Source: Cenococcum geophilum
Taxonomy: Eukaryota
Reading direction: 5' to 3'
DNA: 64,000 nt
Assembly (NCBI GenBank): GCA_050273025.1
Contig: CP158635.1
Span: forward strand, 6,634,001 to 6,698,000
In this document: positions 1 through 64,000 of the stretch, piece after piece
How the letters are laid out: the number at the start of each line of letters is the position of its first letter
Numbering within the stretch: the stretch's first letter is position 1
Translations under genes and position numbers: made by a program
The notes under the pieces: model-generated
Seen by the model: the letters and a program-made list of their open reading frames with translations, nothing else
What the model was told of the DNA's origin: nothing
Databases searched by the model: none

Positions 1-149
1 GACCTTGCATAAAGCAACACGGCCCCGAATTCCCTTTGCTTCGAGGAACGCAATTAACAATACAAAATACGGATCCCACTCGAACTCTTCTCTCTCCTTG
101 GAGATGTAGTACGTCCATACAGAACATTCCTCAGGAGTAAAGCCATTGA

Positions 150-631
150 GCTTCGGTTGCATCCCAAACCTCATTAGCTTAACTCAACACTTTATCAAGC
201 GATATCAAGTTGAGCAGTAGACTCTTGCCGAAATATCAAATGTGAGAACGCGGTCCGGTCGCCGAGGATGGCAGGCTGGCAAATTTTCGTGCCATTCATG
301 CTGGACTTGTGACTCAGTAGGGGTAAGCTAAGGTTCCTGAAGAGCATTTACAGTGCTTTCTCACAGGTAATGCCGAAGGGCTGCACGGATGGTTGACTTT
401 GGCAACGCAGAGCTGCCTGGTAAACTGGTGCGCTGCCTCTTTGGGTTTAGCGGGATCTTTCCTCCCATATCGAGCTGTTGTCACATGAATGGTGCTTTGA
501 TTAACATTTGGTTGCTGAACTACTCATGGCCCGCGTTCTACATCATGCTCAGCTTATTCCACTCTATTTGGACGCTCGGAATGGAGGACATCGATAAGGC
601 CGCTGAAATGATGCAGCGGATAGAAGGCTGA
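150..631 (+). pseudogene. Possible degraded fragment of a TPR-like repeat protein
   Basis: Short peptides in different frames (NLISLTQHFIKRYQVEQ; TLGMEDIDKAAEMMQR) loosely resemble fungal TPR/CHAT-type repeats but are broken by stops. Weak. Confidence 0.2.
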
Positions 632-829
632 AGCGGTCTGGAGTACGCCACTAATTATCTCTATGCGCCACACAGGGAGCTTGGACTCTAGAGAACCTTC
701 TTGATAACTGTGTATGCTCCCCTTTTCCCAACATCGAGCAACTTCACAAGTTCACATTAACAGAAATTCCGAACCTCGAGCGGCTTTCTTCAAGTACAAT
801 CCGCGGCACCTTTTATCTACTAGGCAGGC

Positions 830-3800
830 GCAACTTTATTTACTTTATCGAGCTATATATTATCTCCTACCCTTCGCCGCTTAAAGACGCAGCACCATAG
901 CCTACCAAACTTATACTCTTTACTCTCGCGGGTATATTCAAATTTATAGCCATCCATATATATACAGACTTACTTAATAGTGCATAGCGTATCGTACCTA
1001 CAGTTTTTATCAGGTTAATCCATAGTTAGAATACTCCTAATAAATACAGTATTAAGAACGCTCTTATAGGTCCTAATGCTAATAGGGTCTACAACTCTCT
1101 GGTATACCTTCTCTTATTACTATCCTTTATCCTTTAAGCACCATCCTACTTTCGCCGACGCTTTATTAACGGAAAGCACCCTAGTCTCCTTTCTATAATT
1201 ATTTAGCTAAATCCGGCACTCTTCTAGTATATCTTTACAACAACCTTACCATAGATTCTTAAGCCCAATTCGGCTAAAATGCGGTTACTCCCGCTGTTTT
1301 AGTATATAATGTCGCCTAGAATAGCAATCCCTCCCCTAGGTTTGTCTATAATCCTCTAGCCCAGCCGCACTATAAAGGAGATTAAGTAAATAAAGAGTAG
1401 AAGCGGCTAGGAACTTAATCTATTTAATTTATATAACAACTATAGAGCGACTAATCTTAAGAATGCCTAGGATACTTATTCCAATTGCACTCTAGATTTA
1501 GAGTTGGGCGACTTTTTAGTTAGGTCGGAACTCTAAAAGCATCTTACGATAATATTATACGCATTTTTGGTTCCTAGGGAATTATTACCAAAAGCTAGAT
1601 TCGTACCAATCCAGAATTTTTAGCAACTTTTTTGCTATAGGGTTAGCTATTACTACTAGGTTTATTTAAGTTATTACTAGCCAAGAGGTGTTAAAGCACT
1701 CTAGAAATAGCCAGCCACTCTACAACACTAGAGGTTTATTAGTATTAACGGCAGAAGGCATCCGCCTTCTCTATATCCTACCATTATAATTAGAATCGGA
1801 TCTAATATAATACGCATTAAAATAGTATAAATTCACTTTATTGCCTAATTATAAAGCAATCTTATATAACTAGGGCTCTCTAACGCTTTTATACACGATC
1901 TTAGTAAACAATAAACAGCTAGAGGTCCCCTAGAGTACCTATAATATTCTCGTTTAGGCTTAATTATTATAGTTAAGGCAAGTAGTCTAGATAGACGCTA
2001 TATATATTAACTAGTCCTCCTTAGTTAACAAGTCCGCCTAAATTCTACTTATATACTTAATCTATAAGCAAGCCAATAGGGTTATTATCTAGCTTAGTCC
2101 GTATAATATTACCTCTACCGCCCTTACCACTTAACTAGTTAACTAGCTATTCACTATTAATCGCTTATAGTATTCTTAGAAGATAGATAAGTCGTTACTA
2201 TATAAGATTCCTCCCGTCGCAGCCTTAACTTTAAGGGAAATGCTAGCCTGGCTATACCCTTTATATCCTATATACCGTACCCTCTACTTTAAAAGTAGGT
2301 AAATATTGTAAGGAACTAGGCTTTTGCGCGGTATAGAAAAAATATTATATAAAGTAAAACTTTACGCTATAGTAAGGTAATCTAATCGCCCTATTATAAA
2401 GCCTAATAAACAGTTAGGCCGCCTTCCTAACTTATTATTATAAGTTAGTTAAAGCTCCTTTCTATTTATACTTAGTAAGAAATACCTAATTTATACTATA
2501 AAAGTTAACTAGGTTGTTATTTAAAGCATATTAGATATAAGACTCTAAACTATTTCGCGTTTTTTAGGGAAGTAAGGTGTGTATAAAAGCTAAACAGTTT
2601 TATTAAACTAATATACTTATTCTCTACCTATTTTATAAAAAAGTAAATAAAAACGCTATAAGTTAAGTAGTAGCTCCTAAGATAATCTGGATCTTAAAAG
2701 GGATCATATTAAGCTCTATACTATAACTATCTCTATTAAAAGGTAAGGCTGTTATTAATATGCCATAGTATAACCTATTATTATTAATTTCGATAACGTT
2801 ATCCTAATAAATAGTCCCGTTTTTATTAAACGAAAGCCTATAAACCTTAAGCGACCCTAAGACATTTAAAACCTATACTTAAAAGAAATATATATATTAC
2901 TTAGACAAATAACCGCTATAGGATAACTTTAGATAATATATAAAGTAGCTACTTAGCCTAGTTAATATAAAGATATACTGTATTACTTAGATATATTTTA
3001 TCGTATAAGTAATAATAGGCTTTATACCTAAAGAGCTCTATTTTTTTCCCTAGCCGGAAATAAATATAAGTGGTTTAAATATACTAATAAAGTATACGTA
3101 GAAAGAGGTAATTACTATTATAAACCGTTACAAAAACCTAATAAATAGAGCATTAAGTATGCTACTAGGGCCAGTAGTACATAAGGTTTGCAGTTCTTAG
3201 ATTTAGTAGCACTATACTAACCGATTTTCTAGCTATATGACTAGCTTAGCGTGTTCTAGTGTGTTATAATAAATATAGTACGCGATACCATTGCTAGGAA
3301 CTATAACTACCTTAAGCTAGATACTAAGGCCGTAGTAAAGAAAGTAGTGGAACTACTTAAGGATAACCGCTTTACGCTTAGTAGCCTAGTTAGTACTCTA
3401 CCTTTTACTCTACCTAACTAACTAAGGCTAAGATAGAGAGATAAGATTTAGGGCGCCGATTATTACACGCTGTATTAAGCACGTATTCTTTAATGCTAGG
3501 CTAAGGTTACTTACCCTTAATAAAAATAGTGCTAACCTTTTCTCGCCTATTACAGCTAATATAATATAGCTTATATATATAGCAATTTAATATATGTTTA
3601 AGGACTATAAAAGCGGAATATAAGTTATTTATAAGTTTAAAGCTAACGCTATAGTTATAGGTAAAACTATAGAAAGCCTCTTACTATACTTACTAAAGCG
3701 TATTATAAATAGCTGGGAGCGACTATAAAATACCTAAAAGAGCTATTAACCTAAGTATAATAAAAGGCTATATAGGCTACTTTTATAATAAGTTAATAAG

Positions 3801-5292
3801 ATATAGAATATAACTAGAGATAAAATGCTATAAACTTAATAGGTAATTAGTGATCCTTTTAAGGATACTATAGAAGATTTAGAGGAACTAGATCCTAAGT
3901 ATAATAACGGGTTTACTTAATAACCGTATACTATAAGTATAAATATATTATATTATATTAATCGTATTATAACGTTATATTGCGATACTTACTATATACT
4001 ATAGCACTTTACCGCCGTTTCCTATATTATAATATCCTACTATTTTAATTGTTATATATAGGCTAATAAAGATAATATAATAGGACAATAGTAGCCTAGT
4101 GTACTTGTTATTAAGAATAATCCCTAAAACCATATATAAGGTCTTCTCGCAGTATACTAATAAGACGATTTTAATACTATATAACTATAATATTAATGCT
4201 ATCTAAGCGCGCCTTAAACAAATTTAAGGTAATAATAAATAGGAAATAGGAATTAATTACCGCATCTTATGGTATACTTTTGCTGGCGAGTTTAAGGTTA
4301 TAGATATTACGGATAGTGCTATACTAGAGGATATAAAGGCCCGCTTATAGAGTGGAGATAAGCAGGTAATACTAGAATTTGCTAATAAAGAGAATAAGAG
4401 TAAAGAAGGCAGTAGAATAGATAGGGAAAATAATAGTAATAAAGAGGATAAGAGTAGAGAAAGTAGCGGGATAGATAGGGAAAATAACGGCGAGAATAAA
4501 AACGATTAGGGGTTTAGTAGTATAGTACTACTATTACGGCAGAACTAATGTAAATATTAAACTTAAATAGTAGGTTAACTAAAGGGCGTTATTAGGCGTA
4601 TTAAGGTTATATTATACTACTATTAGGTTAAAATATATTCTTTATATAGTGTATACTAGGCGTGTAAAATAAGCAGAGAACACTAACTGCGTAGAATAAG
4701 TAAAGGGTACTAACTGCGTAGACTAAGTAAAGTATACTAATTACGCGAAATGAGTAAATACTACCAACTACGCAGATTAAGTAAATACTATTAAGTGCGC
4801 GGGATAAGTACTTAATAAAAACCGCGTAGGAAGAGCAACGCCTATCTATTACTTAAAGTAAGCAAGATATACAGAATACGCGAGGAGGGCATTATACGTT
4901 AATTACGCAAAATAAGTAAATACTACTAACCGCGTAGACTAAGTAAATACTATTAAGTACGCGGGATAAGTACTTAATAACAACCGTGTAGGAAGAGCAA
5001 CGCCTGTCTATTGCTTAAAGTAAGCAAGATATATAGAATACGCGAGAAGGGCATTATACGTTAATTGCGTATTAAGTGTAAAAAAGGCTTAATAGAATAA
5101 AGGCACTACTTACCTAGGTGGCTATAAATGCGCAATTAGCTATACCGCGTTGTTGGTTTCTATTAAATGCGGCATTATACCGCACCTAAGTTGATACTAT
5201 ACGCTATACGTTACAATGCGCGAAATGTGTATTTGGCCGCAATATGCTGCCAAATGCTGCAAAAATGCTAGTAAATTTTTTCCTAACGTAGT
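830..5292 (+). mobile_element. RIP-degraded repeat, possibly a CACTA/EnSpm-like DNA transposon remnant
   Basis: Abrupt switch to AT/TpA-rich, stop-riddled sequence at ~830. Subterminal 27-bp tandem repeats at 4681-5070. The segment ends in ...tttttcctaacgtagtc, one base from a CACTA-type ...GTAGTG end. The family assignment is inference. Confidence 0.35.
4681..5070. repeat. 27-bp tandem repeat with a 162-bp (6x27) higher-order duplication
   Basis: Monomers such as cactaactgcgtagaataagtaaaggg and tactaactgcgtagactaagtaaagta. The aattRcg anchor recurs at 4739, 4901 and 5063 (period 162). Confidence 0.85.
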
Positions 5293-5309
5293 CGCGAGCC
5301 TAACTTTCC

Positions 5310-6050
5310 TATAGGCGATATAGTCTAGGTTGTAATAAAGAACTAAAAGATAGAACGGCCTAGCTATAAGCTAGACTATCAGATAATAGGACTATATAAG
5401 ATTCTTAAGAAGATTGGCAACTTATATAAAGTAAAGCTCCCAAATTTAATAAAGGTTTACTCTATTTTCTTACTAGATAAGCTATAAAAAGCTATAGACA
5501 ACCTATTACCCGGATAAAAGAATAAACTTCCCCTGCTAATTTAAGTTAATAGCGACAATAAATAAAAAGTTAAACAAATTCTGGCCTATAAACTTGCGAG
5601 GGGAACGCTAAAGTATTATATTAGCTAAAAAGGATATAACCTAGACCTTATTTAGTACTCTATATAAAACTTTATAGGTAGTCCCTATAAGCTTTAAAAG
5701 TTCTATAGTTGTTACCCTAATAAACCTAAACCACTAAAATACTTAGATAAATAAATAGAATGCTAGTATAATAAAGACAATAAGCTACTGGAAAAGTATA
5801 AAGATAAAAACGCCCTATAGGTATAATACGGACTATAAAGCCTAAGGGCAGGCTTTTATAGAGGGGGGAGTAATATTACAGTACTAGCAAATTGCTATAA
5901 ATTGCCGTAGATTATCGTTATATAACGTAAAGATTGTATAAAATATTAAGCGGCGCTAGTCTTCTTCTCCTTTCTTCTCTTTAGCTTTGGATCCTTATTA
6001 TAAACAATCCAATTATATAGGCTTGCATGCATCCTTCTTGCTATACTTAT
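5310..6050 (+). mobile_element. 3' fragment of a chromodomain-containing Ty3/Gypsy LTR retrotransposon (integrase C-terminus, chromodomain, PPT, start of 3' LTR), RIP-mutated
   Basis: De-RIPed reading resembles KNWKTERPSHKLD...GPYKILEKIGNSYKVELP...EWEVEQILA...LKY.VSWKGY.PD..W. A polypurine tract agaggggggag at ~5860-5870 is followed by an LTR-like start at ~5874. The right boundary is approximate. Confidence 0.8.
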
Positions 6051-6237
6051 ACCTTAATTAACTAAGTCGCTAATAGGGCCCGTCCTAGTAGAGAATCCTA
6101 ACTATAGCGACTCTAGATAAAATGCCCTAGATATAAATAGAAGACGTGTATAAGTTACTAGATAAGCTATAAAAGGGTTAATAATAGTATAATATAACTA
6201 CGGACACTTAAACTATAGAGTAACTTGCCTTCTATTT

Positions 6238-6453
6238 TGTTGGTTATATAAGGGGATATTACGTAGCTACGGTTCATAGATAGTATAATGATTGTTCTAT
6301 GTTCTTCTTAAAGAAAGGGGTAAGGAACTTAAGGTTCCTTACCACGCTAGTGCCGCGGCGGCACGTAATGGTAACTTGCCGCACGTAACGGCAACTTGCT
6401 ATATATGACGGCAATATACCTTATATAGTAACTATTTGCCTTTATTCCCAATA
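6238..6453 (-). repeat. Copia 3' LTR
   Basis: tgttgg...cccaata, near-identical to 17693-17908; a purine-rich tract adjoins it on the minus strand. Confidence 0.92.
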
Positions 6454-9400
6454 CTAGCAACTCTTTTTTTATAGTTGCTATCTATATATATATACCGCTT
6501 AACTAGCAAAACAAAAATTAATTCTCCTTACTTACTATTACCATTATAATATAAGTCTCGCTATCCTAAAATTTGCCTCTTAGCATATAGTGCTTCCTTA
6601 CTTATAAGTTATAGGTAGGTATCTTATTAGTAGGGCTGCTAAGGCGCTAGCGGTAAGCGAGCCAATAGCGATTTTCTATCCCGGGGATAGAAAATCCTAA
6701 TTAGCTAGTTTAAGTTAGGGTCTGCAGAATCTAACTAATTAGATAACTTTAACCGCCGGTTAAAGTTCCTAGATATCTTAAGACCTTACGTAACTAAGAA
6801 ATTTCTAAGGACTCCCTTTTAACCTAACCTTTAACTTATACACGTAAAGTATTTATATTAATAAACGTCTCTAGTGCCTTATTTAGGTTCGCCTTTATTA
6901 TTATATCTACCAGGTTATCTTAGCCATTAATCTATTAAATCTTAAAGAGTTTTTAACGCTTATAGGATTACCGAAGTGCTATAATATTAATTATAAGGCG
7001 CTTCTTCTTTATAGTACCAAGCTTAACTAAATACTTATAGAGGGAAAATAAATTAGTGCACACGATTATAGGGATAATAGGAAGTTTAAGTTAATCTATA
7101 ATTATCTTTAGGGTAGTTTTAATTATAATTACTATATTAACTTAGCTAACTATTTTATATATCTCTAATACCAAAACACTTTAGGTAATACGCTTACTCT
7201 TAGTTAAGCTCTAATAGATAAGATTATCATAGATTATAAAGTTATTCTCTTTAGTAAATTCGTTTATAATAATAATCTTATATCCTAACTAGGAGCTAAA
7301 ATCTTTATTATTTATAAACGATCTATTAATAAATATAAAGAGCTTAGCGGTAGGAAGATTAATAGGCATATAAAGTAGTCCCCAATCAAGATAGTTTATT
7401 TACTAGAAAAGACGCTTATTTAGGGCAAAGATATTATTTTTAATTAGTTTCTAGTGTTAAGCCGTAATAAAGAGATTAAATAAAGCCTTAGGTTAATAGA
7501 TAGAAGCAATATAAGCTCTGCAAGCACGTTACTCTATATATCCTTACTTTAGAGAATTAACGTTAATAACGTTAATCTTCTTACCTTAACCCTTTTGGCG
7601 TAAAGCAATGGAATCCTTGTTTAGGGAAAGGATGCATCTATTAAAGAGTAATAGTATTGTTAAGTTAAGCTTTTCCTTTAGCTTTGCTATAAGATTTACC
7701 TTTACTAGCTTATCCTCTTTAAGAGCTAAGAATTAGTCGTCTCCTAAGATAATTATATTATTAGTTTATATACTAACAATTCTAAATAGGGTTCCTATAG
7801 TTGTAATAAGGAAGCAGGGATTAAATATAGAAGTAGTTATTAAAAGCTTCTCTTTATAGTGCTTGCTATAGGTAGCCTACTAGTGAGTTCCTACCTCTAT
7901 AATTCTATATAATGGCTTAAGTATAACTATAATTATATCTTTAGGATACTAGTGGCGAATTTACTCTAGAAGGTATGCTAATATTAAGCGCTAAAGGTAT
8001 GTCTTTAATTAGGTGTAGGCTTAAGTAATATCTTATAAATAAACTGCTATTCTATTCTTTATTAAGGAGGGAGCTAATATAATAATAACTTACTAACTAG
8101 CTTGTTAAATTATAGGAGATTATATAAGAATTATCTCTTTACTATTATTATTATAACCTTAGATAATAAGCCTTAATTTCTTAAATAGGGCGTTAGTAGC
8201 TTTACCCTTAATCTTATTAACTATTCTTAACTTAAAGATGCAAACTCTATTAAACTTAGTAGGGTTATATTTCTTAAATTTAAAGACTCCTCTTATAATA
8301 AGACCGTCGATCTCCTACTTATCGGATGCTTAGAAAGGAGCTCCTAGGGTTATAATATAACCTTCCTTTTAGAGCTATTTTGCGAGCTTAAAGTCAGCCT
8401 TCTCTTTAGCTATTATAAAGGCCATTAATAACTTAACTTTATTCTTAATGGCGGTAATAAATTATTCTTTAAAATTAATAAGGTATTAGCGATTTTGTAA
8501 TTCCTTTAGGCGACCTCTACCGCGTTATAGTTATGGCGCATCTACTATAATTATATTAGGATTATAGTCGCCTTTTAGAGTATATTAATCGTAGTTTTCT
8601 TCTAGGGTATCTTCTGGGGTATCCTATAAAGGCTTAAAATTATTATTTTTATAGTAAGGCTTAATAATAGTTAAACGGAATTAGGTGGGTCTATAAGGCA
8701 TCTAAATAGTATAAGTTTAACTATTAATTACAATAAGTTAATATGGGCCTAACTATCCTCCCCTTTTACGCCATATGTATACTTTAGACTAGAGTAGTAA
8801 ATTAAGCGTAGTTAAGGTATTTAGGCCATTTCTTATTCCTAGTACATTATTAACCTGGCGTATAGCATAAAGGCGTTACACCTCCTTTATTGCCTTATAA
8901 ATTGCCTTAGCTTATTATATAATAGAGGGAGATAGTAAAAAATTATTAGTTATTTATGGGTAGGCGCCAAAGACTAGTAATATAGGTATAAGTCTATCTG
9001 GGCTAGCGGAATTATTAATAGCTTTAACAGCCATTTATAAGGTAAGTTCTTTACTAGCGTCCTTTAGTTTTAAAGAGATAATCTTATATACACGGCGTAA
9101 TAGCGTATAATATCACTCTACTTTTCTAATACTATTATATACCTTAATAGGGACTTCCTTAACCTTAATTACTATTACCTTTATTTATTATCGGAACTCT
9201 ATAAATAAAAAGTTCTTTTCTATATTATAGACGATTTAATTAGGGGGTCCTAGGTAGACATTAATCTAGTATAACTAAAGGGTATCCTATACGTTTCTAG
9301 CTAATATATCCTTTAAAAATTATGCGGCTTAGAAGGAGGTTAAGAAGTTAATAACTTAGAGTACTAGCTTACCGCTAAAATATATAACGTTAACGATAAT

Positions 9401-10481
9401 ACAGAAGTTAAAGTTATAGTTATCTTTAAGGGTAAACTTAAATCGGCTAGGGGACCTCTGGTTTATTTAGCAGTAATAATAGTATTTTATAAAATACTTA
9501 ATTGCCTTAACCTTAACTTTATAGCCTACTCACTAAAGAACCCTAAGTAATTAGTAAACTAATAGGTAACTAAAACAATGGTGTAGTTGGCGTAACTCTA
9601 ACTTAGTTAAATAGCTTTAAGCAACACTCTTTTCTAGTTATTAAAAGAGCAGCTAAGGGTAACCCTACTTACGTATAATAGGCACCCAATTATCTCCCTA
9701 TATAAGTATATTCTTAAAGTTATTAAGCTTAACGCCTAGTTTATCTATATCTTTAATGCAAAATAAAAATAGGGTATTTATAGGAATAACGTAAAAAGTA
9801 ATATACCCTAAGGGGGTTTAAACCCTAATTATGCCGAGAGAGATTATAGTACCTTTACTAAAACGAATCGTGTATTAGCCTACCGTTAAATAGTTAATCT
9901 AAATAGAGCTATTAAGCTGCTAAAGGGCTCGAACTTAAGGTTCTTCTACTATAGATACTCCTACGGCTCTAGTATCCGGCATAATACTATAGAAGACGTT
10001 TACTAAGTATCTATTATTAAAGGAAAACGCGGAGCTCTCCTTTAGCTTATTAAAGATATCTAACTTCGTAATAAAATAGAGCGTAGATTAGTTATTAAGA
10101 ACAGCGACGGTTTATATACTATTTACCTTACCATACTTAGTAAAGTATTGGTTAGGTAAGTAGTCCTTAATTTCTATATTTATAAGGAGCTGTTTGGTCT
10201 CATTAACCTTACCCTTAAGATCTTTTATACCTTTATATTAAACCAAGAAGCTTTAGAAGTAGGCCGTAGTAACCTTATAATTTCCAACATTTTTTATACT
10301 CTAACGGAACTTATTATATACCTCTTTTCACTTATTAAGGGAGTGTCTAGTTAACCAATAATTTGGCTTCTTATAAATATAGTACTTTTTCTAGCGATTA
10401 CTTTAAAATAAACCTCTACTAGGGCCTCTACGGTTGCCTTATAGTTAATATTAATTATACCTTCTTCTATATTCCCTACTA

Positions 10482-13400
10482 AGAAGTGGCAGTCCCACTA
10501 AGAAGTCCTTAATAATCTTAACCTAAGAAAGGAGCTCTTGCTGCACCTGGCCTAAAAAGACCAAAACCAACCAAAAGAACCCTAAAAAACACCCAGAGAA
10601 TCCCCCTAAGATGCATGCATCGCAGGGAAGGCACACGTTAAACGACGGTGGCTCGCACTCGCGCGCGACCGCTAGAACTACGCCTAGCAATAGCCCTCTA
10701 TAACAAAGACAGGCGAATACCACACTATAAAGCGGAAATACCTCTATTAAGAAGGCATCTGATAAAATATAAAGCCTATTAGACGCGTCTAGTATTTAAA
10801 ATTGTGGGGGAGTAACTATTAGCCATAATAAACTAATACAGCTAGTAGAATAGCTCCGCTAGTTTAGCGAACCTTAGGCGCCCCTCTAGCAAACCCTTAA
10901 TTAAATCCTCTAATGGCTAAGTAAAATTAAAAACAAGTATAACCCCCCCTTACCAGCAAACCGCACCTAGGCTGCTATAGTGGCGCTTTTATAGCATAGG
11001 GAACCTACCCCCCTTAAGTTAATAACTGGGTATATAATTATAATATAACCAAATACAGAATAAGTAGAGGGGCTTAAGGGACAATTAGAAATAGAAGTCC
11101 TTATAAAGATATATAAAGAGGTCTATAACGCTATTATAGTCTAATACCTTAAGAGCGGAGATATTAGAGTTACCTTAAAGGACTAATAGGCAAAGGAATA
11201 AGCCGTAAGGGCAGGGGATAGGCTAGGAGAATGTATTGGTATAAAAGTACTCTGTAAGGATTACCTAGTTAAAGTCCTAGCAGTTCCTATAAGCCTTAGG
11301 GTAGAAAAGGGACGCTAGGTAGACAATATAGCAATTATATAGGAGATAGTAAGACAAACGGAACGCCTTATACTAGGATTTAAAATTACCTAAATCCAAT
11401 AGCTTTAATAGAAAAATGTAAACTAAGTATATAATAAGAATAACGAGAGGATATAAGGGTCGCCGGAGACTCGCTAGGGAGACGCCGGACGAACGTATAG
11501 CTCCCTTATTATTAGTACACATATACTAGGAATGCAAAAACTCCTTATCTAAAAAGGAATAATTATAAATGGCCTTATATACAATATAAGGCTCTATAAC
11601 TATAGACTACGCCTAGAATAATGCTATCGCTATATATAATAGGGATACACTTAATCTATATACGCAGTATAGGCGTGCTGCGGCCACTGTGCAGGCCCCT
11701 ATAATATAAGATATTACTTAAATTAAGACTAAACAAAATACGCGAACTGCCACCAAAGCACATATAAAGCGTGGGAGAGAGAAAACTACATTAAATATAG
11801 GAGACGGAAGGTAAGGGCTTAATAGCTGCGGGAATAACTGCACGCTAGGTTATATAAATGGAAACAACAGGTAATAAGCTAGGGGGACGCAGGCGCCTTC
11901 CTAGTGTTTCCTACCTTTAATACTAGAGGGCTAGGCCAGCCATCCCAAGCCTTAACGGGCTAGAAGCGACGCCGTGCGATATTACTAGACCGATTAGGGA
12001 TATAAGGGTCACAGGGGACACAAGGGAGAGGACGCCCCGTAGGAAGACCCCTATAGACAGCAATAGCAGGCTTAAGACCAGGACAATTAAGAATTAGACT
12101 TAATACGGCAAATATAACATTCGCAGCCAACCCATAAAGGGTATATAGCCGACTAGTAAGAATAGGGGAAGAACCGGTAATAATAATAGATTTAGATATA
12201 GAAGCGCTAATAGGAATATAAGATATAGGAATAGAAAGCTCTATATAAAATAAGTAGTAACTAGGGTATAAACACAAGAGATAGAAGCTCTAAATATCCT
12301 AGAGAAAGTAGAAATAGAAGAAGTAAGGAATAAAGGAAAGTTAAAGGACCCTTACTGGGGGTCCGCCACCTATCCATTATATAATATAACTGCGGCAACA
12401 CAAACTACTGCCTTGTAAGGCCCCTACTAGACAGTCTAGACCTAGAAAAACACTATATCCTTACTATACAAGAACCGTATTACAATACCTTTACACAATC
12501 AACATACTGCCCTTAAGGATTCTAGCTCCTATACGAACCAAAAGCAGCTATACACGTATGCTTTATAATTAGTAAGGCTATTAGCCTATTCTTATAGTTA
12601 TAGCAGGCAGTTAACCTAGATATTATAGTTATAATAATCCAAATATATAGGGGACTGGTATAAATTATTAATGTATATAACCCTAGGGTCGAAGGGGTCC
12701 TATAAACAGAGAATATTATATCGGTAATAAGCTTACTAGAAACTAAAGGTATAGAGTCTATCCTACTAGGAGACATAAACCTCTACCACCCGCGGTAGGG
12801 GGGTATCCATATTACTGCAGATTAACAGTTAGAGTGCCTACTAAGAGCTATAGATATTTAGGGCCTTAAGCTAGCCACCCCCCTAGGAGCAATTATATAG
12901 CAATAAGGCACCACTAGAAGCATAATTAACCTCATATTTATAGACGAAGGCCTATATTAGAGACTTAAAAGGTACAACCCTAAAGAAGAATAGGCACTTA
13001 CCCTAGACTATATCCCTATCCAAATACAGCTAGACCTAGATACTAAAGCGCAACTAAATAAAAAAAGATACGCAATAAGGAAGCTTAAGACAGATAGTTT
13101 CCTTAATACAGTTAAACAACAACTCTAAAACCTAAAAGAAATCCACTTAATACCAAACAAGCGAGGCTTATTAGCTACCCCCAAGGAAATCAACCAAAGA
13201 CTAGAAAGGATCCAGGCAGCGATTAAAAATAGGCTAGAAGAGCACTACCTAATCTTAAAACCGGGCCCCTACGCGCGACACGTATAGTCTACATAATACG
13301 TAGTTCTGGTTACCAGCTAATAATAAGCAAGAAGGAAATATATAAGCAGCCATAACCCTAAAGATAAGAGACGATATAAAGACACAAGAAACCAGCTAAA

Positions 13401-16071
13401 GAATACCCTAAAAAAAGAAGTAAGGAATAACTAGAGATGGTTTATAAACAAGCATACTTCTAACCCAAGCCTCCCCTATAATAAGGGCCTTTAGGCTATA
13501 GCGAAATAGGCAAAGAAAAAGGCAGGGCGCTTAGCAGAAGACCTATACCTACCACCCCTATAAAGAGCAGGAGAATTATAGGCCATAAACGACAATAATA
13601 AGAAGGCAAAGATCCTTATAGAAAGGTTCTTCCCCTAACCAGCTCCAGCAAACCTTAGTAATATCACAGGCGAAATACTAATAACTCGCCTGCGGGTTAA
13701 CAGCGACATAATAACAGAGAAAATGGCTAGAACTATTAGCCGCCTTTTAAATAATATAGCACCAGAACTAAATAGGATTTTAAATAAGGCCCTAAAAACC
13801 TATAGGCTATTTATAGCACCTTAGCTTATAGATATAGCTAAAGCATGCTTTATTATAGGCTACTACCCACAACTTAGAAGACCTATAACAACGGTTATCC
13901 TATAAAAAGAAGGTAAAGCAAATTACTTAATCCCAGGAAGCTACCGCCCTATTACCTTAGAAAACACCCTTAGCAAGATCTTAAAAAGGGTAATAGCGGA
14001 ACACATAGCAGACACGGCAGAGGAACACGCCCTACTACCACAAAGCCAAATAGGGGCAAGAAAGAACCGCTTAATACTATTAGCACTTACGCTACTTACT
14101 GCCACCATTAAATCTGCATGGGCGATATAAAAGGACTTTATAGTATTAATGCTTAGCCTAAACATTAGTAGTGCCTATAACAATATACCCTATAAGCGTC
14201 TCCTATATATCCTTAGGGCAAAGGGCTTCCTAGAATAGATTATATAATTTATCCAAGGGTTTATAGGCTAGAAAGAAACATTACTAGTCTTTAGCGGATA
14301 CTAAAGCCCCCCTATTGTAGTTGCAACAGGAATACCACAAGGATTACCCCTCTCGCCTATACTCTTCCTTTTCTTTATAAGCAACCTACTTAACTCCTTT
14401 AAGAAAAGGGCGACCTAGGGGATAGGCTTTGTTAACGACACAAACCTAATTATATACGGGCCAATAGCTATAGAGAATTGCAGAACACTAGAGAAAGCCT
14501 ATAATACTTATATAGAATAGGCAAAATGTTATAGAGTCCAATTCTCACCAGAGAAATACCAGCTAATCTATTTTATAAGAAAACGCAACCAATCTACAGA
14601 TCTCTAGCATATAATTCGCATCTAAGGCTTTAGGGGTTAACCAGTTTAGGGCCTAAGGGTATTAGGAGTATAGGTAGACAGCAAGCTCCGGTGGAGCGCA
14701 TACGCGGCATAAGCGGCCCGTAAAGGCCAAGCATAGTTTATTGCTTTATCTAGGATTGTTAATTCTACATAGGGTCTATGCTTCTAGAGGTCACGCCTAC
14801 TATATACAGCAGTCGTCCGGCTAACCATGACATATAGATCTAGTATTTAGGCCATTGGAGAAACTAAGAAGGGCCCCCCTAAATTACTCCTTAAACCACT
14901 TTAAAAGGTCTAGACAGCCTGCCTTTAGAGTATTATAGGCGGGTATAAGCGAACGGCCACAGCACTGCTTAAGAAGGAATCTAATATTCCCCCCCTATAG
15001 TTATATATTAAAGCCGCTGCAATATAAAGGACGTAAAATAAATATAACTCTAATGTCATAAAGTATATTAAGACACGCCTAAGTAAACTATAGAAGGACT
15101 TTAGGGTGCCCTATAGGAGAATAAACTAACAACCCTAAAGTAGGGAAGAGATATTAGAGAAACAGGTAAAGAAAGCAGAAGAAAAATAGTGCCGCTTTAG
15201 GGCCCAGGCCCATATAGAGGAGGAAGGGAGACGCGTAAGAGGTTAGCAAAGATAGTAAGATAGAGAAAGGAGCTAAAGTAGAACACGTAAGAACGCCGGG
15301 AAACCATCTACCGCAATGTAATACTGGTTGGACTAACGCTAGAGAGGTAAATAGGAGTTAAAGGTATAGAGGCTGACTTAGGCAAGACGAACCTAAGCTA
15401 TAGTATGGTTAACGCCATGGGGGGTAAATACCTAAGGGCTCTAAGAAGGCCTAATAAAGGCAGAAAATATAATAGCAACACTCTTAAGAACAGGAATAAT
15501 AGGACTAAAAGATTGGCTTTACTAGGTGGGTGTCCTAGTAGGTAGCCTGAGATGCGAATATAGCTGGCCAAAACAGACACCAAAACACGTAATACTACTA
15601 TGCCCCCTACACACCAATTGAGAAATAATGCTCTTAGCAGCTGGCATAAAGAACTATAATACACTGCTCTTAATATAAAAAGGCCTTAAGGCGGTCACCC
15701 AGTGGCTTATTAGTCAAAATGTGCTAAATCAGTTCTAGGTTATAAGGGAAATGGTAATAGAAGGCAAGGGGGCAAGCAGCAGGTGCCCCCTAGTAACTCT
15801 ACAGTAGTAGAGTAATAGTTTATAATACTAGCGCGTCCGTAGGCTTGTTACGGCAGCAGTGGTTCCTAAAGAGGTTAAACAGTAAGGTAGTAGAGCACTA
15901 TAGGCAACTCGTAGGCGCTAAGTAGGCGAGTCCTAAAAGGCGGGGAGATGGATTATGGGGTTTTCTTATTTTTCTTAAATAGAGTTTTCTCCCTATATGT
16001 AAATAAGGAGTAGTCCGCGTGGGCCCAATAGGGATCCAAATCGGACGTTAAGCAATGAATTATTAATTAAT
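10482..16071 (+). mobile_element. Full-length Tad-like LINE, copy 1 (RIP-inactivated)
   Basis: 14-bp TSD tatattccctacta (10468-10481, 16072-16085). ORF1 zinc knuckles at ~11620-11770. ORF2 has an endonuclease (QYNCG, QEP, GD.NLHHP), an RT (GSYRPITLENTLSKI, GIPQG.PLSPILFLFF, GFV(D)DTN) and a C-terminal C-x-C...H...C finger at ~15553. Colinear with 47286-52855. Confidence 0.95.
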
Positions 16072-17692
16072 TATATTCCCTACTACGGCCACTATATATT
16101 TAATTAGTCTAGTTATAATTATATTAGTTAGGAATACTTAGTTAGGTAGGGTTTTTAGTATAAAACTATTAAGATTTTTATGTTTATATTATAGTACCTA
16201 TAGCGGAGCGTAGCTTAGTATATACTCCTTTAAACGTATCTATAGGTTTATATAGCGCTAAGTTGCACTTAGGAACGCTATAGTATGCTAAGATAACCTA
16301 GTCCCTTAGGCTGTTTTTATTTTAGTAAGTTTTAGTAAGGCTATATTAAATTTTCTAAAGTTTATTAAAGAGTAGTTAAAGGCACTCTAAATAAGTCTTT
16401 ATTAGGTTAGAAGTAATAACTCTTTAGAATATAGTCTCCCGCCATTTAGATATATAAAGCTAGTAATTCTTATTAGTCTTAAAGTAGGCTCTAATAAGCT
16501 AAAGCATTATATTAAAGCTATAGTTTTTACCCGTAATATAGTTATAATAGAATATTACTGCCTATCCCTTTAATATAATAGAGAAAGTATAGTAGTACTA
16601 GTGGCGTTAAATTTTAACCTTATTATAACAGTTATAGAAAACCTATAGTTTTGCTCCGAGCATATTATATAATTCTCCTCTAAACTTCTTCTCTTCGTCT
16701 AAATATACCTTTATTAGATTCGTAACTTCTTATAATAGAGGCTTATTAGTTAGCTAGAGTAAAGGAGGTAGAGGCGGAGCAACTTTAAGTAGGAGAGTAC
16801 CTCTAGGTAGGGGAGCAGCTTTAGGTAGGGGGTTAGCGTTCTAGGGGTTTTAATATAAATTAAAGTTGCCTTCTAAAGAATATAGGTTATTTTTAGGTTT
16901 CCATAGTTAACGTATAATCTTAGCTTTCGTCTATATTGGTTTATCTATACTAATAATAACAGCCTAAATATTGCTAGCAATTGGGTTACCGTTTTTAGTA
17001 ATATATACCCTATTCCTATAGAGAAAGTCTTAAAAATCCTAAATAATATTAACGTTGCTAAGTGCCTAGGTATTAGCAGTCCATCCTATAAAATCCTCTT
17101 TAAAATACTCCCATAGTTATAAGTTGGCGTAATATCTATTTTAGTAAAATATAATATAGTGTAAAAGAAAGCCGTTAACTTATTTTGCGGTATAAGTTAT
17201 TATATTAAAGGCGAATTTGTCCCAGTCTTTATTAATAAGTTTCGCGTGCTTAGCTACCCTTAGTGGTAAGGAGTCTTTCTAGTTATTTAAAGTAGGCGTA
17301 GCCATGTTTTTAGAGGGAGGGAAGTATTATTAGTATAGGGATTGTCATTTAGTACGCGTTTATAATATATATTTATTATTTAGTACACGTTTATAACGTG
17401 TATTTGCGATTATAGGGCTTAGGACTAGTTCTAGCCTTAAATCGCGAAGACTTATAAAGCGTGTTATTCTACGTAATAGACGTAAGAATCCATAATCTTA
17501 AAAAGGCTTAGGACTAGTTCTGGCCTTTAGATTCTTAGATTTATAGAAGAGTTCTATTTAAGGTTTAGGACCAGTTCTAACCTTAAAAGACAGCTTCCTC
17601 TAGCACGAGTAGCACTGGTATAGTAGCTCGTCTCTTCTTAGTGGAATACCTTGCTGTTCTATAGTATAATAGTAAAGTTAACTACTAATTAG

Positions 17693-17908
17693 TATTGGTT
17701 ATATAAGGGGATATTACGTAGCTACGGTTTGTAGATAGTATAATAATTATTCTATATTCTTCTTAAAGAAAGGGGTAAGGAACTTAAGGTTCCTTACCAC
17801 GCTAGTGCCGCGGCGGCACGTGATGGCAACTTGCCGTACGTAACGGCAACTTGCCACACGTGACGGTAATATACCTTATATGGTGACCATTTGCCCTTAT
17901 TCCCAACA
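17693..17908 (-). repeat. Copia 5' LTR
   Basis: tattgg...cccaaca, partner of 6238-6453. Confidence 0.92.
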
Positions 17909-18000
17909 TATTTAATAGCCTTAACCTTAAATTTAAAAAAAATAATAGCCCTATAAGAACTAGCATTTAATAATAAAACCCCTATAATATATACTAACTA

Positions 18001-18192
18001 TGTCACGGAACCCCACCGCAGGGGCCTCCATAGGAGAGCCCCGTGCTCTCGCGTACACCTCGCGTACAGCTTATGTCAGCTACGCGTAGGTATATCACCT
18101 CCTTACGCCCTCGACCCTTACGATCGATCGCGCAACGTCTTGTAGACTCCTCGAATACATACGTCTTGTAGCCACTGCCCCGTCCCGTGACA
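18001..18192. mobile_element. Solo LTR (192 bp)
   Basis: TGTCACGG...CCGTGACA termini, 5-bp TSD AACTA on both sides, GC-richer than the flanks. Confidence 0.9.
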
Positions 18193-18992
18193 AACTAAAA
18201 GGATATTGCCTCTTATATAAACTAGCCTTAGCTACCTATATATACTTCCTAATTAGCTAATATATTAATATATAGGCGTAAAGCTACTACACTATTAGCT
18301 CTAATATAGCTAAACTATAAATAGCTATAGATAGGTACTAAATTAGTATAATTAACGTCTATAACCTAAGAGATAATAGACTTTAGATAACTATATAGAG
18401 ACTACTATTAATATAGTTAAAGGCGAGGTAGTAATTCTAGGGGACTTTAATATATACTATATAGTATAGGGAAGATAGTAGGCTATAGTATAAGTATAGG
18501 TAATATACCTACTTAATAAACTAAAAACGTAAGGCCTTGCCCTAACTACCCTAACTAGTAAATCTACCTAAAAAAGAGGGATTTAAGAGAGTATAATTAA
18601 CCTAATATTTATATAAAAAGTACTTATAAACCAGTTAGCATTCTATAGGCTAGAAGATATATAGGCAATTACTATAGACTATATACTTATATCGATATCC
18701 TTTAATATTAACGCTATAGTATAATAAGCTCGCTAGAGAATCGCTATATAAAACTTAACTAAGAAATTTACTCCAAGAAAATTACTAATAGACTAGTAAT
18801 AATATTAAAGATAACGCTAGAGAATATCTAAAGGACTATAAGTAACTACTTAAAAGGATACTACCTAAAAGCCTAGCCTAGTAAATACGTCTAATATAGA
18901 TAGTCGCTAAAGGCGGTATAGTTATTTATAGATATAAGGAGGGTAAGATAATAGTATAGTATAATAGGTAAGGCCTACTACTACTAGAGCTA

Positions 18993-19334
18993 TGTAAGGG
19001 CGCGAAGAGGCTTCAGGGCAGATTCGAAGGAATGATATAAATTCTATCTAAATCTATGGGTATAGCTCTTGCAGAGAATAAGACGTTGCGTAAAGAAGAG
19101 AAAGGAATGACAAGAGAGTTATATATTAAATAGTCAGGGGTCTTAGTGGTCGATGCGTGCGCACGTGCGTACGCGGTCTTCGACTGACTTCGGTAGAATT
19201 CGATGGATCTGGCAGAACTTGGCAGAAGTCGATCAAGCTGGCAGAATTCGGCAGAATTTGGTCAAAGCGTCGGAATTCATCTGTCGAGTGTTTCACCGAG
19301 ACATTCCTACTGCAACTGGGCTAGTCCCGTTACA
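18993..19334. mobile_element. Solo LTR (342 bp)
   Basis: TGTAA...TTACA termini, 5-bp TSD AGCTA (18988-18992, 19335-19339). Confidence 0.9.
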
Positions 19335-20606
19335 AGCTATAAGGTCCTAAAGAATAGGCTTAAAAAGATAATATAAAAGGAGAATAGAAATAGCTAGCGC
19401 CAATTCTTAGAGAAAATTACCTTAAACCTTACTAAACTATATAACTAAGGCTTTTAGCGTATATTAAAGTGGAGTAAAAGAGCTATAGGGGAAACGCTAG
19501 GAGACCTTTACCTATTTATACTTTATTAAGTAAAATAAAACTAGTATATAAATAATAATAGGGGGAATATAAAAATACTAGTAGAGAAATTCTTTTTAGG
19601 TATATACTAAGCAGACCTATAGAATATTAGTAGTTAAGACTACCCCCTACCTCTAGAGATAAGCTAAATTGTCTTAATAAAAGAAATAAAAGACGCTATA
19701 TAGAAACTCCCTACTAGTAAAGCGGCTAAATTAAATAGGATCCTAAATAAGGCAATTAAAGCTATATTAGAAGCTATAATAATACTACTAGCTAATACTG
19801 TAGCTATCTACCTCTTTAATAGTAAGCTACTAAAATACTATAAAGCAACAACAACAGCTGTTCTATAAAAGGTAAATAAAAAGGACTACCCCCTCTCAGG
19901 GAGCTACCAACCAGCTACCCCCAAAAACACGCTAGGAAAGCTCCTAGAAAAGATAGTAGTAGAATATATAAGAGGCCGTAGAGGCGTAAGGGCTATTACT
20001 ATAGACGTAAATGGGCGTAAAAAAAAGGCGATTAACCCTCTTAGCACTCTCCCTAATTACCTCTAGCGTTTAGTAGGAAACTTGTCTCCGGATAAAGGAC
20101 AGGAGATTGGTCGAAAAGAGAATCGCTCGATGACGGAGAGGTAAAGAAGTAACAGTCGGTGGTCAGCCTAACATAGTGTGACAGCATGCCGGAAAACATG
20201 GCTTTGCAAGTGCAAAGGTGGGGCGCCTAAAAGGGGCGGTGTGAAGTTCAGAATAGAATGGATCATGGTATGGTCGATATTGTTATAGAGCTCCCATCGG
20301 GAATTGCTAATAGCGCCCTTATCTTTAATTGGAATACTTTTTGGGGATGCTAAATATCATTTTCATAAAGCTTCATCAATTAGATCGTTACTATTAGATA
20401 TCTGAGTCTTACCTGGTATTCTAGCATAGAAAATTGAATGAACGTACATGGCCACTAGTAACTCTACACGTGCTAGGTTAGCTCGACGTTTTAGCCACAA
20501 GCCCCGCGCGCGACGACAGTTCAGAAAATATCCGTCAATCTACCAGCTTTCTATTATCTAGCAAACCTATTTACATCACCAAACTGCGGTTTATCAATAT
20601 TCATAT

Positions 20607-23335
20607 ATGGCTTTTACTTCATCGACGTCTGAAACACCCGTCTTTGTCAAGCCTGGTGACCTGCGCACAGAGCTCTTCGATGATAGACCAAGTTGGGCCC
20701 AAGAATTAGCAACAACAACCGCAGAAGCCCCTTCAACGAATACTGGCCTTGAGTTTTGGGTGCATCAACAATTTTTTGACATAGGATTCAAAGCTAAGAG
20801 CGGATTCATTGGGTATAAAAAGTTGCAGAAAAAGCTGCGTGCGCTTAATCCGCAGTACGGGGGTGAAATATCTACCATAATTCAAAAGTAAGGACTTCAT
20901 CTGCTCGTTTGCTCGTTTCTGACATGATACTATATAGGCTTCGCCAGCCAGGTCATGAGCTCAGTTTCCCGGTCCCCGAATCGGTCGCAGCTACTAGAAA
21001 GCAACGCCCGCAATCACTAGGATTGACTCCTAACGTAAGAATTTCTACATCGGGTGGTTTTAAAATTCTAATAGCTCCTAGGCTAGTTTAACCCAGTCCA
21101 TTTACAACACCAATGCCCTCCAGTCCATTTCCAACAGAAATGCCGTCCAGTCCATTTACGGCAGAAATTCCGTCCAGTCCATTTCCAACACCAATGCCCT
21201 CCAGTCCATTTACGACAGTAATGCCCTCCAGTCCATTTATAACAGTAATGCCCTCCAGTCCATATATAACAGCAATGCCCTCCAGTCCATTTACAACAGC
21301 AATGCCCTCCAGTCCATTTACGATAACAATGCCGTCCAGTCCATTTACGACAACAATGCCGTCCAGTCCATTTACGACAACAATGCCGTCCAGCCTATTT
21401 ATAACAGCAATGCCGTCCAGCCTATTTATAACAGCAATGCCGTCCAGCCTATTTATAACAGCAATGCCGTCCAGCCTATTTATAACAGCAATGCCGTCCA
21501 GCCCATTTATAACAGCAATGCCGTTACCAACACCAAGGAACAGCCTACCCCATCCGGCCCTATGCAAATGAAAAGCTCAAGTGTGGTGAGTTTAACATGA
21601 GCTGCACGTTGGTATGACGGCTTAGAATTGGTTCAGGTACCACACAGTGGACAACAAGGAGTGGCTGCACGAAATCAGGGAAGCACAGTCGCCCCAAAAA
21701 CATCTAGTGAGTTGTCTAAGAACTAAGAGTGATGCAAGAACTGAAAGTCTAGCCTTACCAAGCGGTGTCAAAGACCACAGTAAAACAGAAAATTCTACAA
21801 GACATCCACAGGCATTGGCGAGCGACAAGCCGTCTTCTCGTCTCAATCATCAGCAAAATCTCTTGCTCGCTAAGAGGCCCAGTGATGATGGCGGTTACAA
21901 TGAACGCGAAGAATTTAGTTACGACATTCGTAATGCGATTCTAGTTTCTGCGAACATTGTTGAAGAAACCGACGAGAAAATCTTACCCCAATACGGCCTT
22001 CTTGGGAGCTTTCACTCCGACGACTGTCCACAATTGAAGGACCCGGGAGACGACAGAATCTTCGTCAATACGAACATCCCATTCTCGGCATTTATTTGCG
22101 GAGTTCAAGGAAGCGGAAAAAGTCATACTACCTCATGTTTACTTGGTGAAACTTACCTAGAATTACACCCATATGCCCCCCAGCTAACCCGGTTGCTTCA
22201 GAGAATTGTCTTATTCCTTCTCTAATGCTCGGGCACTTAGAGAAACCGCTATCTGCACTCGTGTTTCATTTCAGCGAGTTTACCTCCCGCACTAGCTACA
22301 ATCCTAGTGAAGCTTCGTTCCTATCCATGGCTCATTGCGACTTCCCAGACCACCCTACCGCATTCCACACAAATGTCATGGTCCCTCCGTCCAATTACTA
22401 TAACTTGAGTCAGCTCTATACTCAAATCCCGAAGGTCAATGTTCATCCGTTCAAGCTGAAGCCACATATGTTAGACGTAGGTACAATGCTCGTGCTCATG
22501 GCAGTTGACCAATCCAAAGATAAATCACTCTATATGGCGCAAGTTACCAAAATCCTGAGAGATATAGCCACGGAACGTAATGGTGACTTTGATTATCTCG
22601 ATTTCAAACGGAGATTAAGTAACCAAAAATTCGATCGAAAGCAGAGAGACTTTCTCAACCAGAGGCTTGATCTGCTGGAGTCATTCTTGGATCTAGATTC
22701 CTCATCCACCGACCTTACCTTCGGGGCTGGTGAGGTTACTATCATAGATATGTCTTGCCCTTTTGTGGATTCCAACACTGCGTGTGTTTTATTCAAGATT
22801 GCAATGAGGAAGTATCTAGAGTCAAGTGTTGCTGGAAAAATGATTGTTCTAGACGAAGCTCATAAGGTTCGCATACCTAGCATATCCTGTGTCTTACATT
22901 GCTGACAAGATTCAGTATATGATCGATACGCCTGGTGCAACGGATCTCAATGAATTTCTTCTCACGGTTATTCGCCAACAACGCCACTTTGGGGCACGTG
23001 TCATAGTGTCAACCCAAGAACCTACGATCTCTACTCAACTGATCGATTTATGTGCGATTACCGTCATTCATCGCTTCACGAGTCCTGATTGGTTTCGGGC
23101 ACTGAAGACGCACATATCAATCTCCTCCAGCAGCACTGAAGATGAGAAGGACGAGAAATACCTATTCCGAAAGATCGTCAACCTCCGTACCGGCGAGGCA
23201 CTGATATATGCACCCACGGCGGTGCTGGGGAAAGATCTTACCGGCAAACCGACCAAGGCTACAGAGGAGCTCCTAAAGGTGAGCATACGCAAGAGAGTCA
23301 CTTGGGATGGAGGCCAGTCTATAGTATGCGTGTAG
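20607..23335 (+). CDS. Spliced gene: unknown N-terminal domain, 16x 9-aa N/Q-rich repeat, and HerA/FtsK-like P-loop ATPase
   Basis: Proposed exons: 20607-20887, 20938-21034, 21082-21585, 21637-21706, 21753-22146, 22202-22866, 22916-23335, joined in frame by GT-AG introns. Motifs: Walker A GVQGSGKS, Walker B IVLDEAHK, R-finger RQQRHFG, VIVSTQEP. The ATPase part is firm; fusion to the 5' exons is inferred from splice phases. Confidence 0.75.
21094..21525 (+). repeat. Coding minisatellite, 16 x 27 bp
   Basis: Unit cag tcc att tac aac agc aat gcc (c/g)tc with variants; 16 contiguous units counted. Confidence 0.95.
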
Positions 23336-23352
23336 GATAAGGGCTATATAGT

Positions 23353-24365
23353 AGTAGTTCTTTGATTAACGTCTGATACGGATCCTATCTAGGCCCACGC
23401 AGACTACTCCGTCACAGGGGGAAAACTTGTGTATTTACAGGAAGAAAACCCTGCAGTTGGGTTGGGGGAGGAAAAACCCTATGAGCCACCTCAGTAGGAT
23501 GAAAAACCCCGATTTGCCATGTCCGTCCGTAGCAGCGGCCCTACGGGTCTACGGCTACGTCCTGTCCCCCTTGGATGTTTTAAACTCCTTGGGAACTACT
23601 GCTTCCTTCTCTAGCTTATCCTAAGCTGGGGTTCACTACGTCCCAGCCAGGCCTTGCCGATCAATCACCGTGTCTTATTGTTATTTCCCATATTTTGACT
23701 GTCCCCTATATGCTATATCTTGCTGACCATTACCATATACGCCATGCCTCCCCCCCCCTAAGGTCTATTGAAGGCGTAAGGGGGATTTATTTATAAACTA
23801 CTATTATACCAAAAGGCGAGCGGGACGTGTGTGTGTGTGCCTGGGTATCTTTTATACCTAGGCCCTAGTTGCTAGGCCCTCGCTAAGGGTCACCACTCCT
23901 TAAGAGGAGACAGGAAAACCGTACGGTATTGTCCAGGCTGCCAGGTAGTATTTGATAGTTGATGGCAAGTGACCGCATGCTCCGCGGGCGATCGCCCTAG
24001 GGGTTGGGAGGGGCCGTATACTTACTCGTTGCTCGTTCGCAATCGCTCGTTCGTCGATATAAGGTCGTCGATGCTTTCAATTAAGGGTTGGGGGACGTTG
24101 GATTCTGTATGTATCCGTAAGGATTACACAGGGTTGGAATAGGAGAACATAGCAGTAGTCTACTAAGAAGGGGGTACCGTTAGTAGTGGTTTTCGAGATC
24201 TCACCATCCCATGTGAAAACTTTTCACTACCCCCCACAACGTTTCGACAACCACCAGGTCCTACCCGCAGCTGTGCGACGTCTCTGCGTTGGCTCTACTG
24301 AGTCCGAAGACCAGTAGGTTCGTAGGCCTCACCACGTACAGGTGCAGAGTCCGATTTCGAGGACC
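23353..24365 (-). mobile_element. ~1 kb non-autonomous, LINE-mobilised (SINE-like) retroelement
   Basis: 17-bp TSD gataagggctatatagt (23336-23352, 24366-24382). The minus-strand 3' end ggagtagtctgcgtgggcc...ggatccgtatcagacgttaatcaaagaactact matches the 3' tails of the LINEs. No recognisable coding region. Confidence 0.85.
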
Positions 24366-24449
24366 GATAAGGGCTATATAGTTGCTACAAGTACGATACA
24401 ATCTTGTCGAAGAGGCAGATTCTAGAAATGACTATAATCTTACAACATG

Positions 24450-25350
24450 AAAGTCTATGAAGATGGCGCGAGGAGGGAGGTGCTTTTGGAAACAGAAAAC
24501 AAAGTTATAAACATTGTCCAATAGAAAGCTCATTAATAGTCCTGTAACAGCAGTTAGGGCCACCTCATGCACAGTACCAAAATACGCCTTTTTAAAATAT
24601 ATCTTAACAAACATAATGGCTATTTATACAAAAATTTAAATAGGGCCTATTAAATAGTGAATAAAGCTTTTTATAAAACAAAAAAAAAAGTATAATATAA
24701 AAGTATTATATAAAGTATAATTTTTATACAAACATCTATTATGGTTATTAAGATATAAGTATTTTAAAAGGATGTGCTTTGGGCTAACTCGCTTACATTT
24801 ACTACTTTCTATAATAGAGTAGTGTTAAAGAATAGTAATAAAATGCGTACAAACTGGGAGGACTACTGTCGACCTGAATCGGGATTCCTTACCACCATCG
24901 AACTACTGTCTGGCGACCTAGATCGTCTTTACGTACTATGTCTCTTAACTTATGACTAAATGTCTTATCGAATGTCTCATTACCTATTTTCTATTACCTA
25001 TTTGACTTAGTTGCCTGGACCTACCTAATCTATATAGAGAGTTTCTAGAGCCATATTCAATAGACAGAGTCCTTATCCTGTATTGTCCGTTCAACAACTA
25101 CTATTAAGTATAGCCCATGGACTTAGTAGTAACGCCTAGCTAGTAACATCCGTAGACTTACCTAATCCTTAGAGATAGTAGGACAGCCATTAAGTTATAA
25201 ACTCTATAGCAGGCTTTACAGTAGGCTCTGTAGCAAGTTCTACCGTAGGAGAAGAGTATATAATTAAAAGATTATATCTAGATTAGGTTACGGCCTACGG
25301 ATAAGATAGCTAAAGCCAAGAAAAAGAATAAATCGTCTAATCCTTAGAAA
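24450..25350. repeat. Unclassified AT-rich, RIP-like repeat debris
   Basis: TpA-rich, stop-rich, no recognisable motifs or termini. Confidence 0.4.
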
Positions 25351-25479
25351 TGGTTTTAGAGATGGACGTTGGAGCCTGTTATTTTGCACTTCAGCTAACC
25401 AATATTCGACCATCTAACTAGTTCTGTATATCTTCCTAGCATGCACAGCAACGATATAGGCTATGAGCGAATCATCTGT

Positions 25480-27240
25480 TCACCATACCCAAGATAACGA
25501 CATAACCTCTTTTCCTCTCCCAAACGGTACTACCTCAATGCTCCCATCTTTAGAAGCGACGACCAATGGTATTTTCTCCCCTTTCCTTTCGAGTCGAATC
25601 ATAGGTCCTTCTTGTTCTGTTGTGCCGTCAAGTTTGTAGAATTCTCGTCCGTAGCGTGAGAGAAACCCTTCGATTGATGTTCGTCTAATCTCTTCTTCTT
25701 TGATCCATCCTTGCTTAATACCTTCCTCTAAAGCGCCGATCACAAGAGCAGTGCACCATGGCTGAGTGAAACAGCCTGCTGCAGCATTGCCGGGTCCTTT
25801 CTTAGATTGGATTGGATGCGGGGCCGAGTCGCTTCCTTCAGTATTTTTCAGTAAGTAAATAAAAGCATTCTCTACCGCGGTCTAGTTACCGAAAAAGAAT
25901 TTTCCTGAACCCTCTATCACTGCTCTAACTAAAGCTACGCGATCCTCTGGCGCCTGTTAGATAGTCAGCATAAATGCACTTTTGAAATCCGAAGCCATTA
26001 CACGACGATTTGTCGCTTATAGCTGTGGAGCTGCTGTTGTATGGATTAATTTAGGTAAAGATATTCCTCTCATTTTGACTTCTTCCAGCCAGGAATGACA
26101 AATTTTTAAATTATAGTACCTTTGCAACAGGCTTACAAAAATTGAAAGCATCACCACAACCCCAGTCATCAACGGTCATCCATAGATGATGTGCTAATCG
26201 CGCGCGGTGTGTGTAAATTAATTAGAAAATAGATCTAGAACTTAAGAAACTTACCGGTTAACGTACCCACCACCTACAATTGGCGTTAGCTGAGATATTT
26301 CTTTTCGGAAGCTCGCAGGCTCATCCTGAAGTTGGGATTCCCTACCGTTCGTCCACATAGTCGCACTGCCTCTAAACCTTCCCGAGTGCTGACATGTTCA
26401 AGAACAATACGTAGCTTAGGGAAAGCTGCGTGCAGCTTGTAAAGGTGAGGTAGGAACTTCGGTTCGGCGTTGAGTACGGTTACGGCTTCTGTCCCATCTG
26501 CTTTGGCATATTCAGTTGGAGGCGAGCTCATCATTTCGCCGTGTAAATTTAAGACCATGTCGTTAGCTTCCATCTCCTCGAAAATGGGGTAGTATTGCTC
26601 TATATCCAGCACACCATCTTGGGAATTTGTGGTAACCTAATCTAACGATCAGCTGTGTTAAGTCTTATGAGGCGAACTGGAACAATCAGCGCATACTCCA
26701 GCTGGGTAAAGCTTGACCTAGAAGCCCAAGTCAGCGACTACGTTCCTAGAAGAGATGCATGGTGCAGGGGAGGGTAAGACTATGGTAGATAGTAGAGCGT
26801 TTTAATAGGAATGCGGAGATTTACGCCATGTATGATTTTCGTACGAGCAGCCTCAGCGATGGTAGCTGCGCTCAACTCTGGATGCAGGTAGAGAGACATC
26901 AAAAATGTTACGCCAGGAGCAAGGCGAGACAGTGTTTCGTGGTAAGCAAGGGCATCAGAAACCTTGGTTATTGGTGGTTGAAGATTTGGCATAACGAATA
27001 TCGTATCACATCCGCCCTCCTTAACAAGCGGCGTGATAAATTCCATCATTGTATCTTGTCGAAGATGACAATGGAAGTCCGCCTGAATAAGAGTAAAGGC
27101 AGGTAATTAGCATGCAAGGTTCACAAAAAGTGAAATATTTTGCCTAATTTTCCATAGAAAATGTACACTAAGTTTATACAACGAAATGGCTTGCTTACTG
27201 TGGGCGGCAGCTCAAGAAAAGGAATATTTTTCAGCTGCAT
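25480..27240 (-). CDS. URA4: Dihydroorotase (multi-exon)
   Basis: Spliced product MQLKNIPFLELPPT-ADFHCHLRQ...VMPNLQPPIT...VKLYPAGVTTNSQDGV...LNLHGE...IVLEHVST...TAHHLW...CKPVAK...FFGSDSAPHP matches the amidohydrolase/DHOase signature residues. Confidence 0.93.
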
Positions 27241-27894
27241 TTTGATTTTGGGTAAGCTTAATGAGATAATATAGTATCAGAGAACGTAGATATTCTAGGA
27301 AAGACGATTAATAAGTTTCTACCTGTCCGATGTATAGTGCAAAGAAATTTGCAACCGTACAGGATAGAGATAAGGTGCATAGATATTTTTACGCATACAG
27401 CTGAAGATCTGCATGACAGGTGGTGGTGCTTGGCGGCATTTGGCGGCAATTTTAAATCACGTGAGTCTAGATTTTGGAGGTATTTTTCCACGTTGAACGT
27501 GGTCACTGATGTCGGGGAAAGCTGAGCGTGGTCACCGATGGAGCCGGCGGAAAAAAGTCGGCGGTACCACACTTTTACCTAGTCTTGACAATAAACAGGA
27601 ATAAAAGCATTTTTTTCTGGATAAGAACACGTACTATAGCACTGCCTGCTTCTTCTATTTGAGGGGATGAAGCTGAAATGCGTTAGCGCCAAGAGTGCTT
27701 CGTCAGGCAATACGTCAACACCCGTTGCCCAGCAACGACCTCCATCACAAGCTCGAAACCGCAATTTCCAAACCAACTTTTAATATACGCAGAATCACAA
27801 TTCGCAAAGGCCATAATCCATTCCTCAGCCCGCATACAGAACCGCAGAAGCATTCCCGCGTATTGCTCTCCATTCCATCCCCGGCGCCAACCCC

Positions 27895-30319
27895 ATGACC
27901 CGGGAATCCTCACGTCGCGACCACACTCGGCACGAACCCAGAGATAGAGACCGAGACCGCGACCATGACCGGGACCGCGATCGCGAACGAGAACGCCAGC
28001 GGCGCCGCCGTGGTCACCGCGCAACTGACAGTACCGGAGAGCTTCTCCCTCCAGTCACTCGAACACCGCGAGATAGCGCTTCCGAGAGCCCGAGTCCAAG
28101 GAAGGTGAGGGGTTCGGATAGAACGAATGGTAGTAGAAGCAACCCGCTTTCCCTAGGTAGTTTAGCGAAGCTCGATTCACAGAACTTGAAGCGAGGTTGG
28201 AAGGGTTACGACTATGACTCGGAATATGTTAAGGAGGTGAGGCAGAAGGAGGCGAGGATGGAGAAGGAGAGACTGAGGGAGGAGGCACTAGAGAGAAAAA
28301 GGGAGAGAGAGCGCGACAGAGAAAGGAGGAGAGCATATGAGAGCGATAATGCGCAACAGGAGCATGAGCGAGTAACAGTAGAAAGGAGAGAGGAAGAGAA
28401 GAAGAGGAGAAGGCACGCGGATGATGAGACGAAAGAGAGACGGAAGAGATACACGGAGTCTGAGCGGGCAGAGAGGAGAGAGCGGCGGAAAGCCCAGAGA
28501 GAAATTCCTGCGAACCAAAGGAGGAGGGTTGTAAGTGGTCCGCTCCTAGAAGAAGGTGGCAAGGACGAGGTGCATGAGTATATGGCAGAGAAGACGGGTG
28601 GAGCTGGTAGCGATGGGTATACTGACGAAGAGTGGGCACGGAGAAAGAGGAAGCGTATATGTGAGAACAGAAGTTTCCGGCATTCCGGCTATGGTCTAAT
28701 CAATCTATTTAGGTATTATTGTTGGGGTCATTATCTTGATTCTAACAATTGTAATAGTGGTCGCAGTGCTGATGTCAAAGAAGAACTCTGACCCTGTAGA
28801 GAGCAAAGCTGCAGCCAGTTCGCAAAAACCTTCGAACAGCAACTTGAATGGCGTTTCCGAATCCTCTATCCCTTCCTCTGCCCAAGGCACAGTGTTAGAC
28901 CCTTTCACATGGTATGACACGACAGACTTCAACGTCACATATACCGATGCTACAGTCGGCAGTCTTTCTATTATGGGACTCAATTCAACTTGGGATGATT
29001 CAGTTCAGGCGAACTCTAATGTTCCAGCCCTAAAAGATTCGTTCAATTATGGTACTACGCCAATTCGGGGTATGAACGTGGGTGGGTGGCTGAGCATTGA
29101 ACCCTTCATTACACCGTCCTTCTTCTCAGGCTTCAGTACACATGATGGGGTAATAGACGAGTACACCCTCACCTCTAAACTCGGATCTACGAAAGCAGCG
29201 CAGACTTTGGAAAAGCACTATGCTTCCTTCGCCACAAGACAAACTTTTGAGGATATCCGTGCAGCTGGTTTCGACCATGTCCGTATTCCCTTCTCCTATT
29301 GGGCTATCACGACCTACCAAGGCGATCCCTACGTACCGAAGATTTCGTGGCGATATCTGCTCCGTGGGATCGAGTACGCCCGACAAAATGGCCTGCGAAT
29401 AAATCTAGATCTCCACGGCGCACCAGGCAGTCAGAACGGATGGAACCACAGCGGTCGTCAAGGCTACATTGGCTGGTTGAATGGCACGGACGGAGACTTG
29501 AACGCTCAGCGCACCCTCGACATCCATGGCCAGCTCTCTACCTTCTTCGCCCAGCCTCGCTACAAGAACGTCGTAACTATGTATGGCCTCGTGAATGAGC
29601 CGCGTATGGTCGCTCTAGACACTCAATCTGTGCTCAACTGGACCGGAAAAGCCATTGACATAGTCCGCAAGAACAATATCACTGCCGTCATTGTCTTCGG
29701 CGACGGCTTCATGGGTCTAGACAACTGGCAAGGCAAGCTGCAAAACTACGACAATCTGCTCCTGGACGTGCACCAATACGTGATCTTCAACACCGACCAG
29801 ATTGCACTCAAACACACCGACAAGCTGACCTTTGCGTGTAAAGGCTGGACCACGCAAACGCTGCGCTCGCAGAACAAAGCCACCGGCTTCGGCCCGACAA
29901 TGTGCGGCGAGTGGTCGCAGGCCGATACCGACTGCACGCAGTACATCAACAACGTCGGCGTCGGGAGTCGCTGGGAGGGCACCATGAACACGGGCAGCGC
30001 TTCGACCTCGGTACTCGATCCCACCTGTCCAACGCAGAACAATCCGGCCTGTGAATGCACTGACGCGAACGCGGACCCGTCGAAATACTCGGCCGCGTAC
30101 AAGCAGTGGCTGCAGCAGTTTGCAGAGGCGCAAATGGAGAGTTTTGAGCAGGGGTGGGGCTGGTTCTACTGGACGTGGGAGACAGAGGCGGCAACGCAGT
30201 GGAGCTGGAAGCTCGGAATGGCGGCTGGCATCCTGCCGTCGAAAGCATACGATCGGAACTTTAATTGTAATAACACCATTCCAGATTACGAGCAGTTGGG
30301 GTTACCGGAGAACTATTAG
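27895..30319 (+). CDS. exgD: Type II membrane-anchored GH5 glucan 1,3-beta-glucosidase (ExgD-like)
   Basis: Charged R/E-rich N-terminus, one intron (~28661-28712), a TM helix, then a GH5 domain with RGMNVGGWL, DHVRIP, DLHGAPGSQNGWNHSG, NEP and CGEWS. Confidence 0.9.
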
Positions 30320-30780
30320 GCGTAGAGTGGAGGAAGTTGGCTGGGTGCGTAGGATTGGAGGGATGTTGGCGTTCGGGTCTTTTTGTTGTGTTTTTGACTT
30401 GATGAATACGGTTAAAGATGGCGGTGCATATAATAGGCGTTTTGATGCATACCATGTCGATACCAAGAGCTTATACTCGCCTATGTATAAATGAGATGCT
30501 GTACATTTGAACAATAGACCCAATATATCATGGCCTTCTCATGGCTTGTGTGTCCATGTACGTTTACAGATAATAACTTCGTTATACGGGAACTTTATAC
30601 GATACGGATCGTTAGAGCTTGAACCCAGTATTCTAGAAAGCCTCGCCATACATAACTTCATGGACATAACATTCGTCGACAAGAGTCCATGTATCGTTGT
30701 CTCGCAAAAGGAAGACATATGGTACCCGGTATTAGCGTAACAACATTATCTAATCTCATGGTCTGGACCGAGGCCCATAA

Positions 30781-31176
30781 GGGAACGTTCGGTTGCAATC
30801 TGACGCTTTTAAATCTGAACTGAAAGTTCGGCAGAAAGAACGCGCTCCTTCCCGATTTGACACGCGTCTGTGGCTCTACGGACGTGTGCAATCTGAAGCC
30901 TTCAGATTCAATCTGGAGTTCAAATGAGGAGCTTCGAGCTCCAGATTTGAACTGACGCCAAGACCTCAGTTCAGATTCTATATATGGCAAAGTTGCCAAT
31001 TTTTTAGTAACTTTTAGCGTGTTTTTTGGGCGGTCAGAGGAACATCAAAAATTTGTGGCTAAAGTCAAGTTGAACTGGAATTCAACCGAACAGTCGCCTC
31101 AGAATCAGATTGAAGCTCCAGATCAACTCTATTCTGAACTGAATCTAAGGCCTCCAGATTGCAACCAAACGTTCCC
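30781..31176. mobile_element. PIF/Harbinger-type (Tourist-like) MITE, 396 bp
   Basis: TIRs gggaacgttcggttgcaatctg / cagattgcaaccaaacgttccc; 3-bp TSD TAA. Confidence 0.88.
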
Positions 31177-31538
31177 TAAGTTATCCCTTAACCCGCTTGC
31201 ATGCATCGCTAAATCGCGACTAGAATTAATTGGGTACTAGTATCTCGTGCAGCTTACTTGATTGGCTGACCCGTTATCGATAACATATGCACGCAAACCA
31301 GCAGGTTAAGGGATAGCCCCTTGTGAAAACAAAAAGCCTCCCTGTGTTTATTTCAAACAGAGCATCCAACACTTCCGGATTAGAAAGGATCCCAAAAGTT
31401 AACTTGCAAAACCCTAAACCGTAATCCAGTATTAATATAATTTATAAATATCTATCCGATGCCGTGCGAAGAGGTGCAACAACTGGATATGAAATGATCG
31501 ACTTACGAAAACAGCTTATCAAACTCTACAAAGCGTCT

Positions 31539-31900
31539 TCAAGACTTCGACCTGGATGATTTTGCGTGAGTTTGTAAATCGTGTTTATTACTCTCTATTC
31601 CTACCTTGGAGTTGGCTGAAGATCTTGGCCGCGGATGACGTTTCGCAACATCGGAAGTGGTATCGGGTAAGGTGCCATGTGCTCGATAGTTTTTTCGATA
31701 TCTTCGGAGACTTGCCGAGCCGTATGACGACCAACTTTGCAAATTCGAAATCCTTCCTATCATGTTCATCTGGGAATTGCGTTCGGAGACGTTGTCTTGG
31801 TCGGTATAAATGGAGTCAATCCATATGGAATGGTTGCGTGACCTTGCCCGAAAATGGGGAAGCGCATCATGTAAATTCGAGGTTATATTCATACGCTTGC
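31539..31900 (-). pseudogene. HET (heterokaryon incompatibility) domain remnant
   Basis: ITSNLHDAL...SIWIDSIYTDQDNVSERNSQMNMIGRI matches the HET core WID.ICI.Q...E...QV..M..IY, with a degenerate motif and apparent loss of frame afterwards. Confidence 0.75.
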
Positions 31901-32987
31901 CATTACTGCAAATGATTGTTTTCTCTTCGGCCGAGTTTTGTTAATATATCCTACCGTTTGATAGCTTTGTGGCTGCCGCCATCTTGTGATAAAATGTCAA
32001 ACAAGAGGTTCCTATCCTTTTCTAAAGTATAGGGCAGGGCTTCGTTTTTTTGGGCTGTCATTCAATTCTACTTCTCTCATTTTGTGCCAGATAAATCCGC
32101 TACCATCACCGTTAGCGATGGTAAGGGGACGAATCGAGGAATCATTGTTTAGTGGGGCGTAAATACGAGGCTTCGACTGAGCGGAAAGCCCCCCCCTAAC
32201 TCTCGTTGCTAGACGTCGGAAACGCTTGCTCTTTCAGGGTTCCATGTTTGACGGCCTCTCGCTAAAGTCGCCTGACAAAGGGGAGGTCGTTAATCCAAAC
32301 GATGGCTGGCTGAAGAAGTTGATAGGACCTGCAGTTGTTAGAAGTCCATAGCACAGAGAGTTTCTGGGGCCGGACACGTCTTCCAGAAAATGAGTCGAGG
32401 ATGTTCTGACATCCCGAGGCTGTTTTCGACCAGCGGTTACTCAGCCTCAGCCTTGGCGATTGATGAGACTTTATGCCGGCCCGGGAGCTGGCTACTTGCT
32501 CACAAGATGGCCGGACTACTTTCAAGGCATATAAGAGTTGAATTACCGTTAACAAGATTGCAAGAGAGGTATACGTTTTGCGATCATATGTGCGAACAGT
32601 GTTGAATCCAGTTCGATAATTCTGTGGTATACAAGGTATCGATAAAAACACTACCTCCGCCCATACTCGTGCCGGCGACAGCAAGCCCATCCTCTATTCA
32701 ATCGTCTTACTCCTGAAATAAACCCCTACGAAGGGAAGCTTGCCAGCCATATCTAGAGAATAAAGATTCCGCCAGTAGATTCTTTGAACCAATGCACCAC
32801 ATTTACTCGGCTCCAAGCCGATACGCCTGAGGTGGGCGAGTGTCGGAGTCGAATAAATAATGTAGGAATATTTCTTGAAGATGATGTCTACTACGGTTGG
32901 TTGAGAGCTTTTCATGGTGTGGCTTGAGATCATGTCAACTTGCGAGCGTTTCCAACCCCGCAAGGCGCAATGGGGGCGAGCTTATCA

Positions 32988-33965
32988 CTAGGTGCTAGTC
33001 ATATCAGGTTTTGCCATCTTCTCCTTGCCTTTTTCGGGTTTGGACTTGTCATCATCCAGGTAGAGATCATTTTCGTAAATATAATCAACAACTTTGTCTG
33101 GAATGAGGTATCGTATGCTCATGCCTCGTTTGCGGAACAGTCGAATTTTGGTGGAACTACACGCTAAGTCAGTACTTGGTCACTATATCAAGGCAGTGCT
33201 AACTCACGAGACGTCGTTTTGAATCAACTGCTGGATCACCCTAATATTGCCTCGCCATTGTTGCAGGCTAGCAAGCGCATCATCTAGCAAGTTTGTTTAG
33301 TAGGTTTACTATTTGTTCTTAGGTAGGCAGAGCTTACCTATATCTGTACCACTCCGCTCGAGGATGAATGCCCCATAATGGCCGAGGATTCTTTCCAAGT
33401 CCTCTTGTGCCCACAGACCGGGCGTACTCATTGTCTGTATAAGATCCGCGCCGGCCAATAGAGCCACATGGATCTTCTTCTTTTCTCCTGTGTATGTCTC
33501 GATACCTCCAAGAACTTTATTGAGATAATAATCGAAATGGTCTAGGACCTTTACGGTGGGAAGGTATTCTTTGTGTAGCGGCTCCCACGGATCCACTCCA
33601 ATCCAGGTAGAGCTCTGTTTCACGGCGAGGTTACACATTGTGATCCTGTGTTGAGCTGAGACAAGGCCAGCCTTCTTGTAGGCGTCGCCGACAGGACTGA
33701 AGAAGCCGCCGACAACCTCGAAGTCGGTCTGAAACTCGCAGTAGTCGGCGGCCTGCTCGAACATTCGTAGGTGTAGGTTCGTAGGAGGCGAGAATGACCC
33801 GCAGGAGACTAGGACAAGCGGGATTTTGCCTGAGTCTGAGAGGAATTTCTTCAGCCTATCTGCCGGAAAAATGTAGTTCTCCAAAGTGAGAGCGGCCTTT
33901 TGCTGGGTGTCACCACCATGGGTAATTCCATCATCCGCGACAGCGAGCTTCGGTGAGTTTGCCAT
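32988..33965 (-). CDS. NMA1: Nicotinamide/nicotinate mononucleotide adenylyltransferase
   Basis: CGSFSPPTNLHLRM, FSPVGDAYKK, LAGADLIQTMSTPGLW and NDVSSTKIRLF...SIRYLIP; two introns; stop TAG at 32988-32990. Confidence 0.95.
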
Positions 33966-35506
33966 TGTTGCTGCTCCCGTCTTCTTGTGTTTTGGTACAA
34001 GGTGCAGGTAGGTTTGACGATGTTTCTTGCGCTCGGCTGAGGTTCAGAAGGACTGACTGGACCCTTGAGAGTATGACGCGACTGCCTGGGGGTTCTTGCC
34101 GGGTTAGTAAGGCGGAAGGAGCGGCAGTTTGCGAGACAACGACCGCGACGCAATATGGTTTGTTTATGGGTGAGACAGTCTCGGCTAGGAGGAAGCAGCT
34201 GGAAGGGGAATGGGGACTAAGTACTTGACTGGTGGGCGCGACATTTCTTATGGTCTTAGGAAGCCCTTTGGCCTTTGTAGCGGCGGGGTGGGAGTCTGCG
34301 GAGGGGAAATTTACCCTTGACCCTTGAACAAGCTCGGTTGAGACCCTTTAAACTCCGAGCTTGAACAGGCTCTGATAGTCACGATTACTCGACTGCGCAA
34401 GCCTTTTGCACAATACTTCTCTGTGCTCGTGGAAGCAGTGCAAGAGGAGCAATTATTCCGTGACGGTATTAATCATCACTGCATGATGCGCTGAAAAGTA
34501 TCATCTTGGTGCGAGAACTATCTCGTGGACTCTTGGGGTAGCCTCCCCACACGGGTGATTGACAATCTAGGATTGCTAATACTAGCAGAGGAGCGCGGGA
34601 TTCCGATGGTGGATGGATCATTTAGGAAATCTGTAGTGTCTGAGATCTGCGGTCTAGGCTCTGAGTGATCCTCCAGTTTAGTAGTGCAATAATAGCGTTC
34701 AGCGTATGATGTGGCGTTGTGTAGAGGGAGGCGTCCGACAGCCCTGCTCCATGGAGGCCGGAGAAGTAGCATGTCTCTCGATACATTTATTCGCATGCTG
34801 GCAAAGGGCAGCGCCTTCCAGAGAGTGCATGTATATAGAAGCGGGTGGGCCTTGGCCGGCCATTGCTCGCATGCTCCATGAAAAGTGATTGCGAACCGGG
34901 TTATGCCGCCTATATGCACAGCTGCAAACACGCACTCCGGTCTGGCGCATGTCGAAATATCCTCCTAAATTCTCATCAGAGAAAGGAACGGCAGTGTGCA
35001 GGTTACCAGGCCGAAACGTGCGGCAGCATCTGTGGAACTCAAGGCTCTGTATAACAAGTCATCCCACTGCATTAAGCGGGACCAAGCAGCGACGCCATCA
35101 TTATCATCTCCATCTCAACCGTCGCAGGATAGCCGTTGCCCACACCGTCTCCATCATCTACCGAGACGTACTTCCACACTTCGACGCACTGCATCACGGT
35201 TTTGTTCCATTCTAAGCACTCGTTATTCTCATTCACACGTTCGCTTGCCCGGCCTATGGCGAAGTCGTAGGGTATTGGTATGGACCGGGAGCGTCGACCT
35301 TCATCTGGATTTCTCGACAACCCAACCACCACAACTTTTCCTTCCAGGTACAGCCCCACCATCTCATCACACTATCCACCATCAGTTACATCTGTCGCTG
35401 TGTCCACAACAATCCTCTCACCTTGCTTCATCGGCACAGCTGCGAGACCCACCGCCGGGGTCACAGTCTGGGTTGCGAGCCATCAATACCAAGCAATTAG
35501 ATTCTC

Positions 35507-38500
35507 ATGTCTCCCAGAGTGACTCGCTCTTCTGCGAGACTCTCAGCAGGTTCTTCAAACTCTATCCCCGCCCAACCTCCCGCACCTCCTCCTCGCCCAC
35601 TCTCGACGGTTTCAAGGAAACGTAAGGCGCCCGCCCGAGACCCAACCCCCGAGCAACCCGCAGAACCCGCAGAAGCACCACAATCTCGTGGGCGCTCAAA
35701 GCGGACTAGAATCGAGGTGCCAGAACCTCTGCTGTCACCAGCTCCTGCTGCTTCTACACGTTTGAGGAAGGGCAAAGCAACATCGGCGATGTCAAGTGCT
35801 GGGTAGGTATTTTCTTTTCAGACAACATCATTTACTAATGCACCCAGACCTTCGGCAGGGCCTTCCGAGGAAAAGTCAGCACCACAAGCTCCATCTGGAT
35901 CCTCGTCATCTGCAAACAAGCGTAGATCAAGTCGGAAGAAGGACAATCAAGGTAAAAATTCCCGCTATCTCACCTCGTCTAACCGTCTACTAACTGTTTG
36001 CAGATCCAGCTCCTTCTGCAACTCCCTCGTCCTCTAGGCGTCGAAGAAAGTCAAACCCTAAACCCGACGACGATGTGTCAATGAAAGATGTTTCTGACAA
36101 GGCAGAAGGACAAGCAGATAAAACGGAGGCAGAGCCAAGCCGGCCAGACATGAGTGACGACAGCAACGGAGAAGGCGCGCCTCGACACTATGATGACGAG
36201 GATGACGATGATGATCCTTTTGGGGGAAGCTATCTCGGTCGCCATGGAGGCCCCCCGGGTCTTTCAAGCACTCTCCGAGCCCTGAGCGGCATGATGTCTG
36301 GGGTATCTTCTCGTCTACGCGGTATCTTGGAGAATTTAAGGCAGAAGAATGATCCATCAGTTCAGCTTATTGCTCTCCAAGAGCTTTCCGAGATTCTTCT
36401 TGTTTCTACGGAAGACAACCTCGCTGGCCACTTTTCGCCTGATCAATATGTCAAGGAACTAGTTATATTGATGCAACCAAACGAATTTGGAGAAGAAAAC
36501 CCGGAGATTATGCTCCTTGCTTGTCGTTGCATTGCCAATTTGATGGAAGCCCTTCCTGCGGCCACTGCGAATGTTGTGTACGGCAATGCTGTTCCAGTCC
36601 TTTGCCAAAAGCTGCTTGAGATCCACTTCATTGATTTAGCTGAGCAAGCTCTAAGCGTATGCACCCCCTTTCTAGTCCTACCTGGCATTGCTGACACTAC
36701 TACAGACTCTCGAAAAAATATCTGTCGAGTTTCCTGCATCTATTGTGCGTGAAGGAGGACTCACAGCTTGCTTAACCTATCTCGACTTTTTTGCAACAAG
36801 TACCCAAAGGACAGCCGTCACTACTGCTGCAAATTGCTGCCGTAATATCCCTGAAGACTCTTTCCCTACAATTCGAGACGTCATGCCGATCCTCCAAAAT
36901 GTATTGAACAGTAATGATCAGAAGGTGGTTGAACAGGGTTGTCTTTGTGTATCTCGAATTGTCGAAAGCTTCAAATATCAGGAAAGCAAATTGGAGGAGC
37001 TTGTAAGCCCGGAACTGCTCAGAGCTATTCTGCGCTTGTTGTTGCCCGGCACCACGAACCTCATCGGCGCTAACATCCACACCCTGTTCCTCCGCGTACT
37101 TTCAATCGCCGCTCGAGCAAGCCCCCGCTTGTCTGTTGAGCTTTTCAAGATGAACGTGGTCGACACCTTATACCAGATCCTCACTGGGGTATCACCACCG
37201 AGTGGTACCGACGACATTGCGACAAAGATCGACAGCGTCGTTATCATGCAGGCTTTGATTCATCGCCCCCGTGAGCAGATCTTCGAAACCCTGAACGTCA
37301 TCTGCGAGCTTCTTCCAAGCGTCCCTAGAGACGATCTTATGTATCTGGACGATCTTTTTGACGCAGGGTACGCGGGGGACGAGTTGGTATCAATTTCTAC
37401 ACGATCAAAGAAATCACCAAACCAGAAGAGGGTTGAATTGCTCGAAGAGTGCAAGAATGAGGTTAAGCGCTTTGCAGTTATTCTCCTCCCTACTCTCACG
37501 GACGCGTATTCCAGCACGGTGAATCTGAATGTGCGACAAAAAGTATTGACAGCGCAACTTAAGATGCTCTCAAACCTTGATATCGACATACTAGAGGATG
37601 CTCTCAGGCCAGTTCCTTATGCTTCGTATCTGGCTTCGATTCTTTCACAGCAAGATCATCCATCATTGGTTACTTACGCGCTGCAAGCAGCGGAACTCCT
37701 TCTCAAGCGGCTACAATCCATTTACCGATACCAATTCTATAGAGAAGGTGTGATTGCAGAGATTTCTGGGCTTGCAAATAGGCCCTGCAAGACTCTGGAA
37801 GACCAATCGAAAGCCATCAAACCAGCAATTGAGGTCGAACCCGTTGGAAGCTCGAGCAGGAGCAGTAGCTCTGCAGGAGATGTCGACGTAGATCACGATA
37901 TCGACGAAGATGCGGAAATTGAGATGCATTCCGATGATGACGAGGATGATCACGAAGACCATGTGGACGCTCGAGACGATGATGACGATTCTGATTCTTC
38001 CTCATCTTCTGATCATCATTACGTCTCAAATCCACCTATCCCAAATATAGAAGATGTGGTTACTCTTCGCGCTAAGAAGTTCATAGAGGTCCACGAAAAA
38101 GATAGCGCCAAAGCTATTCGCGACAAGGCCGGTGCGATCCTCGAGGATCTTAAAAGCTTAGCTCAAGACATCAAGGCTTGCTATTTGGAAAACAGAAGCA
38201 GCCAGAGCATGGAACTGTTCACTCGCCTAGCCGCATATTTTGATGGAGACGCATTGGAGAGTATTACTAGCTATGAATTACTAACTTCGAACGTGGTCGA
38301 GGTTTTGCTCGAAATATTCTCCGGGCCGGATAGCACTACCAATTCGGACGCGCGATCAGTATTTCTTGAGGCATTTATGGGGTCAAGTACACAGAATAAA
38401 GTTAGAACCTCCAGCAGTAATTCTCCGGCAACGCCCTTCAGCGTACTGGTAAACAAATTGCAGGACCTTCTTAGTCGAGCTGAACATTTCGAAGTCATCA

Positions 38501-41325
38501 CGGTACATCAACACTCCTATGACAGCAATAGAAGCAGTGCGGCGTCTATGTTGGCCAAACAGCTTCGCCTTAAACTTGTCGCCGATGAAGACTCTGGGAT
38601 CCCTAAGCCTTACCGAAACATTATGGTTTCTATCCATGCAATCGCCACATTCAAAGCCCTGGATGACTATCTTAGACCGCGGATTAGCGTTGCCGAGAGA
38701 CCACGAGCGTCCAGGACTCGTGACGGAGTGTCTGGAACTATAGCAGCATATGCTGCAGCACTCTCTGGCGGTGAAGGTCGAAGCTCAGCAGGGCCACCAC
38801 CGGTTCTCCCTCCTACTGAAGCAACCAACCGCAATGCTTCGAAGAAGTCGTCCAAGTCAAAGACGTCGAATTCAGCACCAGTCACACAAGCAGGACCCAG
38901 TTCTTCCCCAGAAAAACCGTCCAGCACCCGACGATCAAGCAGGCGACATCAGACCCAGGTACAACCTCCCCCACCACCTCCGCCGGCGCCAGCCCCTCCC
39001 AGGTCCGACAGCAATCAGGACCCCATTGAGTGTGCTGATGAGGAACGCCTCTCAGACCAAGACGATATGGATGAAACTGGGGCATTGAACGCGATTGTAG
39101 ATGATCTGGAGGATGAGATGGATGATGATTTGCCAGACCCTTCTGCCGTGAGTGTGGAGGTTGCATCAACGGGCAAGGTGACGGCCCGCAAAGAAGACGG
39201 GACCAGAGTTGCAACTCCTCTTCAAGGTCAAATTTCAGCACGCCCATCCCCAGCAGAACGCATGGCTACTCAACGCCTCTCCGCACTCTTGCGAGGATCA
39301 TCTATGCAACAAGCATTTGGGGTTGCAGCCTCGTCGTCGGGCGCGCTATCTTACGCGGCTGCAATCCAATCTATACCCCAAGATTGGCATATCGAGTTTA
39401 GTGTCAACGATCAGCCGATATCAAATGAGACTACTATATATCGTGCAATCCATTTCAACCAGACTCAGCCCACTGATGTCTCCATTCGAACTGTTTGGAA
39501 TGCTATCCATACCATCAAATTCAAGCGCGTCCCTGGCCCTCCTCCTGCCGAACCCAATTCCTTGACCCCCCCACCGGAGTCAACTCCTACAACCTCATCA
39601 GGACTTCCGCACTCTCTTGATAAAAATCCCACCACTTCGGGGATTCTTCGATTGCTCAGCATTCTTCATGGGCTCAATTCCAACCTCGATGATGTTTTGT
39701 CGGAAAACAAGGAGCAGATCAAACTCAATGTTGAACCGCTTTCGCAATTTGTCAATACTAAGCTGACCGCGAAACTCAACCGCCAATTAGAAGAGCCTCT
39801 GATTGTGGCAAGCAATTGTCTTCCAAGCTGGAGTGAGGACTTAGCTCGGCTGTACCCATTCCTTTTTCCTTTCGAGACGAGACACCTTTTCCTTCAGTCG
39901 ACATCTTTTGGCTATTCACGATCTATGACCAGATGGCAAAACGCGCAGTCTACCAGCGATGCTCGGCACGACCGCCATCGTGACGAGAGGCCCTTTTTGG
40001 GTAGGCTGCAACGCCAGAAAGTTCGTATTTCTAGAATGAGAATCTTGGAATCAGCGATCAAGGTTATGGAACTATATGGCTCCTCCCCCAGTGTGCTTGA
40101 GGTTGAGTACTTCGAAGAAGTTGGCACTGGTCTAGGTCCTACCCTAGAATTCTACTCCACCGTTTCAAAAGAGTTTTCAAAGAAGAAACTCAAGTTGTGG
40201 AGAGAGAACGAGTCTAACGATAATGATGAGTACGCTTTTGGAAAGCGTGGTTTGTTCCCTGCTCCAATGAGTGAAGAACAATCCAACAGCGAGAATGGCA
40301 AGAGAGTGCTTCATCTTTTCAAGATGCTAGGCAAATTTGTTGCACGATCGATGCTTGACTCAAGAATCATTGATGTTTCATTCAATCCGACGTTCTTCCG
40401 TATTGGAGATGGCACGGCTGCTGTCACCCCATCACTTGGTGCAGTTAAATCTGTCGATAGTGACCTCGCCAAGGCGTTGAAACTTTTGAAACTATTCGCC
40501 AATGCAAGAAAGAAGATCGACGAAAACGGCAACCTCAATCCAGCTCAGAAAGTTCAAGCAATCCAGGATATCGAAATTGACGGAGCTCATGTCGAAGATC
40601 TCGGCCTTGACTTTACGCTTCCTGGCTATCCTACAATTGAATTAATTGAACGGGGGGCTGACACTTCTGTCACTATCGACAATGTCTCTCTTTACGTAGA
40701 TAAGGTCCTTGATTATACTCTCGGGTCCGGAGTGCAACGGCAGGTAGACGCTTTCCGAGCTGGCTTCTCCCAAGTGTTCCCATACTCTGCCTTGAAAGCC
40801 TTTACCCCCGATGAGCTTGTAATGTTGTTTGGTAGAGTTGAAGAGGACTGGTCACTGGAAAGTAAGTCTTAGATCCTTCAAAACGGGTTGTAGTGAAGTA
40901 TACTAACTAGTACTAGCATTAATGGATTCGATTAAGGCCGACCATGGTTACAATCTAGATAGCAAGAACGTCCGAAACCTGCTCCAGACTATGAGCGAGC
41001 TATCACTTCCTCAGAGGCGGGACTTCCTTCAATTTGTTACAGGTAGCCCGAAGCTTCCAATCGGAGGTATAATATATTCTGCCTTGATTTCTATCGATAT
41101 AAGGGAGCTCCGCTAACACTGCTTATAGGTTTCAAGAGTCTTACTCCCATGTTCACTGTGGTCTGCAAGCCGAGCGAGCCTCCTTATACTTCGGACGACT
41201 ACCTTCCAAGCGTCATGACGTGCGTCAATTATCTCAAAATGCCCGATTACAGTAGCATGGAGGTACTGCGCGAGAAATTGAATGTTGCAATTCAGGAAGG
41301 CCAGGGGGCTTTCCACCTTTCCTAA
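35507..41325 (+). CDS. UFD4: HECT E3 ubiquitin ligase, Ufd4/TRIP12 family
   Basis: ARM-like N-terminal region (LLACRCIANLMEALP, DLAEQALS) and a HECT domain (LEVEYFEEVGTGLGPTLEFY, FLQFVTGSPKLPIGG, LPSVMTCVNYLKMP, GAFHLS*); several short introns. Confidence 0.95.
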
Positions 41326-42506
41326 GAAACTATCTGATGAACTTAACGGCCACTTCAAAGTGAGGAAGGGAACACGACTATTACAGGAGGCGCATACAGA
41401 GCATTCACGGTGGCAGGTTTTTCTAGTGGTTGACTGGTTTTCACTTTTCGGAATCTGCATCTTTTGTTCAATATGGGGGCATAACTTTTTCTTTCTGCAT
41501 GAAGCTTTACCATTGCCCCTGGATTTCTATTATGTTTACTATTTACACGCTTCTGCTTCGAGAATGATGGATGCATACTAGGGTACGAAGGGGAATGGTC
41601 CGGCGTCACCAGTTCTGCGTTTCCCTAGCATAATGATCGATTAGGGAAGGTGGTTTAGATAGAGCCTTCAAATCATATTTGTAGACTGCGCTTTGCATGA
41701 AGATTACTTCGTGTTCATACCAACAACAAATATTGAGGAGAGTAAATTCTAGAGCCTGATCGTATATAAGCTAGCGTAAGGAATTTACCAGGCCAACTAC
41801 GCAAGGTTTACCATGATAATACATTTAGACCATCTGCGAATGTTGGCAAGTACACGACGCTTTGCATCTCATTGTCAGTGCTGGTTGATCGCGTTGATCA
41901 AACGGTATATAAAGATAAACAACTAATATTATTAATAGTGTAAAGTGAAAAGCCCTACGATACCGATTACCGAGTAAACCTAAAAAGGTAAGCGTAAGGT
42001 AAGGATGTGGCTAGGGAATCCAATTAATAGAACAATAGGTATATTATATATATAGATAAATCCATAAGGAAAAGGAGGTGTCTAAGTGCGAGGTAAGAAA
42101 GGTTTTTCCCTAGGTACGTGCAGCGCACGTACCTTACAGGTGAGTTACCCCTAGGCCGCCCCTGGGCCCCCCGTACCTTACAGCTATATAACTATCTACT
42201 TAGGTTTTACCTAACAGTAAGCGGATATCTAGCTTACTTGCCAGATACGCTGCGTAGAACAATATATATATGCATAGCAACGGTCGGGACCCCGACGCAT
42301 GAGCCCGTCACCTAATAAATAGATACTTAATATTACTTTAAATTAATTATAAGGGTTGTATTAAGTAAAAAAAAATATCTCTTTAAATATAATTTTAATG
42401 TCTTATAAATAGAAACCTCCATACTTATTTAAGCTTAGTAAGATTAGCCTATTTAGTTCTAATCTAGCCTTTATTTAAATTTGGCTTATTAATAATTAAA
42501 GGCTTA

Positions 42507-43223
42507 GGGCATGTTCGGTTGCAGCTCCATATTCAATATGGAGGCTCTATATTGTAACGGAAATGGAGCTCAAATATAAATATGAGGGTGTTGTTCGGTA
42601 AATCTAACGACTTTTAAATATGGAGCCCCTCCATATCGGTAAGCGCGTCAAATTTGCAAGCTATACTATATACAGTAGTTATAATAAGGTTCTTAGCACC
42701 GTTTTAATATAGAGCTTTAAGCTCCAGTTCTATATTCTATATTAATCTGGAGCCCTTATATACGCGCTAAAGTAACAACTTTTAATTGTAATACTGCTGT
42801 CGCATTTACATGCCTTATATAATATTATTATTCTAACCTTCGTGGTTATAATAAGCTTATTTTTAAGGCGTCGCGGGTATTATTATAGCTCTACTATAGC
42901 TCCTATGGGAGGCGGGTAAAGATATAGGAAACGTTAATTGTAGAGAGGGCGTTAGCCGAGGAGGAGGCTCTATTGCTACACTAAAGTAGGGAGTCGCGAT
43001 AGAGGCCTGGTGGTAGAGAGGGGCTTATTTAAATTTCTTACCAACGTTAATTACGAAGTTAAATATAGAGCCTTATTCTAGAGCTGCAACCGAATAATTA
43101 ACTTAATTATAGATTTAAATGAGCTACGGTAGTAGCCGCCACTAATTACAAAATGGGCGACACTAAAAGGCGCACGGATTGAACAGATTATAATATGGAG
43201 GCGATTTGCAACCGAACGTGCCC
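42507..43223. mobile_element. PIF/Harbinger-type non-autonomous element, 717 bp
   Basis: TIRs gggcatgttcggttgca / tgcaaccgaacgtgccc; 3-bp TSD TTA; TIR related to that of 30781-31176. Confidence 0.88.
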
Positions 43224-43417
43224 TTATTCTATTAAGCCTTTTATATTACTATTTCCTAAAATTTTAAATATACTTCTTTAAGTTCTTATAGTATCTTTAC
43301 TAGCCTTATTTCTTTCTATTTTAACTCTTAAATACGTTTTAAGGTTCTAGCCTCTTTTCACTTTCGGTAAGCTTGGATTAATAAGCTAATATAGCCTTAT
43401 ATACTTAGTATTATATA

Positions 43418-45867
43418 CACCACCTCGTCAATTCCGGTTGTTAGCGCCTTACTAGTGACGCCTCTCGGGCGGAAATCCTCATATAAATTAGTATAAGTTT
43501 CCCCGTCTTGGCAGTGAGCTTCAAAAGACCTTAATATTAAAAATTTATGAAGCTTTTTAAAACTAATGATTGTATAGTAGATTGCCTATATATAAATATT
43601 TCTAAAGTCACAGTAGCCAAATAAGTGTTAAAATCAACGCTTAGCAATTAAACGAGTGTCCAAATATCTCCTTTAGGCTCCCTGATCGTCCTCTAAGCCC
43701 CTAATTGTCCTCTAAGATCCTAATCGTCCTCTAAGCTTTCTACTGTCCTCTACCACTTGGTAGGTCCCCCTTCTACTTTAATTACTGCCTAAAGGCATGC
43801 AGGTATAGAAGTAACTAGATCCTCAAAGTAGCAAGCCTCCAGATTCTCCTATTTAGATTTAATAGCTGCTTATATTACTTCTTTTGTTAATAGGCAAGGC
43901 TTCCGCTTAGCTATTTAAGTCTTCATTATATTCTAAACAGCCTTAATTAGGTTAAGATCTAGGCTATTTACTAGCCACTAAAGTAACTTAATATCGTCTT
44001 CTTAAAACTTAGTAATGGTAATATAAGCTCTATAATAGGGAGCTCCGTCTATTTATATAATTATTAGAGTACTTCTAAATTCGTAATTAGGGAAATATAT
44101 ACTATACTTAGCGTTATAAAAGTTGTAGAATTTTTTAAGCTTTGGATATATGTAATCTAGAAAGCCCTATACCGTAATATTACCCTATTCTTCCTTATTC
44201 TAAAATAATAGAGGCCCTTTTTCTACACCGTAGAATGCAGCCTATATTATTATATAAGGTATATTAGCGAACTTAGGACGGAGGCAATTAGGATAATATC
44301 GTTTATTAGGTCTTCTAATAACATAAAGCCACTAGTGCCCACTACGATATATAGCTGCCTTATCTGTCTATATAACTCTCCACTAATCCTCTTTTTAGAA
44401 GTAATAGTAAGCCAATATAAATGCTAACCGGGCGCGATAGTAAGCTATAGTAAGCTAGGGCTTTGTATAAGTAATATAGCGTTAAAAGCCCTCCTTCTTA
44501 AGATATTAGGCGACTATAGAGTTAGAATAAGGGACTCCTGCGTAGAAGGAAAGCTCTAAATAGGTAAGGCAACGCGCCTAAGCATTTGACTCTAGGAAAT
44601 TAACTAGTTAACGCTAGGTTAGCGAGCCGTATATAAGAGCATTGCAATAGCTACTATATATTAGGGTCTGTGCTTTATTAATAATATAGTAAACAGTAGA
44701 ATATAGTTGCTTAACCAATATAGTAATATAAGAGATAGGTTCTTAAAGGTAGCGATAGAGGCCTTTAATTGTGCATCTTAGGGAGTAAGGAATAAGCGCT
44801 TAAGCGTTACTTTCCTAAAGCCGTTGACGACGTTAAATACGTTCTGCAGTTCGCTCCTCCCGCTCCTGTTCCTCGCGTCGCTCCCATCTATTAAGATGAG
44901 CAATTGCTCGGCGAATGCAACGGTTTGGGGTAGTAGGCGTTAGAGTAAAACTAGATACAGCAGAGCGAGTAGAGGGAGTATTCGGCACAGTTATATTACT
45001 AGGTAAAAAAGGAGTAAATAAGCTAAAGAAGCTTCCAAAGCTAGAAAGGCGCAGTGGAGCTCTAGGAGGATTAGGTAAAGTAGGTTCTAAAGTTCCTTCC
45101 GTACAAGAAGGATCGTACCTAGGAGATGGCATAGTGGATATCTTTAAGGATAGAATCTAAAAGATTTTAGTTAGGACTTATTATAGGAATATATAAATTT
45201 AGTATAAAAAGTGGTAAGGATGGTATTAACTTATAATAGGCGCAGATAAATATCTTTATACTTAAATCTGTAGAGCTATCTAAAGTCCCTTATAATCGCG
45301 CTAAGACTTAATATTCACCTAAACTCAGAAACCTCATCTGTGACCACCGCTATTAATATCCGTCTTAACAGCGTGATCAATACATCTGAGGGCCTATTTC
45401 CAACTTCTGCGAAGTCACCTAGGACAAAAGCAAGCCATTTTTGAACTGATCACCGCCAGAAAGGTCATTCGGACGCAAGAGCTGGCAATCGTCGTAACAG
45501 AGGCTTGAGGAAGGTCGTGACAGAGGCTTGAGGAAGGTCGTGATAGAGGCTTGAGGAAGGTCGTGATAGAGGCTAAGTTGAGGATTGTCACAAACAACGC
45601 GTCGGCGGCTTAGAAGAGGGGTAGGAAACTAGAAGACGTGTTGTTAATTAGTAGACTTCCTGAGTCAGGTTCCTCACCGCGTGGAGTTCGCCAATACACC
45701 TGATCACGATGCGGCTGGCAGAGGCGTCGAAAAGCTTCAAATTGACTGTCAGGTGAGGTTGTTCGGCAGTCTCCTTCTGATATTCAGCTGCCAAGCCGGA
45801 GAGACTGAATTTGTATTAGTTGGTGGCTTAATTAAAAGCGCTAACAACCGGAATTGACGAGGTGGTG
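43418..45867 (-). mobile_element. Tc1/mariner DNA transposon (RIP-inactivated transposase ~43780-45132)
   Basis: Perfect 30-bp TIR caccacctcgtcaattccggttgttagcgc and TA TSD. The minus-strand de-RIPed motif W(P)ANSPDLNPIEAVW is typical of Tc1-family DDE transposases. Confidence 0.92.
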
Positions 45868-45989
45868 TATATTTAAATACTTTTAATAGTATTTAATAGC
45901 CGGTTCTATAATAATAAAATACGCGTAGGGTTCCTGTTTATATATTAGTTACTATATATAAAGGTGCTCCCTTTCCTAAATATAAAGCT

Positions 45990-46800
45990 TTGTGTAGGGC
46001 GTCGTGCAGGGCTTTAAGCGGAGCGTCGTGTAGAGCCTTACGTAGAGCTTCGACTAGAGCTTCGTGTAGAGCTTCGAGCAGAGCTCCGTGCAGAGCTTTG
46101 TGTATATAGCGTAGAGCTTTAATAGAGCTCCGTGCAGAGGTATAATAGAGGTTTAAGTAGAGATTCGAGCAGAGCGTCTTACTGAGCCTTAGGCAGAGCT
46201 CTATATAGAGCTCCGTGCAGAGGTTTAATAGATGTTGGTAGGGGGGGTACGTGGAGATCCACAGGAGCTTCCTGAGATCACGTGATTGCTTTCGCCTGTT
46301 GTATATATTCTCATCCTTCGTGACTGCTCCACCTTATGGAGTCCTCACACCACCATACACCTGCATTCCCGTGTGACAATAGAGATTTAAGTAGAGCTTT
46401 AAGCGGAGCGTCGTATAGAGCTTCAAGCAGAACATCATGCAGAGCTTCGAGTAGAGCTTTAATAGAGCTTCGAGCAGAGCTTCGAGCAGAGCTTCGAGCG
46501 GAGCTTCGATAGAGCTCAGGTAGAGCTTCAGGTAGAGCTTCAGGTAGAGCTTTGAGTAGGGCTTCTCTGGTTATATTTGGACTTTTTTTAAAGGCCTTGT
46601 AAACGGCTTTGTATAGAGCCTTCGAGTAGAGCTTTAAGGGGGAGACTCTTTGGTAGAGCTTTGGACCTTTGCAGAGCTTCGTGTAGGGCTTCGTGCAGAG
46701 CTTTTAACAGCTTTGGTAAAGCACTCCGTGCACGTTGCCCCTTTCGCAGAGCTCTCGTAAAGCTCCGCAAAGCTCCACGCCTCCAGGCAGATGCAGAAGC
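45990..46800. repeat. Degenerate ~12-bp minisatellite (agagcttcgagc / agagctccgtgc)
   Basis: Many imperfect AGAGCTT/AGAGCTC units at mostly 12-bp spacing. Confidence 0.85.
46233..46378. mobile_element. Short solo LTR (146 bp)
   Basis: TGT...ACA termini, 5-bp TSD ATAGA (46228-46232, 46379-46383), interrupting the minisatellite. Confidence 0.8.
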
Positions 46801-47165
46801 TTGCAACTATATCAGAGCCTGCAGAACAACTCGCGGAGGTATGCAATATAGATGCATCGCATGTGAAGAGGGTTATCTGTAGAACTACAGAGCGGATTTG
46901 TGATATTTGTGATAAAAAATTATTACCATATAAGCAGGGCGTAAATTTCTTAGGTTCGTCACGTGGTCGGTTAAGGAAAATCTAAGTTTTATTATGACAA
47001 AAAGAAAAAAAGGTTTAAATTTAGGCAATGGCCAGGGCTTAGGGGGGCTGTTTTCGCCGTCTTATTAAAGGAACGTTATATTAAGTTTTCTAAACAAAGT
47101 CTATATCAATTCTAGCACGGTTGGAAGGTATAGTGGTAGTGTAATTGATAATTGAATTCTATATA

Positions 47166-50100
47166 CGGAGGTCCCTAACAAAAGTGCTTGCACCTTCCCA
47201 ATTAGGAAGTTTTAGGAATAATAATACTTATTACTGCATTTTCTATTTTTATATACTATCTTACTAAGTATAAATTAAAAACCCAGAAGGTATTTGAATA
47301 TAATTTAATATAGGAGGAGCTCTTGCTGCACCCGGCCCAAAAAGACCAAAACCAACCAAAAAGAACCCTGAAAAACACCCAGAGAATCCCCCTGAGATGC
47401 ATGCATCGCAGGGGAGGCACACGTTGACCGACGGTGGCTCGCACTCGCGCGCAACCGCCAGATCCACGCCCAACAACGGCCCTCTACAATAAAGATGGGC
47501 GAATACTACACCATAAAGCGGAAACACCTCTATTAAGAAGGCATCTAATAAAATATAAAGCCTACTAGACGCGTTTAGTATTTAGAATTATAGGGGAGTA
47601 ACTATTAGCTATAATAAATTAATATAGCTAGTAGAATGGCTCTGCTAGTCTAGTAAACCTTAGGCGCCCTTCTAGTAACCCCTTAATTAAATCCTCTAAC
47701 GGCTAAGTAAAATTAAAAATAAATAAAAAACCCCCTTACTGGCGAACCGCACTTAGGCCGCTATAGCTGCGCTTCTACAGTATAGGGAATCCACCCCCCT
47801 TAAGATAATAACTGGGTATATAATTATAATATAACTAAATATAAAAAAAGTAGAGGGGCTTAGGGGATAATTAGAAATAGAAGTCCTTATAGAGATTTAT
47901 AAAGAGGTTTATAATATAGTTATAGTCTAACACCTTAGGAGTAGAGATATTAAAGTTACCCTAAAGGACTAATAGGTAAAGGAATAAGCCGTAAGGGTAG
48001 GAGACAGGCTAGGAGAATATATTGGTATAAAAGTGCTCTATAAAGACTACCTAGTTAAAGTTCTAGTGGTTCCTATAAGCCTTAGGGTAAAAAAGGAACG
48101 CTAGGCGAATAATATAGCAACTATATAGGAGATAGTAAAATATATAGAACGCCTTATACTAGGCCTTAAGATTACCTAAATTTAATAGCTTTAATAGGAA
48201 AATGTAAACTAAGTAAATAATAAGAACAATAAGAGGATATAAGGGTCACTAGAGACTTACTAGGGAGACGCTAGTTAAACGCATAGCTCCCTTATTATTA
48301 GTATATATATACTAGGAATACAAAAACTCCTTATTTAAAAAGGAATAATTATAAATGGCCTTATATATAACGTAAGGCTTTATAACTACAGACTATACCT
48401 AAAATAATACTACTATTATGTATAATAGGGATATACCTAATCCATATACGCAGTATAGGTGTGCTGCGGCTACTATATAGGCCCCTACGATATAAGATAC
48501 TACTTAAATTAAGACTAAATAAAATGCGTAAACTGCTACTAAAGCATATATAAGGTATAGGAGAGAGAAGACTATATTAAATACAGGAGATAGAAGGTAA
48601 GGGCTTAATAGCTGCGGGGTTAACTATACGCTAGGTTATATAAATAGAAACAACAGGCGATAAGCTAGGGGGACGTAGGTACCTTCCTAGCGTTTCCTAC
48701 CTTTAGTACTAGGGGGCTAGGCTAGCCATCCTAAGCCTTAACAGGCTAGAAGCGGTGCCGTGTGATATTACTAGACTATATAGGGATATAAGGGTTATAG
48801 GGGACACAAGGGAGAGAATGCCCTATAGGAAGACCCCTATAGACAGTTATAGTAAGCTTAAAACTAGGATAATTAAGAATTAGATTTAATGCGGTAAATA
48901 TAATATTTATAGCCGACCTATAAAGGGTATATAGCTAGCTAGTAAGAATAGGGGAGGAACCGGAGATAATAATAGATTTAGATATAAAAGCGCTAGTAGG
49001 AACATAAAATATAGAAATAGAAAGCTCTATATAAAATAAGTAGTAACTAGGGTATAGATATAAGAGATAGAAGTTCTAAATATCCTAAAGAAAGTAGAAA
49101 TAGAAGAAGCGAGGAATAAAGGAGAGGTAAAGGACCCTCGCTGGGGGTCCGCTACCTATCTATTATATAGTATAACTGCGGTAATATAAACCACCGTCTT
49201 GTAAGGCCTCTACTAGATAGTCTAGACCTAGAGAAATACTATATCTTTGCTATATAAGAGCTGTACTATAATACCTATACATAATTAATATACTGCCCCT
49301 AAGGATTCTAGCTTCTATACGAACTAAAAGCAGCTATATACGTGTGCTTTATAATTAGTAAGGCTATTAGCCTATCCTTATGGTTATAGTAGGCAGTTAA
49401 CCTAGATATTATAGTTATAATAATCTAGATATATAGGGGACCGGTATAAATTATTAATGTGTATAACCCTAAGGTTAAAGGGGTCCTATAAATAGAGAAT
49501 ATTATATTAGTAATAAGCTTGCTAGAAACCAAAGGCATAGAATCTATCCTACTAGGAGATATAAACCTCTACTACCCGCGGTAGGGGGGTATCTATATTG
49601 CTGCTAATTAATAGGCAGAGTGCCTACTAAGAGCTATAGATACCTAGGGCCTTAAGTTGGCTACCCCCCTAGGAGCAACTATATAGTAATAAGGAACCTC
49701 TAGAAGCATAATTAACCTTATATTTATAGACGAAGGCCTATACTAGAGACTTAAAAGGTACAACCCTAAAGAAGAATAGGCACTTGCTTTAGACTATATC
49801 CCCATCTAGATATAGCTAGATTTAGATATTAAGGCGTAACTAAGTAGTAAAAGATACGCAATAAGGAAGCTTAAGATAGATAGTTTCCTTAATATAGTTA
49901 AATAATAACTCTAAGACCTAGAAGAAATCCACCTAATTCTAAATAAGTAAGGCTTATTAGCCACCCCTAAGGAAATTAACTAAAGACTAGAAAGGATCTA
50001 GGTAGCGATTAAAAACGGGCTAGAAGAGTACTGCCCGGTTTTAAAACTGGGCCCCTATGCGCGACACGTATGGTCTATATAATGCGCGGTTCTTATTACT

Positions 50101-53062
50101 AACTAATAATAAGTAAGAAGGAAATATATAAGTAGTCACGACCTTAAAGACAAGAGATAATATAAAGACACGAGAAACCAGTTAAAGAATACCCTAAAGA
50201 AAAAAGTAAGGAATAACTAGAGATGGTTTATAAACGAGCATACTTTTAATTTAAGCCTCCCCTATAATAAGGGCCTTTAGGCTATAGTAAAATAGGTAAA
50301 GAAAAAGGTAGGGCGCTTAGTAGAAGACCTATACCTACCACCCCTATAAAGAGTAGGGGAATTATAGGCTACTAATAATAATAATAAGAAGGCAAAGATT
50401 CTTATAGAAAGGTTTTTCCCCTAACCAGCTCTAGTAGACCTTAGCGATATTATGGGTAAAACACCAGTAACTTACCTAAGGGTTAATAGTAATATAATAA
50501 TAGAGGAAATGGCCAGAACTATTAGCCGCCTTTTAAATAATATAGTACTAGGACTAGATAGGATTCTAAATAAGGCCTTAAAAACCTATAGACTACTTAT
50601 AGCACCTTAGCTTACAGATATAGCTAGGGTATACTTTACCGTAGGCTACTACCCACGACTTAAAAGATTTATAATAACGGTTATTCTACGGAAAGAAGGT
50701 AAAGTAGATTACTTAATTCTAGGAAGCTACCGCCCTATTACCTTAGAAAATACCCTTAGTAAGATTTTAGAAAAGGTAATAACGGACTATATAGCAGATA
50801 TAGCTAAGGAATACGACTTACTACTATAAAGCTAAATAGGGGCAAGAAAGAACCGCTTAACACTATTAGTACTTACGCTACTCGCTACTACTATTAAATC
50901 CATATGGGCAATGCGAAGGGACTTTATAGTATTAATGCTTAGCCTAGATATTAGTGGCGCCTATAATAACGTACCCTATAAGCGTCTCCTATATATCCTT
51001 AGGGTAAAAGGCTTCCTAGAATAAATTATATAATTTATTTAAGGGTTTATAGATTAAAAAGAAATATTACTAGTCTTTAGCGGATACTAGAGCCCCCCTA
51101 TTATAGTTATAACAGGAATACTATAAGAATTACCCCTCTTACCTATACTCTTCCTTTTCTTTATAAGTAACCTACTTAACTCCTTTAAGGAAGGGGCGAC
51201 CTAGGGGATAGGCTTTATTAATAATATAAACCTAATTATATATGGGCTAATAGCTATAGAGAATTATAGAATACTAAAGAAAGCTTATAATACCTATATA
51301 GAATAGGTAAGACGATATAGAGTCTAATTCTTACTAGAGAAATACCAGCTAATCCACTTTATAAGAAAACGTAACTAATCTGCAGATCTCTAGTATATAA
51401 TTTATATTTAAGGCTTTAGGGGTTAACTAGTTTAGGGCCTAAGGGTATTAGGAGTATAGGTAGATAGTAAGCTCTGGTAGAGTGTATATACGGTATAAGC
51501 GGCCTATAAGGGTTAAGTATAGTATATTATATTATCTAGGATCGTTAATTCTATATAGGGTCTATACTTTTAGAGGTTACGCCTATTATATATAGCAGTT
51601 GTCCGGCTAACTATAACGTATAGGTCCAGTATTTAGGCCATTAGAGAATCTAAGAAAGGCCCCCCTAAATCGCTCCTTAAACCACTCTAAAAGGTCTAAA
51701 TAGCCTACCTTTAGAGTATAATAGGCGGATATAAGCGAACGGCTATAGTACTGCTTAAAAAGGAAGCTAATATTCCCCCCCTATAACTATATATTAAAGC
51801 CACTATAATATAAAGGGCGTAAAATAAATATAACTCTAATGTTATAAAGTATATTAAGATACGCCTAAATAAACTATAGAGGGACCCTAGGGCGCCCTAT
51901 AGGAGAATAAACTAATAACCCTAAAGTAGGGAAGATATATTAGAGAAACAGGTAAAGAAAATAAAAGAAAAATGGTGCTGCTTTAGGGCTTAGGCCTATA
52001 TAAAGGAGGAAGGGAGACGTGTAAGAGGCTAGTAAAGATAATAGTAAGAAAGAGAAAGGAGCTAAAGTAAAGCATAAAAGAACGCTAGAAAACTATCTAC
52101 TATAATATAATACTGGCTAAACTAATACTAAAGAGGTATATAGGAGTTAAAGGTATAAAGGCTAACTAAGGCAAAAGGAACCTAAATCGTAGTATGGTTA
52201 ACGCTATAGGGGGTAAATACTCTAGGGCTCTAAGAAGGCCTAATAAAGGCAGAAAATATAATAGTAATACTCTTAAGAATAGGAATAATAGGACTAAAAG
52301 ACTGGCTCTACTAGGTGGGTGTTCTAGTAGGTAGCCTAAGATATAAATATAGCTAGCTAAGATAGACACTAAAATATATAATACTGTTATACCTCTTATA
52401 TATTAACTAAAAAGTAATGCTTTTAGTAGCTAGCATAGAGAACTATAATACACTGCTCTTAATATAAAAAGGCCTTAAGGCGGTTACCTAGTGGCTTATT
52501 AGCTAAAATATACTAAACTAGTTCTGGGTTATAAAGGAAATAGTAATAAAGGGCGGGGGGGGTGAGTAACGGGCGCCCCCTAATGACTCTATAGTGGTAG
52601 AGTAAAGTTTGCGATACTAGCGCGTCCGTAGGCTTGTTACGGCAGTAGTAGTTCCTAAGGAGGTTAAAAAGTAAGGTAGTAGAGCACCATAGGTGACTCG
52701 CAGGCGCCTCGTAGGCGCCTTGTAGGCGAGTCCTAAAAGGCGGGGAGATGGATCACGGGGTTTTCTCAAATAGAGTTTTCTCCCCACATGTATATAAGGA
52801 GTAGTCCGCGTGGGCCCAATAGGGATCCGAATCGGACGTTAAGCAATGAATAATAATAAATTAAAAACCCAATAAGAAAAAAATTATTATATATAGTATT
52901 AGGCAAGTGAATTAATCTTTAAAGTTTGCGCGTCTTAATATACGCCGGATACACTCTAGTATAAGCTATATAGGCTGTAAAATACGCACCTATGCTTGCG
53001 CGTACGTCAATTTCAAAACTTCCTAATTAGAAAGGCGCAAGAACTTTTGTTAGGGACCTCCG
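47166..53062. mobile_element. Tc1/mariner-type MITE (~310 bp of own sequence) split by LINE copy 2
   Basis: ~47-bp imperfect TIRs cggaggtccctaacaaaagt...attaggaagttt at both ends; TA TSD. Confidence 0.88.
47286..52855 (+). mobile_element. Full-length Tad-like LINE, copy 2 (RIP-inactivated)
   Basis: 16-bp TSD ataaattaaaaaccca (47270-47285, 52856-52871). Colinear with 10482-16071, differing mostly by C/T and G/A transitions; short (TAA)n tail. Confidence 0.95.
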
Positions 53063-53373
53063 TAGATATACGCGTTGTTTTGAAAAAGGCGTTCCGCACG
53101 GACCACTTACTTTGATATGGAGCGTCTGATTTATGAGATAAGCTTAAGGTTTGAACTCGTCATAGACACCGCCCGATATCAATACTTAAACCCCGCTAAC
53201 TCCCCTTCACAATATCTCTACTTAATCATCATATTCTCCCACGGATTAAAATCAATTCCATATACTCAGGAGAAAACATATTCTCCAGCCTCTGTTCTGA
53301 TATTGGTAGAGACGTCCGACTATGAAAACGATAGGATCTTTACCAACAGGACGTGGATATTCGAAAACCCAAT

Positions 53374-55046
53374 ATGGATGAAGAACTGAATATTTTAGAG
53401 GTATCTAAATTCTCACTCCTATACACGCACAGCGCGGCTGCTGACTGGTATAGAGGGAATATTGCCCTCCTGTTGACCCTGCCCTAGTATATGCGATATT
53501 TCTCGATTTTGACCCTGATGAGCAAGACCGGTTGCAGCGTGCTCGAGAGCTCCTCGACCCCATAAAACAGAGCGCGGTTGAAGAACAATATACAGAATTT
53601 GATCCTTCGGCGAGCAGTGGACAGGCAGCGCGTTTCAGCCCAGGGAAGAGCAACGGCTCATATGAAGAAGAGTCTAGGACTGAGACCGCCTCGCAATCAG
53701 CAGCTACGGATCTTACTAATTTATCTAATGATATTTCTATACTTAGCTTGAACAATAAATCTGCCTCCATATCGGAGGATTCATCAGAAAGAGGCGGATA
53801 CCTGAATGACATTGAGCAGCTTGATTTTGCGACTAAAGAGTTCAGGCTTGTGGAAACATTCCCCACACTTAGGCCAGCACTGGTTTCATTCACACTCAAA
53901 AAATGCGGCGGAAATTTCGGCAAGGCGACGGACGAACTGCTGAACCATGTGTACTTTGCAGACTCTGTAGATAATCCCGGGACTGAGCAGGCTGTCGCAA
54001 AAGGTATAGATGCCTTTTTCGAAGAACGTACAGTTGCTTGGAGTGGGCGCAAAGGGAAATCTAAGAAGAAACGAAATTTAGACATCCAAAACGCAAGATC
54101 AATATCTCTGCCAGCGACATCGTCAGCACAGCAAACAAATCGATGGCATGATGCGAGTAGGGATGTGGACTTGATTTCCTCCCTAACAAACCAATCCCAA
54201 AGAAATATCGCTTCTTTATACCACGGAAATGGTGCCTCGACCTCCGCGACCATTATGGCTATGTTAGAAGCCGATATTAAGGCTAATGGGCATATCAAAG
54301 GAGATAATTCTGTCGTTCTCCGGAATGCCATCGACCTGATCTCCGACTTCCCCTCGCTCGAGCTCCCGCACGCGCTTGCTCTTATTCGCCTCACTCATCC
54401 ATCCACTGCCTCAGCACACAAGCTTGCTAAAGCACTGGTGGCCCAACCAAACATAAAATCCGCAGGGAAAATTGAAGTAATTCCTCGTTACGCGCCTATC
54501 AATCTTTCAGAGCCTTCGCCATTATCCTCAAGACCTAGTTCAGCTACACCGCTGCTAGCAGTTCCACATACGATCTTAGCTCTCAGCGCCGCGAGATCTA
54601 CGGCTTTCACCCAAGCCTCGGCCGCGTACCGCAAGGGCAAATCGGAACCTCTCATGAAAGCAGTCGCTGGCCACTATTCTCAATTAGGCCGCGACTACGA
54701 TGCGGCATTGAAGGCCGCCAGTTCCGCTGATGCCGACGCTCTCGTGTCGTCTCAATCAACGCCTACACAACTGGACTTGCACGGGGTTAGCGTCAAGGAT
54801 GCGACTCGGATCGCAAGAGAGCGCGTCACTGCGTGGTGGCATGGGCTTGGTGAAGGGAGTATTGATCTTAGGGGGTATAGTGAAATGGGGGAGGGCTACA
54901 GGATCGTGACTGGCTTGGGACGGCATAGTGAGCATGGAATTAGCAGGCTGGGTCCTGCGGTTGCGAGGATGCTTGTAAGAGAGGGGTGGAAGGTAGAGGT
55001 GGGGAGTGGAATACTAGTCGTAAGTGGTGTAGCGAAGAGAACGTAG
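53374..55046 (+). CDS. Smr-domain protein with CUE-like domain (Cue2/N4BP2-like putative endonuclease)
   Basis: Exon 53374-53400 (MDEELNILE), intron 53401-53453, then REYCPPVDPAL... in frame with the 504-aa ORF. CUE-like ETFPTL...ATDELL and Smr motifs LDLHGVSV and IVTGLGRHS. Confidence 0.88.
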
Positions 55047-55535
55047 TTAATGCTGAGGCCAATGGAATGGTAATTGGGGTTTAATGATGGTTTGGAATTT
55101 GTGGTATCTTGGGGATCAGCTAAATGACGCATTGTGGCAGCATTTGGCGGCGCATACGTTGGATATTTGGACGAGCTTGATAGGATACTAGATTCACATC
55201 TCAAGCATAGGTGTTAGAAGATTGCGATGACATGTTTAGTACCATGTTTGGACAGCCTCCCACAGTCCGGAAATTCCAGACATTAAATACACCGGTATCT
55301 GTAATAAACAGCGGGAATATTGTTTGCTAGAGTTTTCACGACAGCAACGCAAAACTCTGTCTGCCTTTTCGGCGTCTTATGAAGTTCCACCCCTGCATAG
55401 AAGGCCCGCAATACTTCAAACAGCACTGGCGTTGTTGTGTCAGGAGAAGTCCTCATGGGTCAAGCGAAGAATTATTTCAGGAGTCGCATGACCCCCTCTG
55501 GCAAATTTTTATTTCGCTACGGTACGTGGGCTGTA

Positions 55536-55774
55536 CAGCGTAGAAATAAGCGGCCGATATTGGCACGTGCGTAACCACCAAAAATCGACGATTGTTTGAG
55601 GAGGAGATGGACTAGAAGATAATTTAGAATATATACAAGTACTATATAAAGCGTCTACACGATTATAAAAGACGTAATGGGCAAATGACAAAGTATTAGG
55701 GTAGTAATATATCTTCAAAAATCGATTTTTGGTGGTTGCGCATGTGCCAATATCGGCCGCTTATTTCTACGCTG
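55536..55774. mobile_element. Tc1/mariner-type MITE, 239 bp
   Basis: ~53-bp near-perfect TIRs cagcgtagaaataagcggccgatattggcac...ccaccaaaaatcga; TA TSD inside the palindromic target ctgTAcag. Confidence 0.92.
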
Positions 55775-56772
55775 TACAGGTGGGCTCGCTCAATCGCCAC
55801 CAACTAACTGTATATAGTAATTGTAGCGAACGCCCATGGCACGCACGAGCTATTTTGGTTCCCCTGGAGATTTATTCTGGTTGACCAGGGGAATCAAATC
55901 GAAACAATTTAGAACTTGACGTACGCTTCTTCTTTCTTTCTCTTTTGCCTACGCCTGCGCCAAAACGCGAATACAACTGTCTGTCTCTACAGTGGCCGAT
56001 GAAGTTTGGCAATGTCGTAGGGATGGAAACCTCACGATATTTGACAAAAATCGCAACACTATGGAGACTGAGAGGAAGTTTTTGCAGCCAAGCATGGGCG
56101 TTCGCTACGTACCGAATGCGAAACCTGCATCCAGTCTCGCTTGTAATTGAAGCGAACGGTTGAGGCTACGCGCGAGGACCTTTTTGGTTGCCCTGGAGAA
56201 TCGCCTTGGTTGCCCTGGAGATTCGCAGTTGGCCAGGAGAACCAAATTGAAGGCCGCAAAAACGCGAATATAACGCTGTCTCTTCAATTGGAACGGCATT
56301 TCTTATCAACATACCCCCAAGCTACAATTGTACTTTGCTACAATTATTATTTGTGCGACATTGCATTTGCACTTGTGGGATACACGACACTGAACCAGGC
56401 TGAAGCTACCCTGCTGAGCTGTTCAAGCATCAACCAAACTCCATTACTGTGAACGGTATATTCGCTACGATACGCAGAGGACAGCATCGCGATTAAAGAT
56501 TCGGGTAGTTTTATTGTGGGTGCAGTTTACTGGAAGCTTTATACATACTTACTGACATCTTAGTATAGCTTAAATCAAGCTTCCTTACCTCGGGCTTCTT
56601 CATACCAAGCTTCCCAGTTCTCCAAACCCTCACGAACCTTCATCAACCTAACTACGCAAATCCTCTCAGAGTATCCTCAAATCAGAATATCCTCAGACTG
56701 CTCCACATATAATTCCGGCTGAATAGAGCTCCTATTCGCGGCAGTGACAACCACAACCACAACCACTCCACC

Positions 56773-56922
56773 ATGAAGCGCAACATTGTCATCTTCCTGA
56801 TCATTCTGATCCTCTTCATCTTGATTGCCCTAATCGCCTACATAATCTACTACCTACAAACACGCATGGCCGTCGGCGGTGGGGCGCCGAGCAGCGCCAT
56901 GAGCGATGTCACAGAGGGGTAA
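56773..56922 (+). CDS. Putative 49-aa single-pass membrane microprotein
   Basis: ccaccATG context. Sequence MKRNIVIFLIILILFILIALIAYIIYYLQTRMAVGGGAPSSAMSDVTEG*, with many C-ending codons. A candidate 5'UTR intron lies at ~56456-56563. Below the ORF-track size cutoff. Confidence 0.65.
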   Translation: MKRNIVIFLIILILFILIALIAYIIYYLQTRMAVGGGAPSSAMSDVTEG

Positions 56923-57308
56923 ATACGCCCAGTCACCCTGGTTAAAAAAAAAAGGAAAGAAAGAGAAGGAGCTATGGCGGTGCGTTGATGAATTGAAGTA
57001 CGCTTGATTGCGTAATGATGATATGACTGCCGAAATCTACTACATACGGGTTTATGGATAATAGGTTGAAATGGCATAGCATAATTGACGTTTGGGATTG
57101 GGTTTTGCTGGGCTATTATTTTCTTCTTGAGCGACGTTTAGCGATGCTAGATGTGAATTAAATACCCTGCTACTAGATGCGGACGGCTATATATATGTAG
57201 ACAATACATGGAATTCTTAACCATAACAATCCAAATCATATGCTTCACTGTACTTGCTCGGCGAGAAGAGCAGAAAGGAGAGGGTTCGTAAATTTCAAAT
57301 GTTAAATA

Positions 57309-57495
57309 TTATTGTTCATTCATTGCTTAACGTCTGATCCGGATCCCTAGCGCGGGCCCACGCAGACTACTCCGTACACGTAGGGAGTAATATTGACAGG
57401 AAAAACCCCTGGTATATTGGGGGGAGAAAAGCCCTATGAGCCACCTCAGTAGGGTAAAACCCCGTTGACCATTTCCGCACGTAGCTGCAGCCTCA
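57309..57495 (-). mobile_element. 3' tail fragment of a LINE/SINE-like element
   Basis: Aligns by eye with 23353-~23545 (gcccacgcagactactccgt; aaaa.ccctatgagccacctcagtagg) and with the LINE 3' ends. Confidence 0.8.
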
Positions 57496-57591
57496 AATTT
57501 TAAATAGTAAACATAAATTCAGAACAGTACTCAAATACATTCTGCACCAGGCTAATGCTCATTTTACCACCTATAGGTGATAGATTTTGTT

Positions 57592-57960
57592 ATAAGCTCG
57601 GACCCCTAGAGCTCGGCCACCTCCTAAAGTCGGTGTTAGGGACGTAGGAGGCTTGTATTGAGGTTGATCTACGTATGAGAGACGTTGTATATATAGAACT
57701 AGTAGGTGCAGGCGCATGATTGAGGTTGTGGGGGTAATAACTAAGTATATAAATAGGGTAAATAGGTTGTAAGTAGAAAGAAGAGGTAGAACTGTAATAC
57801 TATCTCCCGTTCTGCCCAATACCGGTATATGACTTGTTCCGGATTATTTCTGCCTTAATACGGAACAATGTCGTGTATCGCTTTGGGAGTGTGTGGTGTG
57901 ATCGATCGGGTTAGGTGGCCGAATTCAGGGGGTGGCCAGGCTCTAGGGGGCCGAGCTTAT
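57592..57960. mobile_element. MITE-like element with ~42-bp imperfect inverted repeats (pogo/Fot1-like)
   Basis: ataagctcggacccctagagctcggccacctcctaaagtcgg versus the reverse complement of 57918-57960, ataagctcggccccctagagcctggccaccccctgaattcgg. Exact termini and TSD unclear. Confidence 0.6.
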
Positions 57961-58297
57961 GTGGTAAAGCGCTAAATGCTCAATGTTCAGTTGAGTTAAA
58001 TACAATTTGAGAAGCAGAAGCATGGATTCCAAGGCTCTAAGCAACCCTGGAGGTTTGACGCCTAGCACACCAGAATAAATATGCCAATCGAGTTCGTGGC
58101 TCAAAATTCCACCCACGCCATGACTTTCAAAAACCAGAACAGAGATACCTAGTGCTTGGAGTCTGAAATCTCAGGCATAAGCCAACCGAAAAAATACTAT
58201 ATCTGAGAGTAGTTGGGGAATGCTCCTGCCTCTGAGTAGGTGTTGATGTGTCATTACTCTAAGATGAAGCGGGATAAGGGTGTCGGAACAAAGGACT

Positions 58298-59353
58298 TCA
58301 TTCGTCCTCAGCATCGCCATTGGGCTCTTCGCCTGTTTTGAATACGCTAGAAGAGGTTAGAATAAATTTTCTGTTAACGCAGTTTTATATGGTGCTTACA
58401 GATGTTGTTCGTAATACCGAAGCATCTATGTAATATTGTTAGCTCCATTCCAAAGGATTTGAGATTTCAGCAAAGCAACATGCCTTTTGTGGGCATTTGT
58501 TGTTTATCACCCTCAGAGGATGCTGGGACTTCCTCCCATTATTCCACACCACGTAACCGTAGAGAACCTTCTCGCCAGTTTTATAATCAGGTATTTCCTC
58601 CACGGTATCGATGGACATAACGTGGTCCTCCCATGAGCCTGCTGGGGGTTCCCATTCTTTCGTTTTCTTAGCCTTCTTGCCAGCTGCTGAAGCTGGGGTT
58701 CCCGAATCTTCATCCTCGCCCCTTATCTTCTTCCGCCCCCTGCCTGTGCCCTTAGGCTCACTTGGTGTGCCGGTTGATTGCTTCCTTTTCCGCTCCTTCT
58801 TTTGTGGAGGTTTTGGACGTCCGCCGATCTTTTTGAAGTATTCTTCTAATAAGTCAGAGGCGCCAGATCTGCCATTTTCTCTCAGTTTCTAGCGATTGTA
58901 ACGAATGCGCTGAGCGCGTCTGGATGGCTTACAGATTACTTTCCGGCTCCCACGTTCGGTCTTCTTTCTTTTCGTAACCTAACCACTTGACTTCATATTT
59001 GCAAATTCCCTAAAGTGTATTAGTAGTGTGTACAGAATTAAAAAGCTGAGGACAGCTCACTTCGGCATCGAATGCGTGACTCAGAATCTTCTCAACGACA
59101 TATCTTCAAGTCTACATCAGCTGTTTTTCTTTTGCAATGTTTCAAGTGCGCGTACTCCTCTCCGCCATCGCCTTCGTCCTCCTCTTCATCATTCTTGTCC
59201 GCGCTTTCGTCCTTGTTTTGTTCAGGCTTATTGCGGAAGGGAATCTCGTCCTCAGAGGCTGAGACCTCATCATCGCTAATTGCGGCTATGATGCGATACA
59301 TAAGCAAAATATTTTGGGCCGATAGCTCGACGCGGGAGGCACCTACGAGGCAT
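58298..59353 (-). CDS. HP1: Heterochromatin protein 1 (chromodomain + chromo shadow domain)
   Basis: Spliced product MPPAISDDE...acidic stretch...YVVEKILSH...YEVKWLGYEKKEDRTWEPESNL...basic hinge...PPAGSWEDHV...GYVVWNNGRKSQHPL...KCPQKMLRYYEQHLVFK...DE*. Confidence 0.92.
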
Positions 59354-59739
59354 GTTTTGCCTAGAGTTTGACTTGACGCGCTGGATGAGGCGAATGAGAA
59401 GCTATGACAATCACGAATAATGTGATAAAGTCGCAGCAGCTCAATTGACAGTGCGCCCAAATGATAGTAGCCAGCTACAGAGGTTGGTATAGCTGTGGTG
59501 TTTGTATGTTGATGAATGTGGAGATGGTCGATGTCGCGTAGATGAAGATCGCGAAGCTTGGCAAAGTTCACGTCTCCAGAATTTTGAGCAGAGCCGCAAC
59601 ACCACGGACGAACCCCACCACGCGTTTTGTAACCCACCTACTTGACTTTATTAGTTCACAACTATTTTCTTGTATTCTGAGTGTCTGAGAAACAGCTACG
59701 GAGTTTTAGGAAATCCCCAAGAAGCAGCCGGGCAGGAAG

Positions 59740-62700
59740 ATGGCAATGCGTATGTACTACGGGCTCCAAGAAAGCTTGAAAAGGCTTTTCTATTTTAGCA
59801 GACTCTTCCCAAGGCCCACAAGCTAATATTTGGCATCAACAGAACTTGATATGTCTAACGGTACCTTTTATCCTATCCAGCGCATCCGGAAAAACAACAC
59901 ACCACCAGTGACAGGCAACTAACATGGTCAATAACAGCGCAGGTGATGAAGGATGAGCAGGGACGGCCGTTCATTATAGTTAGAGAGTATGCACCTTAAG
60001 ATATCCTAGATTAGCTTTCGTGAGCGTCTAAACTGGTGCTAACTGAACTTATAGTCAGGGAAAGAAAAAGAGACAGCATGGCAATGAGGCAGTCAAGTCA
60101 CATATTTTAGCTGCCAGAACAGTCGCGAACATTGTTAAAACTTCTCTCGTATGACTTTCGCAGGTTATGACTTGGGGTCATGCTTATGAGTGGTAATAGG
60201 GCCCAAGAGGACTGGATAAGATTCTGATATCGCCCGATGGAGATATTACTGTAACGAATGACGGCGCTACAATTCTGTCACAAGTACGCATAGGCAGACC
60301 CAAGAGTTCTTTCAATCTCTGACAGAATCTACAGATGGAAATTTCAAATCATGTCGCCAAGTTATTAGTCGAACTCTCCAAATCCCAGGACGACGAGATA
60401 GGAGATGGCACAACCGGCGTAGTTGTCCTTGCCGGGGCACTTCTTGAACAAGCGGCAGACCTCATCGACAAGGGCATACATCCCATCAGGATAGCTGACG
60501 GATACGACCAAGCATGCGAGGTGGCCGTGGCAGAGTTAGACAAAATTAGCGACACCATACCGTTCTCGAAAGAACAGACATCGAACCTCTTCAAGGTTGC
60601 TAAGACTAGTTTAGGGAGCAAGATCGTCTCGAAGGCACACGATCAGTTTGCACAGATAGCTGTGGATGCTGTATTATCAGTCGCTGATTTAGAGCGAAAA
60701 GATGTCGACTTCGAATTGATCAAGGTGGATGGCAAAGTCGGAGGCTCGCTGGAAGACTCTCTGCTTGTTAAAGGCGTCATCGTGGATAAAGACTTCTCCC
60801 ATCCTCAGATGCCTTCCGAAGTGCGAGATGCAAAGCTGGCGATCCTCACATGCGCGTTTGAGCCTCCAAAGCCGAAAACGAAACACAAACTGGATATCAC
60901 TTCCGTCGAGGAATTCAAGCGCTTACAAAAGTACGAAGCTAACAAGTTCACCGAGATGATCCAGCAGATTAAGGACACCGGAGCGAACGTAGTGATATGC
61001 CAGTGGGGATTTGATGATGAGGCCAACCATCTTCTCCTTACCAACAAACTTCCGGCCGTACGGTGGGTTGGCGGACCAGAGATCGAGCTTATTGCCATTG
61101 CCACGAATGGTAGAATAGTACCCCGTTTTGAGGACCTGAGCTCTGAGAAGCTTGGGACTGCCGGTGTTGTTCGAGAGATGACCTTTGGCACGACCAGAGA
61201 CAAGATGCTTGTCATCGAGGAATGTGCTAATACACGAGCAGTCACCGTATTTGTCCGAGGAAGTAACAAGATGGTACGTGTCCTATCCTTAGGTTCCTAT
61301 CGGTGTTATAATACGGTTGATATTGGTTTGTGTTTTGATATTGCGCCTAGAACTAATTGGGAACCTTACTGACTAAACATGACTGGAAGATTATCGACGA
61401 GGCCAAACGTTCCCTGCACGACGCGCTCTGTGTCGTCCGAAACCTGGTCAAAGACAACCGCATAGTGTACGGGGGTGGTGCAGCTGAAATTGCCTGCTCA
61501 CTAGCAGTAGAGGATGCAGCCGTCAAGGTAAACATGGCGCCACCAAATTTAGGCAGAGTCAACATTGACCTGAAACCTGCATGTTTCTGACACATCCGCA
61601 GAGCCCTGGCCTCGAGCAATATGCTATGCGTGCTTTCGCCGATGCGTTGGACGCTGTGCCAATGGCACTGGCCGAGAACTCCGGGCTGAGCCCAATCGAG
61701 ACACTGGCCGCTATCAAGTCTCGACAAGTCAAAGAAAAGAACACACGCCTTGGGGTTGACTGCATGCAGACAGGCAGTAATGGTAATTCTATTTCCAATA
61801 TTCTCCTGTCCTTAACCCACGATCTCCATTTGACCTTGCCGATCCGTTCGAGAAACCCAAAGGCGTGCACCATCACATCTCGCATGCATGCAACATCGTT
61901 CGGCAATTGGTAGCAATCCCCATTTGTGGCTGGCCGCTGTCACTGCAGATAGTTGGTCCGGCTAGCTCGCCAAAAGCCCCTGCGGGCTCGAGATGCAGAT
62001 GCGATGTATGCATCCCCGGAAGCGGGGCGTTTTCACGGAACGCCATCCTCAGCCGCCCAGCCAAACCCCCACGTTTTATCTACGCATCGGCTCTTCAATC
62101 CCGTTTGCTATTTCTTTTTATCACACAAGACAACACCGAAAACACGCGTCCTCGCATCACCGAATGCCTGAAACAGATTATTGGACTACTGGCTGACAGC
62201 TCTGGCGTTCATTGGTAGATATGCGCGAACATTTTGTCATCGATCCCCTCATCTCCAAGCGACAACAATTGCTACTAGCAACGCAGCTATGCAGAATGGT
62301 CCTGAAGGTACGTCGGCGTTTGCTGCAACATTTTCCTTGCCTTGAACAACACCAACAACTTTTGTTGGGGTTCCCAATATCCCAAATAAATCCCCTTCGC
62401 ATGTCCCCAAAAAAGTAAAAGACCGAAACAATCGGCCGTCCCTTACATCCCTTTCCTCCCGTTCCCCTTTCAGCACCGGAAACACAACGCAAACGCCACG
62501 TACGTGGTACCCGCGCCCATGTGATCCCGCACCTCCACAATCCTCCACCTCAAGCCTTCTCATATTTCCCGTCTATTTCCTTACCTCATGCATTCGCACA
62601 TACTCGCCTATTAGCGAATGGCGGTGCGCACGCGCCCCTTCCCCGCTCCCTCCCGCCTTGCTGCTCGTATCGCACCCCGTGGCTTGCGCCATAGTTTGCG

Positions 62701-62789
62701 CACTAACACCCTTTGGCGGCATGTTGTGTAACCGTGCGTACCAGGTCAATAATGTAATTATCGCCGGAAGCGACGAGAATGAGTTCTGA
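59740..62789 (+). CDS. CCT5: T-complex protein 1 subunit epsilon (CCT/TRiC chaperonin)
   Basis: [11 protein letters not shown](R)[55 protein letters not shown] and [20 protein letters not shown]; many introns. Confidence 0.96.
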
Positions 62790-64000
62790 GCGGCGGAGTG
62801 GGTGGGGTGGAGCGGAAGAAGGCCAAGCTTTGAGGGAGCTAGCTCCGCTGAGGTTGGGATGCTTGGGATTGGATGACTACGGGGCTGGGCGGGGTGACTC
62901 AGATGTTAGATCCCTCTAGGTAGTTGTAGAAAATGTGCAGACTGCACTTAATGTGGCATGGTGACGCTCAATGTCGTGATTGTCGCGTGGGTTTGACTGA
63001 TAGCTGTCAAAGCTGTTAGAACGCGAGCGACACTGATGGCTATGCCATTGAGTCTCTTCTCGAGTTTAAGAATGAAATCATTGATGTTTACACTGTTGTA
63101 TTCGTTAGTTTGATGACGTATCCGGGAGTAAGGTGCTCGAGTTTGGCTAGGTGTTGTCAAGGATTTGCGACAGATGAGGCAGCGGACTGCCTGTCATTAC
63201 GTCATAATATCAAAAAGGGGATGTTTGCGTAGTTGGCATGCATTTTGGCTACACGGCAAGACTGCGCTCTGATTTAGATTTATCGAGGCTCTTAAGTAGT
63301 GATGGCATCGGAAGAGGAAAGGCGATTGATCGGATGTGGTTGGAATAGCGTTATGTATCTGCATTTTGAAGATCGATGCCATCATGTTTTATAATCACCC
63401 TCACGACGTCAAAGTCGAAAATAAAGAATGGACACTGCGAAAGCCGTGCTATATTGAGGATGGTACTTTCCATTGGGTTGGAGCTGTAACTTCTACATTA
63501 AGGAGTAGAATGAAGAAAAAAAATTATCGGGACATCGTGCAACCCTCATCAATAATCATTATCTGAAAACCCCGCTGGCTACCAACTAGACGACACAATC
63601 TGGAAGTCACTGTTACATTTTCCCTCAGTCACTGCTGTGCAGCACCAGGGGGGCTGAGATGTCAGCAAAGCATCGCCTTGTTCGCGTCTGCCGTTTTCAG
63701 CTGAAAAACTTCAGCAGTCGGGAGCGGTAAAGAGCGAAGATTCTGTCAGCAACCATTTGATTTGTGAGTATTTCTTATATTAGCACAGCGGGGGAGAAAG
63801 ACGTGTTCTCAATTATGTAAATTGGCTAACCCGTGAAAATGTCTCGAACGTTTCGTTTTTCTTTCACATGAAAACCCGACTTTTACCCACCTCTCGCCCG
63901 ACATGCTCCATATAATAAACTTTTCGTACGAAAAACGTTGAGATTGAACGGTTCCACATATATTCCGATTTTTCTAGAAAGTTGCAAGTCGCGGCTGCAA

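Follow-up and report, generated by a model that had tools for sequence, protein, structure and literature searches.

Gene structure and transcription of the locus

The 64-kb stretch of DNA analyzed here (the window) contains on its + strand a seven-exon gene for a HerA-like ATPase, the third exon of which carries a tandem array of sixteen 27-bp units (Table 1). Transcripts of this gene were recovered as contigs from two metatranscriptomes of separate studies (X8 and X16). These contigs match the window with 0 mismatches, start at 20570 (X8) and 20543 (X16), and join 20887/20938, 21034/21082, 21585/21637, 22145/22202 and 22866/22916. The junction 22145/22202 was also present in 18 reads of X21, a stranded run from a diverged strain, in which the first mates fall on the - strand; the RNA strand is thus +. 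There is no ATG between 20543 and the start of exon 1, which leaves the ATG of that exon as the only one upstream.

Table 1. Exons and other features of the repeat-containing ATPase gene, in coordinates of the window
Feature	Position	Strand	Description
Exon 1	20607..20887	+	ATG at 20607; one small N-terminal helical unit LEFWVHQQFFDIGF, putative wHTH-like extension of the family
Exon 2	20938..21034	+	Start of linker; lacks 34 residues found in P0001 (tblastn gap)
Exon 3 (repeat exon)	21082..21585	+	168 codons, phase 0 at both ends
Coding minisatellite, 27 bp x 16	21094..21525	+	Tandem Repeats Finder (21093-21524), unit table and pattern search
Exon 4	21637..21706	+	70 nt, linker; aligns with P0001 residues 310-333 (tblastn)
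Intron 4	21707..21752	+	46 nt, GTGAGT..TAG, no CTRAY branch motif in motif scan
Exon 5	21753..22145	+	End of linker and start of ATPase; Walker A GVQGSGKSH at 22100-22126
Exon 6	22202..22866	+	ATPase core; Walker B MIVLDEAHK at 22840-22866
Exon 7	22916..23335	+	C-terminal part of ATPase RQQRHFGARVIVSTQEP; motif LKVSIRKRVTWDGGQS at 23273-23320; stop TAG at 23333-23335

The splice signals that an initial annotation of this DNA had placed around the repeat exon were all found, namely the donor GTAAGA at 21035, a CTAAT branch, the acceptor TAG ending at 21081 and the donor GTGAGT at 21586. Given the splicing of this exon and the position of the ATG, the array is read in the frame that yields QSIYNSNAV, which is the third, splice-compatible frame preferred in that annotation. 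The RNA contigs cover the repeat exon at 21082-21354 and 21474-21584; none of the X8 and X16 contigs listed spans the whole array, and the copy number of 16 in RNA is thus indirect. Removal of all six introns produces a continuous CDS of 2430 nt, which encodes 809 residues with 0 internal stops. Since exon 5 offers no methionine upstream of Walker A, the ATPase needs the upstream exons.

The proposed in-frame joining of the array to the ATPase, which the 809-residue reading frame permits, was however not observed in the RNA of this allele. The stretch 21636-22144, across exons 4 and 5, is uninterrupted in both the X8 and the X16 contigs, indicating that intron 4 is kept in the two exact-match assemblies, from which the other five introns are removed. 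In the frame of the array such retention leads to a stop after ...APKTSSELSKN and to a 323-residue product that falls short of the ATPase. Thus, two of the three junctions singled out for checking (21034/21082 and 21585/21637) are present in both assemblies, whereas the third, 21706/21753, is missing from both, and was seen only in X21 (4 reads) and in the transcript ORF of P0001, a protein of that lineage. This raises the alternative that the array is ordinarily not joined to the ATPase, with intron 4 normally retained, the 323-residue protein as the main product or the transcript as a substrate of nonsense-mediated decay, and the locus perhaps decaying. The absence of a CTRAY branch motif from intron 4 is in line with this, but intron 3 likewise has none and is spliced in the RNA. 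Furthermore, assembled contigs keep a single path and show presence rather than absence, so that a spliced isoform can stay hidden behind them. We infer that the array is translated and that, in the window allele, it is linked to the ATPase.

Sequence of the repeat array

Tandem Repeats Finder resolved the array with a period of 27, 16.0 copies, 91% matches, 0 indels and a score of 570. The consensus unit is CAG TCC ATT TAC AAC AGC AAT GCC GTC, and a pattern search with it at up to 3 mismatches gave 15 matches, against 0 expected from 100 shuffles, every one within the array, the remaining unit, at 21148, being more than 3 bases off the consensus. There were 0 matches elsewhere in the 64-kb window. 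Translation from 21082 reads ASLT, QSIYNTNAL, QSISNRNAV, QSIYGRNSV, QSISNTNAL, QSIYDSNAL, three copies of QSIYNSNAL, three of QSIYDNNAV, five of QPIYNSNAV and then TNTKEQPTPSGPMQMKSSSV, which agrees letter for letter with the peptide listed initially. The 144 residues of the array include N 30, S 23, Q 16, I 16, A 15 and Y 14, with only D 4 and R 2; about one third are I, V, L or A, accompanied by tyrosine and asparagine, and there is almost no charge. This composition is atypical for an inert spacer, and the array may be able to aggregate. A separate Pfam hit to DUF3764 in the repeat exon (21.5 bits, below the cut-off of 24, and without a passing stretch) was taken as spurious.

Two further frames are open across the array, a second + frame (SPFTTAMPS), which has an ATG in every unit, and one antisense frame (DGIAVVNGL), so one could argue that the array is read in one of these or is non-coding. 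An open frame by itself is no proof of coding; against both frames stand the + strand RNA, the splicing, by which the first ATG of the mRNA leads into the QSIYNSNAV frame, and the homologous ORF of P0001, which runs in that same frame. The units differ by the synonymous pairs already recognized in the initial annotation (tac/tat, att/ata, agt/agc, gac/gat and cct/ccc) and also by gtc/gtt. In the QSIYNSNAV frame 6 of the 15 distinct unit variants are synonymous, compared with 16 out of the 81 single changes that are possible; in each of the other two frames the count is 3 of 15. This synonymous excess is a weak one, the units not being independent of each other. Taken with the RNA and the homologue, these counts leave a non-coding array or a reading in another frame exceedingly improbable. 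The array, its frame and its peptide are thereby confirmed, and the interpretation first placed on them is partly supported, as set out below.

Minisatellites consist of head-to-tail units of about 10–100 bp with high identity, and coding ones lie in frame in an expressed exon and differ in copy number among relatives. By its unit length, which is divisible by 3, its unit identity, its in-frame position and its copy-number variation (see below), the array is a coding minisatellite.

The downstream HerA-like ATPase

The earlier recognition of a HerA-like ATPase downstream of the array proved sound. A profile search against the PDB recovered HerA (8xau, E 3.1e-7), the top Foldseek matches listed were HerA or HerA-related complexes (best 4d2i, E 5e-12), and PADLOC reported mad8 at 3.8e-13 together with 6 HerA models. 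Pfam searches with single exons returned no match above threshold, DUF87 and Zot appearing only below it. Exon 6 has 184 homologues at E <= 0.001, the closest 95% identical, and the family is widely distributed in Ascomycota. The resemblance to prokaryotic HerA of anti-phage and HerA-NurA systems (4d2i, 8wiv/8wld, 8xau and 9x1m) covers the motor motifs and the fold (Foldseek E 5e-12 to 1e-8, probability 1.00), whereas sequence identity is only 11-18% and the N-terminal region is different.

Eukaryotic HerA/FtsK ATPases of clade 6 have already been described computationally, and the main-text account sets this clade among conflict or mobile elements and gives the signature of its C-terminal extension as hxhxxRxRhsxDsGx[ST] (Nucleic Acids Res 2024, PMC10853773). 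The C-terminal motif of exon 7 fits this signature; in the alignment, 38 of 38 members have R810, R812, T814 and D816, and conservation at G817, G818 and S820 is at least 90%. With its Walker A and B motifs, HerA fold, N-terminal helical, putatively wHTH-like extension and ascomycete distribution also agreeing with the published description, the protein encoded downstream belongs, as a P-loop ATPase of HerA fold, to the eukaryotic clade-6 HerA/FtsK group. Two finer features were read from an AlphaFold2 model of P0001. Helices at 556-563, 573-588, 595-603 and 609-625 lie between core strands in this model and may represent the 4-helical insert of clade 6. The N-terminus has three confident small helix/beta-hairpin/helix units, of which the window allele retains one, and these units may derive from a wHTH.

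The initial annotation had considered the architecture undescribed. As far as the main text of the clade-6 study goes, the layout around the array, that is an N-terminal wHTH-like unit, a linker, the HerA-like ATPase and a C-terminal RxR..D.G motif, has been published before, and its account of clade 6 does not mention a tandem-repeat linker (PMC10853773).

Among the 40 of 102 differences listed between the window and X21 alleles, 8 are synonymous and 2 non-synonymous in the ATPase core, while 7 are synonymous and 23 non-synonymous in the N-terminus and linker. The ATPase is thus still constrained. The one downstream neighbor of the gene that was identified is a GH5 glycosidase, and upstream lies AT-rich sequence. 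Next to the ATPase gene, no partner of the Sir2, DUF4297 or NurA kind was identified.

Comparison with relatives

The closest relative, P0001, shares 95% identity in the ATPase exon. It is an 824-residue ORF on a 2669-nt transcript contig and is accordingly intron-free. At the position of the array it reads ...TPS ASLT QSICNSNAV TNTKEQPT..., which is the frame of the array with a single unit. The two genes are collinear by tblastn, with 81% identity between P0001 residues 144-210 and exon 1; relative to P0001, losses in the window allele amount to about 96 residues at the N-terminus, about 20 more close to the start and 34 in the linker. Read depth of X21 is 0 across 21232-21543, and the copy number is 16 in the window against 1 in both P0001 and X21. 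Short-read contigs break within the array, and its size in other isolates is not readable from them. The initial annotation had called for a comparison of repeat number across orthologues; a multi-copy array occurs in 0 of 120 family members, in a survey that detected its positive controls, and weak two-copy duplications in 3 of the 120. By this comparison of sequences, the array is lineage-specific, with a single unit in the closest relative. We also considered P0001 as a paralogue in the same genome, which is unlikely: at the 40 positions listed, DNA contigs of X5 carry 0 letters of the X21 type, with the proviso that contigs can drop variants.

The shortening of the N-terminus and linker would fit an array that has become detached from its ATPase in a decaying gene, as would the fact that no database protein is predicted from the window allele, the best match of exon 6 being 95% rather than 100% identical. 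Against this, the ATPase exons are intact and splice to a frame without internal stops, the core differs from the X21 allele mainly at synonymous sites among the differences listed, and the sister lineage does use the junction 21706/21753. Moreover, one N-terminal unit followed by a linker and the ATPase, as in P0004, is the commonest layout of the family. We accordingly regard routine uncoupling of the array from the ATPase as unlikely.

Conformation of the array and the question of self-assembly

The initial annotation interpreted the array as a dedicated prion-like, amyloid or Asn-ladder beta-solenoid module, serving as a signaling or defense switch for an oligomeric HerA-like ATPase. Several observations are compatible with such a self-assembly module: the composition, the strict 9-residue period, the expression of the array in RNA, the action of HerA relatives in bacterial anti-phage systems (as given by the titles of PDB matches and by the PADLOC matches) and the conflict or mobile-element setting proposed for the clade in the main-text account cited above.

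AlphaFold2 on the array as a single sequence gave a mean pLDDT of 46.6, a pTM of 0.17 and 0 strands, and a solenoid did not emerge; so poor a model is evidence neither for disorder nor against an amyloid or a fold. In the model of P0001, built on a 38-sequence alignment, the single unit falls within a 144-residue linker (217-360) with a pLDDT of about 30 and no secondary structure, between domains at 85–95. The site of the array is thus a predicted disordered, poorly conserved linker.

The oligopeptide repeats of Sup35 have a period of 9 residues, and a solenoid turn of 18 residues is twice 9. The array shares with Q/N-rich prion domains of this type the 9-residue period, a tyrosine plus asparagine or glutamine in each unit, and near absence of charge, but differs in being about one-third aliphatic (I, V, L, A), with almost no glycine, in its non-terminal position and in its lack of conservation. 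Michelitsch and Weissman are said to have set, in 2000, a prion-domain threshold of at least 30 Q+N in 80 residues; the maximum in the array is 27. Amyloid signaling of the HET-s type relies on a terminus with one or two pseudo-repeats of 21 residues, on a NACHT or NB-ARC NTPase, and on a partner gene carrying the same motif. The likeness of the present gene to HET-s/NWD2 lies in a fungal NTPase protein with a proposed amyloid-like composition. In contrast, its array of 16 units lies inside the protein, its NTPase is of the HerA/FtsK type, and the motif is absent from neighboring genes, with no second gene carrying it in six frames of the rest of the 64-kb window. The RTX consensus, GGxGxDxUx, is not matched by QSIYNSNAV either.

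Other proteins with the motif, for which a search had been suggested, did not appear in word-based protein searches (of 7997 candidates with 295-2000 residues, none reached E <= 0.01; of 6691 with 92-294 residues, none reached E <= 0.001). A recognition search of the ESM Atlas (837, best score 0.82) provided no lead. HMMER with the array against 1.84 billion representatives returned 357 matches at E <= 0.001; the best 22 of these have nothing but the 9-residue period in common with the array and are unrelated repeats (for example VGKKVYDTS, SNADDSFYS, QSNAMSTAL), and the E-values were set aside as repeat artefacts. These best 22 include no related repeat family. Among the candidates and matches inspected, none from these two very large databases carries the motif. 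Thus, with one unit in the closest relative, arrays in 0 of 120 family members and a location in a predicted disordered linker, the array looks like an ordinary strain-specific coding minisatellite and not like a conserved amyloid or prion domain, and a functional self-assembly module is improbable.

Origin of the array and its implications

The likely explanation, which we favor, is that one 27-bp unit was amplified to 16 in frame, recently and in this lineage specifically, within an expressed exon that encodes the predicted disordered linker of a fungal HerA/FtsK-like ATPase. The expansion would have proceeded by replication slippage or unequal recombination between the 27-bp units, and the runs of 3, 3 and 5 identical adjacent units point to very recent rounds. 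In the fully spliced product of 809 residues, the array would add a stretch of 144 residues rich in Asn, Ser, Gln, Tyr and Ile, so that the tether from the N-terminal unit to the presumably hexameric motor would be 135 residues longer, uncharged and N/S/Q/Y/I-rich. The array would then be a length-variable spacer, tolerated or near-neutral, rather than an evolved folding or amyloid module.

Variable intragenic minisatellites of fungi were reportedly treated by Verstrepen and colleagues in 2005. The classic hosts of coding minisatellites are mostly cell-wall or adhesin proteins. The present array resembles such fungal minisatellites in its 27-bp unit, a multiple of three, its in-frame position, its near-identical neighboring units and its copy number of 16 against 1, but its host is an intracellular HerA-like ATPase and its unit is N/S/Q/Y/I-rich instead of Ser/Thr-rich. 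A general account of variable intragenic minisatellites covers the wider class (Gemayel et al. 2012, PMC3899988).

A more ambitious proposal would make the 16-unit array a length-tunable self-association element, amyloid-like or condensate-driving, displayed six-fold on a hexameric motor of the HerA-like type that serves a fungal conflict or mobile-element system; strain-specific expansion would switch or diversify activation, and the 323-residue array-only isoform arising from retention of intron 4 would seed or titrate the assembly. We regard this as a distinct long shot. On present evidence, the locus discloses neither a new domain nor a new architecture of amyloid signaling, because the array is unconserved and lies in a predicted disordered linker. 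Under the favored reading of a recent expansion, the locus provides an RNA-supported coding minisatellite whose copy number rose from one to sixteen between two closely related fungal lineages, in a family, the eukaryotic HerA-like ATPases, whose function has so far been discussed by computation only. Intron 4 deserves attention, since, if retained, it would separate the N-terminal part from the ATPase. The 1-unit and 16-unit alleles form a natural pair well suited to tests of linker length and composition in such motors.

A coding minisatellite in an expressed fungal gene

The array is genuine: a coding minisatellite that is expressed and in frame, situated in the disordered linker of an already known kind of fungal HerA-like ATPase. 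Tandem Repeats Finder reported it as a single array with a period of 27, 16.0 copies, 91% matches and no indels (score 570). A pattern search of the 64 kb with the consensus unit at up to 3 mismatches returned 15 matches, every one in register within the array, the 16th unit (at 21148) being more than 3 bases off the consensus; none was found in the rest of the 64 kb, and the number expected from 100 shuffles was 0. Translation from 21082 gave ASLT, 16 nonapeptides and then TNTKEQPTPSGPMQMKSSSV, and all 16 nonapeptides were identical to those listed in the initial annotation. The 144 residues of the array comprise N 30, S 23, Q 16, I 16, A 15, Y 14, V 10, L 6, P 5, D 4, T 2, R 2 and G 1. An open frame is by itself no evidence of coding, because a second + frame (SPFTTAMPS) and one antisense frame (DGIAVVNGL) are also open across the array. 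In the proposed frame 6 of the 15 distinct unit variants are synonymous, as against 16 of 81 possible single changes; the corresponding counts are 3 and 2 in the remaining + frames and 3, 5 and 2 in the antisense frames, the one with 5 having a stop inside the unit. These counts weakly favor the proposed frame.

Features of the region and their window-relative coordinates
Feature	Position	Strand	Basis or remark
Exon 1	20607-20887	+	in-frame model
Exon 2	20938-21034	+	in-frame model
Exon 3	21082-21585	+	in-frame model
Exon 4	21637-21706	+	in-frame model
Exon 5	21753-22145	+	in-frame model
Exon 6	22202-22866	+	in-frame model
Exon 7	22916-23335	+	in-frame model
Repeat array	21093-21524	+	Tandem Repeats Finder
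Intron 4	21707-21752	+	46 nt
First transcript contig	20570 (X8) or 20543 (X16) to 20887, 20938-21034, 21082-21354		X8, X16
Second transcript contig	21474-21585, 21637-22145, 22202-22866, 22916 to 23375 or 23387		X8, X16
GH5 cellulase-like glycosidase	28700-30316	+	Pfam
Cytidylyltransferase-like	33312-34043	-	Pfam
TRIP12-like TPR plus HECT ubiquitin ligase	35994-40869	+	Pfam
DUF1771 match	53454-55043	+	Pfam, sub-threshold
TCP-1/cpn60 chaperonin (CCT subunit)	60323-61369	+	Pfam
Long AT-rich blocks	1-20000, 42000-52000		GC 0.29-0.38
High-copy element	23312-23500 and beyond
Small tandem repeats	19190-19256, 24686-24721, 25202-25249		2.0-2.8 copies

Gene structure and transcripts

The window consists of fungal nuclear DNA in which introns are short. 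Since no Met precedes the Walker A motif in the ATPase reading frame, upstream exons are required, and a seven-exon in-frame model of 2430 nt encodes 809 aa with 0 internal stops. Twenty public runs from 16 studies contained half or more of the words sampled from 20560-23400, and their share in RNA runs, about 0.82, matches the expectation if introns are absent. Four runs were compared against the window: X8 and X16, metatranscriptome assemblies from different studies whose contigs have 0 mismatches to it; X21, a run of stranded raw reads from a diverged allele (90-99% alike to the window); and X5, DNA contigs from another sample. Five of the six predicted junctions were confirmed in both RNA assemblies, including those flanking the repeat exon (21034/21082 and 21585/21637), as initially proposed; the contigs end inside the array, and none of those listed covers the 16 units in full. 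In X21 the first mates lie on the - strand, and the RNA is therefore of the + strand.

The third proposed junction, 21706/21753, fared differently, and it is the only part of the proposed anatomy that was left unconfirmed, the frame, the peptide and the flanking junctions having stood. In both exact-match contigs the stretch 21637-22145 is continuous, so that intron 4 is retained while the gene's five other introns are spliced out; in the array's frame, retention yields ...APKTSSELSKN and then a stop, giving a product of 323 aa that lacks the ATPase. Among the runs the spliced form was found only in the diverged X21 allele (4 reads with 4 start positions and 68 letters on the shorter side), and it is also used in the ORF of P0001, the closest relative. 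The donor (GTGAGT) and acceptor (TAG) of intron 4 are both good, but it contains no CTRAY branch motif; intron 3 likewise lacks CTRAY, yet is spliced. Contigs keep one path, such that a spliced minority or majority can be masked. For the window allele itself the joining of array and ATPase is thus something we infer, since the exact-match contigs retain intron 4 and the joint was seen only in X21.

Relatives and the origin of the array

With exon 6 as the query, 184 of 2327 longer candidates matched at E <= 0.001. Named proteins among the 120 listed matches were all ascomycete, labeled hypothetical, AAA+/P-loop or 'Zona occludens toxin N-terminal domain-containing'. The best match was P0001 (95% identity over exon 6), an ORF of 824 aa carried by a Logan contig of 2669 nt and therefore intron-free; the second, and nearest named relative, was from Glonium stellatum (86%). 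Given this relative and the occurrence of the transcript in root metatranscriptomes, the source is suggested to be a root-associated Gloniaceae-like dothideomycete.

P0001 reads ...RPQSLGSTPS ASLT QSICNSNAV TNTKEQPTLSGPMQMKSPSVV PQSRQQGVAARNQGSTVAPKTST LPSGVKDHSK..., and hence uses the proposed frame and all the junctions, including that of intron 4, with exactly one unit. In tblastn the window gene and P0001 are collinear, the window's final unit and tail aligning to P0001 residues 281-333. Against P0001 residues 1-280 the window allele is missing about 96 N-terminal residues (two of three helical units) and 34 linker residues, and direct sequence comparison revealed about 20 further residues missing near the start; the non-ATPase part (20607-21034 region) therefore shows large structural variation between lineages. 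The X21 allele is of the P0001 type: its depth over 21232-21543 is 0, variant letters at 21110 and 21118 convert unit 1 to ..NSNAV, and loose ends at 21002 agree with P0001's extra linker segment. The X5 contigs match the array-bearing allele and carry the X21 letter at 0 of the 40 listed positions; because of this we read P0001 as an orthologue from another lineage and not a paralogue, although contigs can lose variants. The array probably expanded from 1 to 16 units after two close lineages had split, and identical neighboring units in runs of 3, 3 and 5 suggest recent slippage or unequal exchange between units.

X21 differs from the window at 102 positions, 40 listed ones of which were classified. 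The ATPase core (22060 onward) had 8 synonymous and 2 non-synonymous changes, and the N-terminal part and linker 7 and 23. By these counts the motor is under constraint and the rest of the protein evolves freely, consistent with an insertion-tolerant linker. The constraint on the core argues that the ATPase was translated while the two lineages diverged.

No multi-copy tandem array was detected in any of the 120 listed family members (weak two-copy duplications in 3) with a detector that recovered its positive controls. Neither the 6691 candidates of 92-294 aa nor the 7997 of 295-2000 aa included a match to the array, and the ESM Atlas yielded nothing. In an HMMER search, a set of 1.84 billion representatives yielded 357 matches at E <= 0.001; the top 22 regions of the 357 belong to unrelated proteins with only a 9-residue period in common, and were rejected as related repeats.

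Identity of the ATPase

The protein contains Walker A (GVQGSGKSH), Walker B (MIVLDEAHK) and RQQRHFGARVIVSTQEP motifs. The proposed HerA-like assignment is borne out by the family profile against PDB (HerA 8xau, E 3.1e-7; DptH 7es4, E 0.0044), by six PADLOC HerA models and by Foldseek with the P0001 model, whose listed top matches are HerA or HerA-related (4d2i, E 5e-12; probability 1.00; identity 11-18%), including SIR2/HerA, HerA-NurA, DUF4297-HerA, TdpAB and the DndH C-domain. DUF87 (HerA) and Zot in Pfam were each under threshold, and HerA_antiphage in NCBIfam (E 1.1e-5) far under its cut-off. Ahead of the HerA models, the best PADLOC match was mad8 (mads_8), covering nearly the whole domain and almost the whole profile (E 3.8e-13 for P0001; 1.1e-17 for P0004, another family member); it may be a pointer to the nearest prokaryotic relatives of this fungal family.

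The initial annotation knew of no description of the architecture. However, the layout around the array is already published in PMC10853773 (2024) as 'clade-6' HerA/FtsK domains, found in novel genomic elements widespread across fungi and other eukaryotes and featuring a 4-helical insert, a C-terminal extension with hxhxxRxRhsxDsGx[ST] and an N-terminal wHTH-derived extension. The window C-terminus, LKVSIRKRVTWDGGQS, agrees with that signature, and all 38 of the 38 members aligned have the R, R, T and D of this C-terminus.

The array as a putative amyloid or solenoid

The AlphaFold2 model of P0001 (38-sequence alignment, mean pLDDT 74.9) has a confident N-terminus of three small helical units, a linker at 217-360 with pLDDT of about 30 and no secondary structure, and an ATPase modeled with confidence between about residues 385 and 820; the unit lies inside the linker, at about 281-289. 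Modeled alone without an alignment, the array gave mean pLDDT 46.6 and pTM 0.17, with short low-confidence helices and 0 strands; this lends the proposed solenoid no support, but a model of such low quality does not disprove one either, and amyloids are not modeled by AlphaFold2. Q/N-rich prion domains follow a rule of 30 Q+N per 80 residues, and the array's maximum, 27 per 80, falls under it. The peptide motif was not found elsewhere in the 64-kb window in any frame, and there is thus no HET-s-style partner gene within the 64 kb. With the disordered site, the single unit of P0001 and the Q+N content, the proposal that the array is a dedicated domain of the amyloid, prion or solenoid type is not supported, though this uncharged N/Y/I-rich stretch may aggregate.

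Genomic neighborhood

AT-rich sequence (GC 0.29-0.41 across 1-20000) borders the gene. The long AT-rich blocks, which have no ORF of at least 220 aa, alternate with blocks that carry genes (GC 0.45-0.53), a pattern characteristic of repeat degradation in ascomycetes. The neighboring genes identified by Pfam are ordinary. Directly after the stop codon begins a high-copy element with summed contig depth in the thousands in DNA and RNA runs, many indel variants and loose ends. The small tandem repeats lie in non-coding flanks.
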